A stretch of DNA of 59,645 bases, counting the filler. It is 7 parts of 7 records of this genome, joined end to end, with 100 filler letters (N's around TTAATTAATTAA, not from the genome) between each part and the next. Parts side by side here need not be neighbours in the genome. Positions count along the whole stretch, not along the records: positions 12,733 to 22,459 come from SRR31156797_31666; 6 more parts are not named here. One strand, 5' to 3'. The notes under the pieces are model-generated. The model saw only the letters and a list, made by a program, of their open reading frames with translations. It was not told the DNA's origin and did no database searches. A program made the position numbers and the translations under genes. Below are positions 1 through 59,645 of the stretch, in pieces (position 1 is the first letter of the stretch; each line of letters begins with the position of its first letter).

Positions 1-2
1 CT

Positions 3-33
3 CTGAAATATGTACTTTGTTATGCGCTGATTT
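3..33 (-). repeat. Recombination-site-like repeat, copy 1 (AAATcaGCGCATAAC-aaagtacata-TTTCAG on minus strand)
   Basis: Matches 975-1005 in inverted orientation at 23/31 positions; begins just after the stop codon of 35..445. Confidence 0.6.
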
Positions 34-34
34 T

Positions 35-445
35 TCATTCCACAGTATATCCGATGTAAAAATTGATTTCAGTTTTCTTATTTTTTACCAAATCAATATT
101 TTGTACCTCCTCAATTAATCTTTCCCATTCGTTGCCTTTACTCTGACATTTTATTGTATAATTGCCTGGTAACGTTTTTATAGAGTAATTTCCAGTCGAG
201 TCATTTGTAGTTTTCAAGTCTGAATTTTCTATCCATATTTCAAACTCATTTTCAAAGTAGTATTCGCCAGACCTGTCAACGCGATAAACGTGCCCAAAAA
301 CCAATGAAGAGTCATTAAGTGTTGTATCTGAACTTGATATAATCTCCACATTGCCATCAATGAATTGTCGATTAAGGCATGAACTGGCTATTACAAAAGC
401 TATAAAAAATATGGGTATAAGTCTAATTTTTTCAGCAAAACTCAT
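35..445 (-). CDS. Putative lipoprotein with carboxypeptidase-regulatory-like beta-sandwich domain
   Basis: Hydrophobic signal ending IASSC (lipobox); motif TTNDSTGNYSIKTLPGNYTIK. Confidence 0.7.
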   Translation of the reverse strand: MSFAEKIRLIPIFFIAFVIASSCLNRQFIDGNVEIISSSDTTLNDSSLVFGHVYRVDRSGEYYFENEFEIWIENSDLKTTNDSTGNYSIKTLPGNYTIKCQSKGNEWERLIEEVQNIDLVKNKKTEINFYIGYTVE

Positions 446-531
446 TCTTTTGATTTTTAAAATTGTGAACAGCAGTCATTTCATTATGGCAGGTAAAAAC
501 TCACAGATGGCAATTTGTTGTGTCTTGGCTT

Positions 532-912
532 TTAATCTCCATATGTTAAATCAATAAAAACAACCGAACAACTATCTTTCTTTACTGTGAAATTGCCTAA
601 ATATTCTGCATTGTCAGAACAAGTTAGTTTTGCTGTAAATTCATAGTCGCCCTCTAGTTTTTCAATAACTAAAAAAATTTCATTGTTACTGAAACTGCAA
701 TCAATATTTTCATCTGCCTGCGTAACTGGTTTTTCAATAATTCCTTCCAATGAACCATCAATGTATATCTCTACATCAAATGGACCACAATTTAACATTG
801 CCTGAGCATTTGTATAAAATATTACATTTCTCGTGTTTTTATCATTGTCCTTTTCACAACTTAATAAGAACGAACAAATAATGAGTAATAAGAAGAAAAT
901 AGGTTGTTTCAT
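532..912 (-). CDS. Putative lipoprotein, unknown function
   Basis: Signal peptide with LLSC-EKD lipobox typical of Bacteroidota; several Cys. Confidence 0.75.
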   Translation of the reverse strand: MKQPIFFLLLIICSFLLSCEKDNDKNTRNVIFYTNAQAMLNCGPFDVEIYIDGSLEGIIEKPVTQADENIDCSFSNNEIFLVIEKLEGDYEFTAKLTCSDNAEYLGNFTVKKDSCSVVFIDLTYGD

Positions 913-974
913 TTTAGAGAATGTTTTTTTGTCTGTTTTTGTAATGATGCATTAGTTCGCATTTTGGTTGCGTT

Positions 975-1005
975 AAATTTGCGCATAACTACCTATAACT
1001 TTCAG
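975..1005 (+). repeat. Recombination-site-like repeat, copy 2 (AAATttGCGCATAAC-tacctataac-TTTCAG)
   Basis: Inverted partner of 3-33; reads GTTATGC core on the minus strand. Confidence 0.6.
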
Positions 1006-1143
1006 CAAAAACCAACTAATTAGCATTTAAATAAATTTACATAAACTATTTAAATAATATGTTTAATGATTTAAATGATTTTGCATTAAACAAATGATTT
1101 ATTTTAATTACTTTGAATTCTTAATTCTAATTCACCATTCATT

Positions 1144-3102
1144 TTGATAAAATTACATCTCAGGCAAACTGTTTTCTCTATTTTTTGGTTTCTACCCCTA
1201 TTTGTGCAAAGTACTTCTTTCACTCAGGTTGATATCGACATGCATTATTCAGATTCTATTCGAACCCTATTCATGCAAAAAGCTGAAGTCTCCAAAAATG
1301 ACAGTCTTCGGTTAATAACCATTTATTCCGAATATGCTGAAAATTTAAATATTAATGAAGAACAAGAAGCAGCAATTGAACAATATAAAACTGCATTGCG
1401 TATTGCTCAGAATACAAATAATTACAAAATGGTTGCTTCGGTTGCAAATAATCTTGCCAATTTATATGCCGTAATCGGAAACTTTAATGCATCAAATGAA
1501 GCATACAAAACCGCATTAGAGAATGCTGAAATTACAAAAGACAACGGAGAAATTGCAAAAATAAGCATGAACTTAGCCAGTAACTTTAACTTTACAGGCA
1601 ACTATAATAAGGCAATTGAATATGGATTATACGCACTTAAAATTAAAGAAACTACAAATAATCTGACCAGAATCTGCTACCATTACATTGCAATGGGAAA
1701 TATTTTCAGAGAAAATAATAACACAGAAAAATGGGAAGAATATGTGCAAAAAGCCTATAAAATGAAAGAGGAAGAAGGGTGTGCCTCTTTCGTCGATATC
1801 ACAAAAATTTATAACAGCCTCGGAGGAATTGCTGTACAAAAAGAAGAATTTGAAAAAGCGTTACTCTACTACGATACACTAATGGTATTATGCAAAAATG
1901 AGGAATATTACCAGGGAATTAGCACAGCACTTAGTAATAGTGCCGGAGTCTACCTTCAACAAAACCAATTCGGGAGAGCTTTGGAATTAGCGATTGAATC
2001 GGAAAAATATTTTGGTAAAAATCCATACGATATTATTTTCAATAACAATTTTAAAGCCGATATATACCGACTTTTGGGGCAGGATAAAAAAGGCCTTGAA
2101 TTAGTAGAACAAAATATTCAAACCGAAGAAATAAATTATTATTCAACCGAAAACCTGAAATGCCTGCAACTATTATATGAACTAAATTTTAACCTTGGCA
2201 ATTTCGAAGAAGCCTTTTTATGGAACGATTCGCTGAGAAATATGGAACAAATTCTGCGCGATGAAGATATCAGGCATTCGATAGAAGAATTGGAAGCTAA
2301 ATATGAAACTCATAAAAAAGAGGCACAAATTGAATTGCTTACAACCGAAAACAAATTAAAAAATCAACGGTTACGCGCAGGAATAATTTTACTGACTGTT
2401 CTGGTTATTATTATTTTCATGATTTTATATATTTTACGAATCAGGAAAAAACAGGCACTGTTAATTCAAAACGATTTACAGCAACAAGTACTTCGTGCAC
2501 AAATGAATCCACATTTTATTTTTAATGTGCTTGGTTCAATCCAAAATTTCATGCTACAAAACAACACAAAAAAAGCAGCAGGTTTTTTGGCTCAATTTGC
2601 TTCGTTAACGCGTGCCACACTTAACAATTCGGCCGCCGAAACCATTTCACTTTCCGACGAAATTAGTATGTTAAAAAATTACATCGAACTGGAACAAATG
2701 CGTTGCAGAAATTCATTCAACTTCGAAATAAAATACGATGATAACCTGGAAGCAGATTTTATTCAGATTCCGCCAATGCTCGTACAACCTTTTGTTGAAA
2801 ATGCAATAAAACATGGCCTTAAAAACCTCGATCGCCAGGGATTTTTACACCTCCACATTTCAGACAAAAACGAAAGCATAGAATTTATTGTTGAAGACAA
2901 TGGAAAAGGAATTGAGGAAACTAAAGATCTACAAAAAAAATACCAGTCGATGGCAACTTCAATTTTTGAAAAAAGACGTAAACTAATCCAGTTAAGATAT
3001 AAAAAGGATTTTAATTTTGAACTTCAAAACATTAAAGAGATAAATCCAGAAAATACAGGGGTGAAAATTTCAATAAATATTCCGATTCTAAACCATGATT
3101 AA
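1144..3102 (+). CDS. TPR-containing LytS/YehU-type sensor histidine kinase
   Basis: TPR repeats, one TM helix, LRAQMNPHFIFN H-box, QPFVENAIKHG N-box, VEDNGKG G-box; overlaps LytTR regulator. Confidence 0.92.
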   Translation: MIKLHLRQTVFSIFWFLPLFVQSTSFTQVDIDMHYSDSIRTLFMQKAEVSKNDSLRLITIYSEYAENLNINEEQEAAIEQYKTALRIAQNTNNYKMVASVANNLANLYAVIGNFNASNEAYKTALENAEITKDNGEIAKISMNLASNFNFTGNYNKAIEYGLYALKIKETTNNLTRICYHYIAMGNIFRENNNTEKWEEYVQKAYKMKEEEGCASFVDITKIYNSLGGIAVQKEEFEKALLYYDTLMVLCKNEEYYQGISTALSNSAGVYLQQNQFGRALELAIESEKYFGKNPYDIIFNNNFKADIYRLLGQDKKGLELVEQNIQTEEINYYSTENLKCLQLLYELNFNLGNFEEAFLWNDSLRNMEQILRDEDIRHSIEELEAKYETHKKEAQIELLTTENKLKNQRLRAGIILLTVLVIIIFMILYILRIRKKQALLIQNDLQQQVLRAQMNPHFIFNVLGSIQNFMLQNNTKKAAGFLAQFASLTRATLNNSAAETISLSDEISMLKNYIELEQMRCRNSFNFEIKYDDNLEADFIQIPPMLVQPFVENAIKHGLKNLDRQGFLHLHISDKNESIEFIVEDNGKGIEETKDLQKKYQSMATSIFEKRRKLIQLRYKKDFNFELQNIKEINPENTGVKISINIPILNHD

Positions 3103-3844
3103 AGCTGTAATAATCGACGATGAGCTTGCTATGCAGGAAGTAAATTCTCAACTACTAAAAGAATATTTTCCTGAAATAAAACAGGCCGGAACAGCAAACT
3201 CGGTTAAAAGTGGAGTGGCATTAATTCTTAAAGAAAACCCGGATTTAGTACTGCTCGATATTGAATTAACCGATGGTACCGGTTTTCAATTATTACAACA
3301 GTTACAACCTTACAATTTTATAGTAGTTTTTATTACCGGATTCGATTCGTTTGCTATTAAAGCTATAAAATTTAGTGCTATCGATTATATTTTAAAGCCG
3401 GTAAACGAATTTGAATTTAAACAATCGATTCAACGCGTTTTAGAATTAATATCGAAAAAAGAAGATACACATCCTCAGGTTGAAGTGCTAATGAATTCGT
3501 TTAAAAAAGAGCTGAAAACAAAAAAGCTGGTTTTACGTACTTCGGAATCTTTACATGTTATAAATGTTTCTGATATATACTTTTGTAAAAGCGATAACAG
3601 TTATACTACATTTTATTTCGAAAACGATGAAAAAATAATGGTATCACGTAGTTTGAAAGACTATGAAGGACTGCTTATTGAATATGGATTTTTCAGGCCT
3701 CACCAATCATACCTTGTAAATCTTAATCACATAAAAAAGGTAGATAAAACAGATGGTGGTTTTATTATTATGAAAAACAAAAAGGAAATTCCTGTTTCAC
3801 TTCGACAAATGAAAAATCTGGTAAAATTGTTAGAACAGTTATAA
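3095..3844 (+). CDS. LytTR-family response regulator
   Basis: REC domain (IIDDE, LLDIEL, DYILKP) plus LytTR domain (FFRPHQSYLVNL). Confidence 0.95.
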   Translation: MIKAVIIDDELAMQEVNSQLLKEYFPEIKQAGTANSVKSGVALILKENPDLVLLDIELTDGTGFQLLQQLQPYNFIVVFITGFDSFAIKAIKFSAIDYILKPVNEFEFKQSIQRVLELISKKEDTHPQVEVLMNSFKKELKTKKLVLRTSESLHVINVSDIYFCKSDNSYTTFYFENDEKIMVSRSLKDYEGLLIEYGFFRPHQSYLVNLNHIKKVDKTDGGFIIMKNKKEIPVSLRQMKNLVKLLEQL

Positions 3845-3954
3845 TTAACCTACACTTCCCCGACATTCTACTTTCATTTTTATTTACTTTCAGTAATATT
3901 ATAACTGAGGGTACATTATTCATATTTATATAATAGTTACTGCATTTTTCCTGA

Positions 3955-3985
3955 CACATTCAAAGCCAAGCTTCACGAATTCAAA
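3955..3985 (+). promoter_or_regulatory. Putative LytTR binding site (direct repeats CACATTCAAA / CGAATTCAAA, 21-bp period)
   Basis: Same motif and period recur at 4367-4397; 21-bp period direct repeats are the known LytTR site architecture. Confidence 0.65.
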
Positions 3986-4030
3986 TTCCTTTTCATTTAA
4001 AAAATTGAACCATTTACTTTTAAATAAAAA

Positions 4031-4366
4031 ATGGTTCCGGTTCAACGAATAACATTAAATACATGCGATACCATTCATTTGGTTCAAATTCAGGATATTT
4101 TGTATTGTAAATGCGATAACAGCTCTACTACTTTCTATTTAACAAACCATCCTCCCATTATAATTTCGCGAAGTATAAAAGAGATTGAAAAGCAATTACA
4201 AAATTCTAACTTTTTTAGATCGCACCAATCGTATTTAGTGAATGTAAATCATATTGTCCGAATTAATAAAACTAAAAATTACGCCATTATACTTTCCGAC
4301 AAAACTCCGATTCCTGTTTCAGTTCGAAAACGAAAAGAGATAATACAAATTCTACTTAATATTTAG
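4031..4366 (+). CDS. Stand-alone LytTR DNA-binding domain protein (no receiver domain)
   Basis: FFRSHQSYLVNVNHI and IPVSVRK motifs; similar to C-terminal half of 3095..3844. Confidence 0.88.
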   Translation: MVPVQRITLNTCDTIHLVQIQDILYCKCDNSSTTFYLTNHPPIIISRSIKEIEKQLQNSNFFRSHQSYLVNVNHIVRINKTKNYAIILSDKTPIPVSVRKRKEIIQILLNI

Positions 4367-4397
4367 CGAATTCAAAAGCATGCACTCCGCTTTCAAG
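4367..4397 (+). promoter_or_regulatory. Putative LytTR binding site (CGAATTCAAA / CGCTTTCAAG, 21-bp period)
   Basis: Upstream of lipoprotein/OMP genes; matches 3955-3985. Confidence 0.65.
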
Positions 4398-4478
4398 TTT
4401 ATAACAAAACAGAATGATAAGTAGCCTAAATTCACCACAAAATAAATCCAAACAATCAAATCTTTAAAAATTCAAAGA

Positions 4479-4949
4479 ATGAAAAAATCAATCCATTTAT
4501 TTGCAATCGTTTTATGTGCCTTGAGTATTTTATCGGTTTCGTGCAATAAAGAAGATGACCTTTCAACAAACGAAATTAGTGGTGAATACAGTTTAACAAT
4601 GGATGGCTCCACAGTGGCTTCCGGAGAAACGGAAGAAATTGGAATGATTGGAAATGCCGCTTCGGTTTCGAAAGGAGAAGATTTTGGCATTTTACTCTCG
4701 GCAGTTCCCGAAACAACAGGCGCCAGTGTTGAACTTGGTGGAGAAAATAGTGTAGGTTCAGTTTCAATAACCGGAAAAAACCTGCTCCTAAACGATAATT
4801 CTGATGAATTGTACTTCTCGATTAGCGGAACGATAAAAAGAGAGTCATCAACTAAAATATCGTTTTCAGGAACTTGCACAGCAATGGGTAGCACAACGGT
4901 TCACACTTTTAGTGGCAGCATAGAATCAGACGCATTTAAATTAATATAG
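4479..4949 (+). CDS. Putative lipoprotein
   Basis: Signal peptide with SVSC-NKEDD lipobox. Confidence 0.8.
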   Translation: MKKSIHLFAIVLCALSILSVSCNKEDDLSTNEISGEYSLTMDGSTVASGETEEIGMIGNAASVSKGEDFGILLSAVPETTGASVELGGENSVGSVSITGKNLLLNDNSDELYFSISGTIKRESSTKISFSGTCTAMGSTTVHTFSGSIESDAFKLI

Positions 4950-5030
4950 ATAACAGTTAAACAGTTAATTCCCAAACTCATTTTTCAAAAAAATAAAATC
5001 AATCAATTTATAAATATTAAAGAATAAATT

Positions 5031-5531
5031 ATGAAAAATCTAGTAAAAGCATTTGTTGCGATTGTTCTCTTTTTTGCAGTTTCAGAAACCAGTGCGCAGA
5101 TAAGTGTTGGTGGTGGACTAGTTTACGGAACCGATATTAATAATATTGGAATTAGTGCAAATGGCAAATACGAAATAAACGAAAAATGGAGTGCTGCTCC
5201 GGCATTTACTTACTTCTTAAAAAAAGACTACGTTAATTGGTCGGCTCTGGATTTAGACGCCAACTACCAACTTACCGAAATTGAGAATGTAGGAAGTTTA
5301 TATGCAATTGGCGGTGTAAATGTAACTTTCTATAAAGTAAAATTTGATGCCGATTTAGGCGAATACGGAGATTACAGCAGCTCGGTAACCGGTTCAAATG
5401 CAGGGGTAAATTTAGGACTTGGTTTAGATGTTCCAGCCGGTGATAATTTTATAATTGCTCCCGAAATAAAATATTCCATTAGTAATGGAAGTTATCTGCG
5501 TGCCGGTGTAAAAATCTTATTTGGGATATAA
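5031..5531 (+). CDS. Outer membrane beta-barrel protein (8-stranded, PorT/OMP_b-brl-like)
   Basis: Signal peptide, alternating beta-strands, C-terminal LRAGVKILF strand. Confidence 0.85.
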   Translation: MKNLVKAFVAIVLFFAVSETSAQISVGGGLVYGTDINNIGISANGKYEINEKWSAAPAFTYFLKKDYVNWSALDLDANYQLTEIENVGSLYAIGGVNVTFYKVKFDADLGEYGDYSSSVTGSNAGVNLGLGLDVPAGDNFIIAPEIKYSISNGSYLRAGVKILFGI

Positions 5532-5551
5532 TATAAAAAATATTCTTAGAG

Positions 5552-5580
5552 AACCGTTCTTTCAGCATAGAACGGTTTTT
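5552..5580. terminator. Intrinsic terminator between convergent genes
   Basis: Stem AACCGTTCT/AGAACGGTT followed by T run. Confidence 0.75.
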
Positions 5581-5608
5581 ACTTTTATATCCATTTTTCT
5601 TCCTAAAA

Positions 5609-6595
5609 TCAGCCTGCTCCCACAGCCCACTCCGGAAAAACAGTAATATCAATATCAAATACTAAAACTCCCCAAAAGTACATAACCAGGGTAGCAATTA
5701 TTATTCCTGCAATATTTAGGAATATTCCTGTTTTAACCATGTCTTTTACCCGTATTCGGTTTGTACCAAAAACAATAGCATTTGGCGGGGTTGCAACCGG
5801 CAGCATAAAAGCCAGCGAAGCAGCCAGTGTTGCCGGAATCATAAGTAATAGTGGATTAATTTCTATTGTCATTGCCAATCCGGCTAATATAGGAAGTATC
5901 ATTTCTGTAGTTGCCACATTCGATGTTAATTCGGTGAGTAACGACATCATACTTACATTGGCAAAAGTTAAAACAATCGGGTTAACATCTGCCAGGCCGG
6001 CAAGTTGTTCGCCAAACCAGATGGAAAGACCTGAATCTACAAATCCCTGTGCCAAAGCAAAACCACCACCAAATAACAGCACAATTCCCCAAGGTATTTT
6101 ATTTGCCGTTTCCCAGTTCATTACCCGTTCTCCCTTTTCGGTTTTCGAAGGAATCATAAAAAGTAACAAAGCAATAAAAATTGCCACTGTTCCATCATTT
6201 ATATAAGATGGAGTTTTAAATAATTGCGACCAACCCGGTATTACAAACGACTGGATATTAAAACCCGAGCGAAAAATCCAGAGAAAAGCAAGAATTATAA
6301 ATAAGGTAAAAACTATTTTCTCCTCCTGTTTTGGTTTTCCCAATGCAATATATTCCTTTTTAAAATCATCGATATGAAGTTTTTTCCAGCTCTTTTTTGG
6401 TTTATACATGACGTACAATAAAAGCCATGCAAAAAGAAAAACAAGTACAGTAACCGGAAGGGCAAAAATAAACCAGTCGGCAAACGAAATCTCCGTCATT
6501 TCAGGGAAAATAATATTGACAATTCGTGCAAATGAAAGATTTGGTGGTGTTCCCACTAATGTAGCTATTCCTCCTATTGATGCCGAATATGCAAT
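5609..6595 (-). CDS. SLC13/DASS sodium-coupled anion symporter (5'-partial)
   Basis: GTPPN, TELTSNVAT and AFMLPVATPPNAIVF motifs; frame open to contig edge. Confidence 0.93.
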   Translation of the reverse strand: MAYSASIGGIATLVGTPPNLSFARIVNIIFPEMTEISFADWFIFALPVTVLVFLFAWLLLYVMYKPKKSWKKLHIDDFKKEYIALGKPKQEEKIVFTLFIILAFLWIFRSGFNIQSFVIPGWSQLFKTPSYINDGTVAIFIALLLFMIPSKTEKGERVMNWETANKIPWGIVLLFGGGFALAQGFVDSGLSIWFGEQLAGLADVNPIVLTFANVSMMSLLTELTSNVATTEMILPILAGLAMTIEINPLLLMIPATLAASLAFMLPVATPPNAIVFGTNRIRVKDMVKTGIFLNIAGIIIATLVMYFWGVLVFDIDITVFPEWAVGAG

Positions 6596-6695
6596 NNNNN
6601 NNNNNNNNNNNNNNNNNNNNNNNNNNNNNNNNNNNNNNNTTAATTAATTAANNNNNNNNNNNNNNNNNNNNNNNNNNNNNNNNNNNNNNNNNNNN
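6596..6695. other. Artificial contig spacer
   Basis: N run with TTAATTAATTAA linker. Confidence 0.99.
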
Positions 6696-6790
6696 GGAAA
6701 TGGACTTAAGGACGAATGGAAATTGGGGTAAGGAGGTATGGAAATGGCTTGAGTACACAATACAATTGGCTATGGCAAGGCATAAAACGC
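6696..6790 (+). repeat. Degenerate 22-bp tandem repeat (TGGAAATGG-led units), cut by contig edge
   Basis: GGAAA at 6696, 6718 and 6740; decayed units at 6762 and 6784. Confidence 0.45.
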
Positions 6791-6872
6791 CTGGCAAATT
6801 GACTGAATATGGAAAAGAAAATGAATTAATTATTTATGCCCGCTTTTGGGCTCACCCTTAAATTAATAGAAT

Positions 6873-7802
6873 ATGAATAACACTGAAAAATCGATTTATG
6901 AGCAATTACAAAAGCTAATTGCCTTTAAAAATGAACATGAAGAAGAATTGAAATTGGTTCCTCTATTGTGGTTAATGCTTGAAGATGCTGTGACATACTA
7001 CACAAGTCTTGCTGTTTTGATACTGGAAGAGGACAGAAACAGCAGTGTGCTAACCCAGAAGAAGGAGATCACCTTCGAGGATTTGATAAATGAAGCTGTT
7101 ACTATTGAAGACATGCTGACAAGTTATGGGAATTACAAGGGCTTTATTCCGTTTATAAACATTAAAGACTGTAAAAAGTCTGTTTTGAATAAGGCTCGCG
7201 ATGAGGAGGTGATCACCAATGTGCAAAGCATGTTATCGGTAATGAAGGATTCTCCGACAGAAAGAGCTGAAGCGGGAATTTCCGATGAACGTTTGGCTGC
7301 TTTCGAGGCGAAAATTACAGCTGCCGCGGATATCATGTACGGACCGGAAGAGTTTCGTTTGCAGCAACGCGATTTGAATGCAAAGATTTCCAATGAACTG
7401 AATGGCTTCAAAGCATTGCTGAACGACTCGATTAAACCCAATGTGCGCGCCAACTTTGCCGATAGCAATCCTGATTTGTACCATGCATTTTTAAATGCCA
7501 TACACACCGATGCCTTGCCAACAAAGACAAAGGTGATTACAGGTAGTTTTAAAAATGAAAGTGGTGAGCCGGTAAGCGATGTGTGGGTACAGTTGGATGA
7601 GGAGAAGCCTGTGAAAAAAGGTGGCAAAAAAGGTCAATTCTATTTTTACAATGTGTCAGCCGGACAACACAGCCTGGTGTTTACCAAAGAATCCTATAAG
7701 CAAGAAAAAAGAGTATTCATGCTGGAAGCTGACCATACTATGAGCTTCGATATCATCTTTATATTGGAAGAGGTGGTTGTGGAAAGTGAGACAGACGCAT
7801 AA
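6873..7802 (+). CDS. Hypothetical protein: helical N-terminal domain plus C-terminal carboxypeptidase-regulatory-like domain
   Basis: 309-aa ORF; ITGSFKNESGEPVSDVWV...GQFYFYNVSAGQHSLVFTKESY is a beta-sandwich signature; no signal peptide. Confidence 0.8.
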   Translation: MNNTEKSIYEQLQKLIAFKNEHEEELKLVPLLWLMLEDAVTYYTSLAVLILEEDRNSSVLTQKKEITFEDLINEAVTIEDMLTSYGNYKGFIPFINIKDCKKSVLNKARDEEVITNVQSMLSVMKDSPTERAEAGISDERLAAFEAKITAAADIMYGPEEFRLQQRDLNAKISNELNGFKALLNDSIKPNVRANFADSNPDLYHAFLNAIHTDALPTKTKVITGSFKNESGEPVSDVWVQLDEEKPVKKGGKKGQFYFYNVSAGQHSLVFTKESYKQEKRVFMLEADHTMSFDIIFILEEVVVESETDA

Positions 7803-7825
7803 GTACCCATATGCAAACCCCTTGG

Positions 7826-7852
7826 AGAGCCCAATTTTACTGGGCTCTTTTT
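7826..7852 (+). terminator. Intrinsic terminator
   Basis: AGAGCCCA/TGGGCTCT stem plus T tract. Confidence 0.75.
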
Positions 7853-8142
7853 AATATGTATACCTGTAGTTTAGCAGTAAAAGCCACTTGTTAAGTAAAT
7901 TTATATTGATTCTAAGGAAATTAAACTAAAATATGTAAAGGAGAGAAGGGGAATAGTTTTACTTTTATTGAAGTGGTAGAAACTAACATCCCCACTTAAA
8001 GTTGAGTTAGCCCAATTGTTTGTTGTGTTTCCTACGTAAACAAAGCAACCGCACAAATAGCACATTTGTTTTTTGCCAGCACACAAGCAATCACTGAAAA
8101 TCAAAAGAGCTATTTTTTAGCCTACACGAAATATAAATACAC

Positions 8143-9984
8143 ATGTATCTATCAAATTTAAAACTTTGGAACTTTAGAAAATTCGGCAGTGAATCTCCGT
8201 TTGATATTAACAAGCCTGATCTAGATTTAAATTTCACAAATGGATTAAATGTTCTTATAGGAGAAAATGATTCCGGTAAAAGTGCTATTGTTGATGCAAT
8301 TAAACTTACACTAAAAACACATAGCTATGATTGGTTAAAAATTAATCATGAAGATTTTTATTTAGATTCAACAAGATTGAGAATTGAATTAAGATTTGAA
8401 AATCTTTCGGATAATGAAGCCAAAAATTTCACAGAGTGGCTGGGGTGGACAGGTGAAGGTGAACAAGTAGAACCATTTTTACGGTTGATATATGACATTA
8501 ATAGGAACTTAGATGACTATTACATTTACCCATCAGATATTAGAGCTGGTGTTGATGAGATTGGTTACCAATTAACAGCAGAAGCTAGAGAATACCTAAA
8601 ATCTACATATCTTAAACCATTGCGTGATGCAAAATCAGAATTAATTCCACGAAAGAATTCAAGATTAGCTCAAATCCTACAAGGGCATGAGGCTTTTAAA
8701 GGTAAAGATGATAATCATGTATTAGTTGGACTTTTTAAAGACTTTAATTCGTCAGTTGAAAACTACTTCAAAGGAAAAGATAATCAAGATAATGACCTTG
8801 CGGGAGAAAACTTACAAGGAAAAAAGTTAAAGGATGAAGTAGATAAGTTTATTCAAGCATTCTATTCGAAGGAAAAAGAATCAAATTTTGGAGTTCTTGG
8901 AAATTCGTTAAAAAACATCTTAGAAAAACTTGAATTATCAATTAAAGATGAAATAAATCCTGGTTTAGGCACCTTGAACAGATTGTTTATGGCTTCTGAG
9001 TTGCTTCATATACAAAAGAGTGACTGGAGTGGATTAAGACTGGGATTAATTGAGGAATTAGAAGCTCACTTACATCCCCAAGCACAAATGCAAATTATTG
9101 AGGCATTGCAACAAGAAGCTAATATTCAATTAATATTGACAACACATAGTCCTAATTTAGGATCAAAATTGAATCTTGAAAACCTAATACTGTGTACAAA
9201 TAATTCCGCCTACCCACTTGGTTCTGATTACACTCAACTAGAACCAGAAGATTATACTTTCTTAGAAAGATTTTTAGACACTACAAAAGCGAATTTATTC
9301 TTTTCCAAGGGGGTTATATTCGTAGAAGGTTGGGCTGAGGAAATCTTAATTCCTTCTTTGGCTAAACGATTAAAAGCTCAGGATATTATTAAAAATAATT
9401 TAACAGAATCTGGAGTCTCTATTGTTAATATTGGCAACACTGCCTTTTTAAGATATTCTCGAATCTTTTTAAGAAAAGAAGCCGACACTAATGTGTTGAC
9501 AAAACCAGTATCAATTATTACTGATGTAGATATTAGAGATTATGAAAAAGTTCCGAAATATGATGAAGACGGAAATATTATTAAGAATGCCCAGAATAAA
9601 ACCGAGTATGAATATATAAAAAGAGATGCTGATACTGTTACTACGGAATCAAAAGCAAAAGAAATAAGCATTTCAACAGATTGGGAAAAACAGAGTATTA
9701 AAGTATTTGTAGCTCCAAATTGGACACTCGAATATGCTCTGTTTAAATCAACATCTCTAAATGCCAAATTCTGTGAAATATTTAAGGAGATTCATCCAAG
9801 TATTGATTTGGCTAATGCAGAAATGGAATTAGGGAAGAAATTAATAAACAAGGGACTCTATAAAACAGAGATTGCTTATAAATTGGCTCATTCAATTGAA
9901 AGTGATAATATCATAGTAATTGATCAGAATGACGAAGCAATAAAATACTTAATCAATGCAATAAAATATGCCTGTAATGATTAA
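8143..9984 (+). CDS. gajA: OLD-family ATP-dependent endonuclease (GajA-like, ABC ATPase plus TOPRIM)
   Basis: Walker A GENDSGKS, LIEELEAHLHPQAQ, TTHSP, TOPRIM VEGWAEE and TDVD, TLEY; overlaps UvrD gene. Confidence 0.85.
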   Translation: MYLSNLKLWNFRKFGSESPFDINKPDLDLNFTNGLNVLIGENDSGKSAIVDAIKLTLKTHSYDWLKINHEDFYLDSTRLRIELRFENLSDNEAKNFTEWLGWTGEGEQVEPFLRLIYDINRNLDDYYIYPSDIRAGVDEIGYQLTAEAREYLKSTYLKPLRDAKSELIPRKNSRLAQILQGHEAFKGKDDNHVLVGLFKDFNSSVENYFKGKDNQDNDLAGENLQGKKLKDEVDKFIQAFYSKEKESNFGVLGNSLKNILEKLELSIKDEINPGLGTLNRLFMASELLHIQKSDWSGLRLGLIEELEAHLHPQAQMQIIEALQQEANIQLILTTHSPNLGSKLNLENLILCTNNSAYPLGSDYTQLEPEDYTFLERFLDTTKANLFFSKGVIFVEGWAEEILIPSLAKRLKAQDIIKNNLTESGVSIVNIGNTAFLRYSRIFLRKEADTNVLTKPVSIITDVDIRDYEKVPKYDEDGNIIKNAQNKTEYEYIKRDADTVTTESKAKEISISTDWEKQSIKVFVAPNWTLEYALFKSTSLNAKFCEIFKEIHPSIDLANAEMELGKKLINKGLYKTEIAYKLAHSIESDNIIVIDQNDEAIKYLINAIKYACND

Positions 9985-11966
9985 TGTAACTGATGAAGAT
10001 ATCACATTTGCTGAAAGCATTCTGTTAAAAGAGAATCAGCATTTCGATGATGAGAGAATTGAATTTATTAAAAACCTGAGCACAATTGACCTTCAAGCAG
10101 TTCCTGGTAGTGGTAAAACAACAGCACTTTTGGCAAAACTTCTGATCCTTGAAAAATATATGCCGTTAAAAGAAGGGCGTGGAGTTTTGGTTATCTCCCA
10201 TACGAATGCTGCGGTTGATGAGATAAAAGAGCGTATTGGAAAGTATTGTCCAAAACTATTTTCTTATCCCAATTTTGTAGGTACTATTCAAAGTTTTGTT
10301 GATATATTTCTTGCAATACCATTTTACGCTAATCAGTTCAAACAGAAGCCTTATAGAATTGACAATGAAATTTATGATGAACAGGTTGAGAAATTTTATA
10401 TAAACACACCAAATTTAAACTTAAAAACATACTTAGATAGACAAAATGATGGACTGAGCTTTCTTAAATCTATAAGGCTAACAACTCAGGGGAAGTTAAT
10501 TTCTTATTTGAACGGTACTCCTGAATCATTTAAGCTTAAAGATCCAACGAAACCTACATATAAATCATTATTGAATTTCAAGGTGAATATGCTTAAGAAT
10601 GGCTATTTGCATTTTGATGACGCTTATACTTTAGCAAATTTCCAAATTCCCTAAATCTTCTAGTTTATTACAAAAAAGATTTATGTACGTATTTGTTGAT
10701 GAAATGCAAGATATGGATTACCATCAACATGATCTGCTCGAAGAGTTATTTTATTCAGGAGAGAATAATGAATCTATCATCCAAAGGATAGGTGATAAAA
10801 ACCAAGCCATATACAATGGTGGTTCAGTGCATTTAGAATCTATTTGGAGCCAAAGAGAGAATGTGCTTTACATTAATGGAAGCCATCGATTAAATCAAAA
10901 TATTGCGTCTTTAGTGGAGAGACTTGCATTGACTCCGAATCCTGTAGAAGGACGAAATAGAAACATAGATGGTACTGAGATTAACATTAAACCTGTGATA
11001 TTTCTATACAAGGATAATTCTATAGGAGAAGTAATTCCTGCATTTGCAGAAAGAATACGTACTCATTTAGCAAATGGTGATATCTCTAGAGATTTTCCAC
11101 GTAAATACATGGCTATAGGTTGGAGACGAGAACTTGAGGAGGCTAATAAAATTGGACTTTCTGATTATTGGTCTGATTTTTCCATCTTAGCCCGTAATAA
11201 TCAAATAGATTATAAAGTTTTAGCTGATTATATATTGTTCTTTGATAAAGAAAAATTGACTTTTGAAGCAGTACGGAAAAATATATTAAATGCACTATTA
11301 AAAATACTCCGAATCGAGAATGTATATGATGAGTACAATAGGGTATATACAAAAAGGAAGTTAATTAATTTTATGAAACTTCTTGAAAACAATGTTTATG
11401 AGGTGTTAAGTCTAAAACTTTATAGATGGTCTATTGACAGCATTAAAGGAAATCGTGAAGATGTACTAGCATCAATAAGGGAATATATTCCTGATTTTTT
11501 AATGTCATTTGAAAAAGTTGTCGATAAATCTGATGACTTTATTAATGGAGCTTCAGAAATTAACATTGAAGATGTTTTAATGGATACACCGTCTAATGTC
11601 TTTCAAACAGAGGATGTTAATGTGGAGATAGGAACTATACATTCAGCAAAAGGTCAAACACATACTGCAACTCTATATCTTGAAACATACTATCAGAAAG
11701 ATGGTAGAGGATTAACGGCTAAATCATATGAATCTCAAAGATTGGCAGATCAGATATTAGGAACGCAAATAAGAGGTAATGTTGGTGCTAGAGTAAAGCA
11801 GTCTGCAAGAATGGCTTATGTGGGTTTTTCAAGACCTACACATTTACTTTGTTTAGCAATTCATAAGGATAGGTTCGATGCTGTTTTATCGAATATAAAT
11901 AGAGATTTATGGGATTTAGTTGAAGTCGTTGTGGAAACTGAAGTTGAAGCGGAGCAAGCTCAATAA
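9977..11966 (+). pseudogene. gajB: UvrD-like SF1 helicase (GajB-like), split by a frameshift near 10635-10654
   Basis: First frame has AVPGSGKTT, SHTNAA and GTIQSF; second frame has FVDEMQD, GDKNQAIY, SHR, TIHSAKG and YVGFSRP. Confidence 0.8.
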
Positions 11967-12053
11967 AACAAATTGCAGTGTTGCTTCTACCTGCATTAAG
12001 TTTTCCCCACTTGTGACGATAAGGTTAATCAGAAAAATAGAATAATACGAAAT

Positions 12054-12632
12054 ATGAAAAAGAATGTAATGCTACTTTTCTCTCTTTTGATAGTAGGGAT
12101 TGCTTATGGGCAGAAATTGGATGTATCAGAGTTTAAAGCTGAATATGTTGATTGGTACAATAAAGATTTGGCACAAGATGCCGTTATGGGTACAAGTGTT
12201 GATCGCTTATATGCTGAACTATTGCCCAGTTTGACTCTCAAAAAATCGGTGCTAGTGGCGGTTATCGATGGTGGAGTAGATGTGGATCATGAGGAGTTGA
12301 AAGGTAGAATTTGGATTAATGAAGATGAAATTCCTGATAATGGTATCGACGATGATCAAAATGGCTACATAGATGATATTCATGGATGGAATTTTTTGGG
12401 AAGCAAATCAGGAGAAGGAATCCATTTTGAGAATTTGGAGTACACACGAATTGTAAAATCAAAAAAAGGGAAAGATTATGCCGAGGCAAAGGAGCTGTTT
12501 GATAAAGAATTTGCCAAAAGAAAGAAGCAAAAAGTGAATTATACCAAGTTTAAATCAGCATGGAATAAAGCAAAACAGGTTATAAAGATTAAAACTGGTA
12601 TCACCCCCCGCTACCGCACGAGTCCTCTCGTG
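12054..12632 (+). CDS. S8 subtilisin-family serine protease (3'-partial)
   Basis: Signal peptide; catalytic Asp motif VAVIDGGVD; NGIDDDQNGYIDDIHGWNF. Confidence 0.92.
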
Positions 12633-12732
12633 NNNNNNNNNNNNNNNNNNNNNNNNNNNNNNNNNNNNNNNNNNNNTTAATTAATTAANNNNNNNNNNNN
12701 NNNNNNNNNNNNNNNNNNNNNNNNNNNNNNNN
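12633..12732. other. Artificial contig spacer
   Basis: N run with TTAATTAATTAA linker. Confidence 0.99.
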
Positions 12733-12962
12733 GAGAATTAAACTCAATCGCGATTAAAATTTGATCTCAAAAAAGTTTCTTAAACTAACAAAGACACTAT
12801 AATTATACTAATCTAATCATGAATTTCCTTGAAAATCTGTTTTCTTAACTATCTTTTTCATATTCGTATATATATATATTTCACCCCTTCGGTATATTTT
12901 TCTCTTTTCCATACTTTTGTTAAGCAACCAAGATTCGTTTTAAAAATGACACATAACAAAAC

Positions 12963-12992
12963 AAAAGAGGCTAGCCGTAAAGCTTAGCCTCT
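12963..12992 (-). terminator. Intrinsic terminator of decarboxylase gene
   Basis: AGAGGCTA/TAGCCTCT stem followed by T-rich tract on minus strand. Confidence 0.7.
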
Positions 12993-13000
12993 ATAACTTA

Positions 13001-14618
13001 TTAATATTCAAAATTTTCATCTATATATTTTTTAGCTTCATATACCTCTTCCAGCAAAATATCCATATGCTCATTATCGATAAACGGACTCATAGGATAT
13101 GCTTTTATCGCAACTATCATTCGTTTATTTTTAGTTGTCTTATATGAGTCAGTATATGATACCATTGAGGTTCCGTTTTTCTCGGCTTTAGTAATGATAT
13201 ATTCAGCTATTCGTTTATTATACTCATTTATCTTTTCAGTATACTCTTCCGGCATTTTATCGTGTAGTTCTTTCTTAAACAGAAGTCTTCCGTTATCACA
13301 TTTCACATCTGGATAAAGTCTAAAGTCTGTTACAAATGCAGGATTATGCCTGTTTAGCAAAGATATATCCTTACTAAGTTCCAGTTTCCTTCTGAAATAA
13401 TCTGAAACTGTTAATAAATGGGTAATGAGAGTTTCATATCCCTCTTTCCCCAGAATTTTCATATTTACAAGAGCTTTCTGCGCATAGTTTGGACGACTGG
13501 ATTCAAGTGTAAATGTTCCGGGTTGATAACCATCGCCATGATACAGGTATGGCATCTCTTTCTTAAACTTCTCAAGTAATAACAAATCTTTTTTATTCTT
13601 TACTACAATTACACTACATAAATAAGGACTCCAGCCTGTTTTGTGAAAATCTATTCCTACTGAGTCAGCATATTTTAGATCAGTAATTTTTGACACAACA
13701 TTTTGCAGATTCTTATTTAACTTTTCAGGTAATTCCGGAAAATCTAAATTATTTTTGAAAGTTAAATATGGCCAGCCGATCACTGCATCAGCATGAATAT
13801 GAATCTTGTAATTAACTCTTTTTTGGAATTTATCTCTAAGCTCAGCTATCTTCTTCAGCGGATCTATTCCAAATGCATCAGTTGTACCCATTGTCGCGTA
13901 GATAGTTCCAATACGTGCATTCTCACTTAATGTTTTCTCTAACTCCTGCTCTAACACATCAAGCTTCATCGTGTTATCATCTTTGGACGGAATCACCTTA
14001 ATATTATCTAAACCAATTCCTGTCCAAATTGCTGATGATTTTATACTATAATGTGAGACATCTGAAGAGAAGAAGTGTATCCTGTCTCTTATCCCTGTAT
14101 GCTTTGCATCAGGATCAGCTTTCTCTATACCTATTCTTGCAGCATAAAGATTGCATCCTGTCCCGCCAAATGTAAATATTCCTCCAGCCGATTTTTTATC
14201 AAAATCTATTAAATCTGCGAGCATCCCAACTGCCATAACTTCTGATTGTGCAGCACTCATACCATAATGATCCCATATAGGGTTCTCATTGTATCTCGCC
14301 GCCAGTGCTGCTGCAACAATTGATATTGTTGTTGGCGGAGGAACGACATTTACTTGCATTAGAGGATGTGACCACAGGGAAACTCCTTCGTATAATTCAG
14401 ATATCTCGTTTAATACCTCTTCTTCGTCTTTTATCTTCAAAGGAAAAGTTGATTCTAAAAATAGTTTTTCATAATCCAGATCTTTTTTACTGCCAATTAC
14501 TGTTCCTGACTTTTTTCTTATCAATTACTATCAAAATCTTTTGCAATAGCTTAATTATTTTTTCCTCTTCCTGTTCTGACTTTGTAAAATATTTTCTTAT
14601 CTCATTTATGCCAGGCAT
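13001..14618 (-). CDS. Group II PLP-dependent amino-acid decarboxylase; probable true start 14618 with a frameshift at about 14487-14524
   Basis: GGTGCNLYA, MGTTDAFGIDP, HIHADA and PLP lysine in GIDFHKTGW; GGAGG RBS precedes ATG 14618, none precedes TTG 14524. Confidence 0.88.
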
Positions 14619-14694
14619 ATACTACACCTCCAAAAAAATAGTCTTCAATAGTAGTATATTATTTTAATCAGGAATTTCCTTCGAAAATATTTTT

Positions 14695-14856
14695 TTATAT
14701 ATCTTTTTCTTCTGTTTTCTCATCTATATCAATATTGTTTTGCGATTCTTCTATTGACTTCTCTGTTTCTTTTCCCATAACTGAAACAGGTAATAACCAA
14801 TCATGTAACATTAGCAGCGATAGAAGTGTCTCCCCTTGAACATCTTTGTTTTTCAT
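14695..14856 (-). CDS. 53-aa micro-ORF MKNKDVQGETLLSLLMLHDWLLPVSVMGKETEKSIEESQNNIDIDEKTEEKDI
   Basis: Translated by hand; GAGGT RBS directly after the previous stop codon; absent from ORF track. Confidence 0.65.
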   Translation of the reverse strand: MKNKDVQGETLLSLLMLHDWLLPVSVMGKETEKSIEESQNNIDIDEKTEEKDI

Positions 14857-14871
14857 TTTTCTTACCTCACT

Positions 14872-15012
14872 TTACCATAATTTCTGAATAGTATATGATT
14901 CTTCCTCACAACAATCACTTAACAGATAATAATATGCTACTGAAAATGGCTTTTTAATTAATCCCACTAATTTATTCTCACTTATAAACTGACTTTTAAA
15001 TTGATTTTTCAT
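14872..15012 (-). CDS. 46-aa micro-ORF MKNQFKSQFISENKLVGLIKKPFSVAYYYLLSDCCEEESYTIQKLW
   Basis: Translated by hand; RBS GAGGTAAGAA-ATG, near-identical to that of the next ORF. Confidence 0.65.
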   Translation of the reverse strand: MKNQFKSQFISENKLVGLIKKPFSVAYYYLLSDCCEEESYTIQKLW

Positions 15013-15040
15013 TTCTTACCTCGCTTTTTTATAAACGATA

Positions 15041-15118
15041 TTAAGTATTAACACCTTCCCAATTTAACTTTCCAACAATTTGCTTTATCCTATTTAAAAT
15101 TTCTATCATTTTTTTCAT
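15041..15118 (-). CDS. 25-aa micro-ORF MKKMIEILNRIKQIVGKLNWEGVNT
   Basis: Translated by hand; AAAGGAG RBS; first ORF after predicted promoter. Confidence 0.6.
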   Translation of the reverse strand: MKKMIEILNRIKQIVGKLNWEGVNT

Positions 15119-15154
15119 TCTATTCAACTCCTTTCAAATTTATTCTATGCATAT

Positions 15155-15219
15155 ATCTTATCCCTGTTTTACGATTTTTCTAAGCTACTAAAGTACTATT
15201 TTGAAAAAGTACTTTAGTA
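15155..15219 (-). promoter_or_regulatory. Activator-dependent promoter: perfect 12-bp inverted repeat TACTAAAGTACT-N10-AGTACTTTAGTA, -10 TAAGAT (15160-15155)
   Basis: Proximal box lies 25 nt from the -10; same geometry at 18191 and 22244. Confidence 0.7.
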
Positions 15220-15237
15220 AGATTTTTACAAAAACAA

Positions 15238-15268
15238 AAAAAAGCTATAGCCAGGCTACAACTTTTTT
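15238..15268 (-). terminator. Probable terminator of MalT-like gene
   Basis: Imperfect stem AAAAAAGCTATAGCC/GGCTACAACTTTTTT with flanking A/T runs. Confidence 0.5.
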
Positions 15269-15377
15269 ATTTATAGTGAGTTATATAATAGTTTTGCTAA
15301 CAACAGGTTTTGCATTTCGTAGGGACACATTGCTTGTGCCCGGGCATAAGATTTTTTATCTTTGTAATTCACTATCC

Positions 15378-18119
15378 TTAAATTAATTTTAATTCTCTTG
15401 CTTTTGCAACTGCCTCAGTTCTTCTTCTTACACAAAGTTTCAAAAAGATATTTTGATTATAGCCTTTTACTGTGCTTAAAGCTAAAAATAACTCTTCAGC
15501 TATCTGCTTATTAGAATAACCGTTTGAGATTAATTTCAATATCTCTAACTCTCGTTCGCTCAAAGCTTCTATTAAACTGGAGTTTAACATATTATCATCT
15601 TTATCTTCTTCAAAAGCTTTAATTAGAGCTTTAATAAATTCTGTTTTTTCTGTTTTTGAAGCAAACTCTTTTAATAGTTCATACATCTCTTTACCTTCTG
15701 ATTTGAAAAGAAGTATATGTCTTTCTTTCTCAGCTAAATTTATTAATTTTTGAAATTCAGAAAAATCATCATCTGTTTTCCCCAGCTTTCTCTCAAAAAT
15801 AACTTGAATGGCTAATAACTCCATTAAGTTTTTGATTCTATTTCCCTTTTCTGCTGATAATTTTAATCTATTTAAAAAAGCCACTATATCTTCAGAGCTT
15901 ATTTCACTCTCTTGCTCCCAGAAAAGCATAATATATGCTCTAAGCATCGTTATATGACTAAACTCATCTATATATTTCATATCATCATTTAGACTTAAAT
16001 TAGAGCTTTCTAACCAATCTAAAACCTTATTAACTGCTCTCTGTTTTATAAATATTCTGACTTTTAAACATTCAATTGCTTCAACTTCCGGAACAGGATT
16101 TATTATATAATTTTTTTCGGCATTATTAAGCTCATCTATCGCTTGCTCATACTCATCTATTGCCATTAAATATTTTGCATGAAAAATATTCCAGCTAAAC
16201 AACCAATCGGGAATAGCCACTTTTTCTCCATATTTTTTACTTAAATTAAGATTTTCTTTAGCTTTAAGTAGGTCACCTTGTTCTAATCTGACTTTTCCTA
16301 TTTCAACATATAAACTGGAAATCGTTAATTGTAAAAATTCTCTTTTTTCAAAAGCTAAATTCAGAGCTTCATTAGCAGTATCAAGTGCCTTATCTAATCT
16401 CCCCTGCTCGATCATTAACTCACATATTATCATTTTACAAAGAGTTCCACCTATATAGTTTTCAATTTCCATTAAATTTTTTATTCCAGACTTCATCACT
16501 CTCTCAGCAGGCTCAAATTCACCACTCTTCCAATATGATAATCCGAGTATACTCTCAACACCGCCACGCCTCATATAATCATTTTTCGGAAGAAATTCTA
16601 AAGACTCTGTGAGATACTTCTCTATATCATAGGGGGCTTGTGACACAAGTGCTAAAAAAGCCCGTGCTGAAGAGATAGCTGATTTTAAAAATGGAAATTC
16701 CTCTTCATCGTCAATTACATACTTAGTTTTAGAATTATTCTCATTAATATCAAATAAAATCTCCTCTATTTGCTGAATATTGGGAATAACCAAATCCATT
16801 TCACCTAAAAACAGTAAAGCCCAGGTATATTTTGAAATCAAAACCGGTCTGATATCCAGATATTCTTTTGGAAGTAAACTCATCATCTCAATCCAAGTAC
16901 TTGTTTGGACAATTTCACTTAATTTTCTTACTTCAGTTATTCTGTTATCCATCACAGAACAGATTAATTTTACTTCCAATAATCTCGCTGCCCTGCCAAA
17001 ATCTTCAGCTTTAATTGAATGATGAAATGCTTCTACATAAAGTCTGTTTTCTTCATACCATTTTGCAGCTCTTTTATGTAAAATCTTAATATCAATTTCA
17101 TTAATTAAATCACTTCGCTTGAATTGTTGCCCCAGTAATTCTTTAAATAGATGATGGTATCTGTACCAGACTCTTTCATTATCAAGTGGAATGATAAATG
17201 TATTTGCCTTCTCTAATTCGCTTAATACTTCCCGGGAAGATATTCCCTCATTAGTTAACAAGGCATCACAAAGTGGAGCACAAAATCTTTTTAAAATTGA
17301 GCTGTATAATAGAAATTTTTTAATTGTCTTATTTTGCCCTTTTAGAACTTCTTCTATTAAATAATCCATTACAAAACGATTTTTTCCTGAAAATGACGAA
17401 ATAAACTGCTCCCTGCTCTCTGTTTTTTGAAGTGATAGTGCAGATAATTGTAAACCAGCAATCCATCCCTCTGTTACATCTTCCAATATCTCTATATCTT
17501 TATCAAAGAGGTCTAAACTCATTACATCTGCAAAAAAATGTTTTGCTTCAGATTTAGTAAATCTCAAATCCTCAATACCTATCTCAACCAATTCATTTCT
17601 CACTCTTAATTTCGCAAGTGATAAGTTTGGTTCTTTTCTCGTTGTAATTATCACTCTCATCTGAGGCGGCATATGATCAAGTATAAAATCCAGTGAAGCG
17701 TTAACCTCATCTGAATCAATTAAATGATAATCATCAAGCACTAAAACAAAATCTTCTAACATGCTAATTTCATTAATCAAAATAGTCAATACTGCCTCAT
17801 TGGTTGTTTGTGCCGAGTTAAGTAAACTCTCAATAGCTTCTCCGAAACCTTCGAAAATCTTGCTTATAGAAGCAACCAAGTACATTATGAAATCCTCTAC
17901 ACTATTATCTCTCTCATCTAGTGAAAGCCATGCTGTCAGTTCAGTATTATTATCTATCCACTGACCTGCAAGAGTTGTCTTTCCAAATCCGGCAGGTGCC
18001 GAAATAAGTGTTAGTTTACTATCTAATCCTCTATTTAATTTATCTAATAATCTCGATCTGGCTATTAATTTTGATCTGGATTTTGGTATAAACAATTTTG
18101 TTGCCAATATATTTTTCAT
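15378..18119 (-). CDS. MalT-like STAND ATPase / LuxR-HTH transcriptional activator
   Basis: LATKLFIP start, Walker A APAGFGKTT, LVLDDYH, TEGWIAGLQL, WYRYHHLF, TPR-like region, LSERELEIL LuxR HTH. Confidence 0.95.
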   Translation of the reverse strand: MKNILATKLFIPKSRSKLIARSRLLDKLNRGLDSKLTLISAPAGFGKTTLAGQWIDNNTELTAWLSLDERDNSVEDFIMYLVASISKIFEGFGEAIESLLNSAQTTNEAVLTILINEISMLEDFVLVLDDYHLIDSDEVNASLDFILDHMPPQMRVIITTRKEPNLSLAKLRVRNELVEIGIEDLRFTKSEAKHFFADVMSLDLFDKDIEILEDVTEGWIAGLQLSALSLQKTESREQFISSFSGKNRFVMDYLIEEVLKGQNKTIKKFLLYSSILKRFCAPLCDALLTNEGISSREVLSELEKANTFIIPLDNERVWYRYHHLFKELLGQQFKRSDLINEIDIKILHKRAAKWYEENRLYVEAFHHSIKAEDFGRAARLLEVKLICSVMDNRITEVRKLSEIVQTSTWIEMMSLLPKEYLDIRPVLISKYTWALLFLGEMDLVIPNIQQIEEILFDINENNSKTKYVIDDEEEFPFLKSAISSARAFLALVSQAPYDIEKYLTESLEFLPKNDYMRRGGVESILGLSYWKSGEFEPAERVMKSGIKNLMEIENYIGGTLCKMIICELMIEQGRLDKALDTANEALNLAFEKREFLQLTISSLYVEIGKVRLEQGDLLKAKENLNLSKKYGEKVAIPDWLFSWNIFHAKYLMAIDEYEQAIDELNNAEKNYIINPVPEVEAIECLKVRIFIKQRAVNKVLDWLESSNLSLNDDMKYIDEFSHITMLRAYIMLFWEQESEISSEDIVAFLNRLKLSAEKGNRIKNLMELLAIQVIFERKLGKTDDDFSEFQKLINLAEKERHILLFKSEGKEMYELLKEFASKTEKTEFIKALIKAFEEDKDDNMLNSSLIEALSERELEILKLISNGYSNKQIAEELFLALSTVKGYNQNIFLKLCVRRRTEAVAKARELKLI

Positions 18120-18190
18120 AATAAATCCCCCACAATTTACACATTTTATTTCCTAATATAAGTATAGCATATACGAATACTTAAAAACCA

Positions 18191-18231
18191 TACTTTAGTA
18201 CCATAGATTTTTTGATTATTTAATGTATAAT
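18191..18231 (+). promoter_or_regulatory. Activator box TACTTTAGTA, 25 nt, -10 TATAAT
   Basis: Box identical to the one at 15186-15195 (minus) with identical spacing to the -10. Confidence 0.7.
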
Positions 18232-18286
18232 TATATTATTAAGAATTATACAGAGAAATAAAACTTTAAGTTTAATGGAGGTAAAT

Positions 18287-19135
18287 ATGAATAAATCTTT
18301 TCTTTTTTATTTTATAATTATTATCGCTTTTACTTTAATAATGGGTTCATGTGCTAAAACTAATCAATTTACAGAAAAAAGTTTTGATGAAGTAACAAAT
18401 TCTACTTATAAATTTGAATATCAAAAAAACAAAATAAAACCCGGAATAGTGTATCATTTTCAAATTTCGGATAATGCTAAAAAATATAAAAAACATGTTT
18501 CTCTATATGTTGCTGATTATGACAAAATTGAGGCGTTCAAAATATATCCCGGGTCAAAATCCACTTATTTAGTTAAGTCACAAATTAACTGGAAACTATT
18601 CTCTATACAAGAGATCCAGCAAATAGAGATAAGTAAAGACCTTATAACTAAAAATACAATTAAAATGAACTTAGATGATAAGAATAATTACAATAGTAAT
18701 TATATTTTTAATAATAAACTAGAAATTCCAAATGGACATTTTCCGGTTACTAATCATGGTTATGATTTTTCTGATCTGAATTTTATTTTTAGGCATTTAT
18801 TGGATTTCAAATCTAATGTTGAAATAGGTATCATAGCTCCTGTTAAAAATAGTATCGCTTATGTCGGTAAAATGAAAATTTCATATTTAGGTAATGAAGT
18901 TTATAACAATAAAGAATGCTATAAATACTCTTTGAGCGGAGAAGCCTTAAATAATACTGAAGGAATTTTATTAGTAAATAAAAAATATGGTCATTTTGAG
19001 TATATGGAATTAGCTCTTAATTATCATGCTGAAATGGATTTTTTCAGATATGAACTCTTATCAACTGATACAATGACTGAAACTGAATGGGATGAATATA
19101 TCAAATCAAAAACAAAGGATTATTTTTCAAAATAA
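18287..19135 (+). CDS. Putative lipoprotein, unknown function
   Basis: GGAGG RBS before ATG 18287; signal ending MGSC. Confidence 0.8.
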   Translation: MNKSFLFYFIIIIAFTLIMGSCAKTNQFTEKSFDEVTNSTYKFEYQKNKIKPGIVYHFQISDNAKKYKKHVSLYVADYDKIEAFKIYPGSKSTYLVKSQINWKLFSIQEIQQIEISKDLITKNTIKMNLDDKNNYNSNYIFNNKLEIPNGHFPVTNHGYDFSDLNFIFRHLLDFKSNVEIGIIAPVKNSIAYVGKMKISYLGNEVYNNKECYKYSLSGEALNNTEGILLVNKKYGHFEYMELALNYHAEMDFFRYELLSTDTMTETEWDEYIKSKTKDYFSK

Positions 19136-19165
19136 AACTAAAAATTTAAATGGGGGATTTTTACA

Positions 19166-20257
19166 ATGAAGCAAACTAATAGAATATATTACTTAGATTA
19201 TCTTAAAGTACTAATGATTATTTTTGTAATTATGGTTCATGCTGCTATCACTTTTGGTGGTGTAGGCGGTTGGTACTATCGGGAAGCTGTAAATTTCGAG
19301 CTTGCCGAATATCTATTTACACTATTCAATGCAATACAACAAACATATTTTATGGGATTTTTCTTCTTCATCTCCGGATATTTTACTCCTCGTTCTTATG
19401 ATAAAAAAGGAGCTAAACTATTTTTAAAAGAGAGATTTATCAGGCTTGGAATCCCCTTAGCAGTTTTCTATTTTATACTTAATCCCATATGTGGTGGATT
19501 AGCATATCCTCAGCACATGAGAATTTTAGATTCAATTTTAAATATGAGTTATTTAGGCCCGGGGCCATTATGGTTTGTACAAGCTCTACTTATTTTCTCA
19601 TTAATCTACTCAGCTATTAGAGAGCTTGGAAATAAAAATACAGTGAATATCAAATTTCCGAATACAAAAACTATTGTTATAACTCTCCTTTTGGCAGGAG
19701 TCGCTAATTTCATCATTAGAATATTCATGCCTGTTGGTGAAAGTATACTTGGTATGCAGTTTGCTCATTTTCCAATGTATATTATTTTATTCCCTTGCGG
19801 AGTTATTGCTAATAGAAGTAATTGGCTATCTAAGCTGAGCAAAATAAACTCTCTCTTTTGGAATACTATACTTATTCTTCTAATAATCATATTTATCGCA
19901 TTGATGGTAACTGGAACTGGTGGAAATCCTGATAATTTCATGAGTGGCTTAAGGTGGCAGTCACTATTTTATTCTACATGGGAACCATTTGTCGGAACTG
20001 CTATAATATTTAATCTTCTTTTGTTATTTGAAAGAAAGTTTAATTTTAAATCAAATATAGGTTTATTTTTATCACAGAACGCATATTCCGTATATATTCT
20101 ACACGCTCCGGTATTGATCTACACATCAGTACAATTAAAAAACTGGGATGCTAATCCATTTACTAAATTCTTTATCGCAGTTGGAGTTACATCAGTAGTT
20201 TGCTACATTATTAGCTATCTATTGAGGAAGATTCCAGGTGTTAAAAAAGTTTTATAA
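19166..20257 (+). CDS. Acyltransferase-3 family membrane protein (OpgC/OafA-like)
   Basis: RIYYLDYLK, FFFISGYF, ERFIRLGIP, LWFV, YSVYILH; multiple TM helices. Confidence 0.9.
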   Translation: MKQTNRIYYLDYLKVLMIIFVIMVHAAITFGGVGGWYYREAVNFELAEYLFTLFNAIQQTYFMGFFFFISGYFTPRSYDKKGAKLFLKERFIRLGIPLAVFYFILNPICGGLAYPQHMRILDSILNMSYLGPGPLWFVQALLIFSLIYSAIRELGNKNTVNIKFPNTKTIVITLLLAGVANFIIRIFMPVGESILGMQFAHFPMYIILFPCGVIANRSNWLSKLSKINSLFWNTILILLIIIFIALMVTGTGGNPDNFMSGLRWQSLFYSTWEPFVGTAIIFNLLLLFERKFNFKSNIGLFLSQNAYSVYILHAPVLIYTSVQLKNWDANPFTKFFIAVGVTSVVCYIISYLLRKIPGVKKVL

Positions 20258-20335
20258 ATAACTTTGTAAAACTCCAAATAACTGCTATAATGTCTCAATC
20301 TAATAGGATTTTTATTAGAAAAAGGAGTGGTTATC

Positions 20336-21031
20336 ATGATATTAAGTGGAGTAATTGCAAACTCTCTGGCTGTAAGCATCGGCTCACTGCTTGGAGTTTT
20401 CTTTAAGAATAAATTTAATAAAAAAGTAATAGACACAGTGATGCAGGGAATGGGATTATGTGTGCTGTATATAGGAATATCTGGAAGTTTGAAAGGGCAA
20501 AATATACTTGTAACTATCGGCTCAATAGCTCTTGGTGCTGTAGTTGGTGAACTGATTGATATTGATGAAAGATTAAGAAAAATGGGGTATGCTGTCGAAG
20601 CTAAATTCAAATCACCGGATCAAGAGAATAAAGAATCACTTGCAGAAGGTTTCCTGAATTCAACAATGGTAATTTGCGTGGGAGCTATGGCAATAGTCGG
20701 TTCTCTTCAGAGCGGACTTGTAGGTAATCATGAGACATTGTATGCAAAAGCTTTTATTGATCTATTTGTTGTTCTGGCTATGTCAGCAACTATGGGTATA
20801 GGTGTATTCTTCTCAGCATTTGCGATACTGTTTTATCAGGGAGCTATTACCCTGTTTGCAGGAACTATTGCTCCTTTTTTATCAGAAGTAGTAATCGATG
20901 AAATTACTTGTGTCGGATCACTTGTAATTTTAGCAATTGGATTAAACATACTTGGAATAACTAAAATAAAAGTAGCTAATCTGAGTTTGGCTCCATTTGT
21001 ACCAATAATTATATATTTGTTTATGAATTAA
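20336..21031 (+). CDS. DUF554 family membrane protein
   Basis: GVIANSLAV, CVGAMAIVGSLQSG and KAFID motifs; AAGGAG RBS. Confidence 0.88.
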   Translation: MILSGVIANSLAVSIGSLLGVFFKNKFNKKVIDTVMQGMGLCVLYIGISGSLKGQNILVTIGSIALGAVVGELIDIDERLRKMGYAVEAKFKSPDQENKESLAEGFLNSTMVICVGAMAIVGSLQSGLVGNHETLYAKAFIDLFVVLAMSATMGIGVFFSAFAILFYQGAITLFAGTIAPFLSEVVIDEITCVGSLVILAIGLNILGITKIKVANLSLAPFVPIIIYLFMN

Positions 21032-21061
21032 TAACACATTAAGATATTTAATCAATAATAA

Positions 21062-21098
21062 AAAAGGTGATTTCAGAATTTTACTGGAATCACCTTTT
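21062..21098 (+). terminator. Intrinsic terminator
   Basis: AAAAGGTGATT/AATCACCTTTT stem. Confidence 0.75.
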
Positions 21099-21211
21099 GC
21101 TTCTTACAATTCCTTTTTATTTTTTTACACTTATTTTACTCATTTGTAATTGTTTTTTTACAAATATTTAGTATCATTAAATAAAAATAATGAAATTAAG
21201 GAGGAGTTAAC

Positions 21212-21637
21212 ATGGCAATACAAAAAGCATTATTCGTTTGTTTACACAACTCTGCAAGAAGCCAGATGGCGGAAGCATTTTTAGCAAAATATGGAAAAGG
21301 AATCGAGGTTGATAGTGCTGGAATTGAAGCTTCTCAAATTAATCCAAACGTCGTAAAAGTAATGTTGGAAGAAGGAATCGACCTTTCTAACAAAGGAACA
21401 CAAAAAGTTTTTGATCTTTATAAAGCTGGGAATATTTATACTTATGTAATAGCTGTTTGTGAAGAAGCTTCTCAAAAATGCCCGATCTTTCCTGGAATTA
21501 CTCATAGAATTGACTGGAGTTTCAAAGATCCTTCTCAATTCGAAGGAACAGAAGAGGAAATTTTAGCTCAAACCAGAGAAGTTAGAGATGCAATAAAAAC
21601 ACAAATAATTGAATTTATTGAAAAAGAGTTAAGCTAA
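21212..21637 (+). CDS. arsC: Thioredoxin-type arsenate reductase (LMW-PTP fold)
   Basis: [16 protein letters not shown]-loop, resolving Cys in VC...CPIFPG, WSFKDP. Confidence 0.88.
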
Positions 21638-21647
21638 TAGTAGCTAA

Positions 21648-21693
21648 AATCAATCAAAATTGAGAGCTTCTTTGCTCTCAATTTTGATTGATT
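21648..21693. terminator. Bidirectional terminator, perfect 20-bp stem
   Basis: AATCAATCAAAATTGAGAGC-6 nt-GCTCTCAATTTTGATTGATT between convergent genes. Confidence 0.8.
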
Positions 21694-21712
21694 ATTTAAG
21701 TAAATATTATTT

Positions 21713-22159
21713 CTAAATCACTTCTTCAAATTCGCATCTACTATAGGCTTTCCATAATATATTATCCTCTGAAACGTTATTTCCATCTATACAATATATT
21801 CCCTTTACTACAAGATCTCGATAAGCTCTACTTCCAGTTAATGGATTAATCGTTATTGTATCGTTTTCTATCAGAGTTGTTGAGTATGTTATATTTGCAT
21901 TTGATTCATTTAGTGTTGATCCCTTTGTTTCAAATCCTACTGACCAACCTTTTGTAATATTACTATCTAAGCTTCTATTAAATACAAGTTCTAACACATC
22001 TATTGAATCATTACTCACTATATTAATTTCTGATGTTTTTGACCTATTTAAGATATCTGTATTCCCGCATCCGCTAATGGCAATTGCTAAAATTAAAGCT
22101 AATAACATCTTACAATTTTTTAATAAAAACTTCCCATTTTTCTTTTTTCTAATTCTCAT
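21713..22159 (-). CDS. Putative lipoprotein, unknown function
   Basis: GGAGG RBS before ATG 22159; LALILAIAISGC lipobox. Confidence 0.7.
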   Translation of the reverse strand: MRIRKKKNGKFLLKNCKMLLALILAIAISGCGNTDILNRSKTSEINIVSNDSIDVLELVFNRSLDSNITKGWSVGFETKGSTLNESNANITYSTTLIENDTITINPLTGSRAYRDLVVKGIYCIDGNNVSEDNILWKAYSRCEFEEVI

Positions 22160-22212
22160 CTTTAAAGCCTCCAACATTTAATTCATTTTTTCGTATTTTA
22201 AATCGTACATCT

Positions 22213-22255
22213 ATTTTACTTTTATTATTAATTTTTTTTATGCTACTTAAGTACT
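22213..22255 (-). promoter_or_regulatory. Activator box TACTTAAGTA, 25 nt, -10 TAAAAT
   Basis: 9/10 match to the other boxes with identical spacing. Confidence 0.65.
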
Positions 22256-22350
22256 TTTCTTGATTAAAATAAGTATGTTTTTGAATAATTATTAAAATTT
22301 TTAGCATACAAAAAAAGAACCTCTTAAAAAAAGAAGTTCTTTACTTACTA

Positions 22351-22459
22351 TTATATTAAATTTAACTCTTTTGCTCTCGCAACAGCTTCTGTTCGTCTTT
22401 TTACATTTAGCTTTTGAAACATATTCTGATTATAACCTTTAATAGTACTAATTGCTAAA
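22351..22459 (-). CDS. C-terminal LuxR HTH of a second MalT-like regulator (5'-partial)
   Basis: LAISTIKGYNQNMFQKLNVKRRTEAVARAKELNLI* aligns with the C-terminus of 15378..18119; absent from ORF track. Confidence 0.9.
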
Positions 22460-22559
22460 NNNNNNNNNNNNNNNNNNNNNNNNNNNNNNNNNNNNNNNNN
22501 NNNTTAATTAATTAANNNNNNNNNNNNNNNNNNNNNNNNNNNNNNNNNNNNNNNNNNNN
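22460..22559. other. Artificial contig spacer
   Basis: N run with TTAATTAATTAA linker. Confidence 0.99.
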
Positions 22560-25500
22560 CTGGGTCATCATTGACACTGTTTACTGTAACAGTAATATCT
22601 GCCGTAGTACTTCCGCCATGCTGATCATATACTGTGTATGTAAATATCTCAACGCCGTGGAAATCCTGTACAGGTGTAAAGGTTACTTTATCACCGGATA
22701 ATGCTGCAGTTCCATTATCAACTCCAGTAAATGTTGCAGATACATATGCATCTTCATTGCTTGGTGTTAGGTTTAATCCAGCAGTTTCATCAACATCACT
22801 GTATAGTGGTGTAGCCGGCAGGCTAGGCATCAAGTCGATTATTACCGGTATATCTTCATCTGTTGTTGCTGATGTATCTGATGCTACAGGATCATCATTC
22901 ACTTGATTTATTGTAAGCCTTGCATTTGCAGTGCTAAATACTGCACCTTCATCGTCTGTTATGGTATATGTAAAGTCAATCCAACCATTAAAGTTCTCAT
23001 ATCCACCAGCTGGTGTATATCTGATATAATCTACACCACTTACATTTTCTACTACGAGAGTTCCCATAGCATCAGTAGTAGCACCATTTGAGTCATCTGT
23101 ATACTTTATATTATAAGTATCGTCATTTTCATCATGTATAATATGAAGTGTATCACTGGTTTTATCAATCCTGATATCATCATCAGTATCGTTCTCAAGC
23201 ACGTCCAAAAGACCTGTAGCTCCTTCATCCAGTACTAGACCCATATCATCATTGGCTATAGGTGGATCGTTTACTTCAGTAACAGTAAATTGTACATACT
23301 CTACGCTGTCAGTTGTTGATAGTGCATCAGGATTATCAATATCGGATGCTCCGTCATCATCTTCAGCTGTAAATGTCAGCTTTGTAGTATCATTGAATTT
23401 ATCAAACTGTGTAATAGTTACATTATATCTTGCTCTGCCGTCGTGTATGCCGCCTGACTGGATACCCTCGTATACTACATTAATACCAGATGGTACAACA
23501 ATCAGGAAGTTACTGCTGTTTCCATTAACTGATAGCGTAGCGTTGTCATCATCCTCATCATCAGCATACATCATAAGGTTATAATAAACTTGAGCTTCAG
23601 GTTGGGATATTGTCTCATACGCTGAATCAATATACAGCACTGGTGCATCGTTTACAGGATTTACAGTTACATTAACATTTGCAGAATATGTAGTTGCTCC
23701 ACCGTCTTCAGTCATTTCATATGTCAATATAACGTTCTGAGCTATCGAATTGTTCCAATCAGCATTTGGAGTATAGTATAGAACTTGTCTGTCAGCAGAT
23801 AAAGTACCGCTGGTACCATCGCTTAGTATTACTGGTGAACCTGCCGGTAGTGATACTACAGACACAGTACCCCATACAGAACCGCCAATAACAACAGGAG
23901 TAACAGTCGGCGTAGTTTTCTCAACGATTCCAACATCACTGTCACCTTCAAACAGCAGGTCAACGTCATCATTGCCTAGTACATCTATATAAATAGGTGT
24001 ATTTTCATCTGTTTCAGCTATATCGTCCTGCGGTGCTGGTGTATCATTTGCATCTGTTACTGTGATTATTGTTTGAGCGTCTGTCAAGCAATCTGCACCT
24101 TGGCTGTCCTGAACATGTAGAGTAATAGTTGCTGAACCGTTTACATCAGGATTTACAACTGCTTCGAATATTCTATCGTCATTTATATCCGTACCTGCAA
24201 ATGTCACAGTACCCAATATATCATCTGTTGTATTATTTCCTGCATCATTTACAGTACTTACATGAGTAACAATAAGGTCATCCTTTAAATCTTCCTCATC
24301 AGAAATAATAGCAGTCAAATCACCGGTTGTACCACTGTCTTCAGTAAGTGTCTTTGTATTTGGATTAATAATTATTATTGGTGCATCATTTACCGGATTT
24401 ACTTGTACACTAACATGAGCTGGCTCTTCTCCAAGGCTAGGATATATCTCTGGTCCTGCTGCCTCACTCATTCTGTACTCCAAAGTAATTGTCTGGGAAA
24501 CCTTACTTGTCCAGTCAGCATTAGGTGTATACAGCAGTACTTGTCTGTCTTCTGGAAGAGTACCTGTTGTCCCATCGCTTAGTACCACCTCTGTTCCTGC
24601 AGAAGCAGAATAAACAGACACACTATCACCGGCTATACCGCCGTCAGCAGAGTAATATTCAATTGTAAGAGTATCTCCTTCAAACAATAAGTCAACATCG
24701 TCATCCCCTAAAACATCTATGTATATAGGCGTATTTTCATCAGTTTCTGCAATATCATCTGTGGGTGTCGATATATCGTTGACCGCAGTAAATTCTACAG
24801 TGAATTCTTCATCAGCTGTTCCGCCTGGATGTGTATCATCTACAGTTATGGTAAAGGTAACACTTCCCTGCATGTTATCAGTTGGATCAATAGTAATAAT
24901 ATAATCATTATCAATTCCAGTGGTTGCAGTATTTTCAGTGATTACAGCACTCTCAATCAGTGAATTGTTATTGTTAACTGCGCTTAGGCTTGCAAGGGAT
25001 AAAGTATCATCCACATCATCTATAGTAAATACACGCTTTACTACAGTATCCTCTCCAACTGTGCTGTCATCAATAGCAGAAATAGTTGGTAAGTCATTTA
25101 CAGGAGTAACATTGAATGTCACATTCATTGTTACTTCAGTTCCTGTATTGCCGTCAAGAACAGTATAGTACATAGTATCAGTACCATACCAGTCTGCCTG
25201 AGGCTGATATCTGATTTCATTTCCTTCTATTGCAAATACTGCAGCATGTGCAGGTTCAGAATATTTACCCACCTCATTAACAATTGAAAGAGCTTCAGAT
25301 ATCGTACCATCATTCAACGATGGGTCATGGTCAACACTGTCATTAATCAATACTGGATACAGTGTGCTCGGTTCATCTTCATTAATCTCGTATACATCAT
25401 CACCAGCACTGCTTGACTGTCCCTCACCATCGCCAGGAATATCATTAACAGGATTTATTGTAACTGTAACTGTGGCAGTATCAGTATGCCCTTGAGTATC

Positions 25501-28500
25501 TGTAATCGTATAGTCAAATGTCACGTCTGTGTTATTATTTGCATCAGGAGTATATAGAATGTTATTTGCATTACCAGAGTCAATCACCGCAGTTCCGTTG
25601 CCTGGGTCTGTAATACTGCCAGGTACTATGGATATTGTATCAAGGTAATCTAAGTCAGCATCAGTATCATTAGTTAATACATCAATGCTTATAGCCACAT
25701 CCTCGTCTGTTGTTCTTTCATCTTCATTTGCAATTACTGGGTCATCCACACCATCTATAGTCACATTTATAGTACATGTAGCCGTACCGCCGTCACCATC
25801 ATCGACTGTTATATAGAACCTGTCAGTACCCTGATAATTTGCACTAGGAGTATATGTATATACACCATCAACTTGTACAACTGCTACTCCATGCTCAGGA
25901 GGATTCAGAGTGTCCAGAGAATAAATCAGTGAACTGGATTCAGTCTCGACATCAGTGCCGAACACTTGAGATGTTACACTGTCATCTTCATCCACACTGA
26001 TATTTTCACCCGGTAAAGTCGGAATATCATTAATAGGATTAATTCTGACAGGTACAGTGATTGTTTGTTCATCTTCTCCATCAGAAATAGTCAGCTTAAT
26101 AGTTAGCGAACCAAAGGCATTTGGTACAGATATCAGTATTACATCTCTATAATTCGCCTGCGAACCAGTTGTAATAACTATATCCGCATCCTCTATTTTA
26201 TCTGTATCCTCTGATGTACCGCTTACCACCAAAGTACTTTGACCGGACTCATTATCATGAACCTCTATTTCGAACCTTCCAAAGGAATCTTCATCGAATT
26301 CCCATAAGTCTTCACTAGTTGGAGTCAAAGTAGGTTCATCATTTATAGGTAGTACCTCAATAAATATTTTTGCTGTACGAATGTCGACAAATTCAGTATC
26401 TGACACTATATCATCAGTAACTCTATAGCTTATTACAACCTCTCCGGATATATCTGCTGTAGGAGTATATGTAATGCTCTTTCTGTCTGCAGAGACTTCT
26501 ACAGTATCACCAACGTCTAAACCAGTATCAATTGATGCATTAATTATAAACAATTCATCGTTCTCTGGGTCTGTATCATTATCCAGAGCAAATGTATAAA
26601 CTAGAGGAGTATCCTCATTCGTTGTTGCTCTGTCATCCTTTGCAGCAGGAGGGTCATTTACTGGATTAACATCTACTGTCACTGTTGCAGTAGCAGGCGC
26701 ATTATTGCTGTCTATTATTGTATACGTAAATGTATCTGTTCCATAGAAATTAACAGGAGGTGTATATGTAACTGTACCATCATTGTTATTTACTACTACT
26801 GCACCATCTGTAATATTTGAGAACGCTACTACACTAAGAACATCACTGTCAGTATCACTAACATCTGCCTCAATATCAGTGTCGTTATAAGTTAAGTTTA
26901 TTGTTACTGATGTATCCTCATCGGTTGTGCCACTGTCATCATTGGCTGTTGGCAAATCATTTACAGACTGGATTTCCAGTTCAACTTCTATTTTTTTCGT
27001 ACCGCCATGTGCATCCTCTGCTGTCATAATCAATGTGCAGTTACCATACATATCGGCTTCAGGGGTAAAAACGATAGTTCTGTCCTCACCTGTTCCTTCT
27101 ATAGTAACCAAAGATTCATCAACCAAAGTGCTGCCACCAGGTGAAGTTTCAAAGCTGAATGTCAGATTATATCCATCCTCTATATCGTAGGATTTGAAGT
27201 CAATGCGGATTTCTTCATCTTCATTGCTTATAACATATCCTACTATGTCATAAACATATGGGAAATCATTAACTGGTGTTATATTATATGTAATATCCTT
27301 TGTAATAGGAGTGCCGCCTGAATCCAGGGTATAGGTCATTGTAGCTGTACTGTCATTATTTCTTTCAGGTATGAATGTAACCACCGAACCGTTTAGTGTT
27401 GCACTGCCGTGGGTCGGCTGAGTAATTGAAAATGTCATTGAACTCTCTGGAGTATCAATATCTGACACGTAATCCAGCAAATCAATTGTAGTTATTGTAT
27501 CTTCATATATAGTTTCTGTAATATCAAGAGCCGTAGAAGGGTCATCAATATTTACAACTTCGCCGTTTGTTACAAGAATAGTTGTATCAATACCGTCTGA
27601 TAGTTCATAGACAATATCAAATGTACCGCTGTTTTCAGGAACTGCAGGTATTCTGACTGTAGCAGTTGAATCTGTGTTTCTGGTTATTGTAATATCTTCT
27701 GTGATTACAGCAGGCAGGTTTGAATTGCTGTGATTTTCCGCTCTGACATTTATAACAATATCAGCATTATCGTTATCTAAATCATCAAATGCAAAATCAA
27801 TTAATATATACCCGTCTTCATCTATCTGCCATCCAGTAGTAGGTTCTATAGTAAATGTTGGCGGGTCGTTATCAGGAATAACATCAATTCCTACATAACT
27901 GCTTCTGGTTTCATCTGCCACTGGATCATATATCTCAAAATTGATTCTCTCATAACCAGCAAAGTTGGCAGCGACTGTATAATCTATCCAAAACTCTGGA
28001 TTTTGCGTTCCATATCCCTCCACACGAAGTGCATATGATGAACCATTATCCACAGCAAATGCCACATTACCGAATTCTAGTTGATCAATATTATCATAAT
28101 TTGAACTGTACCATACATTCAGGTTAATGCTTATCATCGAACTATCTTCATCTATTCTGCGATAAGAGCTGTATGTACCGAAATTAGCTTCCCATGAATC
28201 CTGTATTATTACCCTTATTGCATGTACGCTCTCCAGCATCTCTGCGTCCCCTGCATCTGGGTCTCTGTCCACAATATAATAGGTGAATTCGTCGTGTCCG
28301 CGACTCTCGGAGCTTATCTCATCTCTGGTGTAGGTTATAGTCCCATCTGGATTAAGAGTTGCTGTTCCGTGACTTGCTTGTGTCCCAATTCTGCTAACAT
28401 ATAGAGTATCGCCATCATAGTCATAATCACGGCGTGTACCTGTATTTGAATCAGTTATTAGCGTATTTATTGTTATAGACTCTGTACCTAAAACATTTGC

Positions 28501-31500
28501 CAGTGTTACATAATCAGTTTCGCCCCACGGTGCATCATTTATCCCTGCAACATTGATAGTTACAGTTTCATAGGCTGTAATATTTGTACCATCTGAAATC
28601 CTGTACTGGAATGTATCAGTACCGCTGAAATTGGCATTAGGATGATATATATAGTTAGTGCCGTCGAATGTAATATATCCATTGGCTGGGTCAGTCATAT
28701 TCTCTATAAAGAGAATATCGTCGTCGACAGCATCGTCGTTGGATAATAAATCATCTGCAGTAAATGTAAAGTTGGTATCCTCAGTTGCATTCAAAGAATC
28801 CGCATATATTACCGGTGGATAATTTATTGCCCACACGTATATGTAGAAATAACGAATATAGGATAGTCCTTCAACATCGGTAGCCTTTATTTGAATAATT
28901 GACGTTCCTACCTGATTTGGTTCTAATTCCATATTAATAGCATATCTTCTGCCTAAAACCTGCTGTGCATACTGTTTTGCATCCTCAAATAACGCCTGAT
29001 TGTTTGATGTCACTTCAATTGAAGCAATTTCATTGAATCCGCCAAAGTCAATATCAAATGGGAGTATTGTATCATTCTCATTAATATACATATCAGCAAT
29101 ACTGTCAAAATAAGGACCAATACTGTCATTTTCTACAACTTGTATAGTAACAGTTGCATTATTAGAACTTGTACCGTCGTCATATCCTGAGCCATCCATA
29201 ACAGTATAATCGAATTTGTATGTTCCCACTGTATCCGGTGCAATATAATCTACACCGATATAGAGATTGTTCTCATATATGACATCCACAGTACCGCCTG
29301 TTATATTTCTGATACTGTTCGGATTAACGTCATTATCTTCTATATATAATTCCACATTAACTATGCCATTATCATCATAATCAAGGTCATTATAAGTTGG
29401 TATAAAGAAGTTCCTGCTGCCTGCAACAGCTGTGTATGTTACATCATTGGCTACAGGCATATCTGGCTGTGAAGTAACAGTATAGGTTTGGCTCTGTGAC
29501 AAATTATTACTGCCGTCACTGACTGTAACTGTAATATCCGTTGTTCCATAGGCATGTTCTGCAAAGTGTAGTTCAATATTATACTGCCAATTATCTGAAG
29601 CATCTCTTGTTATCTTTATATCCTCAGAGCTCAGAAGCAATTCATTTGATGAACTTGCTTCTACACTTATATCATCATAATCCGTATCTCTATCTGTAAC
29701 ATCTATTACAATAGTTTGGTATGCAGCCTCATCCTCCAGACATGAGAAAGTACTGCTGCCAAAAGTAAATATCGGTGCATCATCTACAGGGAGCAATGTG
29801 AATGTAAATGTATTCGTTGAGGTCAATTCTCCATCTGTAATCTCATATGTGGCAGTAACTAATCCGTTATAACCATCCTCGGATGTATATGTAAATCTGT
29901 TATCATCAAAGTCACTATTGACACGAGTGAATGAGCCATAATCAACAGATGTAACATTTACCACAGAAAGTGCATCATTCTCAATATCTGTATCATTCTC
30001 CAGTAGGTCGCCTAAATCCAATGTATATGTTATACCTTCATATTTTGGTGACCAGTCTACAGTCATACTATCGGCATTTGCTACAGGTGCATCATTATCA
30101 GGTGTAATGTTCACATTAACATATGCTTCACTAATCTTATTACCGTCAGATACCCTTATTCTTATCTTGTCTGTACCAGTACCGAATGCATTCTCCTTGG
30201 GGTCTACATGGACTACGACTTCTCCTGTTATACTGTCAATGCTGACTACATGAATTTCTCTAGACAGAATTAAGCTACTGTCTGTAGATACAACATAAAC
30301 CTCCAAATCATCAACTTCTGTACCTTCGTCCATATCACCTATAGTAAATGTCAGCACATTATCTTCGCTGTCTTCCACCATAACCATAGTATCAGGAGAT
30401 ACATTGGTTATATCTGGTGCATCATTTACCGTTTTTATAATAATATCTACTGTTTGTGTATCATATGCTCCGCTTGCATCTGTTACTCTGTATGTGAATG
30501 AGTCTAGACCATAATAGTTTGAATCCGGAGTGTATATAAAGCTTTCACCAGACTTAGTAACAGTACCATGAGATGGATTAGTCTCAACCGAAACTGTTAA
30601 AGTCTCATTTGTAAGGCTCTGATAGTCCATATCATAGTCAATATCATTTGCTAATACATCAATGGTTCTTAATGCTTCGGACAGCTCGTCCTCATTGACT
30701 TGCAAAAGGTCTTCTCGGGCAATTGGTGCCTGATTAGTATTAAGTACTGATATATTGATAGTACCTGTTACTGCTTGTATACCATCTGTGACAGTGTATT
30801 CGATAGTATCATCACCTGGGTAATACTGAGCAGGGGAGTAGGTTATTGTATTGCCGTTTAGTGCAACAGATGACCCATTTGAAGTTGTAAGTACTGCATT
30901 TGTTACTGTCAGAGTATCACCGTCAATGTCAGTCGCCGGAGACGTAGTATGGGTTATAGGATTTATGTTCAGTGTATTATTTTCACTAACTGTTTCGCTG
31001 ATAGCAGGAGCTGTTGGGGCATCATTTTGGGCAGCTACATCTACAGTAAATGTAGTTGTTGTGCTATTATATGCATCTGCAACCTCTACAGTTAATACTG
31101 CACTGCCGTTCATATCAGGTTCAGGGTTAATGATAAGCTGAGTTTCACTGCCTGTAAAGTCTGCAATTAATGATGGATTACTGCTAGTAACTGTAACTGT
31201 CAGCGCATCGCCTTCCATGTCTGAAGTTGTTATTGGTACTGTCCGCTGAGTATCTTCGTCAGTTGATACATCAGTAATACTATCAATATATGGCAGAGTA
31301 TTGCTTGTATTAATTACTTGCAGGCTGCTATTCCCGGCATTATCTATAGCATACGCTGTAAATGTGGAGTGTTGTGTATAATTAATTGTGAAACGTTCAC
31401 CGCTTGCGACCTCTGTGCCTCCAGTAGTAAAATAACTTAGGTTCTGTGTGCCTTCTGCATATTTTATCAGTGAAACCTGTGAATGTTCATCAGTAACATC

Positions 31501-32673
31501 AATGGAATACTCCGTACTTCCTGGCTGACTATGAGTTTGAGCATTAATACTTGGGTCTGCTGCGTCATATCTGGTAGTAATCTCTACTACATCTCCAGCA
31601 GTAATAACATTACCAGCTTCATCCTTTACCCTGATTGAATATACATGCTCACCAGAATTCGTAACTGTCAAAGTTTCACCCAGTAATTCAACATATGAAC
31701 CACCGTCAATGCTGTATTCATATGTTTCAGGGCTCTGTCCGGATGCAGGATTTCTAGGGTCAAGCTCAATAGTAATAGGCTGATTAGTCCAGTCATTGGC
31801 ACTAACCTGAGGATTATCATCCATAATGGGGATGTCTTTATCAATATTGGAGAGATTAACTACGAAATCATCACTTTGTCTGTTTGCATTATCCACTGCA
31901 TAATATGTATAGTCAACTCCAGATTCAGTAACTGTAAATGCATATGAATCATTTGATGTTACCAAACCAGATGCATTGTATATTCCCTTGACTCCGCTAG
32001 GGTCAGATACGTTTAACGTTACATCAACATTTTGATTAGTCCACTCAGTTGTGCTGTAAGTTGGAGTTATAACCGGATCGCCGTCATCTAGGATTTTTAC
32101 ATCAATATTTGAAAAGACTATGTCATTTGTAGATAGAGTAATGTCAGTCTGGTCATAACGAACTTCTACAATAATAAATTTTGTGTTGGCAGGGATTATA
32201 TCATTAGATAAGAACGAAAATGCTGTACCCGAATTATTTGTTATATTTTGTGTTTCACTGATTAAAGGTACCGAGCTATATGCGCCAGCGAAGTCAGTAC
32301 CACATTTTACATTCATAGTAATATCTACACTGCCTGTGCCAGTAAACTCATCAATAAAAACAGATGTTGATGCTTTAATAGTAATTGGATAATTAGTTAT
32401 TGCAGTAATTAAATCAGAATCCATCAGCTCATAGTACACCATTGCATATGCCTCTGCAGGTGAACTATTGACATTAGGCATCTTTGCACCATAATTACCG
32501 CTTTCCACAGTAGTAGTTGTATTATATGGTGCCCATGTACCTATTTCGGCAATATTCTTTTCGAACTCACTGCTTGCTGGTACATCTCCAGCAAATGCAA
32601 TATCAGCAAGTAATACATTTGCTGATAGTAAAAATAACACAAGTGCGAAGCTCAGTTTCTTCCCCATATTCAT
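22560..32673 (-). CDS. Giant secreted adhesin-like protein with tandem cadherin-like/Ig (tandem-95, Big_9) repeats (3'-partial)
   Basis: Signal peptide; many VNDAP...EDT...DxDxD...YTP...DxFxY units; over 3370 aa, open at contig edge. Confidence 0.92.
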
Positions 32674-33203
32674 TTACCCTACAATCCTATCCCAGAATAG
32701 CCTTTAATTATATATTTTTTTGTTAGTATATTAAACTAATTATATCATATATTGGTATAAATACAAACAATTATGGACTTAGGTTGTCAAAAGTTAATCA
32801 TTTATTCATTTTATAAAAACAAGCAAAAAAAGGTGTTGTTTTTATATATATTTATTGAAATATTTTATACTTTACATCAATCCCACTATATTTCATGCTC
32901 AATTGGCTTTTAATAAAACCTCACATATATATGCGTTAAGATATGGATTACATAGATTTACTACAGTTTACCCTGCATTCATAAATATTATATAACTTTG
33001 CATAATCAGTATTGTTTAATTCTGCCAATGTGTTTTAATAAGATTATTTATATACAACCTTTTACTTAATATTATTCTTCCATAGTAATTTTAATTGATA
33101 TAGTTCTTAAATATTAATACGATGCATAATTAGATAGAATCTGTTAACAGCACATACTATTTCATGCAGAATACTCTGCCATAATATACTCTTTTAACAA
33201 ACA

Positions 33204-33237
33204 AAAAAGGAAGCTGATATAGCTCAACTTCCTTTTT
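33204..33237 (-). terminator. Terminator of rplM-rpsI
   Basis: AAAAAGGAAG/CTTCCTTTTT stem downstream of rpsI. Confidence 0.75.
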
Positions 33238-33256
33238 GAAATAATTCTTCTTCCTA

Positions 33257-33649
33257 TTAACGCTTTGAGAACTGTGGTGCACGACGAGCAGCCTTCAAGC
33301 CGTACTTCTTTCTTTCTACCATACGTGGGTCTCTTGTTAGGAAACCAGCTTTTTTCAACGCAGATCTTAACTCTGGATTAACTTTTAGTAATGCTCTTGC
33401 AACACCGTGTCTAATTGCACCCGCTTGACCTGTATATCCGCCGCCATTAACATTTACTAATACATCGTAATTACCTTCGTTCTTTGTCAGAACCAATGGC
33501 TGGCGTACGATCATCTTTAGTGTTTCAAAACCAAAGTATTCGTCCATATCTTTTTTATTTATAGTAACTTTGCCACTACCAGGAACCAAGCGCACTCTAG
33601 CAGTTGATGTCTTACGTCTGCCTGTTCCCAAATATTGTGTTTGTGCCAT
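33257..33649 (-). CDS. rpsI: 30S ribosomal protein S9
   Basis: [30 protein letters not shown]-terminus. Confidence 0.99.
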
Positions 33650-33676
33650 TTTAACAATTCCTTTCTGATAAATTTA

Positions 33677-34077
33677 TTATATCTTTATCTCAAGAACTTC
33701 AGGTAATTGTGCTGCATGTGGGTGCTCTTCCCCTGCAAAACAACGCAATTTTTTAATCATTGCTCTACCCAAACGATTCTTTGGTAACATTCTTTGTACT
33801 GCCTTCTGCATAGCTAATTCTGGTTTTTCAGCCATAATCTTTGAATATGGTGTTTCCTTTAATCCGCCAACATATCCAGAGTGATGACGATACATCTTTT
33901 GCTCCAGCTTCTTACCAGTAAGAACAGCGTCCTTACAATTAATTACGATTACATGGTCACCTGTATCTACATGAGTAGTAAAAGTCACCTTATGTTTTCC
34001 GCGCAAAACATGTGCCACTTGAGAAGCAACTCTACCCAGTGGTTTGCCTTTTGCATCTATAATATACCATTTGCGTT
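33677..34077 (-). CDS. rplM: 50S ribosomal protein L13 (5'-partial)
   Basis: [45 protein letters not shown]. Confidence 0.99.
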
Positions 34078-34177
34078 NNNNNNNNNNNNNNNNNNNNNNN
34101 NNNNNNNNNNNNNNNNNNNNNTTAATTAATTAANNNNNNNNNNNNNNNNNNNNNNNNNNNNNNNNNNNNNNNNNNNN
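34078..34177. other. Artificial contig spacer
   Basis: N run with TTAATTAATTAA linker. Confidence 0.99.
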
Positions 34178-34537
34178 ATCGGCGATGTGATAGACAAGAA
34201 CATCATGTCCCTGGCGGTGAAGAAGATCGAACAGGGCCTGGTGTTTTCGGAAGAGGGATTCCATGAGCTGGAGCATCTGATCTATCGGGTGAATCGGAAT
34301 TTCATGATACTCTGCAAGGCCCTCGAGGAGGAGGACATGGAGCAGGTGAAAACGGTTCTTGACCTCCACAAGAAAAAGGAAGAGGAAAAATACAAGCGCC
34401 TGCATATCGAAAGGCTCTCCAGCGGGCAGGAGAAATCCATCGCCACCTCGTCGGTCCATCTGGATCTGATCTCATACTTTTCCAGAATAAATACCCATAT
34501 AGCCTACATCGCCAAAAGACTCAAACTGCTCTATTAG
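34178..34537 (+). CDS. Na+/Pi cotransporter, C-terminal PhoU-like domain (5'-partial)
   Basis: IGDVID, FSEEG, HIERL...SIATSSVHLDLISYFSRINTH. Confidence 0.85.
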   Translation: MGDVIDKNIMSLAVKKIEQGLVFSEEGFHELEHLIYRVNRNFMILCKALEEEDMEQVKTVLDLHKKKEEEKYKRLHIERLSSGQEKSIATSSVHLDLISYFSRINTHIAYIAKRLKLLY

Positions 34538-34578
34538 ACTATACTGGGTTGTCGCTGTATTCGCGGCGGGAGTTCAAA

Positions 34579-35439
34579 ATGATGTTCACGAAACAAAAGA
34601 TCCTGATAGCCCTGGCCGTCTGCCTGCTTCTGCCTCTGTTCCCCTTCCCGTTGAAGGCTCAGGAACGGCAGACCTACCGCTTCGGTTACTCCTCCAGCCA
34701 GAACCCGGAGATCCTGATCCGGCGGATGACCCCCATGATGGCGATCATCTCAGAAGCCCTGGACGCCGAAATAGAGTTCGTCCATAAGAAGACCTTCTCG
34801 GAGATGCAGAAGGCCTACATCAATCAGGAGATAGATTTCGGCATTATCAACGCCTACTCCTTTCTGAGGATCCTCCCCTACGATTCGGTTATCCCCATCG
34901 CGGCCCGGGTCATGGAGGATTCCCGGGAGTACCGCTCTTTCTTCTTTGCCCGGAAAGACAGCGGGATAAACACCATTCAGGATCTGAAGGGAAAGGTCGT
35001 GGCCCTGGGAGACCCCTACTCCACAAGCTCCTACCTGATTCCCCACTACATCTTCAAGAGGGAGGGGCTCCATCCGGATGAGGATTTCGAAAAGACCGTT
35101 ATCATCTCCAAGCAGGATTCCCTGATCCTTTCGGTTATGAACCGTACCGCCGACGCGGGCGTGTCGGCCTCCTTTATATTCAATGAGCAGCCCGAAGCGG
35201 TTCGTTCCTCCCTGAGGGTTTTCAGCCGCTCAGCCCCCTTCCCCCTGGGTCCCTTTATCGCTAACAGGAATCTGGAGGAGGAGGTCATCGACACCCTGAG
35301 AAAGGTTCTCCTGGCCCTCAGGGACAGCGATATCGGCCGGGCGGCCCTGGAGAGCGCGGGGATAGAAGGATTCGAGGAAGTGGACGCGGGCGCCTACCGG
35401 CAGCTCCTGAAGATCAAGGATTCTCTGAATCTGAACTGA
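34579..35439 (+). CDS. PhnD/PtxB-family phosphate/phosphite/phosphonate substrate-binding protein
   Basis: Signal peptide; YRSFFFARKDSGI, LKGKVVALGDPYSTSSYLIP. Confidence 0.88.
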   Translation: MMFTKQKILIALAVCLLLPLFPFPLKAQERQTYRFGYSSSQNPEILIRRMTPMMAIISEALDAEIEFVHKKTFSEMQKAYINQEIDFGIINAYSFLRILPYDSVIPIAARVMEDSREYRSFFFARKDSGINTIQDLKGKVVALGDPYSTSSYLIPHYIFKREGLHPDEDFEKTVIISKQDSLILSVMNRTADAGVSASFIFNEQPEAVRSSLRVFSRSAPFPLGPFIANRNLEEEVIDTLRKVLLALRDSDIGRAALESAGIEGFEEVDAGAYRQLLKIKDSLNLN

Positions 35440-35508
35440 GTCACTCTGTCCGGCGCTCTCCCGATCCCGGGGAAAGGGAAACCGCCGTCAAGGGGGAGAA
35501 CGCTTCCG

Positions 35509-36579
35509 TCAGGTCTTGCGCCTTATAAGCTCGGTTTCGACGACCCTCCTGTCGGGAACGTCTTTTCCGGAAGCGGCCTGCAGAATCATCCTGGCGGCCT
35601 CCCGGCCCAGCTCTTCCAGCCTCTGGTTCACCGTGGTCAGGGGAAAGTACATGGTGGTTTTGTCGGTCATCTCACCGTAGCCGACAAGCTGTACGTCCCT
35701 TCCGGGAAGCAAGCCGTTTTCCGTCAGAGCTCCCACCACCCCTATGGCCTCGTAGTCGTTCGCGCAGAATACCGCGTCGGGAACCTGCCGGTCCTTCAGG
35801 AAGGCGCTTACGGCCTTATAGCCCGAGATGGCGTCGAAGTCGGTATCCAGATAATGGATATCCCTGTCCTCGACCCATCCGGCCCCGGCAGCGGCCTTTT
35901 GTATGCCCTCCAGCTTCTGGCTGGCATTGTACTGGTAGTCCCGGCCCTTCAGAACCAGGAGGGAGCTGCAGTTTTTTTCACCCCTGAGGTAGCGAACCAC
36001 CCCGGCGGTGGACGCGGCATAGTCGTTGAGGACGGCGCAGGCCCCTTCCAGCTCCCACTCCACCGTGACGAAGGGGATCTGACGGGCGGCCCGCCTGCAG
36101 GCGGCCCGGACCTCATCGAAGGCCTCTTCGATAAAGATAACCCCGTCCTGGGCCTTAACGGCCTCCTCAAGGTCCTCCACGGTCTTCCAGTTCCAGACCA
36201 GCTTGTCCGTGTTGAGGCTGTGCATCTTTATCTCTATATCCGTATCGTCCAGAAGCTCGTAGATACCGTTCAGCATCTCCATAAAAAAGTTGAGCCTAAT
36301 GGAAGGCAGGAAAATGTGAACGGCCTTGAGCAGGTTCTCCTTTCGGGGAGAGATAAAGCTGCCCTTTCCGGGAAGACTGTAGATAAGGCCCTCCCCTTTC
36401 AGCTCGTTCAGCACACGCTGCGCCGTAGCCAGGGACACTCCTGTTATCTGGACGATCTCTCTGGCCGAAGGAATGGGTTCGTGTTCTCCAAGCTCCCCCT
36501 GGTTGATGCTCTCCCGGAGCTGCCGGGCGATCTGCTGATAGGGAGGTATGGCGATGGTGCGGTCGATTTTTATCTCCAT
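35509..36579 (-). CDS. GntR-HTH plus LacI-type ligand-binding regulator (AraR-like)
   Basis: YQQIARQLR, PSARE, GKGSF; AVFCANDYEAIG, PLTTVNQ. Confidence 0.9.
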   Translation of the reverse strand: MEIKIDRTIAIPPYQQIARQLRESINQGELGEHEPIPSAREIVQITGVSLATAQRVLNELKGEGLIYSLPGKGSFISPRKENLLKAVHIFLPSIRLNFFMEMLNGIYELLDDTDIEIKMHSLNTDKLVWNWKTVEDLEEAVKAQDGVIFIEEAFDEVRAACRRAARQIPFVTVEWELEGACAVLNDYAASTAGVVRYLRGEKNCSSLLVLKGRDYQYNASQKLEGIQKAAAGAGWVEDRDIHYLDTDFDAISGYKAVSAFLKDRQVPDAVFCANDYEAIGVVGALTENGLLPGRDVQLVGYGEMTDKTTMYFPLTTVNQRLEELGREAARMILQAASGKDVPDRRVVETELIRRKT

Positions 36580-36780
36580 GTGTTCTAAAACACTAAATTA
36601 AATTTCTGACTTTGTCAAACGATGGTGAGCGCCCCAGGGACGGCCGCTCCCGGGAAGAACAGGTAAAGAATGATAAACTTTCAATGAACTTTGAAGGGCA
36701 AAGGGAGATGGAACAGGGATTATAAGATATGATACCCCTCATATTGTTTCGATTATCTATCGATTTTCAGGAGTAAAGCT

Positions 36781-37584
36781 ATGTTAAAAAGAATCATCAG
36801 TCTGGGACTGCTCGCAGTCGTTTTACCCCTCTCACTTTTCGCTGAGGTCGTTCCCCTGCCCTTCAATGAGGCGGTGTTCTTTCTCACGAGAGACCAGAGA
36901 ACCGAGCTGCTTGAGAAGGGAGAACTGACGGAGTTCCATTTCGGTGATTTCGATCCCCTCCTTCTTCCCAAGGTACCCACGGAGGACAAGATCAGGGAGG
37001 CGGCCCTGGGAGGCGGTCTCAACATGGGAATAGAGTGCCTCTTCTACTTTAAGGATTACGATATGGAGGCCTTCCGGCAGGATCCGGAAAAGGCCATGCT
37101 TGAGCTCTACAACGGCATGAGAGAGGTCCGCACCCTCGAGGGAACCCAGTACTACTCGGCCTCCAGAGGCGAGATGAGGGACTTCTTCGTAGAGTCATGG
37201 AGGATTCCTTCTCTGGACGAACCCAAAGAGAAGCTGGACGATCCCCTGGTGGACAGCATTCCCGCCCGCGATGGCTTTCTGATACATCAGAAGGACCTGA
37301 GCTTCGGCAAGTACGAGTCAGAGATGAGCTTCGTTCACAACGATCCGGTTATCTGGTGTCAGATCATCAACCAGACCAGCATGTATTATAAGGGATTCCT
37401 GCGGGTCATCAAGCCCGAAAAGATGCAGATCCATCTGCTTGTGATCCCCACGGACGAGGGCATCCTCTTCTACGGCATTACCGCCGCGGACACCCTGAAC
37501 ATCAAGGCGTTCAAGGAAAAGGCCAACAACTCCTTCTACAACAGGGTGAAGGCCATGTACGCCTGGTACGCCGCCAAATTCTAA
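36781..37584 (+). CDS. Secreted spirochaete-type protein (DUF6675-like)
   Basis: Signal peptide; TLEGTQYYSASR, QKDLSFG and SFYNRVKA motifs. Confidence 0.65.
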   Translation: MLKRIISLGLLAVVLPLSLFAEVVPLPFNEAVFFLTRDQRTELLEKGELTEFHFGDFDPLLLPKVPTEDKIREAALGGGLNMGIECLFYFKDYDMEAFRQDPEKAMLELYNGMREVRTLEGTQYYSASRGEMRDFFVESWRIPSLDEPKEKLDDPLVDSIPARDGFLIHQKDLSFGKYESEMSFVHNDPVIWCQIINQTSMYYKGFLRVIKPEKMQIHLLVIPTDEGILFYGITAADTLNIKAFKEKANNSFYNRVKAMYAWYAAKF

Positions 37585-38951
37585 TCTATGACCGGGAGCC
37601 TGACCTCGAAGCAGGCCCCTCCCAGCTCGGTGTCCACGCAGGACACCGAGCCGCCGTGGTCCTGGGCCATGAACTTCACCGCGGCCAGACCGATTCCCAT
37701 CCCCCGGGTGTTCCGCCCCTTGTCCTTGCGGAAAAACATATCGAAGATAACCTCTCTCTCTTCCGGAGGAATACCCGGCCCTGAGTCTTCCAGCCTCAGC
37801 ACGAGCATGGCGTCCTCCTTGTTCCAGTGTACGCTGAAACGGATCCTGTCCTCTTCCTTGGTGTAGCGGACGGCGTTATCCAGGAGGTTATGGACGGCAC
37901 GGGTCAGCATGCGCTGGCTGCCCTTCAGCTCCAGGGCCTCGGGGATGCGGATATCCGACTCGTAGCGCCTCTGGTTCAGGCTGCACTCCTCTGAAAAAAG
38001 ATGATCCAGCTCGTTGATCCAAGAACTCGTATCCAGAACATCGTCCTCGGTCCAGCCGGACGAGATGCTGCGGATGGCGTAGAGCATTTCGTCGATGCGG
38101 TCCTCCAGCATCCCCGCCTTGCTCAGGGTCTTATTGATGGCGTCGTTGCGCTCTAACTCCTCTTCGATCACACCGTCCCGCATGGCCTCCAGATACATGC
38201 GCATGGAGGTCAGGGGGGTCTTCAGGTCGTGGGTTATGCCCGTGATCATCAGGATTCCCCGGTTCCGGCCGGCCAGAAGCTCCCTGCGCATCTCCTCCCA
38301 GGCCTCGAAAACCCTGTAAAGCTCGTTATGGCAGCGTGACTCGATAGGCGTTTCGAAGTCCCCCAGCTTGATCCTCTGGGAGGCCCGCACCAGAACTTGA
38401 ACATTGCGGTGATGGGAGTTCATGAGGACGGCGCCGAAGGCGAAGGCCATGGAGACCAGGAGGGCCATAAAACCCAGATAAACGGGATTGTAGATCAGAA
38501 GCAGAGGCCCGGGCAGCTTATTGCCCTTGTAGATGCACATGCCGGGATTCCCGTTGTAGGTAAATCCCATAAAGGTTTCATAGTCGCTGGAATGCTCGGA
38601 CAGATAGACCGACCACTCCTCCAGGGACATCCCCTCCGCAACGGTTTTATTGTACTCCTCCACATCCATCAGGAGCTCCTCGGTCAGCTCGGGATAGAGG
38701 ATCTCTCCCGTTCCCATGGTGATGAAGGAGATCCAGTGGGGGACGCTTTCGATATCCCCCCGGACAGCGGCTTTAATGGCCTTGTAAAGGAAGCGTTTGG
38801 ATACGATGCCGTTCTTGTCGACCTCGGTCTGCATAAAGAGAAACTGCAGCACCAGCATGGCGATGCAGAGGGCCAGATTGACGGGGAGTATGATATTGAC
38901 GATCAGAAGCTTCTTGTTGCTGCTGAAATCGTCCGACCTATGATGTCTCAC
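37581..38951 (-). CDS. HAMP-domain sensor histidine kinase
   Basis: Two TM helices, HAMP, THDLKTPLT, NLLDNAVRY, DSGPGIP, GMGIGL. Confidence 0.93.
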   Translation of the reverse strand: MRHHRSDDFSSNKKLLIVNIILPVNLALCIAMLVLQFLFMQTEVDKNGIVSKRFLYKAIKAAVRGDIESVPHWISFITMGTGEILYPELTEELLMDVEEYNKTVAEGMSLEEWSVYLSEHSSDYETFMGFTYNGNPGMCIYKGNKLPGPLLLIYNPVYLGFMALLVSMAFAFGAVLMNSHHRNVQVLVRASQRIKLGDFETPIESRCHNELYRVFEAWEEMRRELLAGRNRGILMITGITHDLKTPLTSMRMYLEAMRDGVIEEELERNDAINKTLSKAGMLEDRIDEMLYAIRSISSGWTEDDVLDTSSWINELDHLFSEECSLNQRRYESDIRIPEALELKGSQRMLTRAVHNLLDNAVRYTKEEDRIRFSVHWNKEDAMLVLRLEDSGPGIPPEEREVIFDMFFRKDKGRNTRGMGIGLAAVKFMAQDHGGSVSCVDTELGGACFEVRLPVID

Positions 38952-39636
38952 TATTCCCCCCCTCGAAGTAATAACCGTAACCGTAGCGGGTTCTTATATA
39001 GACAGGTTTGGAGGGATCGTCCTCCAGCTTCTTGCGCAGCCTCTGGATATGGACGGAGACCGTACTCAGATCTCCGAAGTCATTCCCCCATATGGTTTTA
39101 TAAAGGGTATCCTGGGAGAAGGCCTGTCCCTGATGGCGGGTCAGGAAGTCCAGGATCTCCATCTCCCGGGGGGAGAGATTGAGTTTTACGCCGCCCCGCG
39201 AGAGGACCAGGCGCGCCCGGTCCAAAGTCCAGGGGCCGAAACGGAACAGATCGCTCTGAACCTCACCGCTGTTCTCCATCCGCCTGAGGTGGGCCCGGAT
39301 ACGGGCCACCAGGACGCTGGGGCTGAACGGCTTGGTGACGTAGTCGTCGGCGCCGATGCCGAAGCCCATGATCATATCCACGTCCTCCTGGCGGGCGGAA
39401 ACCATGATGACCGGAGTCTTCCCCTTCTCCCTGATCTTCCTCAGGGTTTCGAATCCGTCGATCCCCGGAAGGTTGATGTCCAGAACGATAAGATCGAAGG
39501 AGCCTTCGGCAATATGATCCAGCGCCGCTTCACCCGAATCGGCCCAGGTCGTCTCGACCCCTTCCTTCTTCAGGTAGAGTATCATGACATCGGCAATATC
39601 TTTTTCGTCTTCTACTATAAGAATACTTGCTTTCAC
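38938..39636 (-). CDS. OmpR/PhoB-family response regulator
   Basis: IVEDE, LDINLP, GADDYVTKPF, VHIQRLRKKLE, TRYGYGY. Confidence 0.96.
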   Translation of the reverse strand: MKASILIVEDEKDIADVMILYLKKEGVETTWADSGEAALDHIAEGSFDLIVLDINLPGIDGFETLRKIREKGKTPVIMVSARQEDVDMIMGFGIGADDYVTKPFSPSVLVARIRAHLRRMENSGEVQSDLFRFGPWTLDRARLVLSRGGVKLNLSPREMEILDFLTRHQGQAFSQDTLYKTIWGNDFGDLSTVSVHIQRLRKKLEDDPSKPVYIRTRYGYGYYFEGGNSETS

Positions 39637-39866
39637 TCTTTTGACCCCTTTCAGTCAATTCAATCGTCAATTATAATAGAAATGCGGCATATTTAATACC
39701 AGAAAAGAGTTGTAAACAAATATGAACGGTTTGTTTATCTTCGTTGAACTCTAGTTCATACACAGGCTGCTCTTTTTTTATTAGATTGTATAACGAAAAC
39801 ACAAGGGATATGTGTTTAATGTACTAAGAAAAGCCCCTTATACGGGGAATGCAGTGAGGAGATTAT

Positions 39867-40922
39867 ATGAACAAGTTGAGAATGGCGACACCCCTGCTTC
39901 TCATCATGATGCTGGCAGGATGCCAGAAAGAAACGGTAGCAGAAAAAAACCTTGACGATATCTACAACGAGCAGGGAATCCCCGTAAAGACAAGAGAACT
40001 CGTTCGGGAGGACTTCTCCACATTCCTGAGCTTTACCTCTTCCTTAAAGGGAATCAAGGAGTCTTCCGAGTCCGCCATGGTGGCCGACACGGTGGAAACC
40101 GTTCTCGCCGAGGTCGGTGACTTTGTGGAGAAAGACCAGATCATTGTTCAAGTCCCCAAGAACAATCCCTCCGCCAACTACTACCAGGCCCGCGCCGCCT
40201 ACGTAGCCGCTGAAAAAGCGTTCCGCCGCATAGAAAGCCTCTACCAGAGCAACGGTGTCTCCCGCCAGGATTACGACAACGCCCAGACCGAATACTCTGT
40301 CAGCAAGGCCAACTGGGACAATGTCCGGGATATGGTCGATATCAAGGCCCCCATCGCCGGATACATCACAAGGCTGACCGTTATAGAGAGCGACAACATC
40401 AACCCCGGCGACGTCCTGTTCACCGTATCCAATTACGATCAGCTGACCGCTGTCGTCAAGGTAGCGGACCATGAGATCCGCCACATAGAGAAGGGACAGA
40501 GAGCCTTCGCCAAATGGGAAGACGTCAAGCTGACCGGCCATGTTACCCGTGTGGACCTCTCCCAGGACAGCGAGACCAAGGCCTTCGCCGTGCAGGTGCA
40601 GTTCGACAACAGCGCCCACACCATACCCAGCGGCGTTACGGCGGATATCGACATAGAGACCAGCCTGAATCCCGATTCCATCGTCCTGCACCGCAGGGAG
40701 ATCCTGGAGGACAAGGAAGGGCGCTTCGTCTACCTGGACAAGAACGACAGGGCCGTCCGCAGCAACGTGGAACTGGGAATCCGCCAGGGCATGTACTACC
40801 AGGTCAAGGACGGGCTCAATGCCGGAGACAAGCTGATAACAGAAGGGCTGACCATGGTCCGCAACGACAGCCCCATCCGCAATCAGGGAGATTCGGGCCG
40901 CCTGGTCCTGTCCCAGGACTGA
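39867..40922 (+). CDS. RND efflux periplasmic adaptor (MFP), lipoprotein
   Basis: LAGC lipobox, EVGDFVEKDQ, IKAPIAG, GLNAGDKLITEG. Confidence 0.92.
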   Translation: MNKLRMATPLLLIMMLAGCQKETVAEKNLDDIYNEQGIPVKTRELVREDFSTFLSFTSSLKGIKESSESAMVADTVETVLAEVGDFVEKDQIIVQVPKNNPSANYYQARAAYVAAEKAFRRIESLYQSNGVSRQDYDNAQTEYSVSKANWDNVRDMVDIKAPIAGYITRLTVIESDNINPGDVLFTVSNYDQLTAVVKVADHEIRHIEKGQRAFAKWEDVKLTGHVTRVDLSQDSETKAFAVQVQFDNSAHTIPSGVTADIDIETSLNPDSIVLHRREILEDKEGRFVYLDKNDRAVRSNVELGIRQGMYYQVKDGLNAGDKLITEGLTMVRNDSPIRNQGDSGRLVLSQD

Positions 40923-40953
40923 GACCTGGAATAGAAAGAAATTAAGTATTCAC

Positions 40954-41015
40954 GTTCTACCCCCGCAGCTACTCCTTATAGTGATAATCTCCCGCAGCGG
41001 GGGTGGAACTTTTTT
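40954..41015 (+). terminator. Terminator-like hairpin between MFP and permease genes
   Basis: GTTCTACCCCCGC/GCGGGGGTGGAAC stem, 30-nt loop, T6 tail. Confidence 0.5.
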
Positions 41016-41051
41016 ACAACCGAAACCAAGAATAACTCAGGAGTGAGATAA

Positions 41052-41142
41052 GTGTTTTTAGCAGACCTTTCCATAAAACGGCCGGTTATGATCTCCATGG
41101 TCATGGTCGCCCTGGGACTCTTCGGCTTCCTGGCATACAGGA
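41052..41142 (+). CDS. RND efflux permease (AcrB-like), N-terminal fragment
   Basis: GTG start, MFLADLSIKRPVMISMVMVALGLFGFLAY; absent from ORF track. Confidence 0.88.
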
Positions 41143-41242
41143 NNNNNNNNNNNNNNNNNNNNNNNNNNNNNNNNNNNNNNNNNNNNTTAATTAATTAANN
41201 NNNNNNNNNNNNNNNNNNNNNNNNNNNNNNNNNNNNNNNNNN
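41143..41242. other. Artificial contig spacer
   Basis: N run with TTAATTAATTAA linker. Confidence 0.99.
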
Positions 41243-41320
41243 TCCATCCACATGGGCAAAGCATGTTTCACAGCAGAGGCCGCAGGGCGCAAGAGTTGCC
41301 TTGATTTTTTCATGGTCCAT
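41243..41320 (-). CDS. DUF3795-like Cys-rich protein, N-terminal fragment
   Basis: AAAGGAG RBS; MDHEKIKATLAPCGLCCETCFAHVDG. Confidence 0.75.
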
Positions 41321-41385
41321 ACCGTTTTCTCCTTTCACCAATGGATTTTAATTGATCATACCCTATTGTATTTCAAGAACAAAAG

Positions 41386-41422
41386 TGGCATAAACGACAT
41401 TTTAATAGGTGATATCGACACA
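41386..41422 (-). promoter_or_regulatory. Putative AraC-type site (TGTCG direct repeats, 21-bp period)
   Basis: CGACA at 41395 and 41416, between divergent AraC regulator and DUF3795-like gene. Confidence 0.4.
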
Positions 41423-41447
41423 CGTCCATTATTTGAGGCGGACCTGA

Positions 41448-42464
41448 ATGATGAAAGTGACCATTCTCGGATTTTACAACACCATGGCAACCACCATATT
41501 CGGCCCCATGGACATCCTGAACCAAGCAGGAAGGCTGTGGAACCGGCTGGGCAACGCCCCGCAAACCCCGTTTTTTCATGTGGTCATTGCCACGGCGGAC
41601 GGACAGCCCATCCGATCCGTGAACAATATTTATATCCGGCCCCATTGCAGCATCGAAAAAATTCAACAAACGGATCTGATTATCATTGCGTCGGCCACCT
41701 ATATCGACAGAATTCTTGAAAGAAACCCTGAACTGCTTCCCTGGATACGGAGCCATTACGAGCGGGGTGCCCATGTGGCCAGTATTTGCACAGGGGTGTT
41801 TTTGCTGGCGGAAACCGGGTTGCTGAACGGCAAAACAGCCACCCTTCATTGGGGATTTACCGAGATGTTCCGCAAGAGATACCCGCTGGTAACCTTAAGG
41901 CAGGACCGGATGTACCTGGACCACGGCCGCCTCTATTGCTCAGCCGGGGTGAGCGCCGGCATGGATCTCACCCTTTACCTGGTGGAAAAATTTTGTGGCC
42001 GGAAGGCCGCCGTTGAATCCGCCAAGACCATGGTTCTGGATATGGGAAGAGAGTTGCAGACCCCTTATGAAAGTTTTTTTGCTCCCAAAGACCATGGCGA
42101 TCCCCTTGTGGTCCAGGCCCAGGAGTGGATGGCCCGGCATCAAACCGAGGCGATTGATTATGGAAAACTGGCTGAGAAATTCCGTATGAGCCGCCGTTCA
42201 CTGGAGCGCCGGTTCAAGCGGGCCACGGGCTTCACCCCATTGGGGTATCTACAGCAATTGCGGGTGGAAAACGCCAAACGGATGCTGGAGGAAGGGGCCC
42301 TGACCTTCAACGAAATCACCTACCGGGTGGGATATGAAGACATTTCATTTTTCAGGAAAGTATTTGTCAGGCTGACCGGCTTGCGGCCGAAAGAATATCA
42401 ACAGCGTTTCACGGGGCATTCCGGAAAATTGGACTCCGTTCGCCCCTGTGCACTGCCCGACTGA
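41448..42464 (+). CDS. GlxA-family AraC regulator (DJ-1/PfpI plus HTH)
   Basis: ASICTGVFLLAETGLL, ATLHW, SRRSLERRFK, VGYEDISFFRKVF. Confidence 0.93.
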   Translation: MMKVTILGFYNTMATTIFGPMDILNQAGRLWNRLGNAPQTPFFHVVIATADGQPIRSVNNIYIRPHCSIEKIQQTDLIIIASATYIDRILERNPELLPWIRSHYERGAHVASICTGVFLLAETGLLNGKTATLHWGFTEMFRKRYPLVTLRQDRMYLDHGRLYCSAGVSAGMDLTLYLVEKFCGRKAAVESAKTMVLDMGRELQTPYESFFAPKDHGDPLVVQAQEWMARHQTEAIDYGKLAEKFRMSRRSLERRFKRATGFTPLGYLQQLRVENAKRMLEEGALTFNEITYRVGYEDISFFRKVFVRLTGLRPKEYQQRFTGHSGKLDSVRPCALPD

Positions 42465-42494
42465 CTTAGGGTCTCGGTCCATATGGTTTATAAC

Positions 42495-43340
42495 TTATGC
42501 AATTCTCATTTTTTCTTTCATATATCTTATAAATTCGTCAAATGTATCTTTCTCCAGTCCCAGCAGCTTGGCCTCATCAGTCTCCAACAGATCAAATTTG
42601 ATATGGTCAGCACCCATTCCGATGCCGATTTCCCTGCAAGCCATATTTGCAAACCGGACAAGGATGAGCAGAAGGTTTTCTGAATTTAGTCTCTCATAGG
42701 GTAAGTGATGGTCCCTCGCCACTTCACAATATTCTTCCGGCAAATTCATTTTTGTCAAAAGTTTAAATCCCTGATCGGTATGCAGCTTCGACAGTGTTTC
42801 ATATATCAGCTCGCCTGTAAGGGGCGGCAATCCCAAACTTTTATTATTTTTGGCATTTTCAATTGCAGACAAGAGGATCAGTTTCCCGAAATCATGGAGC
42901 ATGCCTCCCAGAAAAGCCTGTGGGTTCAGCGTCTTATGAAAGATGTTCGAAAGCCACTGCGTTCCTATGGCGCAGCCCAAATTATGGGTCCATAATTGTA
43001 ACATATAGGGCTGCATCTGAATGTCGTTGGTACTGAAATTCTTGTGGAGTGCCGCCGATACCACAACATTTCCACTTTCTTTGACTCCTAAATGATTAAT
43101 GGCATCACGCACTGTCTTCTTTTTCGTCATGAGGCCGTAGAAGGGTGAGTTTACTGCCTGCAAAACCGCTGCAGAAAGTTTGGAATCGACGCTGACCATA
43201 TCAACGATCTGGTTTATTTCCGGTCCGCTTGCGATCAATTGCTGAACTTTTAATGCAATGGGGTTAAACACGGGTATGGGAATGTTTCCCCCTTCAATAA
43301 TTTTCGATACAATATGGCCAAAATCAATTTCATTTTCCAC
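42495..43340 (-). CDS. HDOD domain protein
   Basis: DSKLSAAVLQAVNSPFYG, AFLGGMLHDFGKL, HTDQG, DHH. Confidence 0.92.
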   Translation of the reverse strand: MENEIDFGHIVSKIIEGGNIPIPVFNPIALKVQQLIASGPEINQIVDMVSVDSKLSAAVLQAVNSPFYGLMTKKKTVRDAINHLGVKESGNVVVSAALHKNFSTNDIQMQPYMLQLWTHNLGCAIGTQWLSNIFHKTLNPQAFLGGMLHDFGKLILLSAIENAKNNKSLGLPPLTGELIYETLSKLHTDQGFKLLTKMNLPEEYCEVARDHHLPYERLNSENLLLILVRFANMACREIGIGMGADHIKFDLLETDEAKLLGLEKDTFDEFIRYMKEKMRIA

Positions 43341-43420
43341 AAATTATCCCTCATAATGCAGCTAAGAGTCCAACCTCGGCATTGATTGTTTCCGGTTTGA
43401 AATCAAAACACATTCAAGCC

Positions 43421-43942
43421 CTAATTCAATTTTCTCACAATATTGTCGGTATTTAGCAAAAGAATGACCCTGTCCTCATATTTGACCATTCCAACAAGAT
43501 AGGAGACATCCATTTTTGCTAAAATTTCAGGAACTTCCACAAGGTCATTTTCGTCAATTTTCAAAACGCCGGAAATGGCATCGATAATGATGCCGAATTG
43601 TTTCAATTTCAGCTCATACCAAATCTCTATAATTATAATGCAAGTCTCATCATTATAATCACACTTTTCCAATCCTAACAAAGATCTCAAATCGAAAACC
43701 GGTATGACATGATCTCTAAGATTAACAACCCCGATCAGACCGTCAGAATGATCGAGCAACGGGGTAATCGGCATGATCTTGATGATTTCCTTAACTTTGA
43801 GAACGGATATGCCGTAAGTTTCCCCGGCCAAATGAAATGTGATGTACTCTCCTTCTTCCGTAATGGAAATTTGGCTTTTTTTGGCACTCTCGATCTCATC
43901 CATTATGGAATTGATAAAGTCATCAGAGATCAAATCATCCAT
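43421..43942 (-). CDS. cheW: Chemotaxis adaptor CheW
   Basis: YITFHLAGETYGI, VKEII, GVVNLRDHVIPVFDLR, FGIIIDAI. Confidence 0.92.
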   Translation of the reverse strand: MDDLISDDFINSIMDEIESAKKSQISITEEGEYITFHLAGETYGISVLKVKEIIKIMPITPLLDHSDGLIGVVNLRDHVIPVFDLRSLLGLEKCDYNDETCIIIIEIWYELKLKQFGIIIDAISGVLKIDENDLVEVPEILAKMDVSYLVGMVKYEDRVILLLNTDNIVRKLN

Positions 43943-44260
43943 TTAACCCACCCGTCACAGCCGCTCTACCCGAAAATATGAAAAGTAACGTAAACACCCT
44001 AATCCGACATACAGTTATTATCATAACAAAACCTTTCCCTCTTCTCATTTATAATAGTACATTCTGGCGCAACTATAAACGCATATTTTCATCACCGTTC
44101 CCCTCTCCGGCGAAATCACCTGCCGAGTGTGAAAAAAATCACGCAGCCATTTATCACGGAATTTTTTGACCATATTGTAACGCACATGATTACAAAAGAT
44201 AAGCGGTAAATTTGTTCTCCAATATAAAACGTTCCCAGGCCGGTCCCGATCTCCCGAATC

Positions 44261-44587
44261 TTAGCGAAGGGCCTCAAGCGCCTCCCCCACAGCCGGCGCT
44301 GATTGAATAATTTTTTCCAGCTTTTCGCATCTGTATTCACTGCATACGGCGCAATGCGGTTGAGATTTTTCAATATTGCATTGTCTTATTTGGCACATGG
44401 TTGCGGCAAAGGCGCATTTAACTCGGTCGGATTTGCAGCCGTTACAATTTATTTCCTCCGGCTTCATGTGAACACCAAATTCAATCAGGCACTGATCAGC
44501 GATTTTTTTACGTTCCTGGTCGCTGTCCGTTTGAGTGGCCAAATAACTTTCACACTTTGAGCAATCGATTCCACAATAAGAGATCAT
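44261..44587 (-). CDS. DUF3795 Cys-rich protein
   Basis: AGGAG RBS before MISYCGIDCSKC; CNGC, CQIRQC, HCAVCSEYRC. Confidence 0.85.
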   Translation of the reverse strand: MISYCGIDCSKCESYLATQTDSDQERKKIADQCLIEFGVHMKPEEINCNGCKSDRVKCAFAATMCQIRQCNIEKSQPHCAVCSEYRCEKLEKIIQSAPAVGEALEALR

Positions 44588-44661
44588 TCTGTTAGCTCCT
44601 GTCGCCCGGACGTTTTCAGATGGCCTGTTTCCGTAAACCACCTGGCCCAAATGACGGTTTT

Positions 44662-46332
44662 TTACGGCCGTGCCGTTTCAAAATTTAATGACCTGACCAT
44701 GCCCTTCAAATATTCGATGGGCGTTTCCAAAAGGCCGACAGCGAAAACGCCGATCAACTTCGTTTTTTCATAAACCATAACACCGGCTGTTACCATATGG
44801 GATGTTTGGGTTTTTGCACCTATTTCAAAATAGTTGGCTGCGGTTCCATCTGCCAGGCGGATCATTTCTTTGTGGTTCAATTCAATATCCGAAAGCCGAT
44901 CCATCCCCTTCATATATCCCAGGACATATTCCTCGCTTTGGTTCAACTGCAATCCTTGCGGGATATCGTCCACCGAAACCATAAAAATTGGCAAACCCCT
45001 GAGTCCGGTTTTTGTGAAAACAAAAGGGTGTTTCAATGTTTGTACGCCGACCATCAATTCGGCATCGTACTCCGCTCTAAATCCGAATTCTTCATTCACA
45101 TACCGTTTCCGTTTGGGGCCGGCAAGTGCCGGTGCCGATTTTTCCCGCCTTTTGTTTCTGTCCTCATAAGTTGCGGTCCGCCAGAATCGATCCAGGGATC
45201 TCAGCCTCTTTAAGGCTTTCGGATCTTCCGGAAGCGGACCGTCGGATTTTACCGCCGGAATAATATAACCCCTTAGAACTCCTTCCGGAAGGAGACCATC
45301 CCGATCTTTCAGGCGGCCGGTGAAAACAACCACCATTTGTTCCTCTTCCAAAACAAAAATCCGTTGCCCCCGGTAACCCAACGCCGCATAATTCCCGGGA
45401 CTTATGACCCACCACTGGTATCCGTAGCCGGGCGTAAAGGTCGCAGCCATATGTTTTTGGGTAGCCTCAGCCACCCATTCGGCGGATACAATCTGCCGGT
45501 CGTCCCATCTTCCATTGTTCAGGAACAGGTATCCGAATCTGGCCATATGGCGCGGACGCATATGAATCCGCCCCCAGCCGATGGTCTGTCCATGAATATT
45601 GGCCGGCCAGTAAATATCATTTATGCCGATCGGTTTAAACAGGTGTTCTTTCGCAAACTCCAGACCCGGTTTGCCCGTCGTCTTCTCAATGATGGCGGTC
45701 AGCAGGAACGAGGCGCCGTTGCAATATTCAAATCGGGCGCCGGGCGCTTCCACCAACGGCAAGTCAAGCATATATTGCACCCAATCCTCGCTCCAACCCA
45801 TTTCATTCAGGCCTTCCCAGTGATAAAGGTGGGAGTCCCGACATTCCAGGCCGGTTGCCATTTGCAGCACATCCTTCAGGGTGATCTGCTGTTTACGCGG
45901 GTCCGGATGTTTGGGGATTTTTTCCGGGAAAAATCCGAGCAGCGGCTGATCCACTGACTTGATATACCCTTTGTCAATGGCAATACCGATGAGAGTTGAA
46001 GATATGCTTTTGGTACATGAGAATATATTGTGTTTAAAATGGGGAGCCTGCGGGAAATGATACGCGTCCAGCACCACGTATCCGTTGCGAACGATTAAGA
46101 TGCTGTCTATTTCAAGGTTTTCTTGCCAAAGGCGGTCCATCATATCCGACAGTATCCCGGAGCTCATGCCCTGGCTTTCGGGTGTTGCCGTTCTCCATTG
46201 TTCCTTGGGCCAGTAGTCCGCCGCCGTGCCCCTATTAATGAAAAAAAGGGAAATTGAGATCAGAATAAATAGTTGAAACCGTACAAAAGATAATTTCGTT
46301 AGGCTTTCTCGCCACATTTCTGAAAGCGCCAT
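44662..46332 (-). CDS. Serine hydrolase (beta-lactamase/AmpC-like) with extra C-terminal domain
   Basis: SCTK (SxxK), YCN (YxN), GYGYQWW, ALGYRGQ. Confidence 0.9.
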   Translation of the reverse strand: MALSEMWRESLTKLSFVRFQLFILISISLFFINRGTAADYWPKEQWRTATPESQGMSSGILSDMMDRLWQENLEIDSILIVRNGYVVLDAYHFPQAPHFKHNIFSCTKSISSTLIGIAIDKGYIKSVDQPLLGFFPEKIPKHPDPRKQQITLKDVLQMATGLECRDSHLYHWEGLNEMGWSEDWVQYMLDLPLVEAPGARFEYCNGASFLLTAIIEKTTGKPGLEFAKEHLFKPIGINDIYWPANIHGQTIGWGRIHMRPRHMARFGYLFLNNGRWDDRQIVSAEWVAEATQKHMAATFTPGYGYQWWVISPGNYAALGYRGQRIFVLEEEQMVVVFTGRLKDRDGLLPEGVLRGYIIPAVKSDGPLPEDPKALKRLRSLDRFWRTATYEDRNKRREKSAPALAGPKRKRYVNEEFGFRAEYDAELMVGVQTLKHPFVFTKTGLRGLPIFMVSVDDIPQGLQLNQSEEYVLGYMKGMDRLSDIELNHKEMIRLADGTAANYFEIGAKTQTSHMVTAGVMVYEKTKLIGVFAVGLLETPIEYLKGMVRSLNFETARP

Positions 46333-46403
46333 ATGCCCCCCCTTGCTTATATGTTCATGAAATCAATTGATTCATATAAGTACGGTTGCCTTGACTTGCC
46401 CCT

Positions 46404-47327
46404 TTATTCAGGCCCACTGCTTTCAGCCAGGGCCGCCAATCCCCCGATGGCCCCCAGATTCATGGACTCAAGGGCCGCGCTGGGTACGATGACCAGCGAT
46501 CCCTTTTCCTTGAGTCCCTCGAACAGCATATTCATGCCGCGCAGCTGGAGCGCCACCGGATTACTGCGGTACTTTTCACTGGCCTCGGCGAATTTCTCCG
46601 CAATCTCGGTCTCGGCCGTTCCTAGAATTATTCTTGCCTGGCGCTCCCGTTCCGCTTGGGCTTGCTTGCTCATGGCATCCGCCAGTTCGGCGGGTATGAT
46701 GATGTCCTTGATTCCCACATTCTGGCAAGTGATGCCCCAGGGATTGGTGTTTTCATCCAGCGTTTTTTGAAGGTCTTCCCCGATCTTTTCCCGATGCTGA
46801 AGGAGATCGGCCAGTTCATGCTTTCCGATCATATCCCGCAAGCCCGTCTGAGCGATATAGGCAACGGCCACCATATATTTTTCCACCTCAAGGGCCGCTT
46901 TCTCCACATCCCAGACCATCCAGTACACCACGGCGTCCACATTGACCGGAACCGTGTCCTTGGTTAGGGTCTTTTCCGCGCTGAAGTCCGTAACGCGTAT
47001 CCGCTGGTCCACATATTTGTCCACGCGATCCACGATGGGAATAATCAAAAAGAGCCCCGGCCCCTTCAATGCCTTATACTTGCCCATCCTCAGGACAACC
47101 GCCTTTTCCCATTGGTCGGCGATCTTAAAGGCGGATGCGGCAAGCCATGCAAGAACAACCCCCACCGCGGCCGGCAGAACCTGGATCGTCTTTGTGAAAT
47201 AGAGGAGCCCAACGGCCGATAGAAGAACCAAAAAGATGGTAACGGCGATCGGATTCATGCCCCGGACCCGCTGTCGTTTTTTTAATTCGTTCATGCCTTC
47301 CTTTTTCGTCTCGTCTTTTGATGCCAT
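46404..47327 (-). CDS. SPFH/stomatin (slipin) family protein
   Basis: WEKAVVLRMG, TKDTVPVNVDAV, QAQAERERQARII, ALQLR. Confidence 0.93.
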   Translation of the reverse strand: MASKDETKKEGMNELKKRQRVRGMNPIAVTIFLVLLSAVGLLYFTKTIQVLPAAVGVVLAWLAASAFKIADQWEKAVVLRMGKYKALKGPGLFLIIPIVDRVDKYVDQRIRVTDFSAEKTLTKDTVPVNVDAVVYWMVWDVEKAALEVEKYMVAVAYIAQTGLRDMIGKHELADLLQHREKIGEDLQKTLDENTNPWGITCQNVGIKDIIIPAELADAMSKQAQAERERQARIILGTAETEIAEKFAEASEKYRSNPVALQLRGMNMLFEGLKEKGSLVIVPSAALESMNLGAIGGLAALAESSGPE

Positions 47328-47337
47328 TCTTGCCTCC

Positions 47338-47703
47338 TTATCTCCTTTTGAGTTCATCCATCACATCTTCAATGGTGAACCCGTAGGTTGCACCGATACT
47401 CAGCAATTCGTTGCAGATGGTCTCAAGCTTTCTTCTCCTTTCTTCCGAGGAAATATGAATCTCAACGGGACCGATAAAGGTTCCCGTCCCCTGCTGGGAC
47501 TCCAGGACATTTTGGATCTCCAATTCGCGGTAAGCCTTGCTGACCGTGTTGAGGTTGACTTTGAGCTGAACGGCAAGGGCCCTGACGGTTGGCAGTTGCT
47601 CGCCCACCTTCAGATTCCCGGCCGCAATGCCATACCGGATCTGGTCGATAATCTGTCGATAGAATGGGATGCCGCTTTTCGGGTCCAATTTAAAATCAAT
47701 CAC
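47338..47703 (-). CDS. GntR-family regulator, YtrA subfamily
   Basis: 121 aa; PFYRQIIDQI, LPTVRALA, NLNTVSKAY, QGTGTF. Confidence 0.93.
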   Translation of the reverse strand: MIDFKLDPKSGIPFYRQIIDQIRYGIAAGNLKVGEQLPTVRALAVQLKVNLNTVSKAYRELEIQNVLESQQGTGTFIGPVEIHISSEERRRKLETICNELLSIGATYGFTIEDVMDELKRR

Positions 47704-47730
47704 CGGATGCCACCTCCTTTCAGATGAAAC

Positions 47731-47754
47731 ATTGTACTATATGTATAGTACAAT
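47731..47754. promoter_or_regulatory. YtrA-type operator, perfect inverted repeat ATTGTACTATA-tg-TATAGTACAAT
   Basis: 11-bp perfect arms immediately upstream of the GntR gene. Confidence 0.8.
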
Positions 47755-48148
47755 AGAGGTATAGTGTCACATTCCAATTGTCAACAAAAATATGAACCTT
47801 TCCGGCTACAACGCGGCGGCCCCTTCCCCAAAGGTCAAAAAAAAGGAATGGCATATGACCCATTGCTTTTCGGATGAGCAATAGGTTATATAGCTATAAA
47901 TTCAATCGGTTATCTGATCCTTGAGGGGAAAATTCATGCTTGTGCACAATCATGAACGACCGATTGCAGGAGACATTCTGAAGGGTTTGGGCATGAAGAA
48001 AATGCGCCGCCGCATCATGACCGGTCCGCGACCAGAGGGGGCAACCACCGAAGCGCTGCAGATTGAGGAAAAACGGCAGAACAGAGAGGATCAGAAGAGG
48101 GGGCGGATATAATATTATGCGTTTGCGCTCCCCTTACAGATATTTTCA

Positions 48149-49333
48149 TCACAGTCCCTCCGTCCCCCGAAAAAGATCATTCGAGTGTTTGAAGGGAACA
48201 ATGGAAACATCCGTTCTTTTTTGACTTTCATCGCCGGCGTAAACAAGGCCCGCGCCATTTTTAACATGTTCCGGAAATACTTTTACAAAGTGGTTCAGCC
48301 CCTTGAAGTAGTCTTTGGTGATGGTCATGCCGGCTTTGACCTCAATGGGAAAAAGATCGGATCCGTTGACCAGAAGCAGATCCACCTCGTTTCCCTTGCT
48401 GTCCCGGTAAAAATAGAGATTGCTTCTTTTCCCCTGATTTAACCGATACTTGAGGGCCTCTGCCAGGACCATGTTTTCAAAAAGACTGCCCCGCAACGGG
48501 TCTCGTGCAATCTGCTTTTCATTTTCAATATTGATTAGAAAAGAGGCCAATCCCACATCATAAAAGTACAGTTTGGGTGATTTGACCAAACGTTTGGAAA
48601 TATTCCTGTAATATGGCTGTAAAAGGAAAATGACATAGCTTGCTTCCAGGATAGACAGCCAGTTTCGGGCTGTTGTGTGAGAAATGCCGGCATCGTTCGC
48701 CAGGCTGTTCACATTCAGCAATTGGCCGGTCCGACCCGCGCATAATTTGATAAAGCGCTGAAAAAGGTTTAAATCCTTAATGGTAATGAGCTGCCTCAAA
48801 TCCCTCTCGATGTAGGTCTCGAAATAGTCGCCGAGAACCTGGGTCGGATTCAGTTGCTTATCCCATATGCGGGGATAAAACCCATGGTAGAGCAGACTGT
48901 CAATGTCCGGCAGAGAAAATGCGGACTGAATTTCTTCAACGGAAAAAGGGAGCAATCTCAGCAGGGCGGTTCGGCCGGCCAATGATTGATTGATGGCGTT
49001 GCTCACTTCAAATTGTTGGCTGCCGGTTAGAATAAAAAGGCCTTCCCGCTGATCCTCGTCAACCATCGGCTGGAGATAGGAAACCAGGTCGGGCGCCCTC
49101 TGGATTTCATCAAGGATGGCGCCGTCCGGATATTGGGCAAGAAACCCTCTTGGATCATCGATGGCGAATTGACGAATATCGGGCGATTCCAGGTTGGCAT
49201 AGGGTTTGTGGGCGAAGACCTTTTTGCAGAGCGTGGTTTTTCCACTCTGCCGCGGACCGGTGATCGTGACCACCGGAAAATTGGCGGCATGGGTCCGCAA
49301 AACAGCTTCAATGGTACGGTCTATTAACGGCAT
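48149..49333 (-). CDS. AAA_14 ATPase with DUF4143 domain
   Basis: GPRQSGKTT, LDEIQ, LTGS, SLAGR, SPKLYFYDVG, EVD...IEVK. Confidence 0.92.
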   Translation of the reverse strand: MPLIDRTIEAVLRTHAANFPVVTITGPRQSGKTTLCKKVFAHKPYANLESPDIRQFAIDDPRGFLAQYPDGAILDEIQRAPDLVSYLQPMVDEDQREGLFILTGSQQFEVSNAINQSLAGRTALLRLLPFSVEEIQSAFSLPDIDSLLYHGFYPRIWDKQLNPTQVLGDYFETYIERDLRQLITIKDLNLFQRFIKLCAGRTGQLLNVNSLANDAGISHTTARNWLSILEASYVIFLLQPYYRNISKRLVKSPKLYFYDVGLASFLINIENEKQIARDPLRGSLFENMVLAEALKYRLNQGKRSNLYFYRDSKGNEVDLLLVNGSDLFPIEVKAGMTITKDYFKGLNHFVKVFPEHVKNGAGLVYAGDESQKRTDVSIVPFKHSNDLFRGTEGL

Positions 49334-49475
49334 AAAAGCAGATTAAACCTAAAAAGGTGTATTTTGCAAGTCCAACTTTCAAATTGCACCCTTTTTATGG
49401 TTTCGCCTCCAAAATAAATGAAAAGGGACCCCTTTACTCCCTCCATGGTTCTCCCCTACCCGGATAACGGGGAGC

Positions 49476-50018
49476 CTAAAACCTGCTTCCCTCTTCAAGC
49501 AATCCGTAGACCACGTGGTCCACATACTCGCCATACACCTTCAATGCCCGTCGGATGGTCCCTTCCTGCTGAAAGCCCAGGCGTTCGGGGATGGCCCGGC
49601 TTTTGAGGTTGTTTACGGCACAGCGAATTTCAATGCGATTGAGTGAATAGTATTTGAATCCCAATTCGATTAAATTTTTCACGCTCTTGGTCATAATGCC
49701 TTTGCCGTTGTATTCCTGCCCCAGCCAGTAGCCCATATGACCGATGCCATTGGCTTGATCGATCCGGTCATAGCCCAATACGCCCGAGATTCTGTCCCTA
49801 TAGAAAACCGTAACGTGCAACGCCTCGCCCCGCTGAAATCGCAACAGCTGGGTTTCAATGAATTCCTTGGTGTCCGAGGGCTTCGTGGCGGTATCAAGCC
49901 AGGGCAGCCATTGTTTAAGAAAATCCCTGTTCTTGTCGACCAGTTCAAACAGATCCTCGGCGTACTGGGGTATAGATAAGCTGAGCTTGATCTCATTATC
50001 GGGATGTCGAAAAAACAT
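49476..50018 (-). CDS. RimJ/RimL-family GNAT acetyltransferase
   Basis: GYWLGQEYNGKGIMT, NLKSRAIPERLGF. Confidence 0.92.
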   Translation of the reverse strand: MFFRHPDNEIKLSLSIPQYAEDLFELVDKNRDFLKQWLPWLDTATKPSDTKEFIETQLLRFQRGEALHVTVFYRDRISGVLGYDRIDQANGIGHMGYWLGQEYNGKGIMTKSVKNLIELGFKYYSLNRIEIRCAVNNLKSRAIPERLGFQQEGTIRRALKVYGEYVDHVVYGLLEEGSRF

Positions 50019-50229
50019 TATCTTGTATGCCTTTACTGAGTGGATTGTCCATTCGGGTTCCGAAGCGCCTTAATACTCACAGTCTACTTAAGTACTTTTC
50101 CGTCTTTCCAGGCATGTCCCACGCATTCGCCGATGGACCAATACCGGTTATCCGGCATGGTCAAAACAAACGAATTCGCCTTTTTAATGTCCGGGTTTCC
50201 GTGACCCGGTATGTGAATCGAGGTCCTGA

Positions 50230-51117
50230 TCAAACGGCCATCAAGGTCTCCAGGAACTTGGCACGTGCCCCCCGCAGGACGTCCTCTCCTCTCATGGCGA
50301 TCAATAGGTTTCCATCGGGCAACAGATGATCCAACGGCACGAAATCGATTTGTCGCCCATCGAGCAAGGAAGCGCCTTCGACGATTGTGGCGAACGAAAC
50401 CCCAAGACCTTCTTCCACCAGTCGGGAACTGAGTTCCACATTGTAGGATTCAATCAAAATATCAAGCCGCATCCCCGCCTCTCGCGCGGATTTTTCCAGG
50501 AGCAACCGTCCGGGATGTCTTCTGCCGTGGGGAGGCAAGATCAGCTTTTCCCCTGCGATGTCCCTGATGGTTATTTTATGACGATGGGTCAATAAATGCC
50601 CTGACGGCACCATGAGCACCGGCATAACCCGCTTCCACAAGACGGTATGGAGCCCCCTGGGTATAACCGATTCCAGCGCCACGGCGAAGTCGGCCTCCCC
50701 GTCGCGAACCATGGCCACGGCCGTGTCCTGGGGCGTATCCAAGATGGAGAGGTTCACTTTTGGAAAAGAGTCGGTAAAACGCTTGATCACCGCCGGAAGG
50801 ATCTGGAAGCAGGTTGTGAAAGGCGCTGCAATACAAACCTGTCCGCATTCCCCTCCCCCCATCAGACGGATATCATCCAGCGTGCAATCCATCTCGTACA
50901 TGAGGTTCCGGACGAACACCTGAAGCCGTTTGCCTTCCTGGGTGGGAACCAGTTTTCGTTTCCCGATCCGATGGAACAGCTTGCAGCCGATCTCATCCTC
51001 CAGGGCCATAATCTGCTGGGTAACCGCCGGCTGGCTTCTGCATACGACCTCTGACGCCTTGGAAATGCTGCTCAGCCGCGCCACGTGGAAAAAACTGATA
51101 AGTCGAGAAAGTTCCAT
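50230..51117 (-). CDS. LysR-family regulator
   Basis: SISKASEVVCRSQPAVTQQI HTH; AGGAGG RBS before ATG 51117. Confidence 0.92.
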   Translation of the reverse strand: MELSRLISFFHVARLSSISKASEVVCRSQPAVTQQIMALEDEIGCKLFHRIGKRKLVPTQEGKRLQVFVRNLMYEMDCTLDDIRLMGGGECGQVCIAAPFTTCFQILPAVIKRFTDSFPKVNLSILDTPQDTAVAMVRDGEADFAVALESVIPRGLHTVLWKRVMPVLMVPSGHLLTHRHKITIRDIAGEKLILPPHGRRHPGRLLLEKSAREAGMRLDILIESYNVELSSRLVEEGLGVSFATIVEGASLLDGRQIDFVPLDHLLPDGNLLIAMRGEDVLRGARAKFLETLMAV

Positions 51118-51222
51118 CTTTTCCCTCCTTATATGCATTATTCAAAAAACCAATTTTACTACCAAGCCCTCTTCTGCGAGACTGTTTCCAAAAAAACCAT
51201 AACATGAACAAGGAGGGTTGCC

Positions 51223-51651
51223 ATGAAAAAAAGTCTGAAGCCCGGGTTAGCGGTTGATTTTTCCTATGAAGTGCCGTCCGAACGCACCGTGCCGAAACTG
51301 CTTCCGGAATCGGCGGAGTTCAAATGCATGCCCGAGGTGCTGGCCACGGGCTACATGGTGGCCCTGTTTGAGTGGGCCTGTATTATCACGGTGAACCCTC
51401 ACCTCGATTGGCCCGAAGAGCAAACGGTCGGCACCCATGTGAACCTGAGCCACACGGCTGCCACCCCGCCGGGGTTGACGGTGCATGTAAAGGGGCAGCT
51501 TGCCCAGATGGACGGCAGAAAGCTTGTTTTTACGCTCACCGCGGATGACGGGGTCGACCTGATTTCCAAAGGAACCCATGAACGGTTCATCATCAACCGA
51601 TCCAGATTCAATGAAAAAATGGGGGAGAAATCCAAAGCCGCGGCCCGGTAG
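51223..51651 (+). CDS. Hot-dog thioesterase (fluoroacetyl-CoA thioesterase FlK-like)
   Basis: VLATGYMVALFEWAC, TVGTHVNLSHTAATPPG, GTHERFII. Confidence 0.88.
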   Translation: MKKSLKPGLAVDFSYEVPSERTVPKLLPESAEFKCMPEVLATGYMVALFEWACIITVNPHLDWPEEQTVGTHVNLSHTAATPPGLTVHVKGQLAQMDGRKLVFTLTADDGVDLISKGTHERFIINRSRFNEKMGEKSKAAAR

Positions 51652-51727
51652 CCCCCCATCACTTGTCTTGGATCGGCAACGAACGCGTTAACCCGCCGGA
51701 ACCCCATAAGAAAGCGGCAAGGGGGGG

Positions 51728-52666
51728 CTAATAGTTGACCTTGTCAAGACCTTTCAGGTTTAGGGTTTCCCTGGCTTCGTCAGGGGTTGCGGGTTCGAGG
51801 CTCAGCTCCCTTGCAATGTTCAGAACCATTTTGACCTGGTCGGCGCTGGAGGTAGCCTTCTTCCCTTTTCCCGCATGAAGGGAGTCTTCCATGCCGACCC
51901 TGACGTTCGGTGCGCCCATGGCCATGGCCGCGGCTGCCATGGGCATCTGATGTTTACCGGCCCCGGCCACGGACCAGGTGAAATTCCCAGGGCCCAAACG
52001 GTCAACAGCCTCTTCATAAAGCTGGAGCAGATGTTTCACCGATGGCGGCATCCAGCCCGGCAGGGGGCCGAGGACAAACTGAAGATGGGGCGGCAGTTTG
52101 ACCAGTTCCTGTTCCATCAACCAGGTCACATATCCGATATGTCCCAATTCGTAGATCTCAAACTCAGGCTTCGCGTCGGCTTCCAGCATGGTCTCCGCAT
52201 AAAGGATATCATCCTGGAAAGTCGGTTTTATCAGCATGTTCCTTCTGGTAAATTCCAGATAGTCGTCCTCCCAATCCGTTTTGAATTTTCCCTTATACTT
52301 CTTTCCCATTTCAAAGATACCCAGGTTGAAAGGGGCCGGGTCAAAGGAACACATTTCCGGTTTGAGCCTTGCGATCGGTATCAGCTTTTCTTCAACGCTC
52401 TGATTCGGCCCGCCGCCGGTGGTGGGGAGAAGGATCAGGTCGCAACGTTTTTTGATTTTCACATGCACTTCTTCAAACAGATCCGGGTCGGCAGTGGGTT
52501 TGCCGGACTCGGGATCACGCACATGGATATGCGCAATGGCAGCGCCCGCGGCATGGGATTTCACGGCATCCTCAACAATCTGATCCGGGGTGACCGGCAG
52601 ATATTGGCTTTGGGTGGGGATGTGAATTGAACCGGTAATTGCAGCTGTAATGATAATTTTATTCAC
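51728..52666 (-). CDS. Beta-keto acid cleavage enzyme (BKACE/Kce, DUF849)
   Basis: IITAAITG, AGAAIAHIHVRD, KPEFEIYELGH, VRVGMED. Confidence 0.93.
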   Translation of the reverse strand: MNKIIITAAITGSIHIPTQSQYLPVTPDQIVEDAVKSHAAGAAIAHIHVRDPESGKPTADPDLFEEVHVKIKKRCDLILLPTTGGGPNQSVEEKLIPIARLKPEMCSFDPAPFNLGIFEMGKKYKGKFKTDWEDDYLEFTRRNMLIKPTFQDDILYAETMLEADAKPEFEIYELGHIGYVTWLMEQELVKLPPHLQFVLGPLPGWMPPSVKHLLQLYEEAVDRLGPGNFTWSVAGAGKHQMPMAAAAMAMGAPNVRVGMEDSLHAGKGKKATSSADQVKMVLNIARELSLEPATPDEARETLNLKGLDKVNY

Positions 52667-52847
52667 TAAAAATCCTCCTGAATTAAATTTCCAAATTCAC
52701 CATTTCATGGAAAACGGGACGGAATATAGCAGGTCCCATGCGGATTGTTAATCAAAAATTCTACCGGGGATCCGCCATCCCGCCTTTTGCGCAATTAGGC
52801 GTAATACCCTTTTTTGTTAACGGCCGGCGTATGAAGAGGGTTTTCAT

Positions 52848-53961
52848 CTATTCTTCATTTTCTGTCTTGGCAAGAACTTCCCTGATTTTCCGGGCCAGGC
52901 TGTCGGCTGCAAAGGGTTTCTCCAGGAAGTGCAACTCTTCATCCAGAATGCCGTGGCGGGCAATGATGTTGGCCGTGTACCCGGACATGAAAAGCGTTTT
53001 TATTTCCGGCCGAAGTTTAGTGATTCGCTCCGCCAACTCTTTCCCGCTCATTTGGGGCATTACCACGTCGGTCAAGAGTACGTGTATCCTTTCGGAACGG
53101 CCCCGGGCCATCTCCATTGCCTCATCCGGACTGTTTGCCGCGTGTACCGCATACCCCAGCTTTTCCAGCATCAGCCTTGCCATCCTCAGGATACTCGAAT
53201 CATCTTCCACCAGCAGGATGGTCTCTCCCCGCGCTTTGGGGACTTCCGCGGAAGCGGCGTGGGTATCCCGGGCAATGTCTCCCTGATGCCGGGGGATATA
53301 AACTATTACCGTGGTCCCTTTTCCGGGTTCACTGTAAACATTGATGAAGCCCTCGTTCTGTTTGACAATGCCGTAAACCGTGGAAAGACCCAAGCCCGTA
53401 CCTTTTCCGAACCCTTTGCTGGTAAAAAACGGTTCAAAGATTTGGTCCAGGGTCTTTTTGTTCATGCCGCAGCCATTATCGCTTACCGCTATCCTGGCAA
53501 ACTCGCCGGGCACGAAATCCGGGTGTTCGGCACAGTAGAGATCGTTCAATATAACGCTTTTCGTTTCAATGGTGACTTTTCCGACTCCGTTAATGGCATC
53601 CCGAGAATTGACGCACAGATTGGCCAGTATCTGGTCGATCTGGGCAGGGTCCACCTTAACCGGCCATAGATCCGCTTCGGGGCGCCATTCCAAATCAATG
53701 TCTTCGCCGATCAGACGCCTCAGCATCTTGAGCATGCCCGCCAAGGTTTTATTCAGGTCCAGCACCCGGGGCGCAATGGTCTGTTTTCGGGCAAAGGCCA
53801 GTAGCTGACGGGTCAAATCCACGGAGCGTCTGGACGCATCCTGAATGACTTCAAGATCTTCGTAAAGGGGATCCCCCGGTTTCATGTCCATGAGCATCAT
53901 TTGCGTATGCCCCAGGATCACCCCCAGTTTGTTGTTGAAATCATGGGCCACGCCACCGGCC
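52848..53961 (-). CDS. Hybrid histidine kinase/response regulator (CckA-like, 5'-partial)
   Basis: AGGVAHDFNN, QLLAFAR, FEPFFT, GTGLGL, C-terminal REC. Confidence 0.94.
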
Positions 53962-54061
53962 NNNNNNNNNNNNNNNNNNNNNNNNNNNNNNNNNNNNNNN
54001 NNNNNTTAATTAATTAANNNNNNNNNNNNNNNNNNNNNNNNNNNNNNNNNNNNNNNNNNNN
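53962..54061. other. Artificial contig spacer
   Basis: N run with TTAATTAATTAA linker. Confidence 0.99.
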
Positions 54062-55579
54062 CACATCATCCATAATGATCAAATCACTCGGTTTAAGCAG
54101 CGCACGCGCAATGCTTAAACGCTGCTTTTGGCCACCGGAGAGCATTATGCCCTTCTCGCCAACAAGGGTCTGATCGCCTTTTTCAAAACGGGATACATCG
54201 CCTGCCAGCTGACTCAGCTCAAGCACTTCATCAATCTGAGCTTTAGCAGTGTCTGCATCACCACTCCCAAAACGAATATTCTCCTCAACGGTTGCTGAGA
54301 ATAAATAAGGATCCTGTGTCACCGTCTTTATGTAGCGTCGTAAGTCCTTACGGGCGAAGGTCGTCACATCCCTATCACCAAGAAAAATACAACCAGGCGG
54401 AACATTAAGGTGATGGTTCAAGCAATTCACCAGCGTTGTTTTACCCGCACCAATACTGCCCAGCACGCCAATTTTTTTACCAGCAGGAATGTCAAAGCTA
54501 ATATTATTCAGAATTAATTGCTCATTACCCTTATAGCTGAAACTCAGGTTTCGTACCGAAAGTGCCCTGCCCTTCAAATCATCGGCTTCCGATCTGGAAA
54601 GATGTGCCAAATCCTGTTGTGGTATTTCTGCACTCAAGATCGTCTGCACACTTTCAATACTGACCATGCCACGCTGAAAAATGGTTGCTATTCTACCTAA
54701 CTGCATAAGCGGCAATGCCAGTAATACCGAATAGGAAAGAAAAGCAGTAATTTCCCCAATCGTTAACTGTTGCCTCAGCAGCATGTAACCACCAAGCCCA
54801 AGAATCAGAATTTTCATCAGATTATTAGCATAGTCCAGAACGGGTATAATAAATGTTTGAATACGGGTAATCTGTATCCTGCAACGCAGTAAAAGTTGAT
54901 TGTGTTTTTCAGCTTCAGCCTGCACCCAGGGTGACATCTGCTGATTTTTAATCATATCGATACCGGATAAATAATTCATCAATTGAGCAGAAAGATCCTG
55001 CAGACGACGTAAATGCTCTCCATGAAGTTTTTTCAGTCGCTTAAAGCCTATGCGGAAAATCACAAATGCCACTGCAATGGGAACAACCGAATAGAGCGTC
55101 AGTTTAGGCGAAATGCGCCACATCCACAACGGGGTTAATGTAAGCGCACACAGCACATTTATAAGCTGCAGAAAACCAGAGCCAAACAGGAGCCGGACGC
55201 CTGTCAGGTCATTATTGATAATTGAAATGAGTTTTCCCGAGGCGAACTTTTCATGAAAGCTGTTTGGCAGAAGATTGAGCTTTTGCAACAGGTCATTTTT
55301 CAATGCGGCTTCAGTTATGCGACCGGGGTTAAGCGCATATATTCGCGAAAAAATACGAACTACAACCATAGAAGCGGCCATCACCACAACCACCCAAACA
55401 TACCTTGTGAGCTGCTCATGACCAACCTTTGAAGCATCATCAATGAGGTCTATCGCCAGCTGAATATAATGCGGAATTTCTACCTGAAGCCAGTTCACAA
55501 TAAAAATTAGAACAACTGCCAGCATGTATGACTTACGATTCAAGCGCAGGCAATGCGCGATAAACTGTTTTTTATTCAT
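54062..55579 (-). CDS. ABC exporter, fused TMD and NBD (MdlA-like, 3'-partial)
   Basis: TM domain, GSIGAGKTT, LSGGQKQR, IIMDD; AAGGA RBS before ATG 55579. Confidence 0.93.
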
Positions 55580-56373
55580 GCGATTCCTTTTTGGAGGATG
55601 ATCAATGCCGTACTGATCAATACAGGCTTTCACAATGCAGCGGCTCGGCTCACCAATTTCTTCCAGCTCGATCAGCAGGCGTTCTGGCAAATTATGAAAT
55701 TTGCAGATTCCAGGAATTGCTCGCCGACAGTGATATATGCACTACAATGATACACACATACGGTCAAAAGCGTTACCATAAAAGAGTCAAGAACCCCCTT
55801 GAATTTTAAACAAAAACCCCCTCGTTAACTTACCGAAAGCTCCACTTTTCAATGGCAATCTTAATCCACCAGGCACGTCTATATTCTAAAACTATTCCTG
55901 TTCAGATCAGACTATCACTGACCTTGAGACGGCGTTTCGTTAACACTGCGTAAATTCCTAGAGGTACTGGAATGACCTTTTGTTACCACACACAGCGACA
56001 TTGATCATCTTCGTCTTCGCAATGTTAAGTTCAATGATAAGGTACAGACATGAAGAGATGACAAAAGACTCGCACTGGTATAGCTGCAATTGCTAGGAAA
56101 AGTAATTGCTCAGTGGAAAAAAATGGTAACGAGACCGGTGAGATTTTAACGAAATAATGAGTAAGAATTATGAATGAATTTCGAGCAGGTAGATAGAACA
56201 GAAGACTATTGATTAAATAATGTCTCTCTTGCTCACTCACCGACCTGCTATGTGATGCTTGTTTTTATACCTTACACCTCAAAACTAGTGCTGAAAACAT
56301 TAAATGGGAACGATCCTTACGATCGCCACTAATACAATTTTTTTGATGACTGCCCGCTTAAAGGCTTTTAAAA

Positions 56374-57399
56374 TTAGATAATTCGGTTTCTAAGATCGTG
56401 AAAGATTCTTTCGAGAGTGGCAGGATTATCACGTTGGAGCTTTTCCAATTGTTGTTGAACCGAGTTAAACGAGAGGGAGTCTTGAAAACCAGCCATAATC
56501 CCATACCGCCCGATACGCTTTCCTAGAATGAAGTTGTCCTGCAATTGGGGAGTAAGTGCTAGAAACGCATCAATAGTTGATATTAGTTTGCTTTTGTCGT
56601 CAGGAAGAATCCCCTCAAGTTCCGTGAGCAAATTTATGCCGTGAAAGTTACCGTAGTGGCTGTGAATAGTATCAAGCATGTTAAGCAACCTGCGCTGCTC
56701 TTCTATCATCTCGACCTCGGTAAGCATGGTGAACGAGCCGTCTTCAATCATCTTCCCAAGCTCTGTTTGCTGCTTTACAGCAAGGGACATCATTCGTATG
56801 CTGTTGGGCTTGATACTGTTGAGAACGTGAGCTGTTCCCGCTACATGTTCATCCGAAAGCCTCTTGCCCCCAAGACCAAGGATTACAAAAACCATGACGG
56901 ACATACCCGCACTTCTTGCCCGTGACGATGAATGGATAAGGGCGTCCTGGATGACCCCTTTATTTACCATCGTAAGAACCTTGTCCGACCCGGATTCAAT
57001 ACCGCTATAAAGCATATTCAACCCGGCATCGCTTATTTCCCGAATCTCAGCCTCAGACTTCCTCATCATGGACTGTGCCCGGCCATAAGAGCTGATCCGC
57101 TTCAGTGTTGGAAAGGCATTTTTAAGTGCGGTAAGTACTTCGACAAGGTCCTTTGTCCGCATCGCAAACGAGTCACCATCCTGGAGAAAGCAGGTCTCAA
57201 AACGTGCGCCTTCGTAATAGAGTCTGGCTTTTTCTATATCGCTTTTTATCTCATCCACCTTGCGGGTGGAAAATTGCATCCCCTAAAAAAGAGTGCAGAA
57301 ATTACATTTGTTCCAGGGGCAGCCTCTTGTGGTCCTGATAAGAAGACTGTCAGCCTCTGCAGGAGGACGAATTGGGCCTTGTTCGAAGTGAGTCATCAT
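56374..57399 (-). CDS. Radical SAM protein with in-frame TAG at 57285-57283 (readthrough, pseudogene or sequence error)
   Basis: [43 protein letters not shown]... continues in the same frame into FLQDGD, GIESGSD, ILGLGG. Confidence 0.88.
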
Positions 57400-57426
57400 C
57401 GTATTTTTCCTTTTACTTCTTCCGAA

Positions 57427-57717
57427 TTACGCGACCTTAGTCATCTCATTTAATATAAACTCTTCAACTGCACCCTCTGTGGCTTCCATATACTCCTTGA
57501 GGTGCTTGTTACCCATATGCGTTTGCCATAGTTCGCGGGATTCCCAGTTCTCGTAGAAGAGGAAATGTGCGGGGTTCTCGTTATCCTGATGGAGGTCGTA
57601 GTTAATACAGCCTTCTTCTGCACGGGTGATGTCGATCAGTTTAAGAAGTTCAGCCTTTACCAGTTCAAGCTTGTCCGCTTTTGCCTTGATGTTTGCTACA
57701 ATAGTGAGTTTTGCCAT
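57427..57717 (-). CDS. Putative quinol monooxygenase (ABM family)
   Basis: TRAEEGCINYDLHQD, FYENWES, HM..H motif. Confidence 0.92.
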   Translation of the reverse strand: MAKLTIVANIKAKADKLELVKAELLKLIDITRAEEGCINYDLHQDNENPAHFLFYENWESRELWQTHMGNKHLKEYMEATEGAVEEFILNEMTKVA

Positions 57718-57835
57718 TTTCTTATCTCCTTAGTTTTGTTTGATACAGATTGTAACTACTTTTTCCTGTCCGCGTTTCGGAGCTAATACTTGTCTTGCCG
57801 TTCCCCGCGTTGTTGAAAGAGATAGTAAACGTTGA

Positions 57836-57877
57836 TTTATCAGAGATAAACAGTGTATTGTTTGAAACATTCTCAAA
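57836..57877. promoter_or_regulatory. Putative LysR binding palindromes TTTATC-aga-GATAAA and TTTGA-N7-TCAAA
   Basis: T-N11-A dyads in the divergent intergenic region. Confidence 0.45.
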
Positions 57878-57891
57878 AAGGATTTGACAAT

Positions 57892-58827
57892 ATGCTCCTA
57901 GAAGACCTCCAAGTTATCCTTAAGGTAGCGGAATTACATTCGATTACCGCTGCAGCAACCCAGTTAGACCTGAGCACGGCTACAGCCAGTGCGGCAGTGA
58001 AACGGGTAGAAAAGGCTCTTGGTGTGGAGTTATTTATTCGCACAACCAGGAATTTAAGGCTTTCCACGGCGGGTGAACGATATCTCCCGCAATGCGAACA
58101 GGCGTTAAATACACTCGATCAGGCAAAGCAGCAGATTAAAAATGATCTCAATATTGTCGATGGTGAACTGAGGATAGCACTCTCATCGGATCTTGGCAGG
58201 AATCAGGTTACGCCATGGCTCGACGAGTTTATGGATCAGTATCCGGATGTCAGGGTGCGGCTCAACATGAGTGACAGTAACGTGGATTTTTTCCGGGATT
58301 CAATAGATATCGCCTTACGGTATGGATCACCTGATGATGCCAATCTCTACGGGTTTAAGATATGCAATGTTCCACGACTTCTCTGCGCATCTCCGGCGTA
58401 TCTTAACCAACATGGAACCCCCACCCACCCCCACGACCTTGCTTCGCATAACGGCCTCCTTTACCAGTTATACGATGTTATTCACGATGTTTGGAAATTT
58501 GAAAGTAATGGGGCTGAATATAAAATAAAAATGAAGAGCAACCGTGCCACCAATGACGGAGATCTCGTTAGAAAATGGTGTGTTGCCGGTAAGGGGCTTG
58601 CAGTGAAATCCTGCCTTGATATGTCCTCGGATTTATTATCTGAAAATGTTCAGAGTATTATGCCCGAATTCAAACCGACGCCAACCGAACTATGGCTTGT
58701 CTTTCCAAGTAGGCAGCTCATAACACCGGCCGCAAGATTATTAAGAGAGACGCTAAGATTGAAATGTACCAACGTTTTGAAAAATCTTATCAAAAAGGGC
58801 ATTTTGAACAATGAAGTTCTTGGCTAA
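57892..58827 (+). CDS. LysR-family regulator (CrgA-like)
   Basis: SITAAATQL, LFIRTTRNLRLS, IDIALRYG. Confidence 0.93.
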   Translation: MLLEDLQVILKVAELHSITAAATQLDLSTATASAAVKRVEKALGVELFIRTTRNLRLSTAGERYLPQCEQALNTLDQAKQQIKNDLNIVDGELRIALSSDLGRNQVTPWLDEFMDQYPDVRVRLNMSDSNVDFFRDSIDIALRYGSPDDANLYGFKICNVPRLLCASPAYLNQHGTPTHPHDLASHNGLLYQLYDVIHDVWKFESNGAEYKIKMKSNRATNDGDLVRKWCVAGKGLAVKSCLDMSSDLLSENVQSIMPEFKPTPTELWLVFPSRQLITPAARLLRETLRLKCTNVLKNLIKKGILNNEVLG

Positions 58828-59022
58828 GTAAACACTCAAATACAACCTCCTTTTCCCCACAATACACTGCCCCCTATTGCTTTATCGTTGCTTACTTGCC
58901 AGCTTATTGGCTGATGGATAAATATAACAATCGCTTCAAATTAGCTCGCCGGGAAGACCTCAAGCCTGAACACCACCTCTGAGTCAAGATGTGTATAAGA
59001 TACTCGCAGGGAAAGGTACTGC

Positions 59023-59057
59023 AAAAAAGGGCACCTGTAGATGATAAAGGTGCCCTT
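59023..59057 (-). terminator. Intrinsic terminator of DUF4242 gene
   Basis: AAGGGCACCT/AGGTGCCCTT stem plus T run on minus strand. Confidence 0.75.
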
Positions 59058-59089
59058 GTGGGTAGGACAGAATGGTTTACGCCATATGA

Positions 59090-59362
59090 TTATTCAGCGG
59101 TGGTAGGATCAATTGTTGTTTGTACGGCAGCAACACTATTAGCAGGAAATCCGCCTTGCTCGGCATGTTTCCGTACAGAAGCTTCATCCGGTGCAATATA
59201 GACACAATAAATTTTATCATCGGTTACATAACTCTGAACCCACTGGATTTTAGGCCCCATCTCCTCCAGCACCCCACAAGATGTCTGAGAAATAGACTTT
59301 AATTCCTCAGCAGTCAAGTTCCCGGCTCCTGGAATTTCACGTTCAATTATGTATTTTGGCAT
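59090..59362 (-). CDS. DUF4242 domain protein
   Basis: MPKYIIEREIPGAG, IQWVQSYV, KIYCVYIAP, HAEQGGFPA. Confidence 0.9.
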   Translation of the reverse strand: MPKYIIEREIPGAGNLTAEELKSISQTSCGVLEEMGPKIQWVQSYVTDDKIYCVYIAPDEASVRKHAEQGGFPANSVAAVQTTIDPTTAE

Positions 59363-59645
59363 GCAAGCATCCTCGTTGTTATGAATAGGAGCTATTCATT
59401 ATTTATTGAAGGCGGCATAACGGGTAAACAGAAAACACCCCTGCCTGTCGAAAAGTTATCGACACTCAACCTCTTTTCTATCTACACAGAAAAGCTATCC
59501 TCCACAATGGATATCTCTTTCATCTCACAAAAGAGTAATAGATGACAGAATGTTGCAACCTCAAGTCTATCAGGCATGTTTTACACCTAAGCACTGCTTG
59601 ACAAGTGCACTCTTCAGAATTAAATGTGCATATGCACATTTAATT

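What the first reader, a model, noticed from the sequence alone, without database searches (positions are those of the whole stretch)
13001..15219. Three unannotated micro-peptide genes plus a PLP decarboxylase downstream of a MalT-type activator: candidate peptide/amine signalling or modification system
Seen: a region with no minus-strand ORF-track calls holds three consecutive co-oriented ORFs of 25, 46 and 53 aa, each with a strong RBS (AAAGGAG, GAGGT, GAGGT). Two share the initiation region GAGGTAAGAA(AA)ATGAAAAA, and the gaps are only 28 and 15 nt. They follow a promoter with a perfect 12-bp inverted repeat and precede a group II decarboxylase and a terminator. Peptide 1 looks like an amphipathic helix, peptide 2 has a YYYLLSDCCEEE core, and peptide 3 has a hydrophobic core and acidic tail. 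Established: MalT-like STAND regulators are ligand-activated through a TPR-like sensor, and group II decarboxylases make amines. Inference: a regulated micro-protein operon (signal peptides, regulator-binding proteins or modification substrates) that matches no system I recognise. The decarboxylase may have its own promoter in the 76-nt gap, so co-transcription is unproven.
Basis: partly seen in the sequence, partly recalled or inferred. Interest (0 to 1): 0.75.

Follow-up and report, generated by a model that had tools for sequence, protein, structure and literature searches.

The report
Orphan small ORFs before a decarboxylase
Three short genes with good ribosome-binding sites really do sit between a MalT-like regulator and a PLP decarboxylase, but they have no relatives anywhere we could search, so this looks like a one-off regulated operon and not a recognisable peptide or amine system.

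Summary
On the minus strand lie a 913-aa MalT-like regulator, a terminator hairpin, a perfect 12-10-12 inverted repeat, three SD-led ATG ORFs (25, 46, 53 aa; gaps 28 and 15 nt), a group II PLP decarboxylase and a terminator. Three such ORFs in 619 nt occurred in 1 of 2000 shuffles, and their codon usage is coding-like.

Corrections:
- The window is seven contigs glued by N-linkers. The locus lies on a 9.7-kb, 30% GC contig.
- The decarboxylase is broken by a +1 frameshift in an A-run. Its first 36 codons are the 43-aa ORF at 14618.
- P2 and P3 share one frame, separated by a single TAA.

The repeat's right arm recurs behind a truncated paralogous regulator on the same contig, which supports an operator. 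P1-P3 have no homologues in any search made. None of 80 loci with related decarboxylases has them or a full-length MalT-like neighbour. No peptide-modifying, processing or export genes lie on the contig.

Best reading: a lineage-specific activator-controlled operon with orphan, probably translated micro-cistrons of unknown role. Interest is modest.

The parts
15378..18119 (-). MalT/LAL-type STAND regulator, 913 aa (P-loop NTPase, MalT-like TPR sensor, LuxR/GerE HTH)
   Evidence: Pfam gives TPR_MalT 6.2e-33, GerE 8.3e-17 and AAA_16 2.7e-6. The NCBIfam MalT model aligns over 5-910 at 371 bits, under its 537-bit cut-off. Plasmid-borne relatives reach 28-35% identity over the full length.
15238..15268 (-). 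Terminator-like hairpin plus T-tract after the regulator gene
   Evidence: Listed by the scan (14 pairs). The fold is -13.5 kcal/mol, z = -3.5.
15184..15221 (.). Perfect 12-bp inverted repeat TACTAAAGTACT-N10-AGTACTTTAGTA; candidate operator of the LuxR-type HTH
   Evidence: Searches show the repeat. The 14-mer AGTACTTWAGTAGC over the right arm recurs at 22242-22255. There are 4 hits against 0.42 expected, and 0 of 100 shuffles reached 4. Binding by the regulator is inferred, not shown.
15041..15118 (-). P1, 25-aa ORF (MKKMIEILNRIKQIVGKLNWEGVNT), net charge +3
   Evidence: SD AAAGGAG, 9-nt spacer, ATG. Codon log-odds 0.24, exceeded by 0.7% of 148 shadow ORFs. No homologue was found.
14872..15012 (-). 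P2, 46-aa ORF, net charge +1
   Evidence: SD GAGGT, 6-nt spacer, ATG. Codon log-odds 0.03, which is borderline: 6% of shadow ORFs score as high, much like the true decarboxylase N-terminal piece. No homologue was found. The AF2 single-sequence model is one helix at pLDDT 62.
14695..14856 (-). P3, 53-aa ORF, net charge -7, hydrophobic segment 10-28 and acidic tail
   Evidence: SD GAGGT, 8-nt spacer, ATG. Codon log-odds 0.44, above all 148 shadow ORFs. The best 19-residue Kyte-Doolittle window averages 1.42. The AF2 model has a helix at 2-39, pLDDT 76. No homologue was found.
14487..14618 (-). First 36 codons of the decarboxylase (43-aa ORF, SD GGAGGTG), cut off by a frameshift
   Evidence: Homologues of 537-546 aa begin M..ID.IR.LF...GEE.KI...ID.KK.GT.IG. 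tblastn places this ORF directly upstream of the decarboxylase match in 7 loci (L001, L002, L004, L005, L007, L008, L011) at E 1.5e-5 to 4e-3.
13001..14524 (-). Main body of the group II PLP decarboxylase (507-aa ORF, +1 frame relative to 14618)
   Evidence: PF00282 scores 106 bits. Identity to ~540-aa proteins from Ilyobacter and Desulfobacterales MAGs and Methanolobus is 66-73%. H158, D246 and K295 are invariant in a 48-sequence alignment; their roles in binding PLP are recalled, not tested. Reading one step across the A-run gives IDKKKSGTVIGSKK, co-linear with homologues.
12954..12992 (-). Intrinsic-terminator-like hairpin and T-tract after the decarboxylase
   Evidence: The fold is -18 kcal/mol, z = -3.0. 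The contig ends at 12733.
22351..22459 (-). 3' end of a second, paralogous LuxR/MalT-type regulator, cut by the contig end
   Evidence: 26 of its 35 last residues are identical to the C-terminus of the 913-aa regulator. The two DNAs align through the coding 3' ends and diverge downstream.
22242..22255 (-). Second copy of the operator-like 14-mer (AGTACTTAAGTAGC), between the paralogue's terminator and a lipoprotein-like gene (21713-22177)

Best explanation
This is a lineage-specific transcription unit controlled by a MalT/LAL-type activator. It is not a conserved peptide or amine system.

Proposed mechanism:
1. The 913-aa STAND regulator, on binding an unknown ligand, occupies the 12-10-12 inverted repeat. 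This step is inferred.
2. It switches on a promoter just upstream of P1. This step is inferred.
3. One mRNA then carries three short cistrons (25, 46 and 53 aa) and the decarboxylase, ending at the hairpin near 12966-12992.

The three short ORFs are most likely translated. Each has a Shine-Dalgarno site of the kind this contig's real genes use. They are orphan micro-proteins, probably helical: one basic, one near-neutral and one strongly acidic. Their role is unknown.

The enzyme belongs to an uncharacterised ~540-aa clade of group II PLP decarboxylases, which elsewhere occurs alone in unrelated contexts. In this assembly its gene carries one extra A in an A-run (near 14515). This is either a sequence error or a real inactivating or phase-type mutation.
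For: Architecture and signals:
- Searches give the layout, the repeat and the hairpins.
- In one search's list the contig's genes carry SD sites: GGAGG-type cores at 18287, 21212, 22159 and 14618, and AAGGAG at 20336. All three small ORFs have GGAG or GAGG cores 6-9 nt before an ATG.
- 3 SD-led ORFs in 619 nt compare with a mean of 0.03 in shuffles; 1 of 2000 shuffles reached 3.
- Codon log-odds are coding-like for P1 and P3 and borderline for P2.
- No terminator-like site lies between P1 and the decarboxylase.

Operator reading:
- The 14-mer over the repeat's right arm recurs after the truncated paralogous regulator.

Lineage-specific reading:
- P2 and P3 found no candidate in 5.8 billion clustered proteins.
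- The P2-TAA-P3 read-through gave 2 hits among 1.84 billion representatives. Both are multi-stretch matches to proteins that look internally repetitive by eye, and I judge them spurious.
- Against the 80 decarboxylase loci, tblastn gave 0 hits at E <= 1 for P1 and P2, and 1 chance-level hit (E 0.22, L053) for P3.
- The regulator gave no full-length match in those loci, only one 57-aa HTH hit in L022.
- The 12 closest loci have unrelated neighbours and no comparable run of SD-led ORFs upstream.

Frameshift:
-.
Against: - No transcript, protein or binding data exist. Promoter, operator and co-transcription are all inferred.
- The consensus scan found no good sigma-70 match directly upstream of P1. 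Its nearest hit overlaps the P1 start.
- P2's codon score is only borderline.
- No close relative of this organism could be examined. The best decarboxylase match is 73% identical, the window's own proteins did not appear, and metagenome contigs were closed. 'Not conserved' therefore means no relative close enough to be seen. A 50-aa peptide at about 40% identity would fall below the E-value limits.
- If the frameshift is real, the operon's main gene is dead and the locus may be decaying.
Confidence: 0.5

Rival explanations
1. The locus is decaying, or the ORFs are noise. The small ORFs would be non-functional: proto-genes, remnants of a lost gene, or ORFs kept open by chance in a long AT-rich leader. 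The frameshifted decarboxylase would be a pseudogene.
For: - The decarboxylase is interrupted.
- P2 and P3 lie in one frame separated by a single TAA.
- No homologue was found for any of the three ORFs.
- The region is the most AT-rich part of the contig at 26.5% GC, and P1 and P2 are at 23-25%.
Against: - Three correctly spaced SD sites with ATG starts are very unlikely by chance (1 of 2000 shuffles).
- Each ORF has a stop just upstream in its own frame, so the ORFs are not pieces of one frame. The SD of P2 itself contains an in-frame TAA.
- Six-frame Pfam at E <= 10 gave 0 families in five frames and one chance-level match (E 0.095) in the sixth.
- The read-through fusion gave only 2 hits that I judge spurious.
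- The regulator is full length.
- A single extra base in a homopolymer is also what an assembly error looks like.
Confidence: 0.2
2. The ORFs are cis-acting leader cistrons. On this reading it is their translation, not their products, that tunes decarboxylase expression. Possible routes are shielding the leader from Rho, setting mRNA stability, or sensing a metabolite through a nascent peptide, as with speFL before speF or tnaC.
For: - The ORFs lie directly upstream of an amino-acid decarboxylase gene in the same orientation, with short gaps.
- There is a precedent in an ornithine-sensing leader ORF before an inducible ornithine decarboxylase. For bioRxiv 10.1101/604074 and PMC6386406 I saw only the search listing and the starts of the abstracts.
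Against: - No terminator-like site lies between the ORFs and the enzyme gene.
- The 641-nt leader has no unusual RNA structure (z = 0.19), and Rfam gave only one far sub-threshold hit.
- Three strong, separate cistrons are not the usual single leader.
- None of the 12 closest decarboxylase loci has a comparable upstream ORF. Where a co-oriented upstream gene exists, the gap is about 30-190 nt (L001, L006, L007, L008, L010).
Confidence: 0.12
3. The micro-proteins act in trans as signals, as ligands or modulators of the MalT-like regulator, or as substrates of the PLP enzyme (a RiPP-like or amine-terminated peptide system).
For: - The ORFs sit between a sensor-bearing regulator and a PLP enzyme and are probably translated.
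- P1 is a basic amphipathic helix ending in Thr. That superficially recalls daptide precursors, for which I read passages of bioRxiv 10.1101/2023.03.08.531785.
- P3 has a near-hydrophobic segment followed by an acidic tail.
Against: - No RRE, dehydrogenase, methyltransferase, protease or transporter was found on the contig.
- The three peptides are unrelated to one another.
- Only P1 ends in Thr, and none carries the ELExMEAP leader motif quoted.
- No peptide has a clear signal or membrane segment; the best 19-residue hydropathy is 1.42.
- The enzyme clade occurs without such peptides in 80 of 80 loci.
- MalT-like relatives on plasmids have unrelated neighbours in the 3 loci inspected of 290 records with a match.
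Confidence: 0.08

Closest known systems
MalT / LAL-family (large ATP-binding LuxR) activators and their target operons
   Same: The regulator has the same three-part build of P-loop NTPase, MalT-like TPR sensor and GerE HTH. It aligns end to end with the MalT model. It lies next to a candidate target operon with a palindromic site.
   Different: It scores 371 bits against the 537-bit cut-off, so it is not MalT itself. No maltose genes are nearby. The candidate operator is a 12-10-12 inverted repeat, whereas MalT boxes are, from recall, short asymmetric repeats. The ligand is unknown.
Group II PLP-dependent amino-acid decarboxylases (PanP, DABA decarboxylase, MfnA, GAD, TDC, HDC)
   Same: It has the PF00282 domain. 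The residues that, from recall, bind PLP are invariant in the clade: His in SHYS, Asp in HADAV and Lys in HKTGW.
   Different: It is far below every equivalog cut-off. The best is PanP at 97 bits against 606. The nearest solved structures score only E ~1e-19. It forms a separate ~540-aa clade of unknown substrate, and it is frameshifted here.
speFL-speF / tnaC-type leader ORFs before catabolic amino-acid enzymes
   Same: Short ORFs lie immediately upstream of an amino-acid-converting enzyme gene.
   Different: Here there are three unrelated cistrons instead of one. No conserved arrest motif is known, no terminator or RNA structure is present, and nothing is conserved upstream of homologous enzymes. 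The papers were seen only as a listing and abstract starts.
Daptide RiPP clusters (several short precursors plus a PLP enzyme)
   Same: Several adjacent short ORFs lie next to a PLP-dependent enzyme. P1 is helical, cationic and ends in Thr.
   Different: The class-defining DUF-RRE protein, alcohol-dehydrogenase-like oxidative decarboxylase, aminotransferase, methyltransferase and RRE-peptidase are all absent from the contig. The ORFs are dissimilar and lack the leader motif (passages read).

Membership tests
MalT/LAL STAND regulators | N-terminal P-loop NTPase (NOD) domain | tested here: inconclusive
   AAA_16 scores 28.4 bits (E 2.7e-6), under its 32.6-bit cut-off. NB-ARC and AAA_22 match only weakly. 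The full-length MalT model does align from residue 5.
MalT/LAL STAND regulators | MalT-like TPR/sensor region | tested here: met
   PF17874 scores 114.9 bits against a cut-off of 45, over residues 482-820.
MalT/LAL STAND regulators | C-terminal LuxR/GerE HTH | tested here: met
   PF00196 scores 61 bits against a cut-off of 23.5, over residues 852-906.
MalT proper (equivalog) | Score above the curated MalT cut-off | tested here: not met
   NF003420 scores 371.2 bits against a cut-off of 537.
MalT/LAL STAND regulators | Ligand- and ATP-dependent oligomerisation and binding to the operator | not testable with these tools
   This needs biochemistry. Only the shared 14-mer behind two paralogous regulators bears on it.
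Group II PLP decarboxylase | Pyridoxal_deC domain with the PLP-binding Lys, His and Asp | tested here: met
   PF00282 scores 106.4 bits. H158, D246 and K295 are invariant among 48 sequences. The assignment of their roles is recalled.
Group II PLP decarboxylase | Intact reading frame | tested here: not met
   The N-terminal 36 codons are in another frame. Homologues are continuous ORFs of 526-567 aa in 10 of the 12 closest loci; L009 (500 aa) and L003 (a different start) read otherwise. Whether this is an error or a real mutation cannot be told from the sequence.
Named decarboxylase equivalogs (PanP, DABA-DC, MfnA, TDC, HDC, GAD) | Score above the curated cut-off | tested here: not met
   Scores against cut-offs are 97/606, 90/900, 62/299, 52/905, 49/305 and 40/380 bits.
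RiPP / daptide-like cluster | Modifying enzymes, an RRE protein, a protease or an exporter next to the precursors | tested here: not met
   The other contig genes are an acyltransferase_3, a DUF554 protein, an ArsC-like phosphatase and two genes with lipoprotein-like N-termini as read by eye and no family match. Only 268 nt of contig lie beyond the decarboxylase, so genes further on are unseen.
RiPP / daptide-like cluster | Several similar precursors with a shared leader motif and an invariant C-terminal residue | tested here: not met
   P2 and P3 give no BLASTP alignment at E <= 100. The DNA of the three ORFs aligns poorly outside the start regions. The C-termini are T, W and I.
Leader-peptide attenuator (speFL/tnaC type) | Terminator or RNA switch between the leader ORF and the regulated gene | tested here: not met
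   No terminator-like site lies in 14619-15180. The fold z-score is 0.19. Rfam gave no match at E < 0.66. Rho-dependent control cannot be tested here.
Conserved small-protein gene | Homologues in other genomes | tested here: not met
   Sensitivity for peptides this short is low, and no sister genome was available.

The most novel reading that the evidence does not exclude
A MalT-family STAND activator whose activity is set by micro-proteins encoded in its own target operon. One or more of the basic P1, the aromatic-rich P2 and the acidic P3 would bind the sensor or the HTH as a feedback modulator. This would couple an uncharacterised clade of PLP decarboxylase to a protein-based, not a small-molecule, signal.
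Probability: 0.05. Interest if true: 0.7.

Novelty: new member of a known kind. Interest (0 to 1): 0.3.

Why it matters
If the three ORFs are translated, they add to the poorly charted set of bacterial micro-proteins that automatic annotation misses. They come with a clean test bed: a candidate operator, a sensor-bearing activator and an enzyme of unknown substrate. As it stands, the case shows that a striking local pattern can be statistically real and still be a one-off. The enzyme clade and the regulator family both occur widely without these peptides. No general peptide or amine signalling system can therefore be claimed from this contig.

Tried and rejected
Whether these ORFs were ever called as genes elsewhere stays unchecked.
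- Co-folding of the regulator (residues 1-845) with P2 and P3, with P3 as partner, gave no verdict (score 0.01 against a mark of 0.34). I draw no conclusion from it either way.
- AF2 single-sequence models of P3 and P2 gave single helices at pLDDT 76 and 62. That is the default outcome for an orphan sequence and says little. No fold search was run on them.
- The ESM Atlas gave no usable hit for P2 or P3.
- PHROGs and PADLOC found nothing for the peptides.
- The PDB sequence search found nothing for P2 or P3, and only E >= 0.67 for P1.
- blastn of 14619-15377 against plasmids gave a 59-nt AT-rich match inside a Cetobacterium gene in 2 records. Against phages it gave nothing.
- A structured-RNA reading of the leader was rejected.
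- A Tyr-sensing attenuator built on the YYY in P2 was considered and rejected. There is no terminator/antiterminator pair, and starvation-type attenuation is the wrong logic for a catabolic enzyme. This is inference.
- Programmed +1 frameshifting at AAA-AAA-G was considered. Slipping there would give the homologous reading. No homologue among the 12 closest loci has a break at this junction, so I prefer an error or a mutation. It is not excluded.
- Paralogy of P2 and P3 was rejected.
- Literature: four searches surfaced no described system of this make-up. They were not exhaustive, and subscription journals are not covered.
The neighbourhoods of regulator homologues were seen only on plasmids, 3 loci inspected of 290 records.
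Full report
**What the window is.**
The 59,645-base window is not one piece of DNA. Six linkers of 44 N, TTAATTAATTAA and 44 N join seven contigs whose GC ranges from 30% to 55%. The finding lies on the contig 12733-22459, which is 9,727 bp at 30.4% GC. Genes beyond the linkers are not physical neighbours. This includes the Gabija-like pair at 8143-11966. Only 268 nt of contig lie beyond the decarboxylase stop.

**Checking the observation.**
Reading the minus strand gives this order:

| Feature | Coordinates |
|---|---|
| MalT-like regulator | 18119..15378 |
| Terminator-like hairpin with T-tract | 15268..15238 |
| Perfect inverted repeat TACTAAAGTACT-N10-AGTACTTTAGTA | 15219..15186 |
| P1, 25 aa | 15118..15041 |
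| P2, 46 aa | 15012..14872 |
| P3, 53 aa | 14856..14695 |
| Decarboxylase | 14618..13001 |
| Terminator-like hairpin | about 12992..12966 |

- The hairpin after the regulator was found by the scan and folds at z = -3.5.
- The inverted repeat is shown.
- The hairpin after the decarboxylase folds at -18 kcal/mol, z = -3.0.
- P2 and P3 share a 23-nt initiation region at 83% identity, followed by ATGAAAAA.

The pattern is more than chance. In 2000 dinucleotide-preserving shuffles of the 619-nt stretch, the mean number of SD-led ATG ORFs of at least 25 aa was 0.03, and one shuffle reached three. In 34 kb of AT-rich contigs there are only four other SD-led ATG ORFs of 25-60 aa. One is the decarboxylase's own N-terminal piece. 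Three are antisense ORFs inside the giant cadherin-like gene.

**Are the ORFs likely translated?**
- In one search's list the contig's genes carry strong SD sites. GGAGG-type cores precede the starts at 18287, 21212, 22159 and 14618, and AAGGAG precedes 20336.
- A codon log-odds model was trained on 18 long ORFs of the AT-rich contigs.

| ORF | Score per codon |
|---|---|
| P1 | 0.24 |
| P2 | 0.03 |
| P3 | 0.44 |
| True N-terminal piece of the decarboxylase | 0.08 |
| 148 shadow ORFs | mean -0.34, 95th percentile 0.06 |
| In-frame gene chunks | mean 0.22 |

- P1 and P3 therefore look coding. P2 is borderline but no worse than a known coding piece.
- The leader has no unusual RNA structure (z = 0.19) and no Rfam match better than E = 0.66.

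**The decarboxylase is in two frames.**
- Homologues are 537-546 aa and start M..ID.IR.LF...GEE.KI...ID.KK.GT.IG.
- That N-terminus is encoded by the 43-aa ORF at 14618..14487. The rest lies in the +1 frame from 14524.
- tblastn puts the 43-aa ORF directly in front of the decarboxylase match in seven loci: L001, L002, L004, L005, L007, L008 and L011.
- Taking one extra base at the A-run gives IDKKKSGTVIGSKK, co-linear with IDEKKHGTVIGRKK of the best homologue.
- The gene therefore carries one A too many in a run of six. The sequence alone cannot say whether this is an assembly error, a real inactivating mutation or a slippage-prone site.
- The enzyme has the PF00282 domain and residues H158, D246 and K295, which are invariant in the clade.
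- It sits far under every named equivalog cut-off, and its nearest solved structures score only E ~1e-19. It belongs to an uncharacterised clade.

**Comparative evidence.**
Of these, 9 have 61-72% identity and the rest 51% or less.
- They come from Ilyobacter, Desulfobacterales and Deltaproteobacteria MAGs, a Vibrio MAG, Methanolobus and many more distant phyla.
- tblastn of P1-P3 against all 80 loci gave nothing at E <= 1 for P1 or P2. For P3 it gave one chance-level hit (E 0.22) about 6 kb downstream of the decarboxylase in L053. At E <= 100 there was only noise.
- The regulator matched none of the loci beyond a single 57-aa HTH segment in L022.
- In the 12 closest loci the neighbours differ from locus to locus. 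Where a co-oriented upstream gene exists, the gap is about 30-190 nt (L001, L006, L007, L008, L010). No comparable run of SD-led small ORFs was seen.
- P2 and P3 found no candidates among 5.8 billion clustered proteins.
- P2 read through its TAA into P3 found only two hits among 1.84 billion representatives. Both are multi-stretch matches to proteins that look internally repetitive, and I judge them spurious.
- Also empty for the peptides were Pfam, including six frames of the whole region at E <= 10 (which gave only one chance-level match at E 0.095), NCBIfam, PHROGs, PADLOC, the PDB, the ESM Atlas, and blastn against plasmids and phages.
- Limits: peptides this short are only found if quite similar. 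The window's own genome and its close relatives are not in the searched sets. Metagenome contigs were closed.

**A second module on the same contig.**
- The contig's other end (22459..22351, minus strand) encodes the last 35 residues of another LuxR-type regulator. Of these, 26 are identical to the C-terminus of the 913-aa protein.
- It too is followed by a terminator hairpin (z = -4.1) and then by AGTACTTAAGTAGC at 22255..22242.
- That 14-mer is one mismatch from AGTACTTTAGTAGC, the right arm of the repeat plus two bases.
- At up to 2 mismatches the 14-mer has 4 hits in the window against 0.42 expected, and none of 100 shuffles reached 4.
- The gene behind this second site has a lipoprotein-like N-terminus and no small ORFs before it.
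- This is the best evidence that the repeat is an operator for this regulator family, and that regulator, terminator, operator and target form the unit.
- It also shows that the small ORFs are not an obligatory part of that unit.
- Regulator relatives on plasmids (28-35% identity over the full length) have unrelated neighbours in the three loci inspected of 290 records.

**What the peptides look like.**
- P1 is a +3 amphipathic-looking 25-mer ending in Thr.
- P2 is near neutral, with the YYYLLSDCCEEE core.
- P3 has net charge -7, with a segment at 10-28 whose hydropathy (1.42) is below the ~1.6 usually taken (from recall) for a membrane helix, and an acidic tail.
- The three are unrelated to one another.
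- Single-sequence AF2 models are single helices at pLDDT 76 and 62.

**Explanation and rivals.**
- My preferred reading (0.5) is a lineage-specific, activator-controlled operon in which three orphan micro-cistrons are co-expressed with the decarboxylase. The SD sites, codon usage and statistics support translation. Promoter, operator occupancy and co-transcription are inferred.
- A decaying or noisy locus (0.2) is kept alive by the frameshift, the in-frame TAA between P2 and P3, and the lack of any homologue.
- Cis-acting leader cistrons (0.12) fit the position, but not the absence of a terminator or structure, nor the lack of anything similar upstream of homologous enzymes.
Daptide-type RiPPs are the nearest published case of several short ORFs beside a PLP enzyme. 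They are defined by RRE, dehydrogenase, methyltransferase and peptidase genes and by similar Thr-ended precursors with a leader motif (passages read). None of these is met here.

**Verdict.**
The small ORFs are unclassifiable orphans. Interest is modest at 0.3, because nothing further can be learned without sister genomes or wet-lab data.

Noticed in passing
window 6596-6695, 12633-12732, 22460-22559, 34078-34177, 41143-41242, 53962-54061: Six linkers of N44-TTAATTAATTAA-N44 join seven contigs with GC of 30-55%. The window is a concatenated and probably mixed bin, so adjacency across linkers is not real.
   Followed up: yes
window 22242-22459: The 3' end of a second, paralogous LuxR/MalT-type regulator is followed by a terminator and the same 14-mer as the repeat's right arm. 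Behind it lies a gene with a lipoprotein-like N-terminus, 21713-22177.
   Followed up: yes
window 8143-11966 (a different contig): A Gabija-like pair: an OLD-family ATPase with a TOPRIM domain (8143-9984) and a UvrD-like helicase split into 228-aa and 427-aa ORFs. By hand reading of the sequence, the frameshift lies between 10635 and 10651.
   Followed up: partly
window 18189-18200: A 10-of-12 match to the repeat arm (TACTAAAGTATG) lies in the regulator's own upstream region, between the divergent genes at 18119 and 18287. This may hint at autoregulation. 12-mer matches overall are not above chance (8 against 4.6 expected).
   Followed up: partly
window 50083-50096: A fourth copy of the 14-mer (AGTACTTAAGTAGA, 1 mismatch) lies between two minus-strand genes on a ~50% GC contig. 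This may be coincidence, or a sign that the contigs share a regulon.
   Followed up: no
window 22504-32673: A 3389-aa ORF packed with Big_9 and cadherin-like repeats. Its 5' end runs into the linker at 22504, so it is probably cut by the contig end.
   Followed up: no
proteins P0063, P0069-P0073, P0082, P0083, P0096, P0097, P0107, P0120: More distant relatives of the decarboxylase (38-42% identity; 664-696 aa) carry fused STAS or anti-sigma-antagonist domains. This suggests some members of the wider family are wired into partner-switching signalling.
   Followed up: no
L001 6851-7722: In the Ilyobacter MAG, the closest locus (72% identity), two small membrane-protein ORFs lie directly upstream of the decarboxylase in the same orientation. 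From recall their N-termini look LysO/DUF340-like. I did not test this.
   Followed up: no
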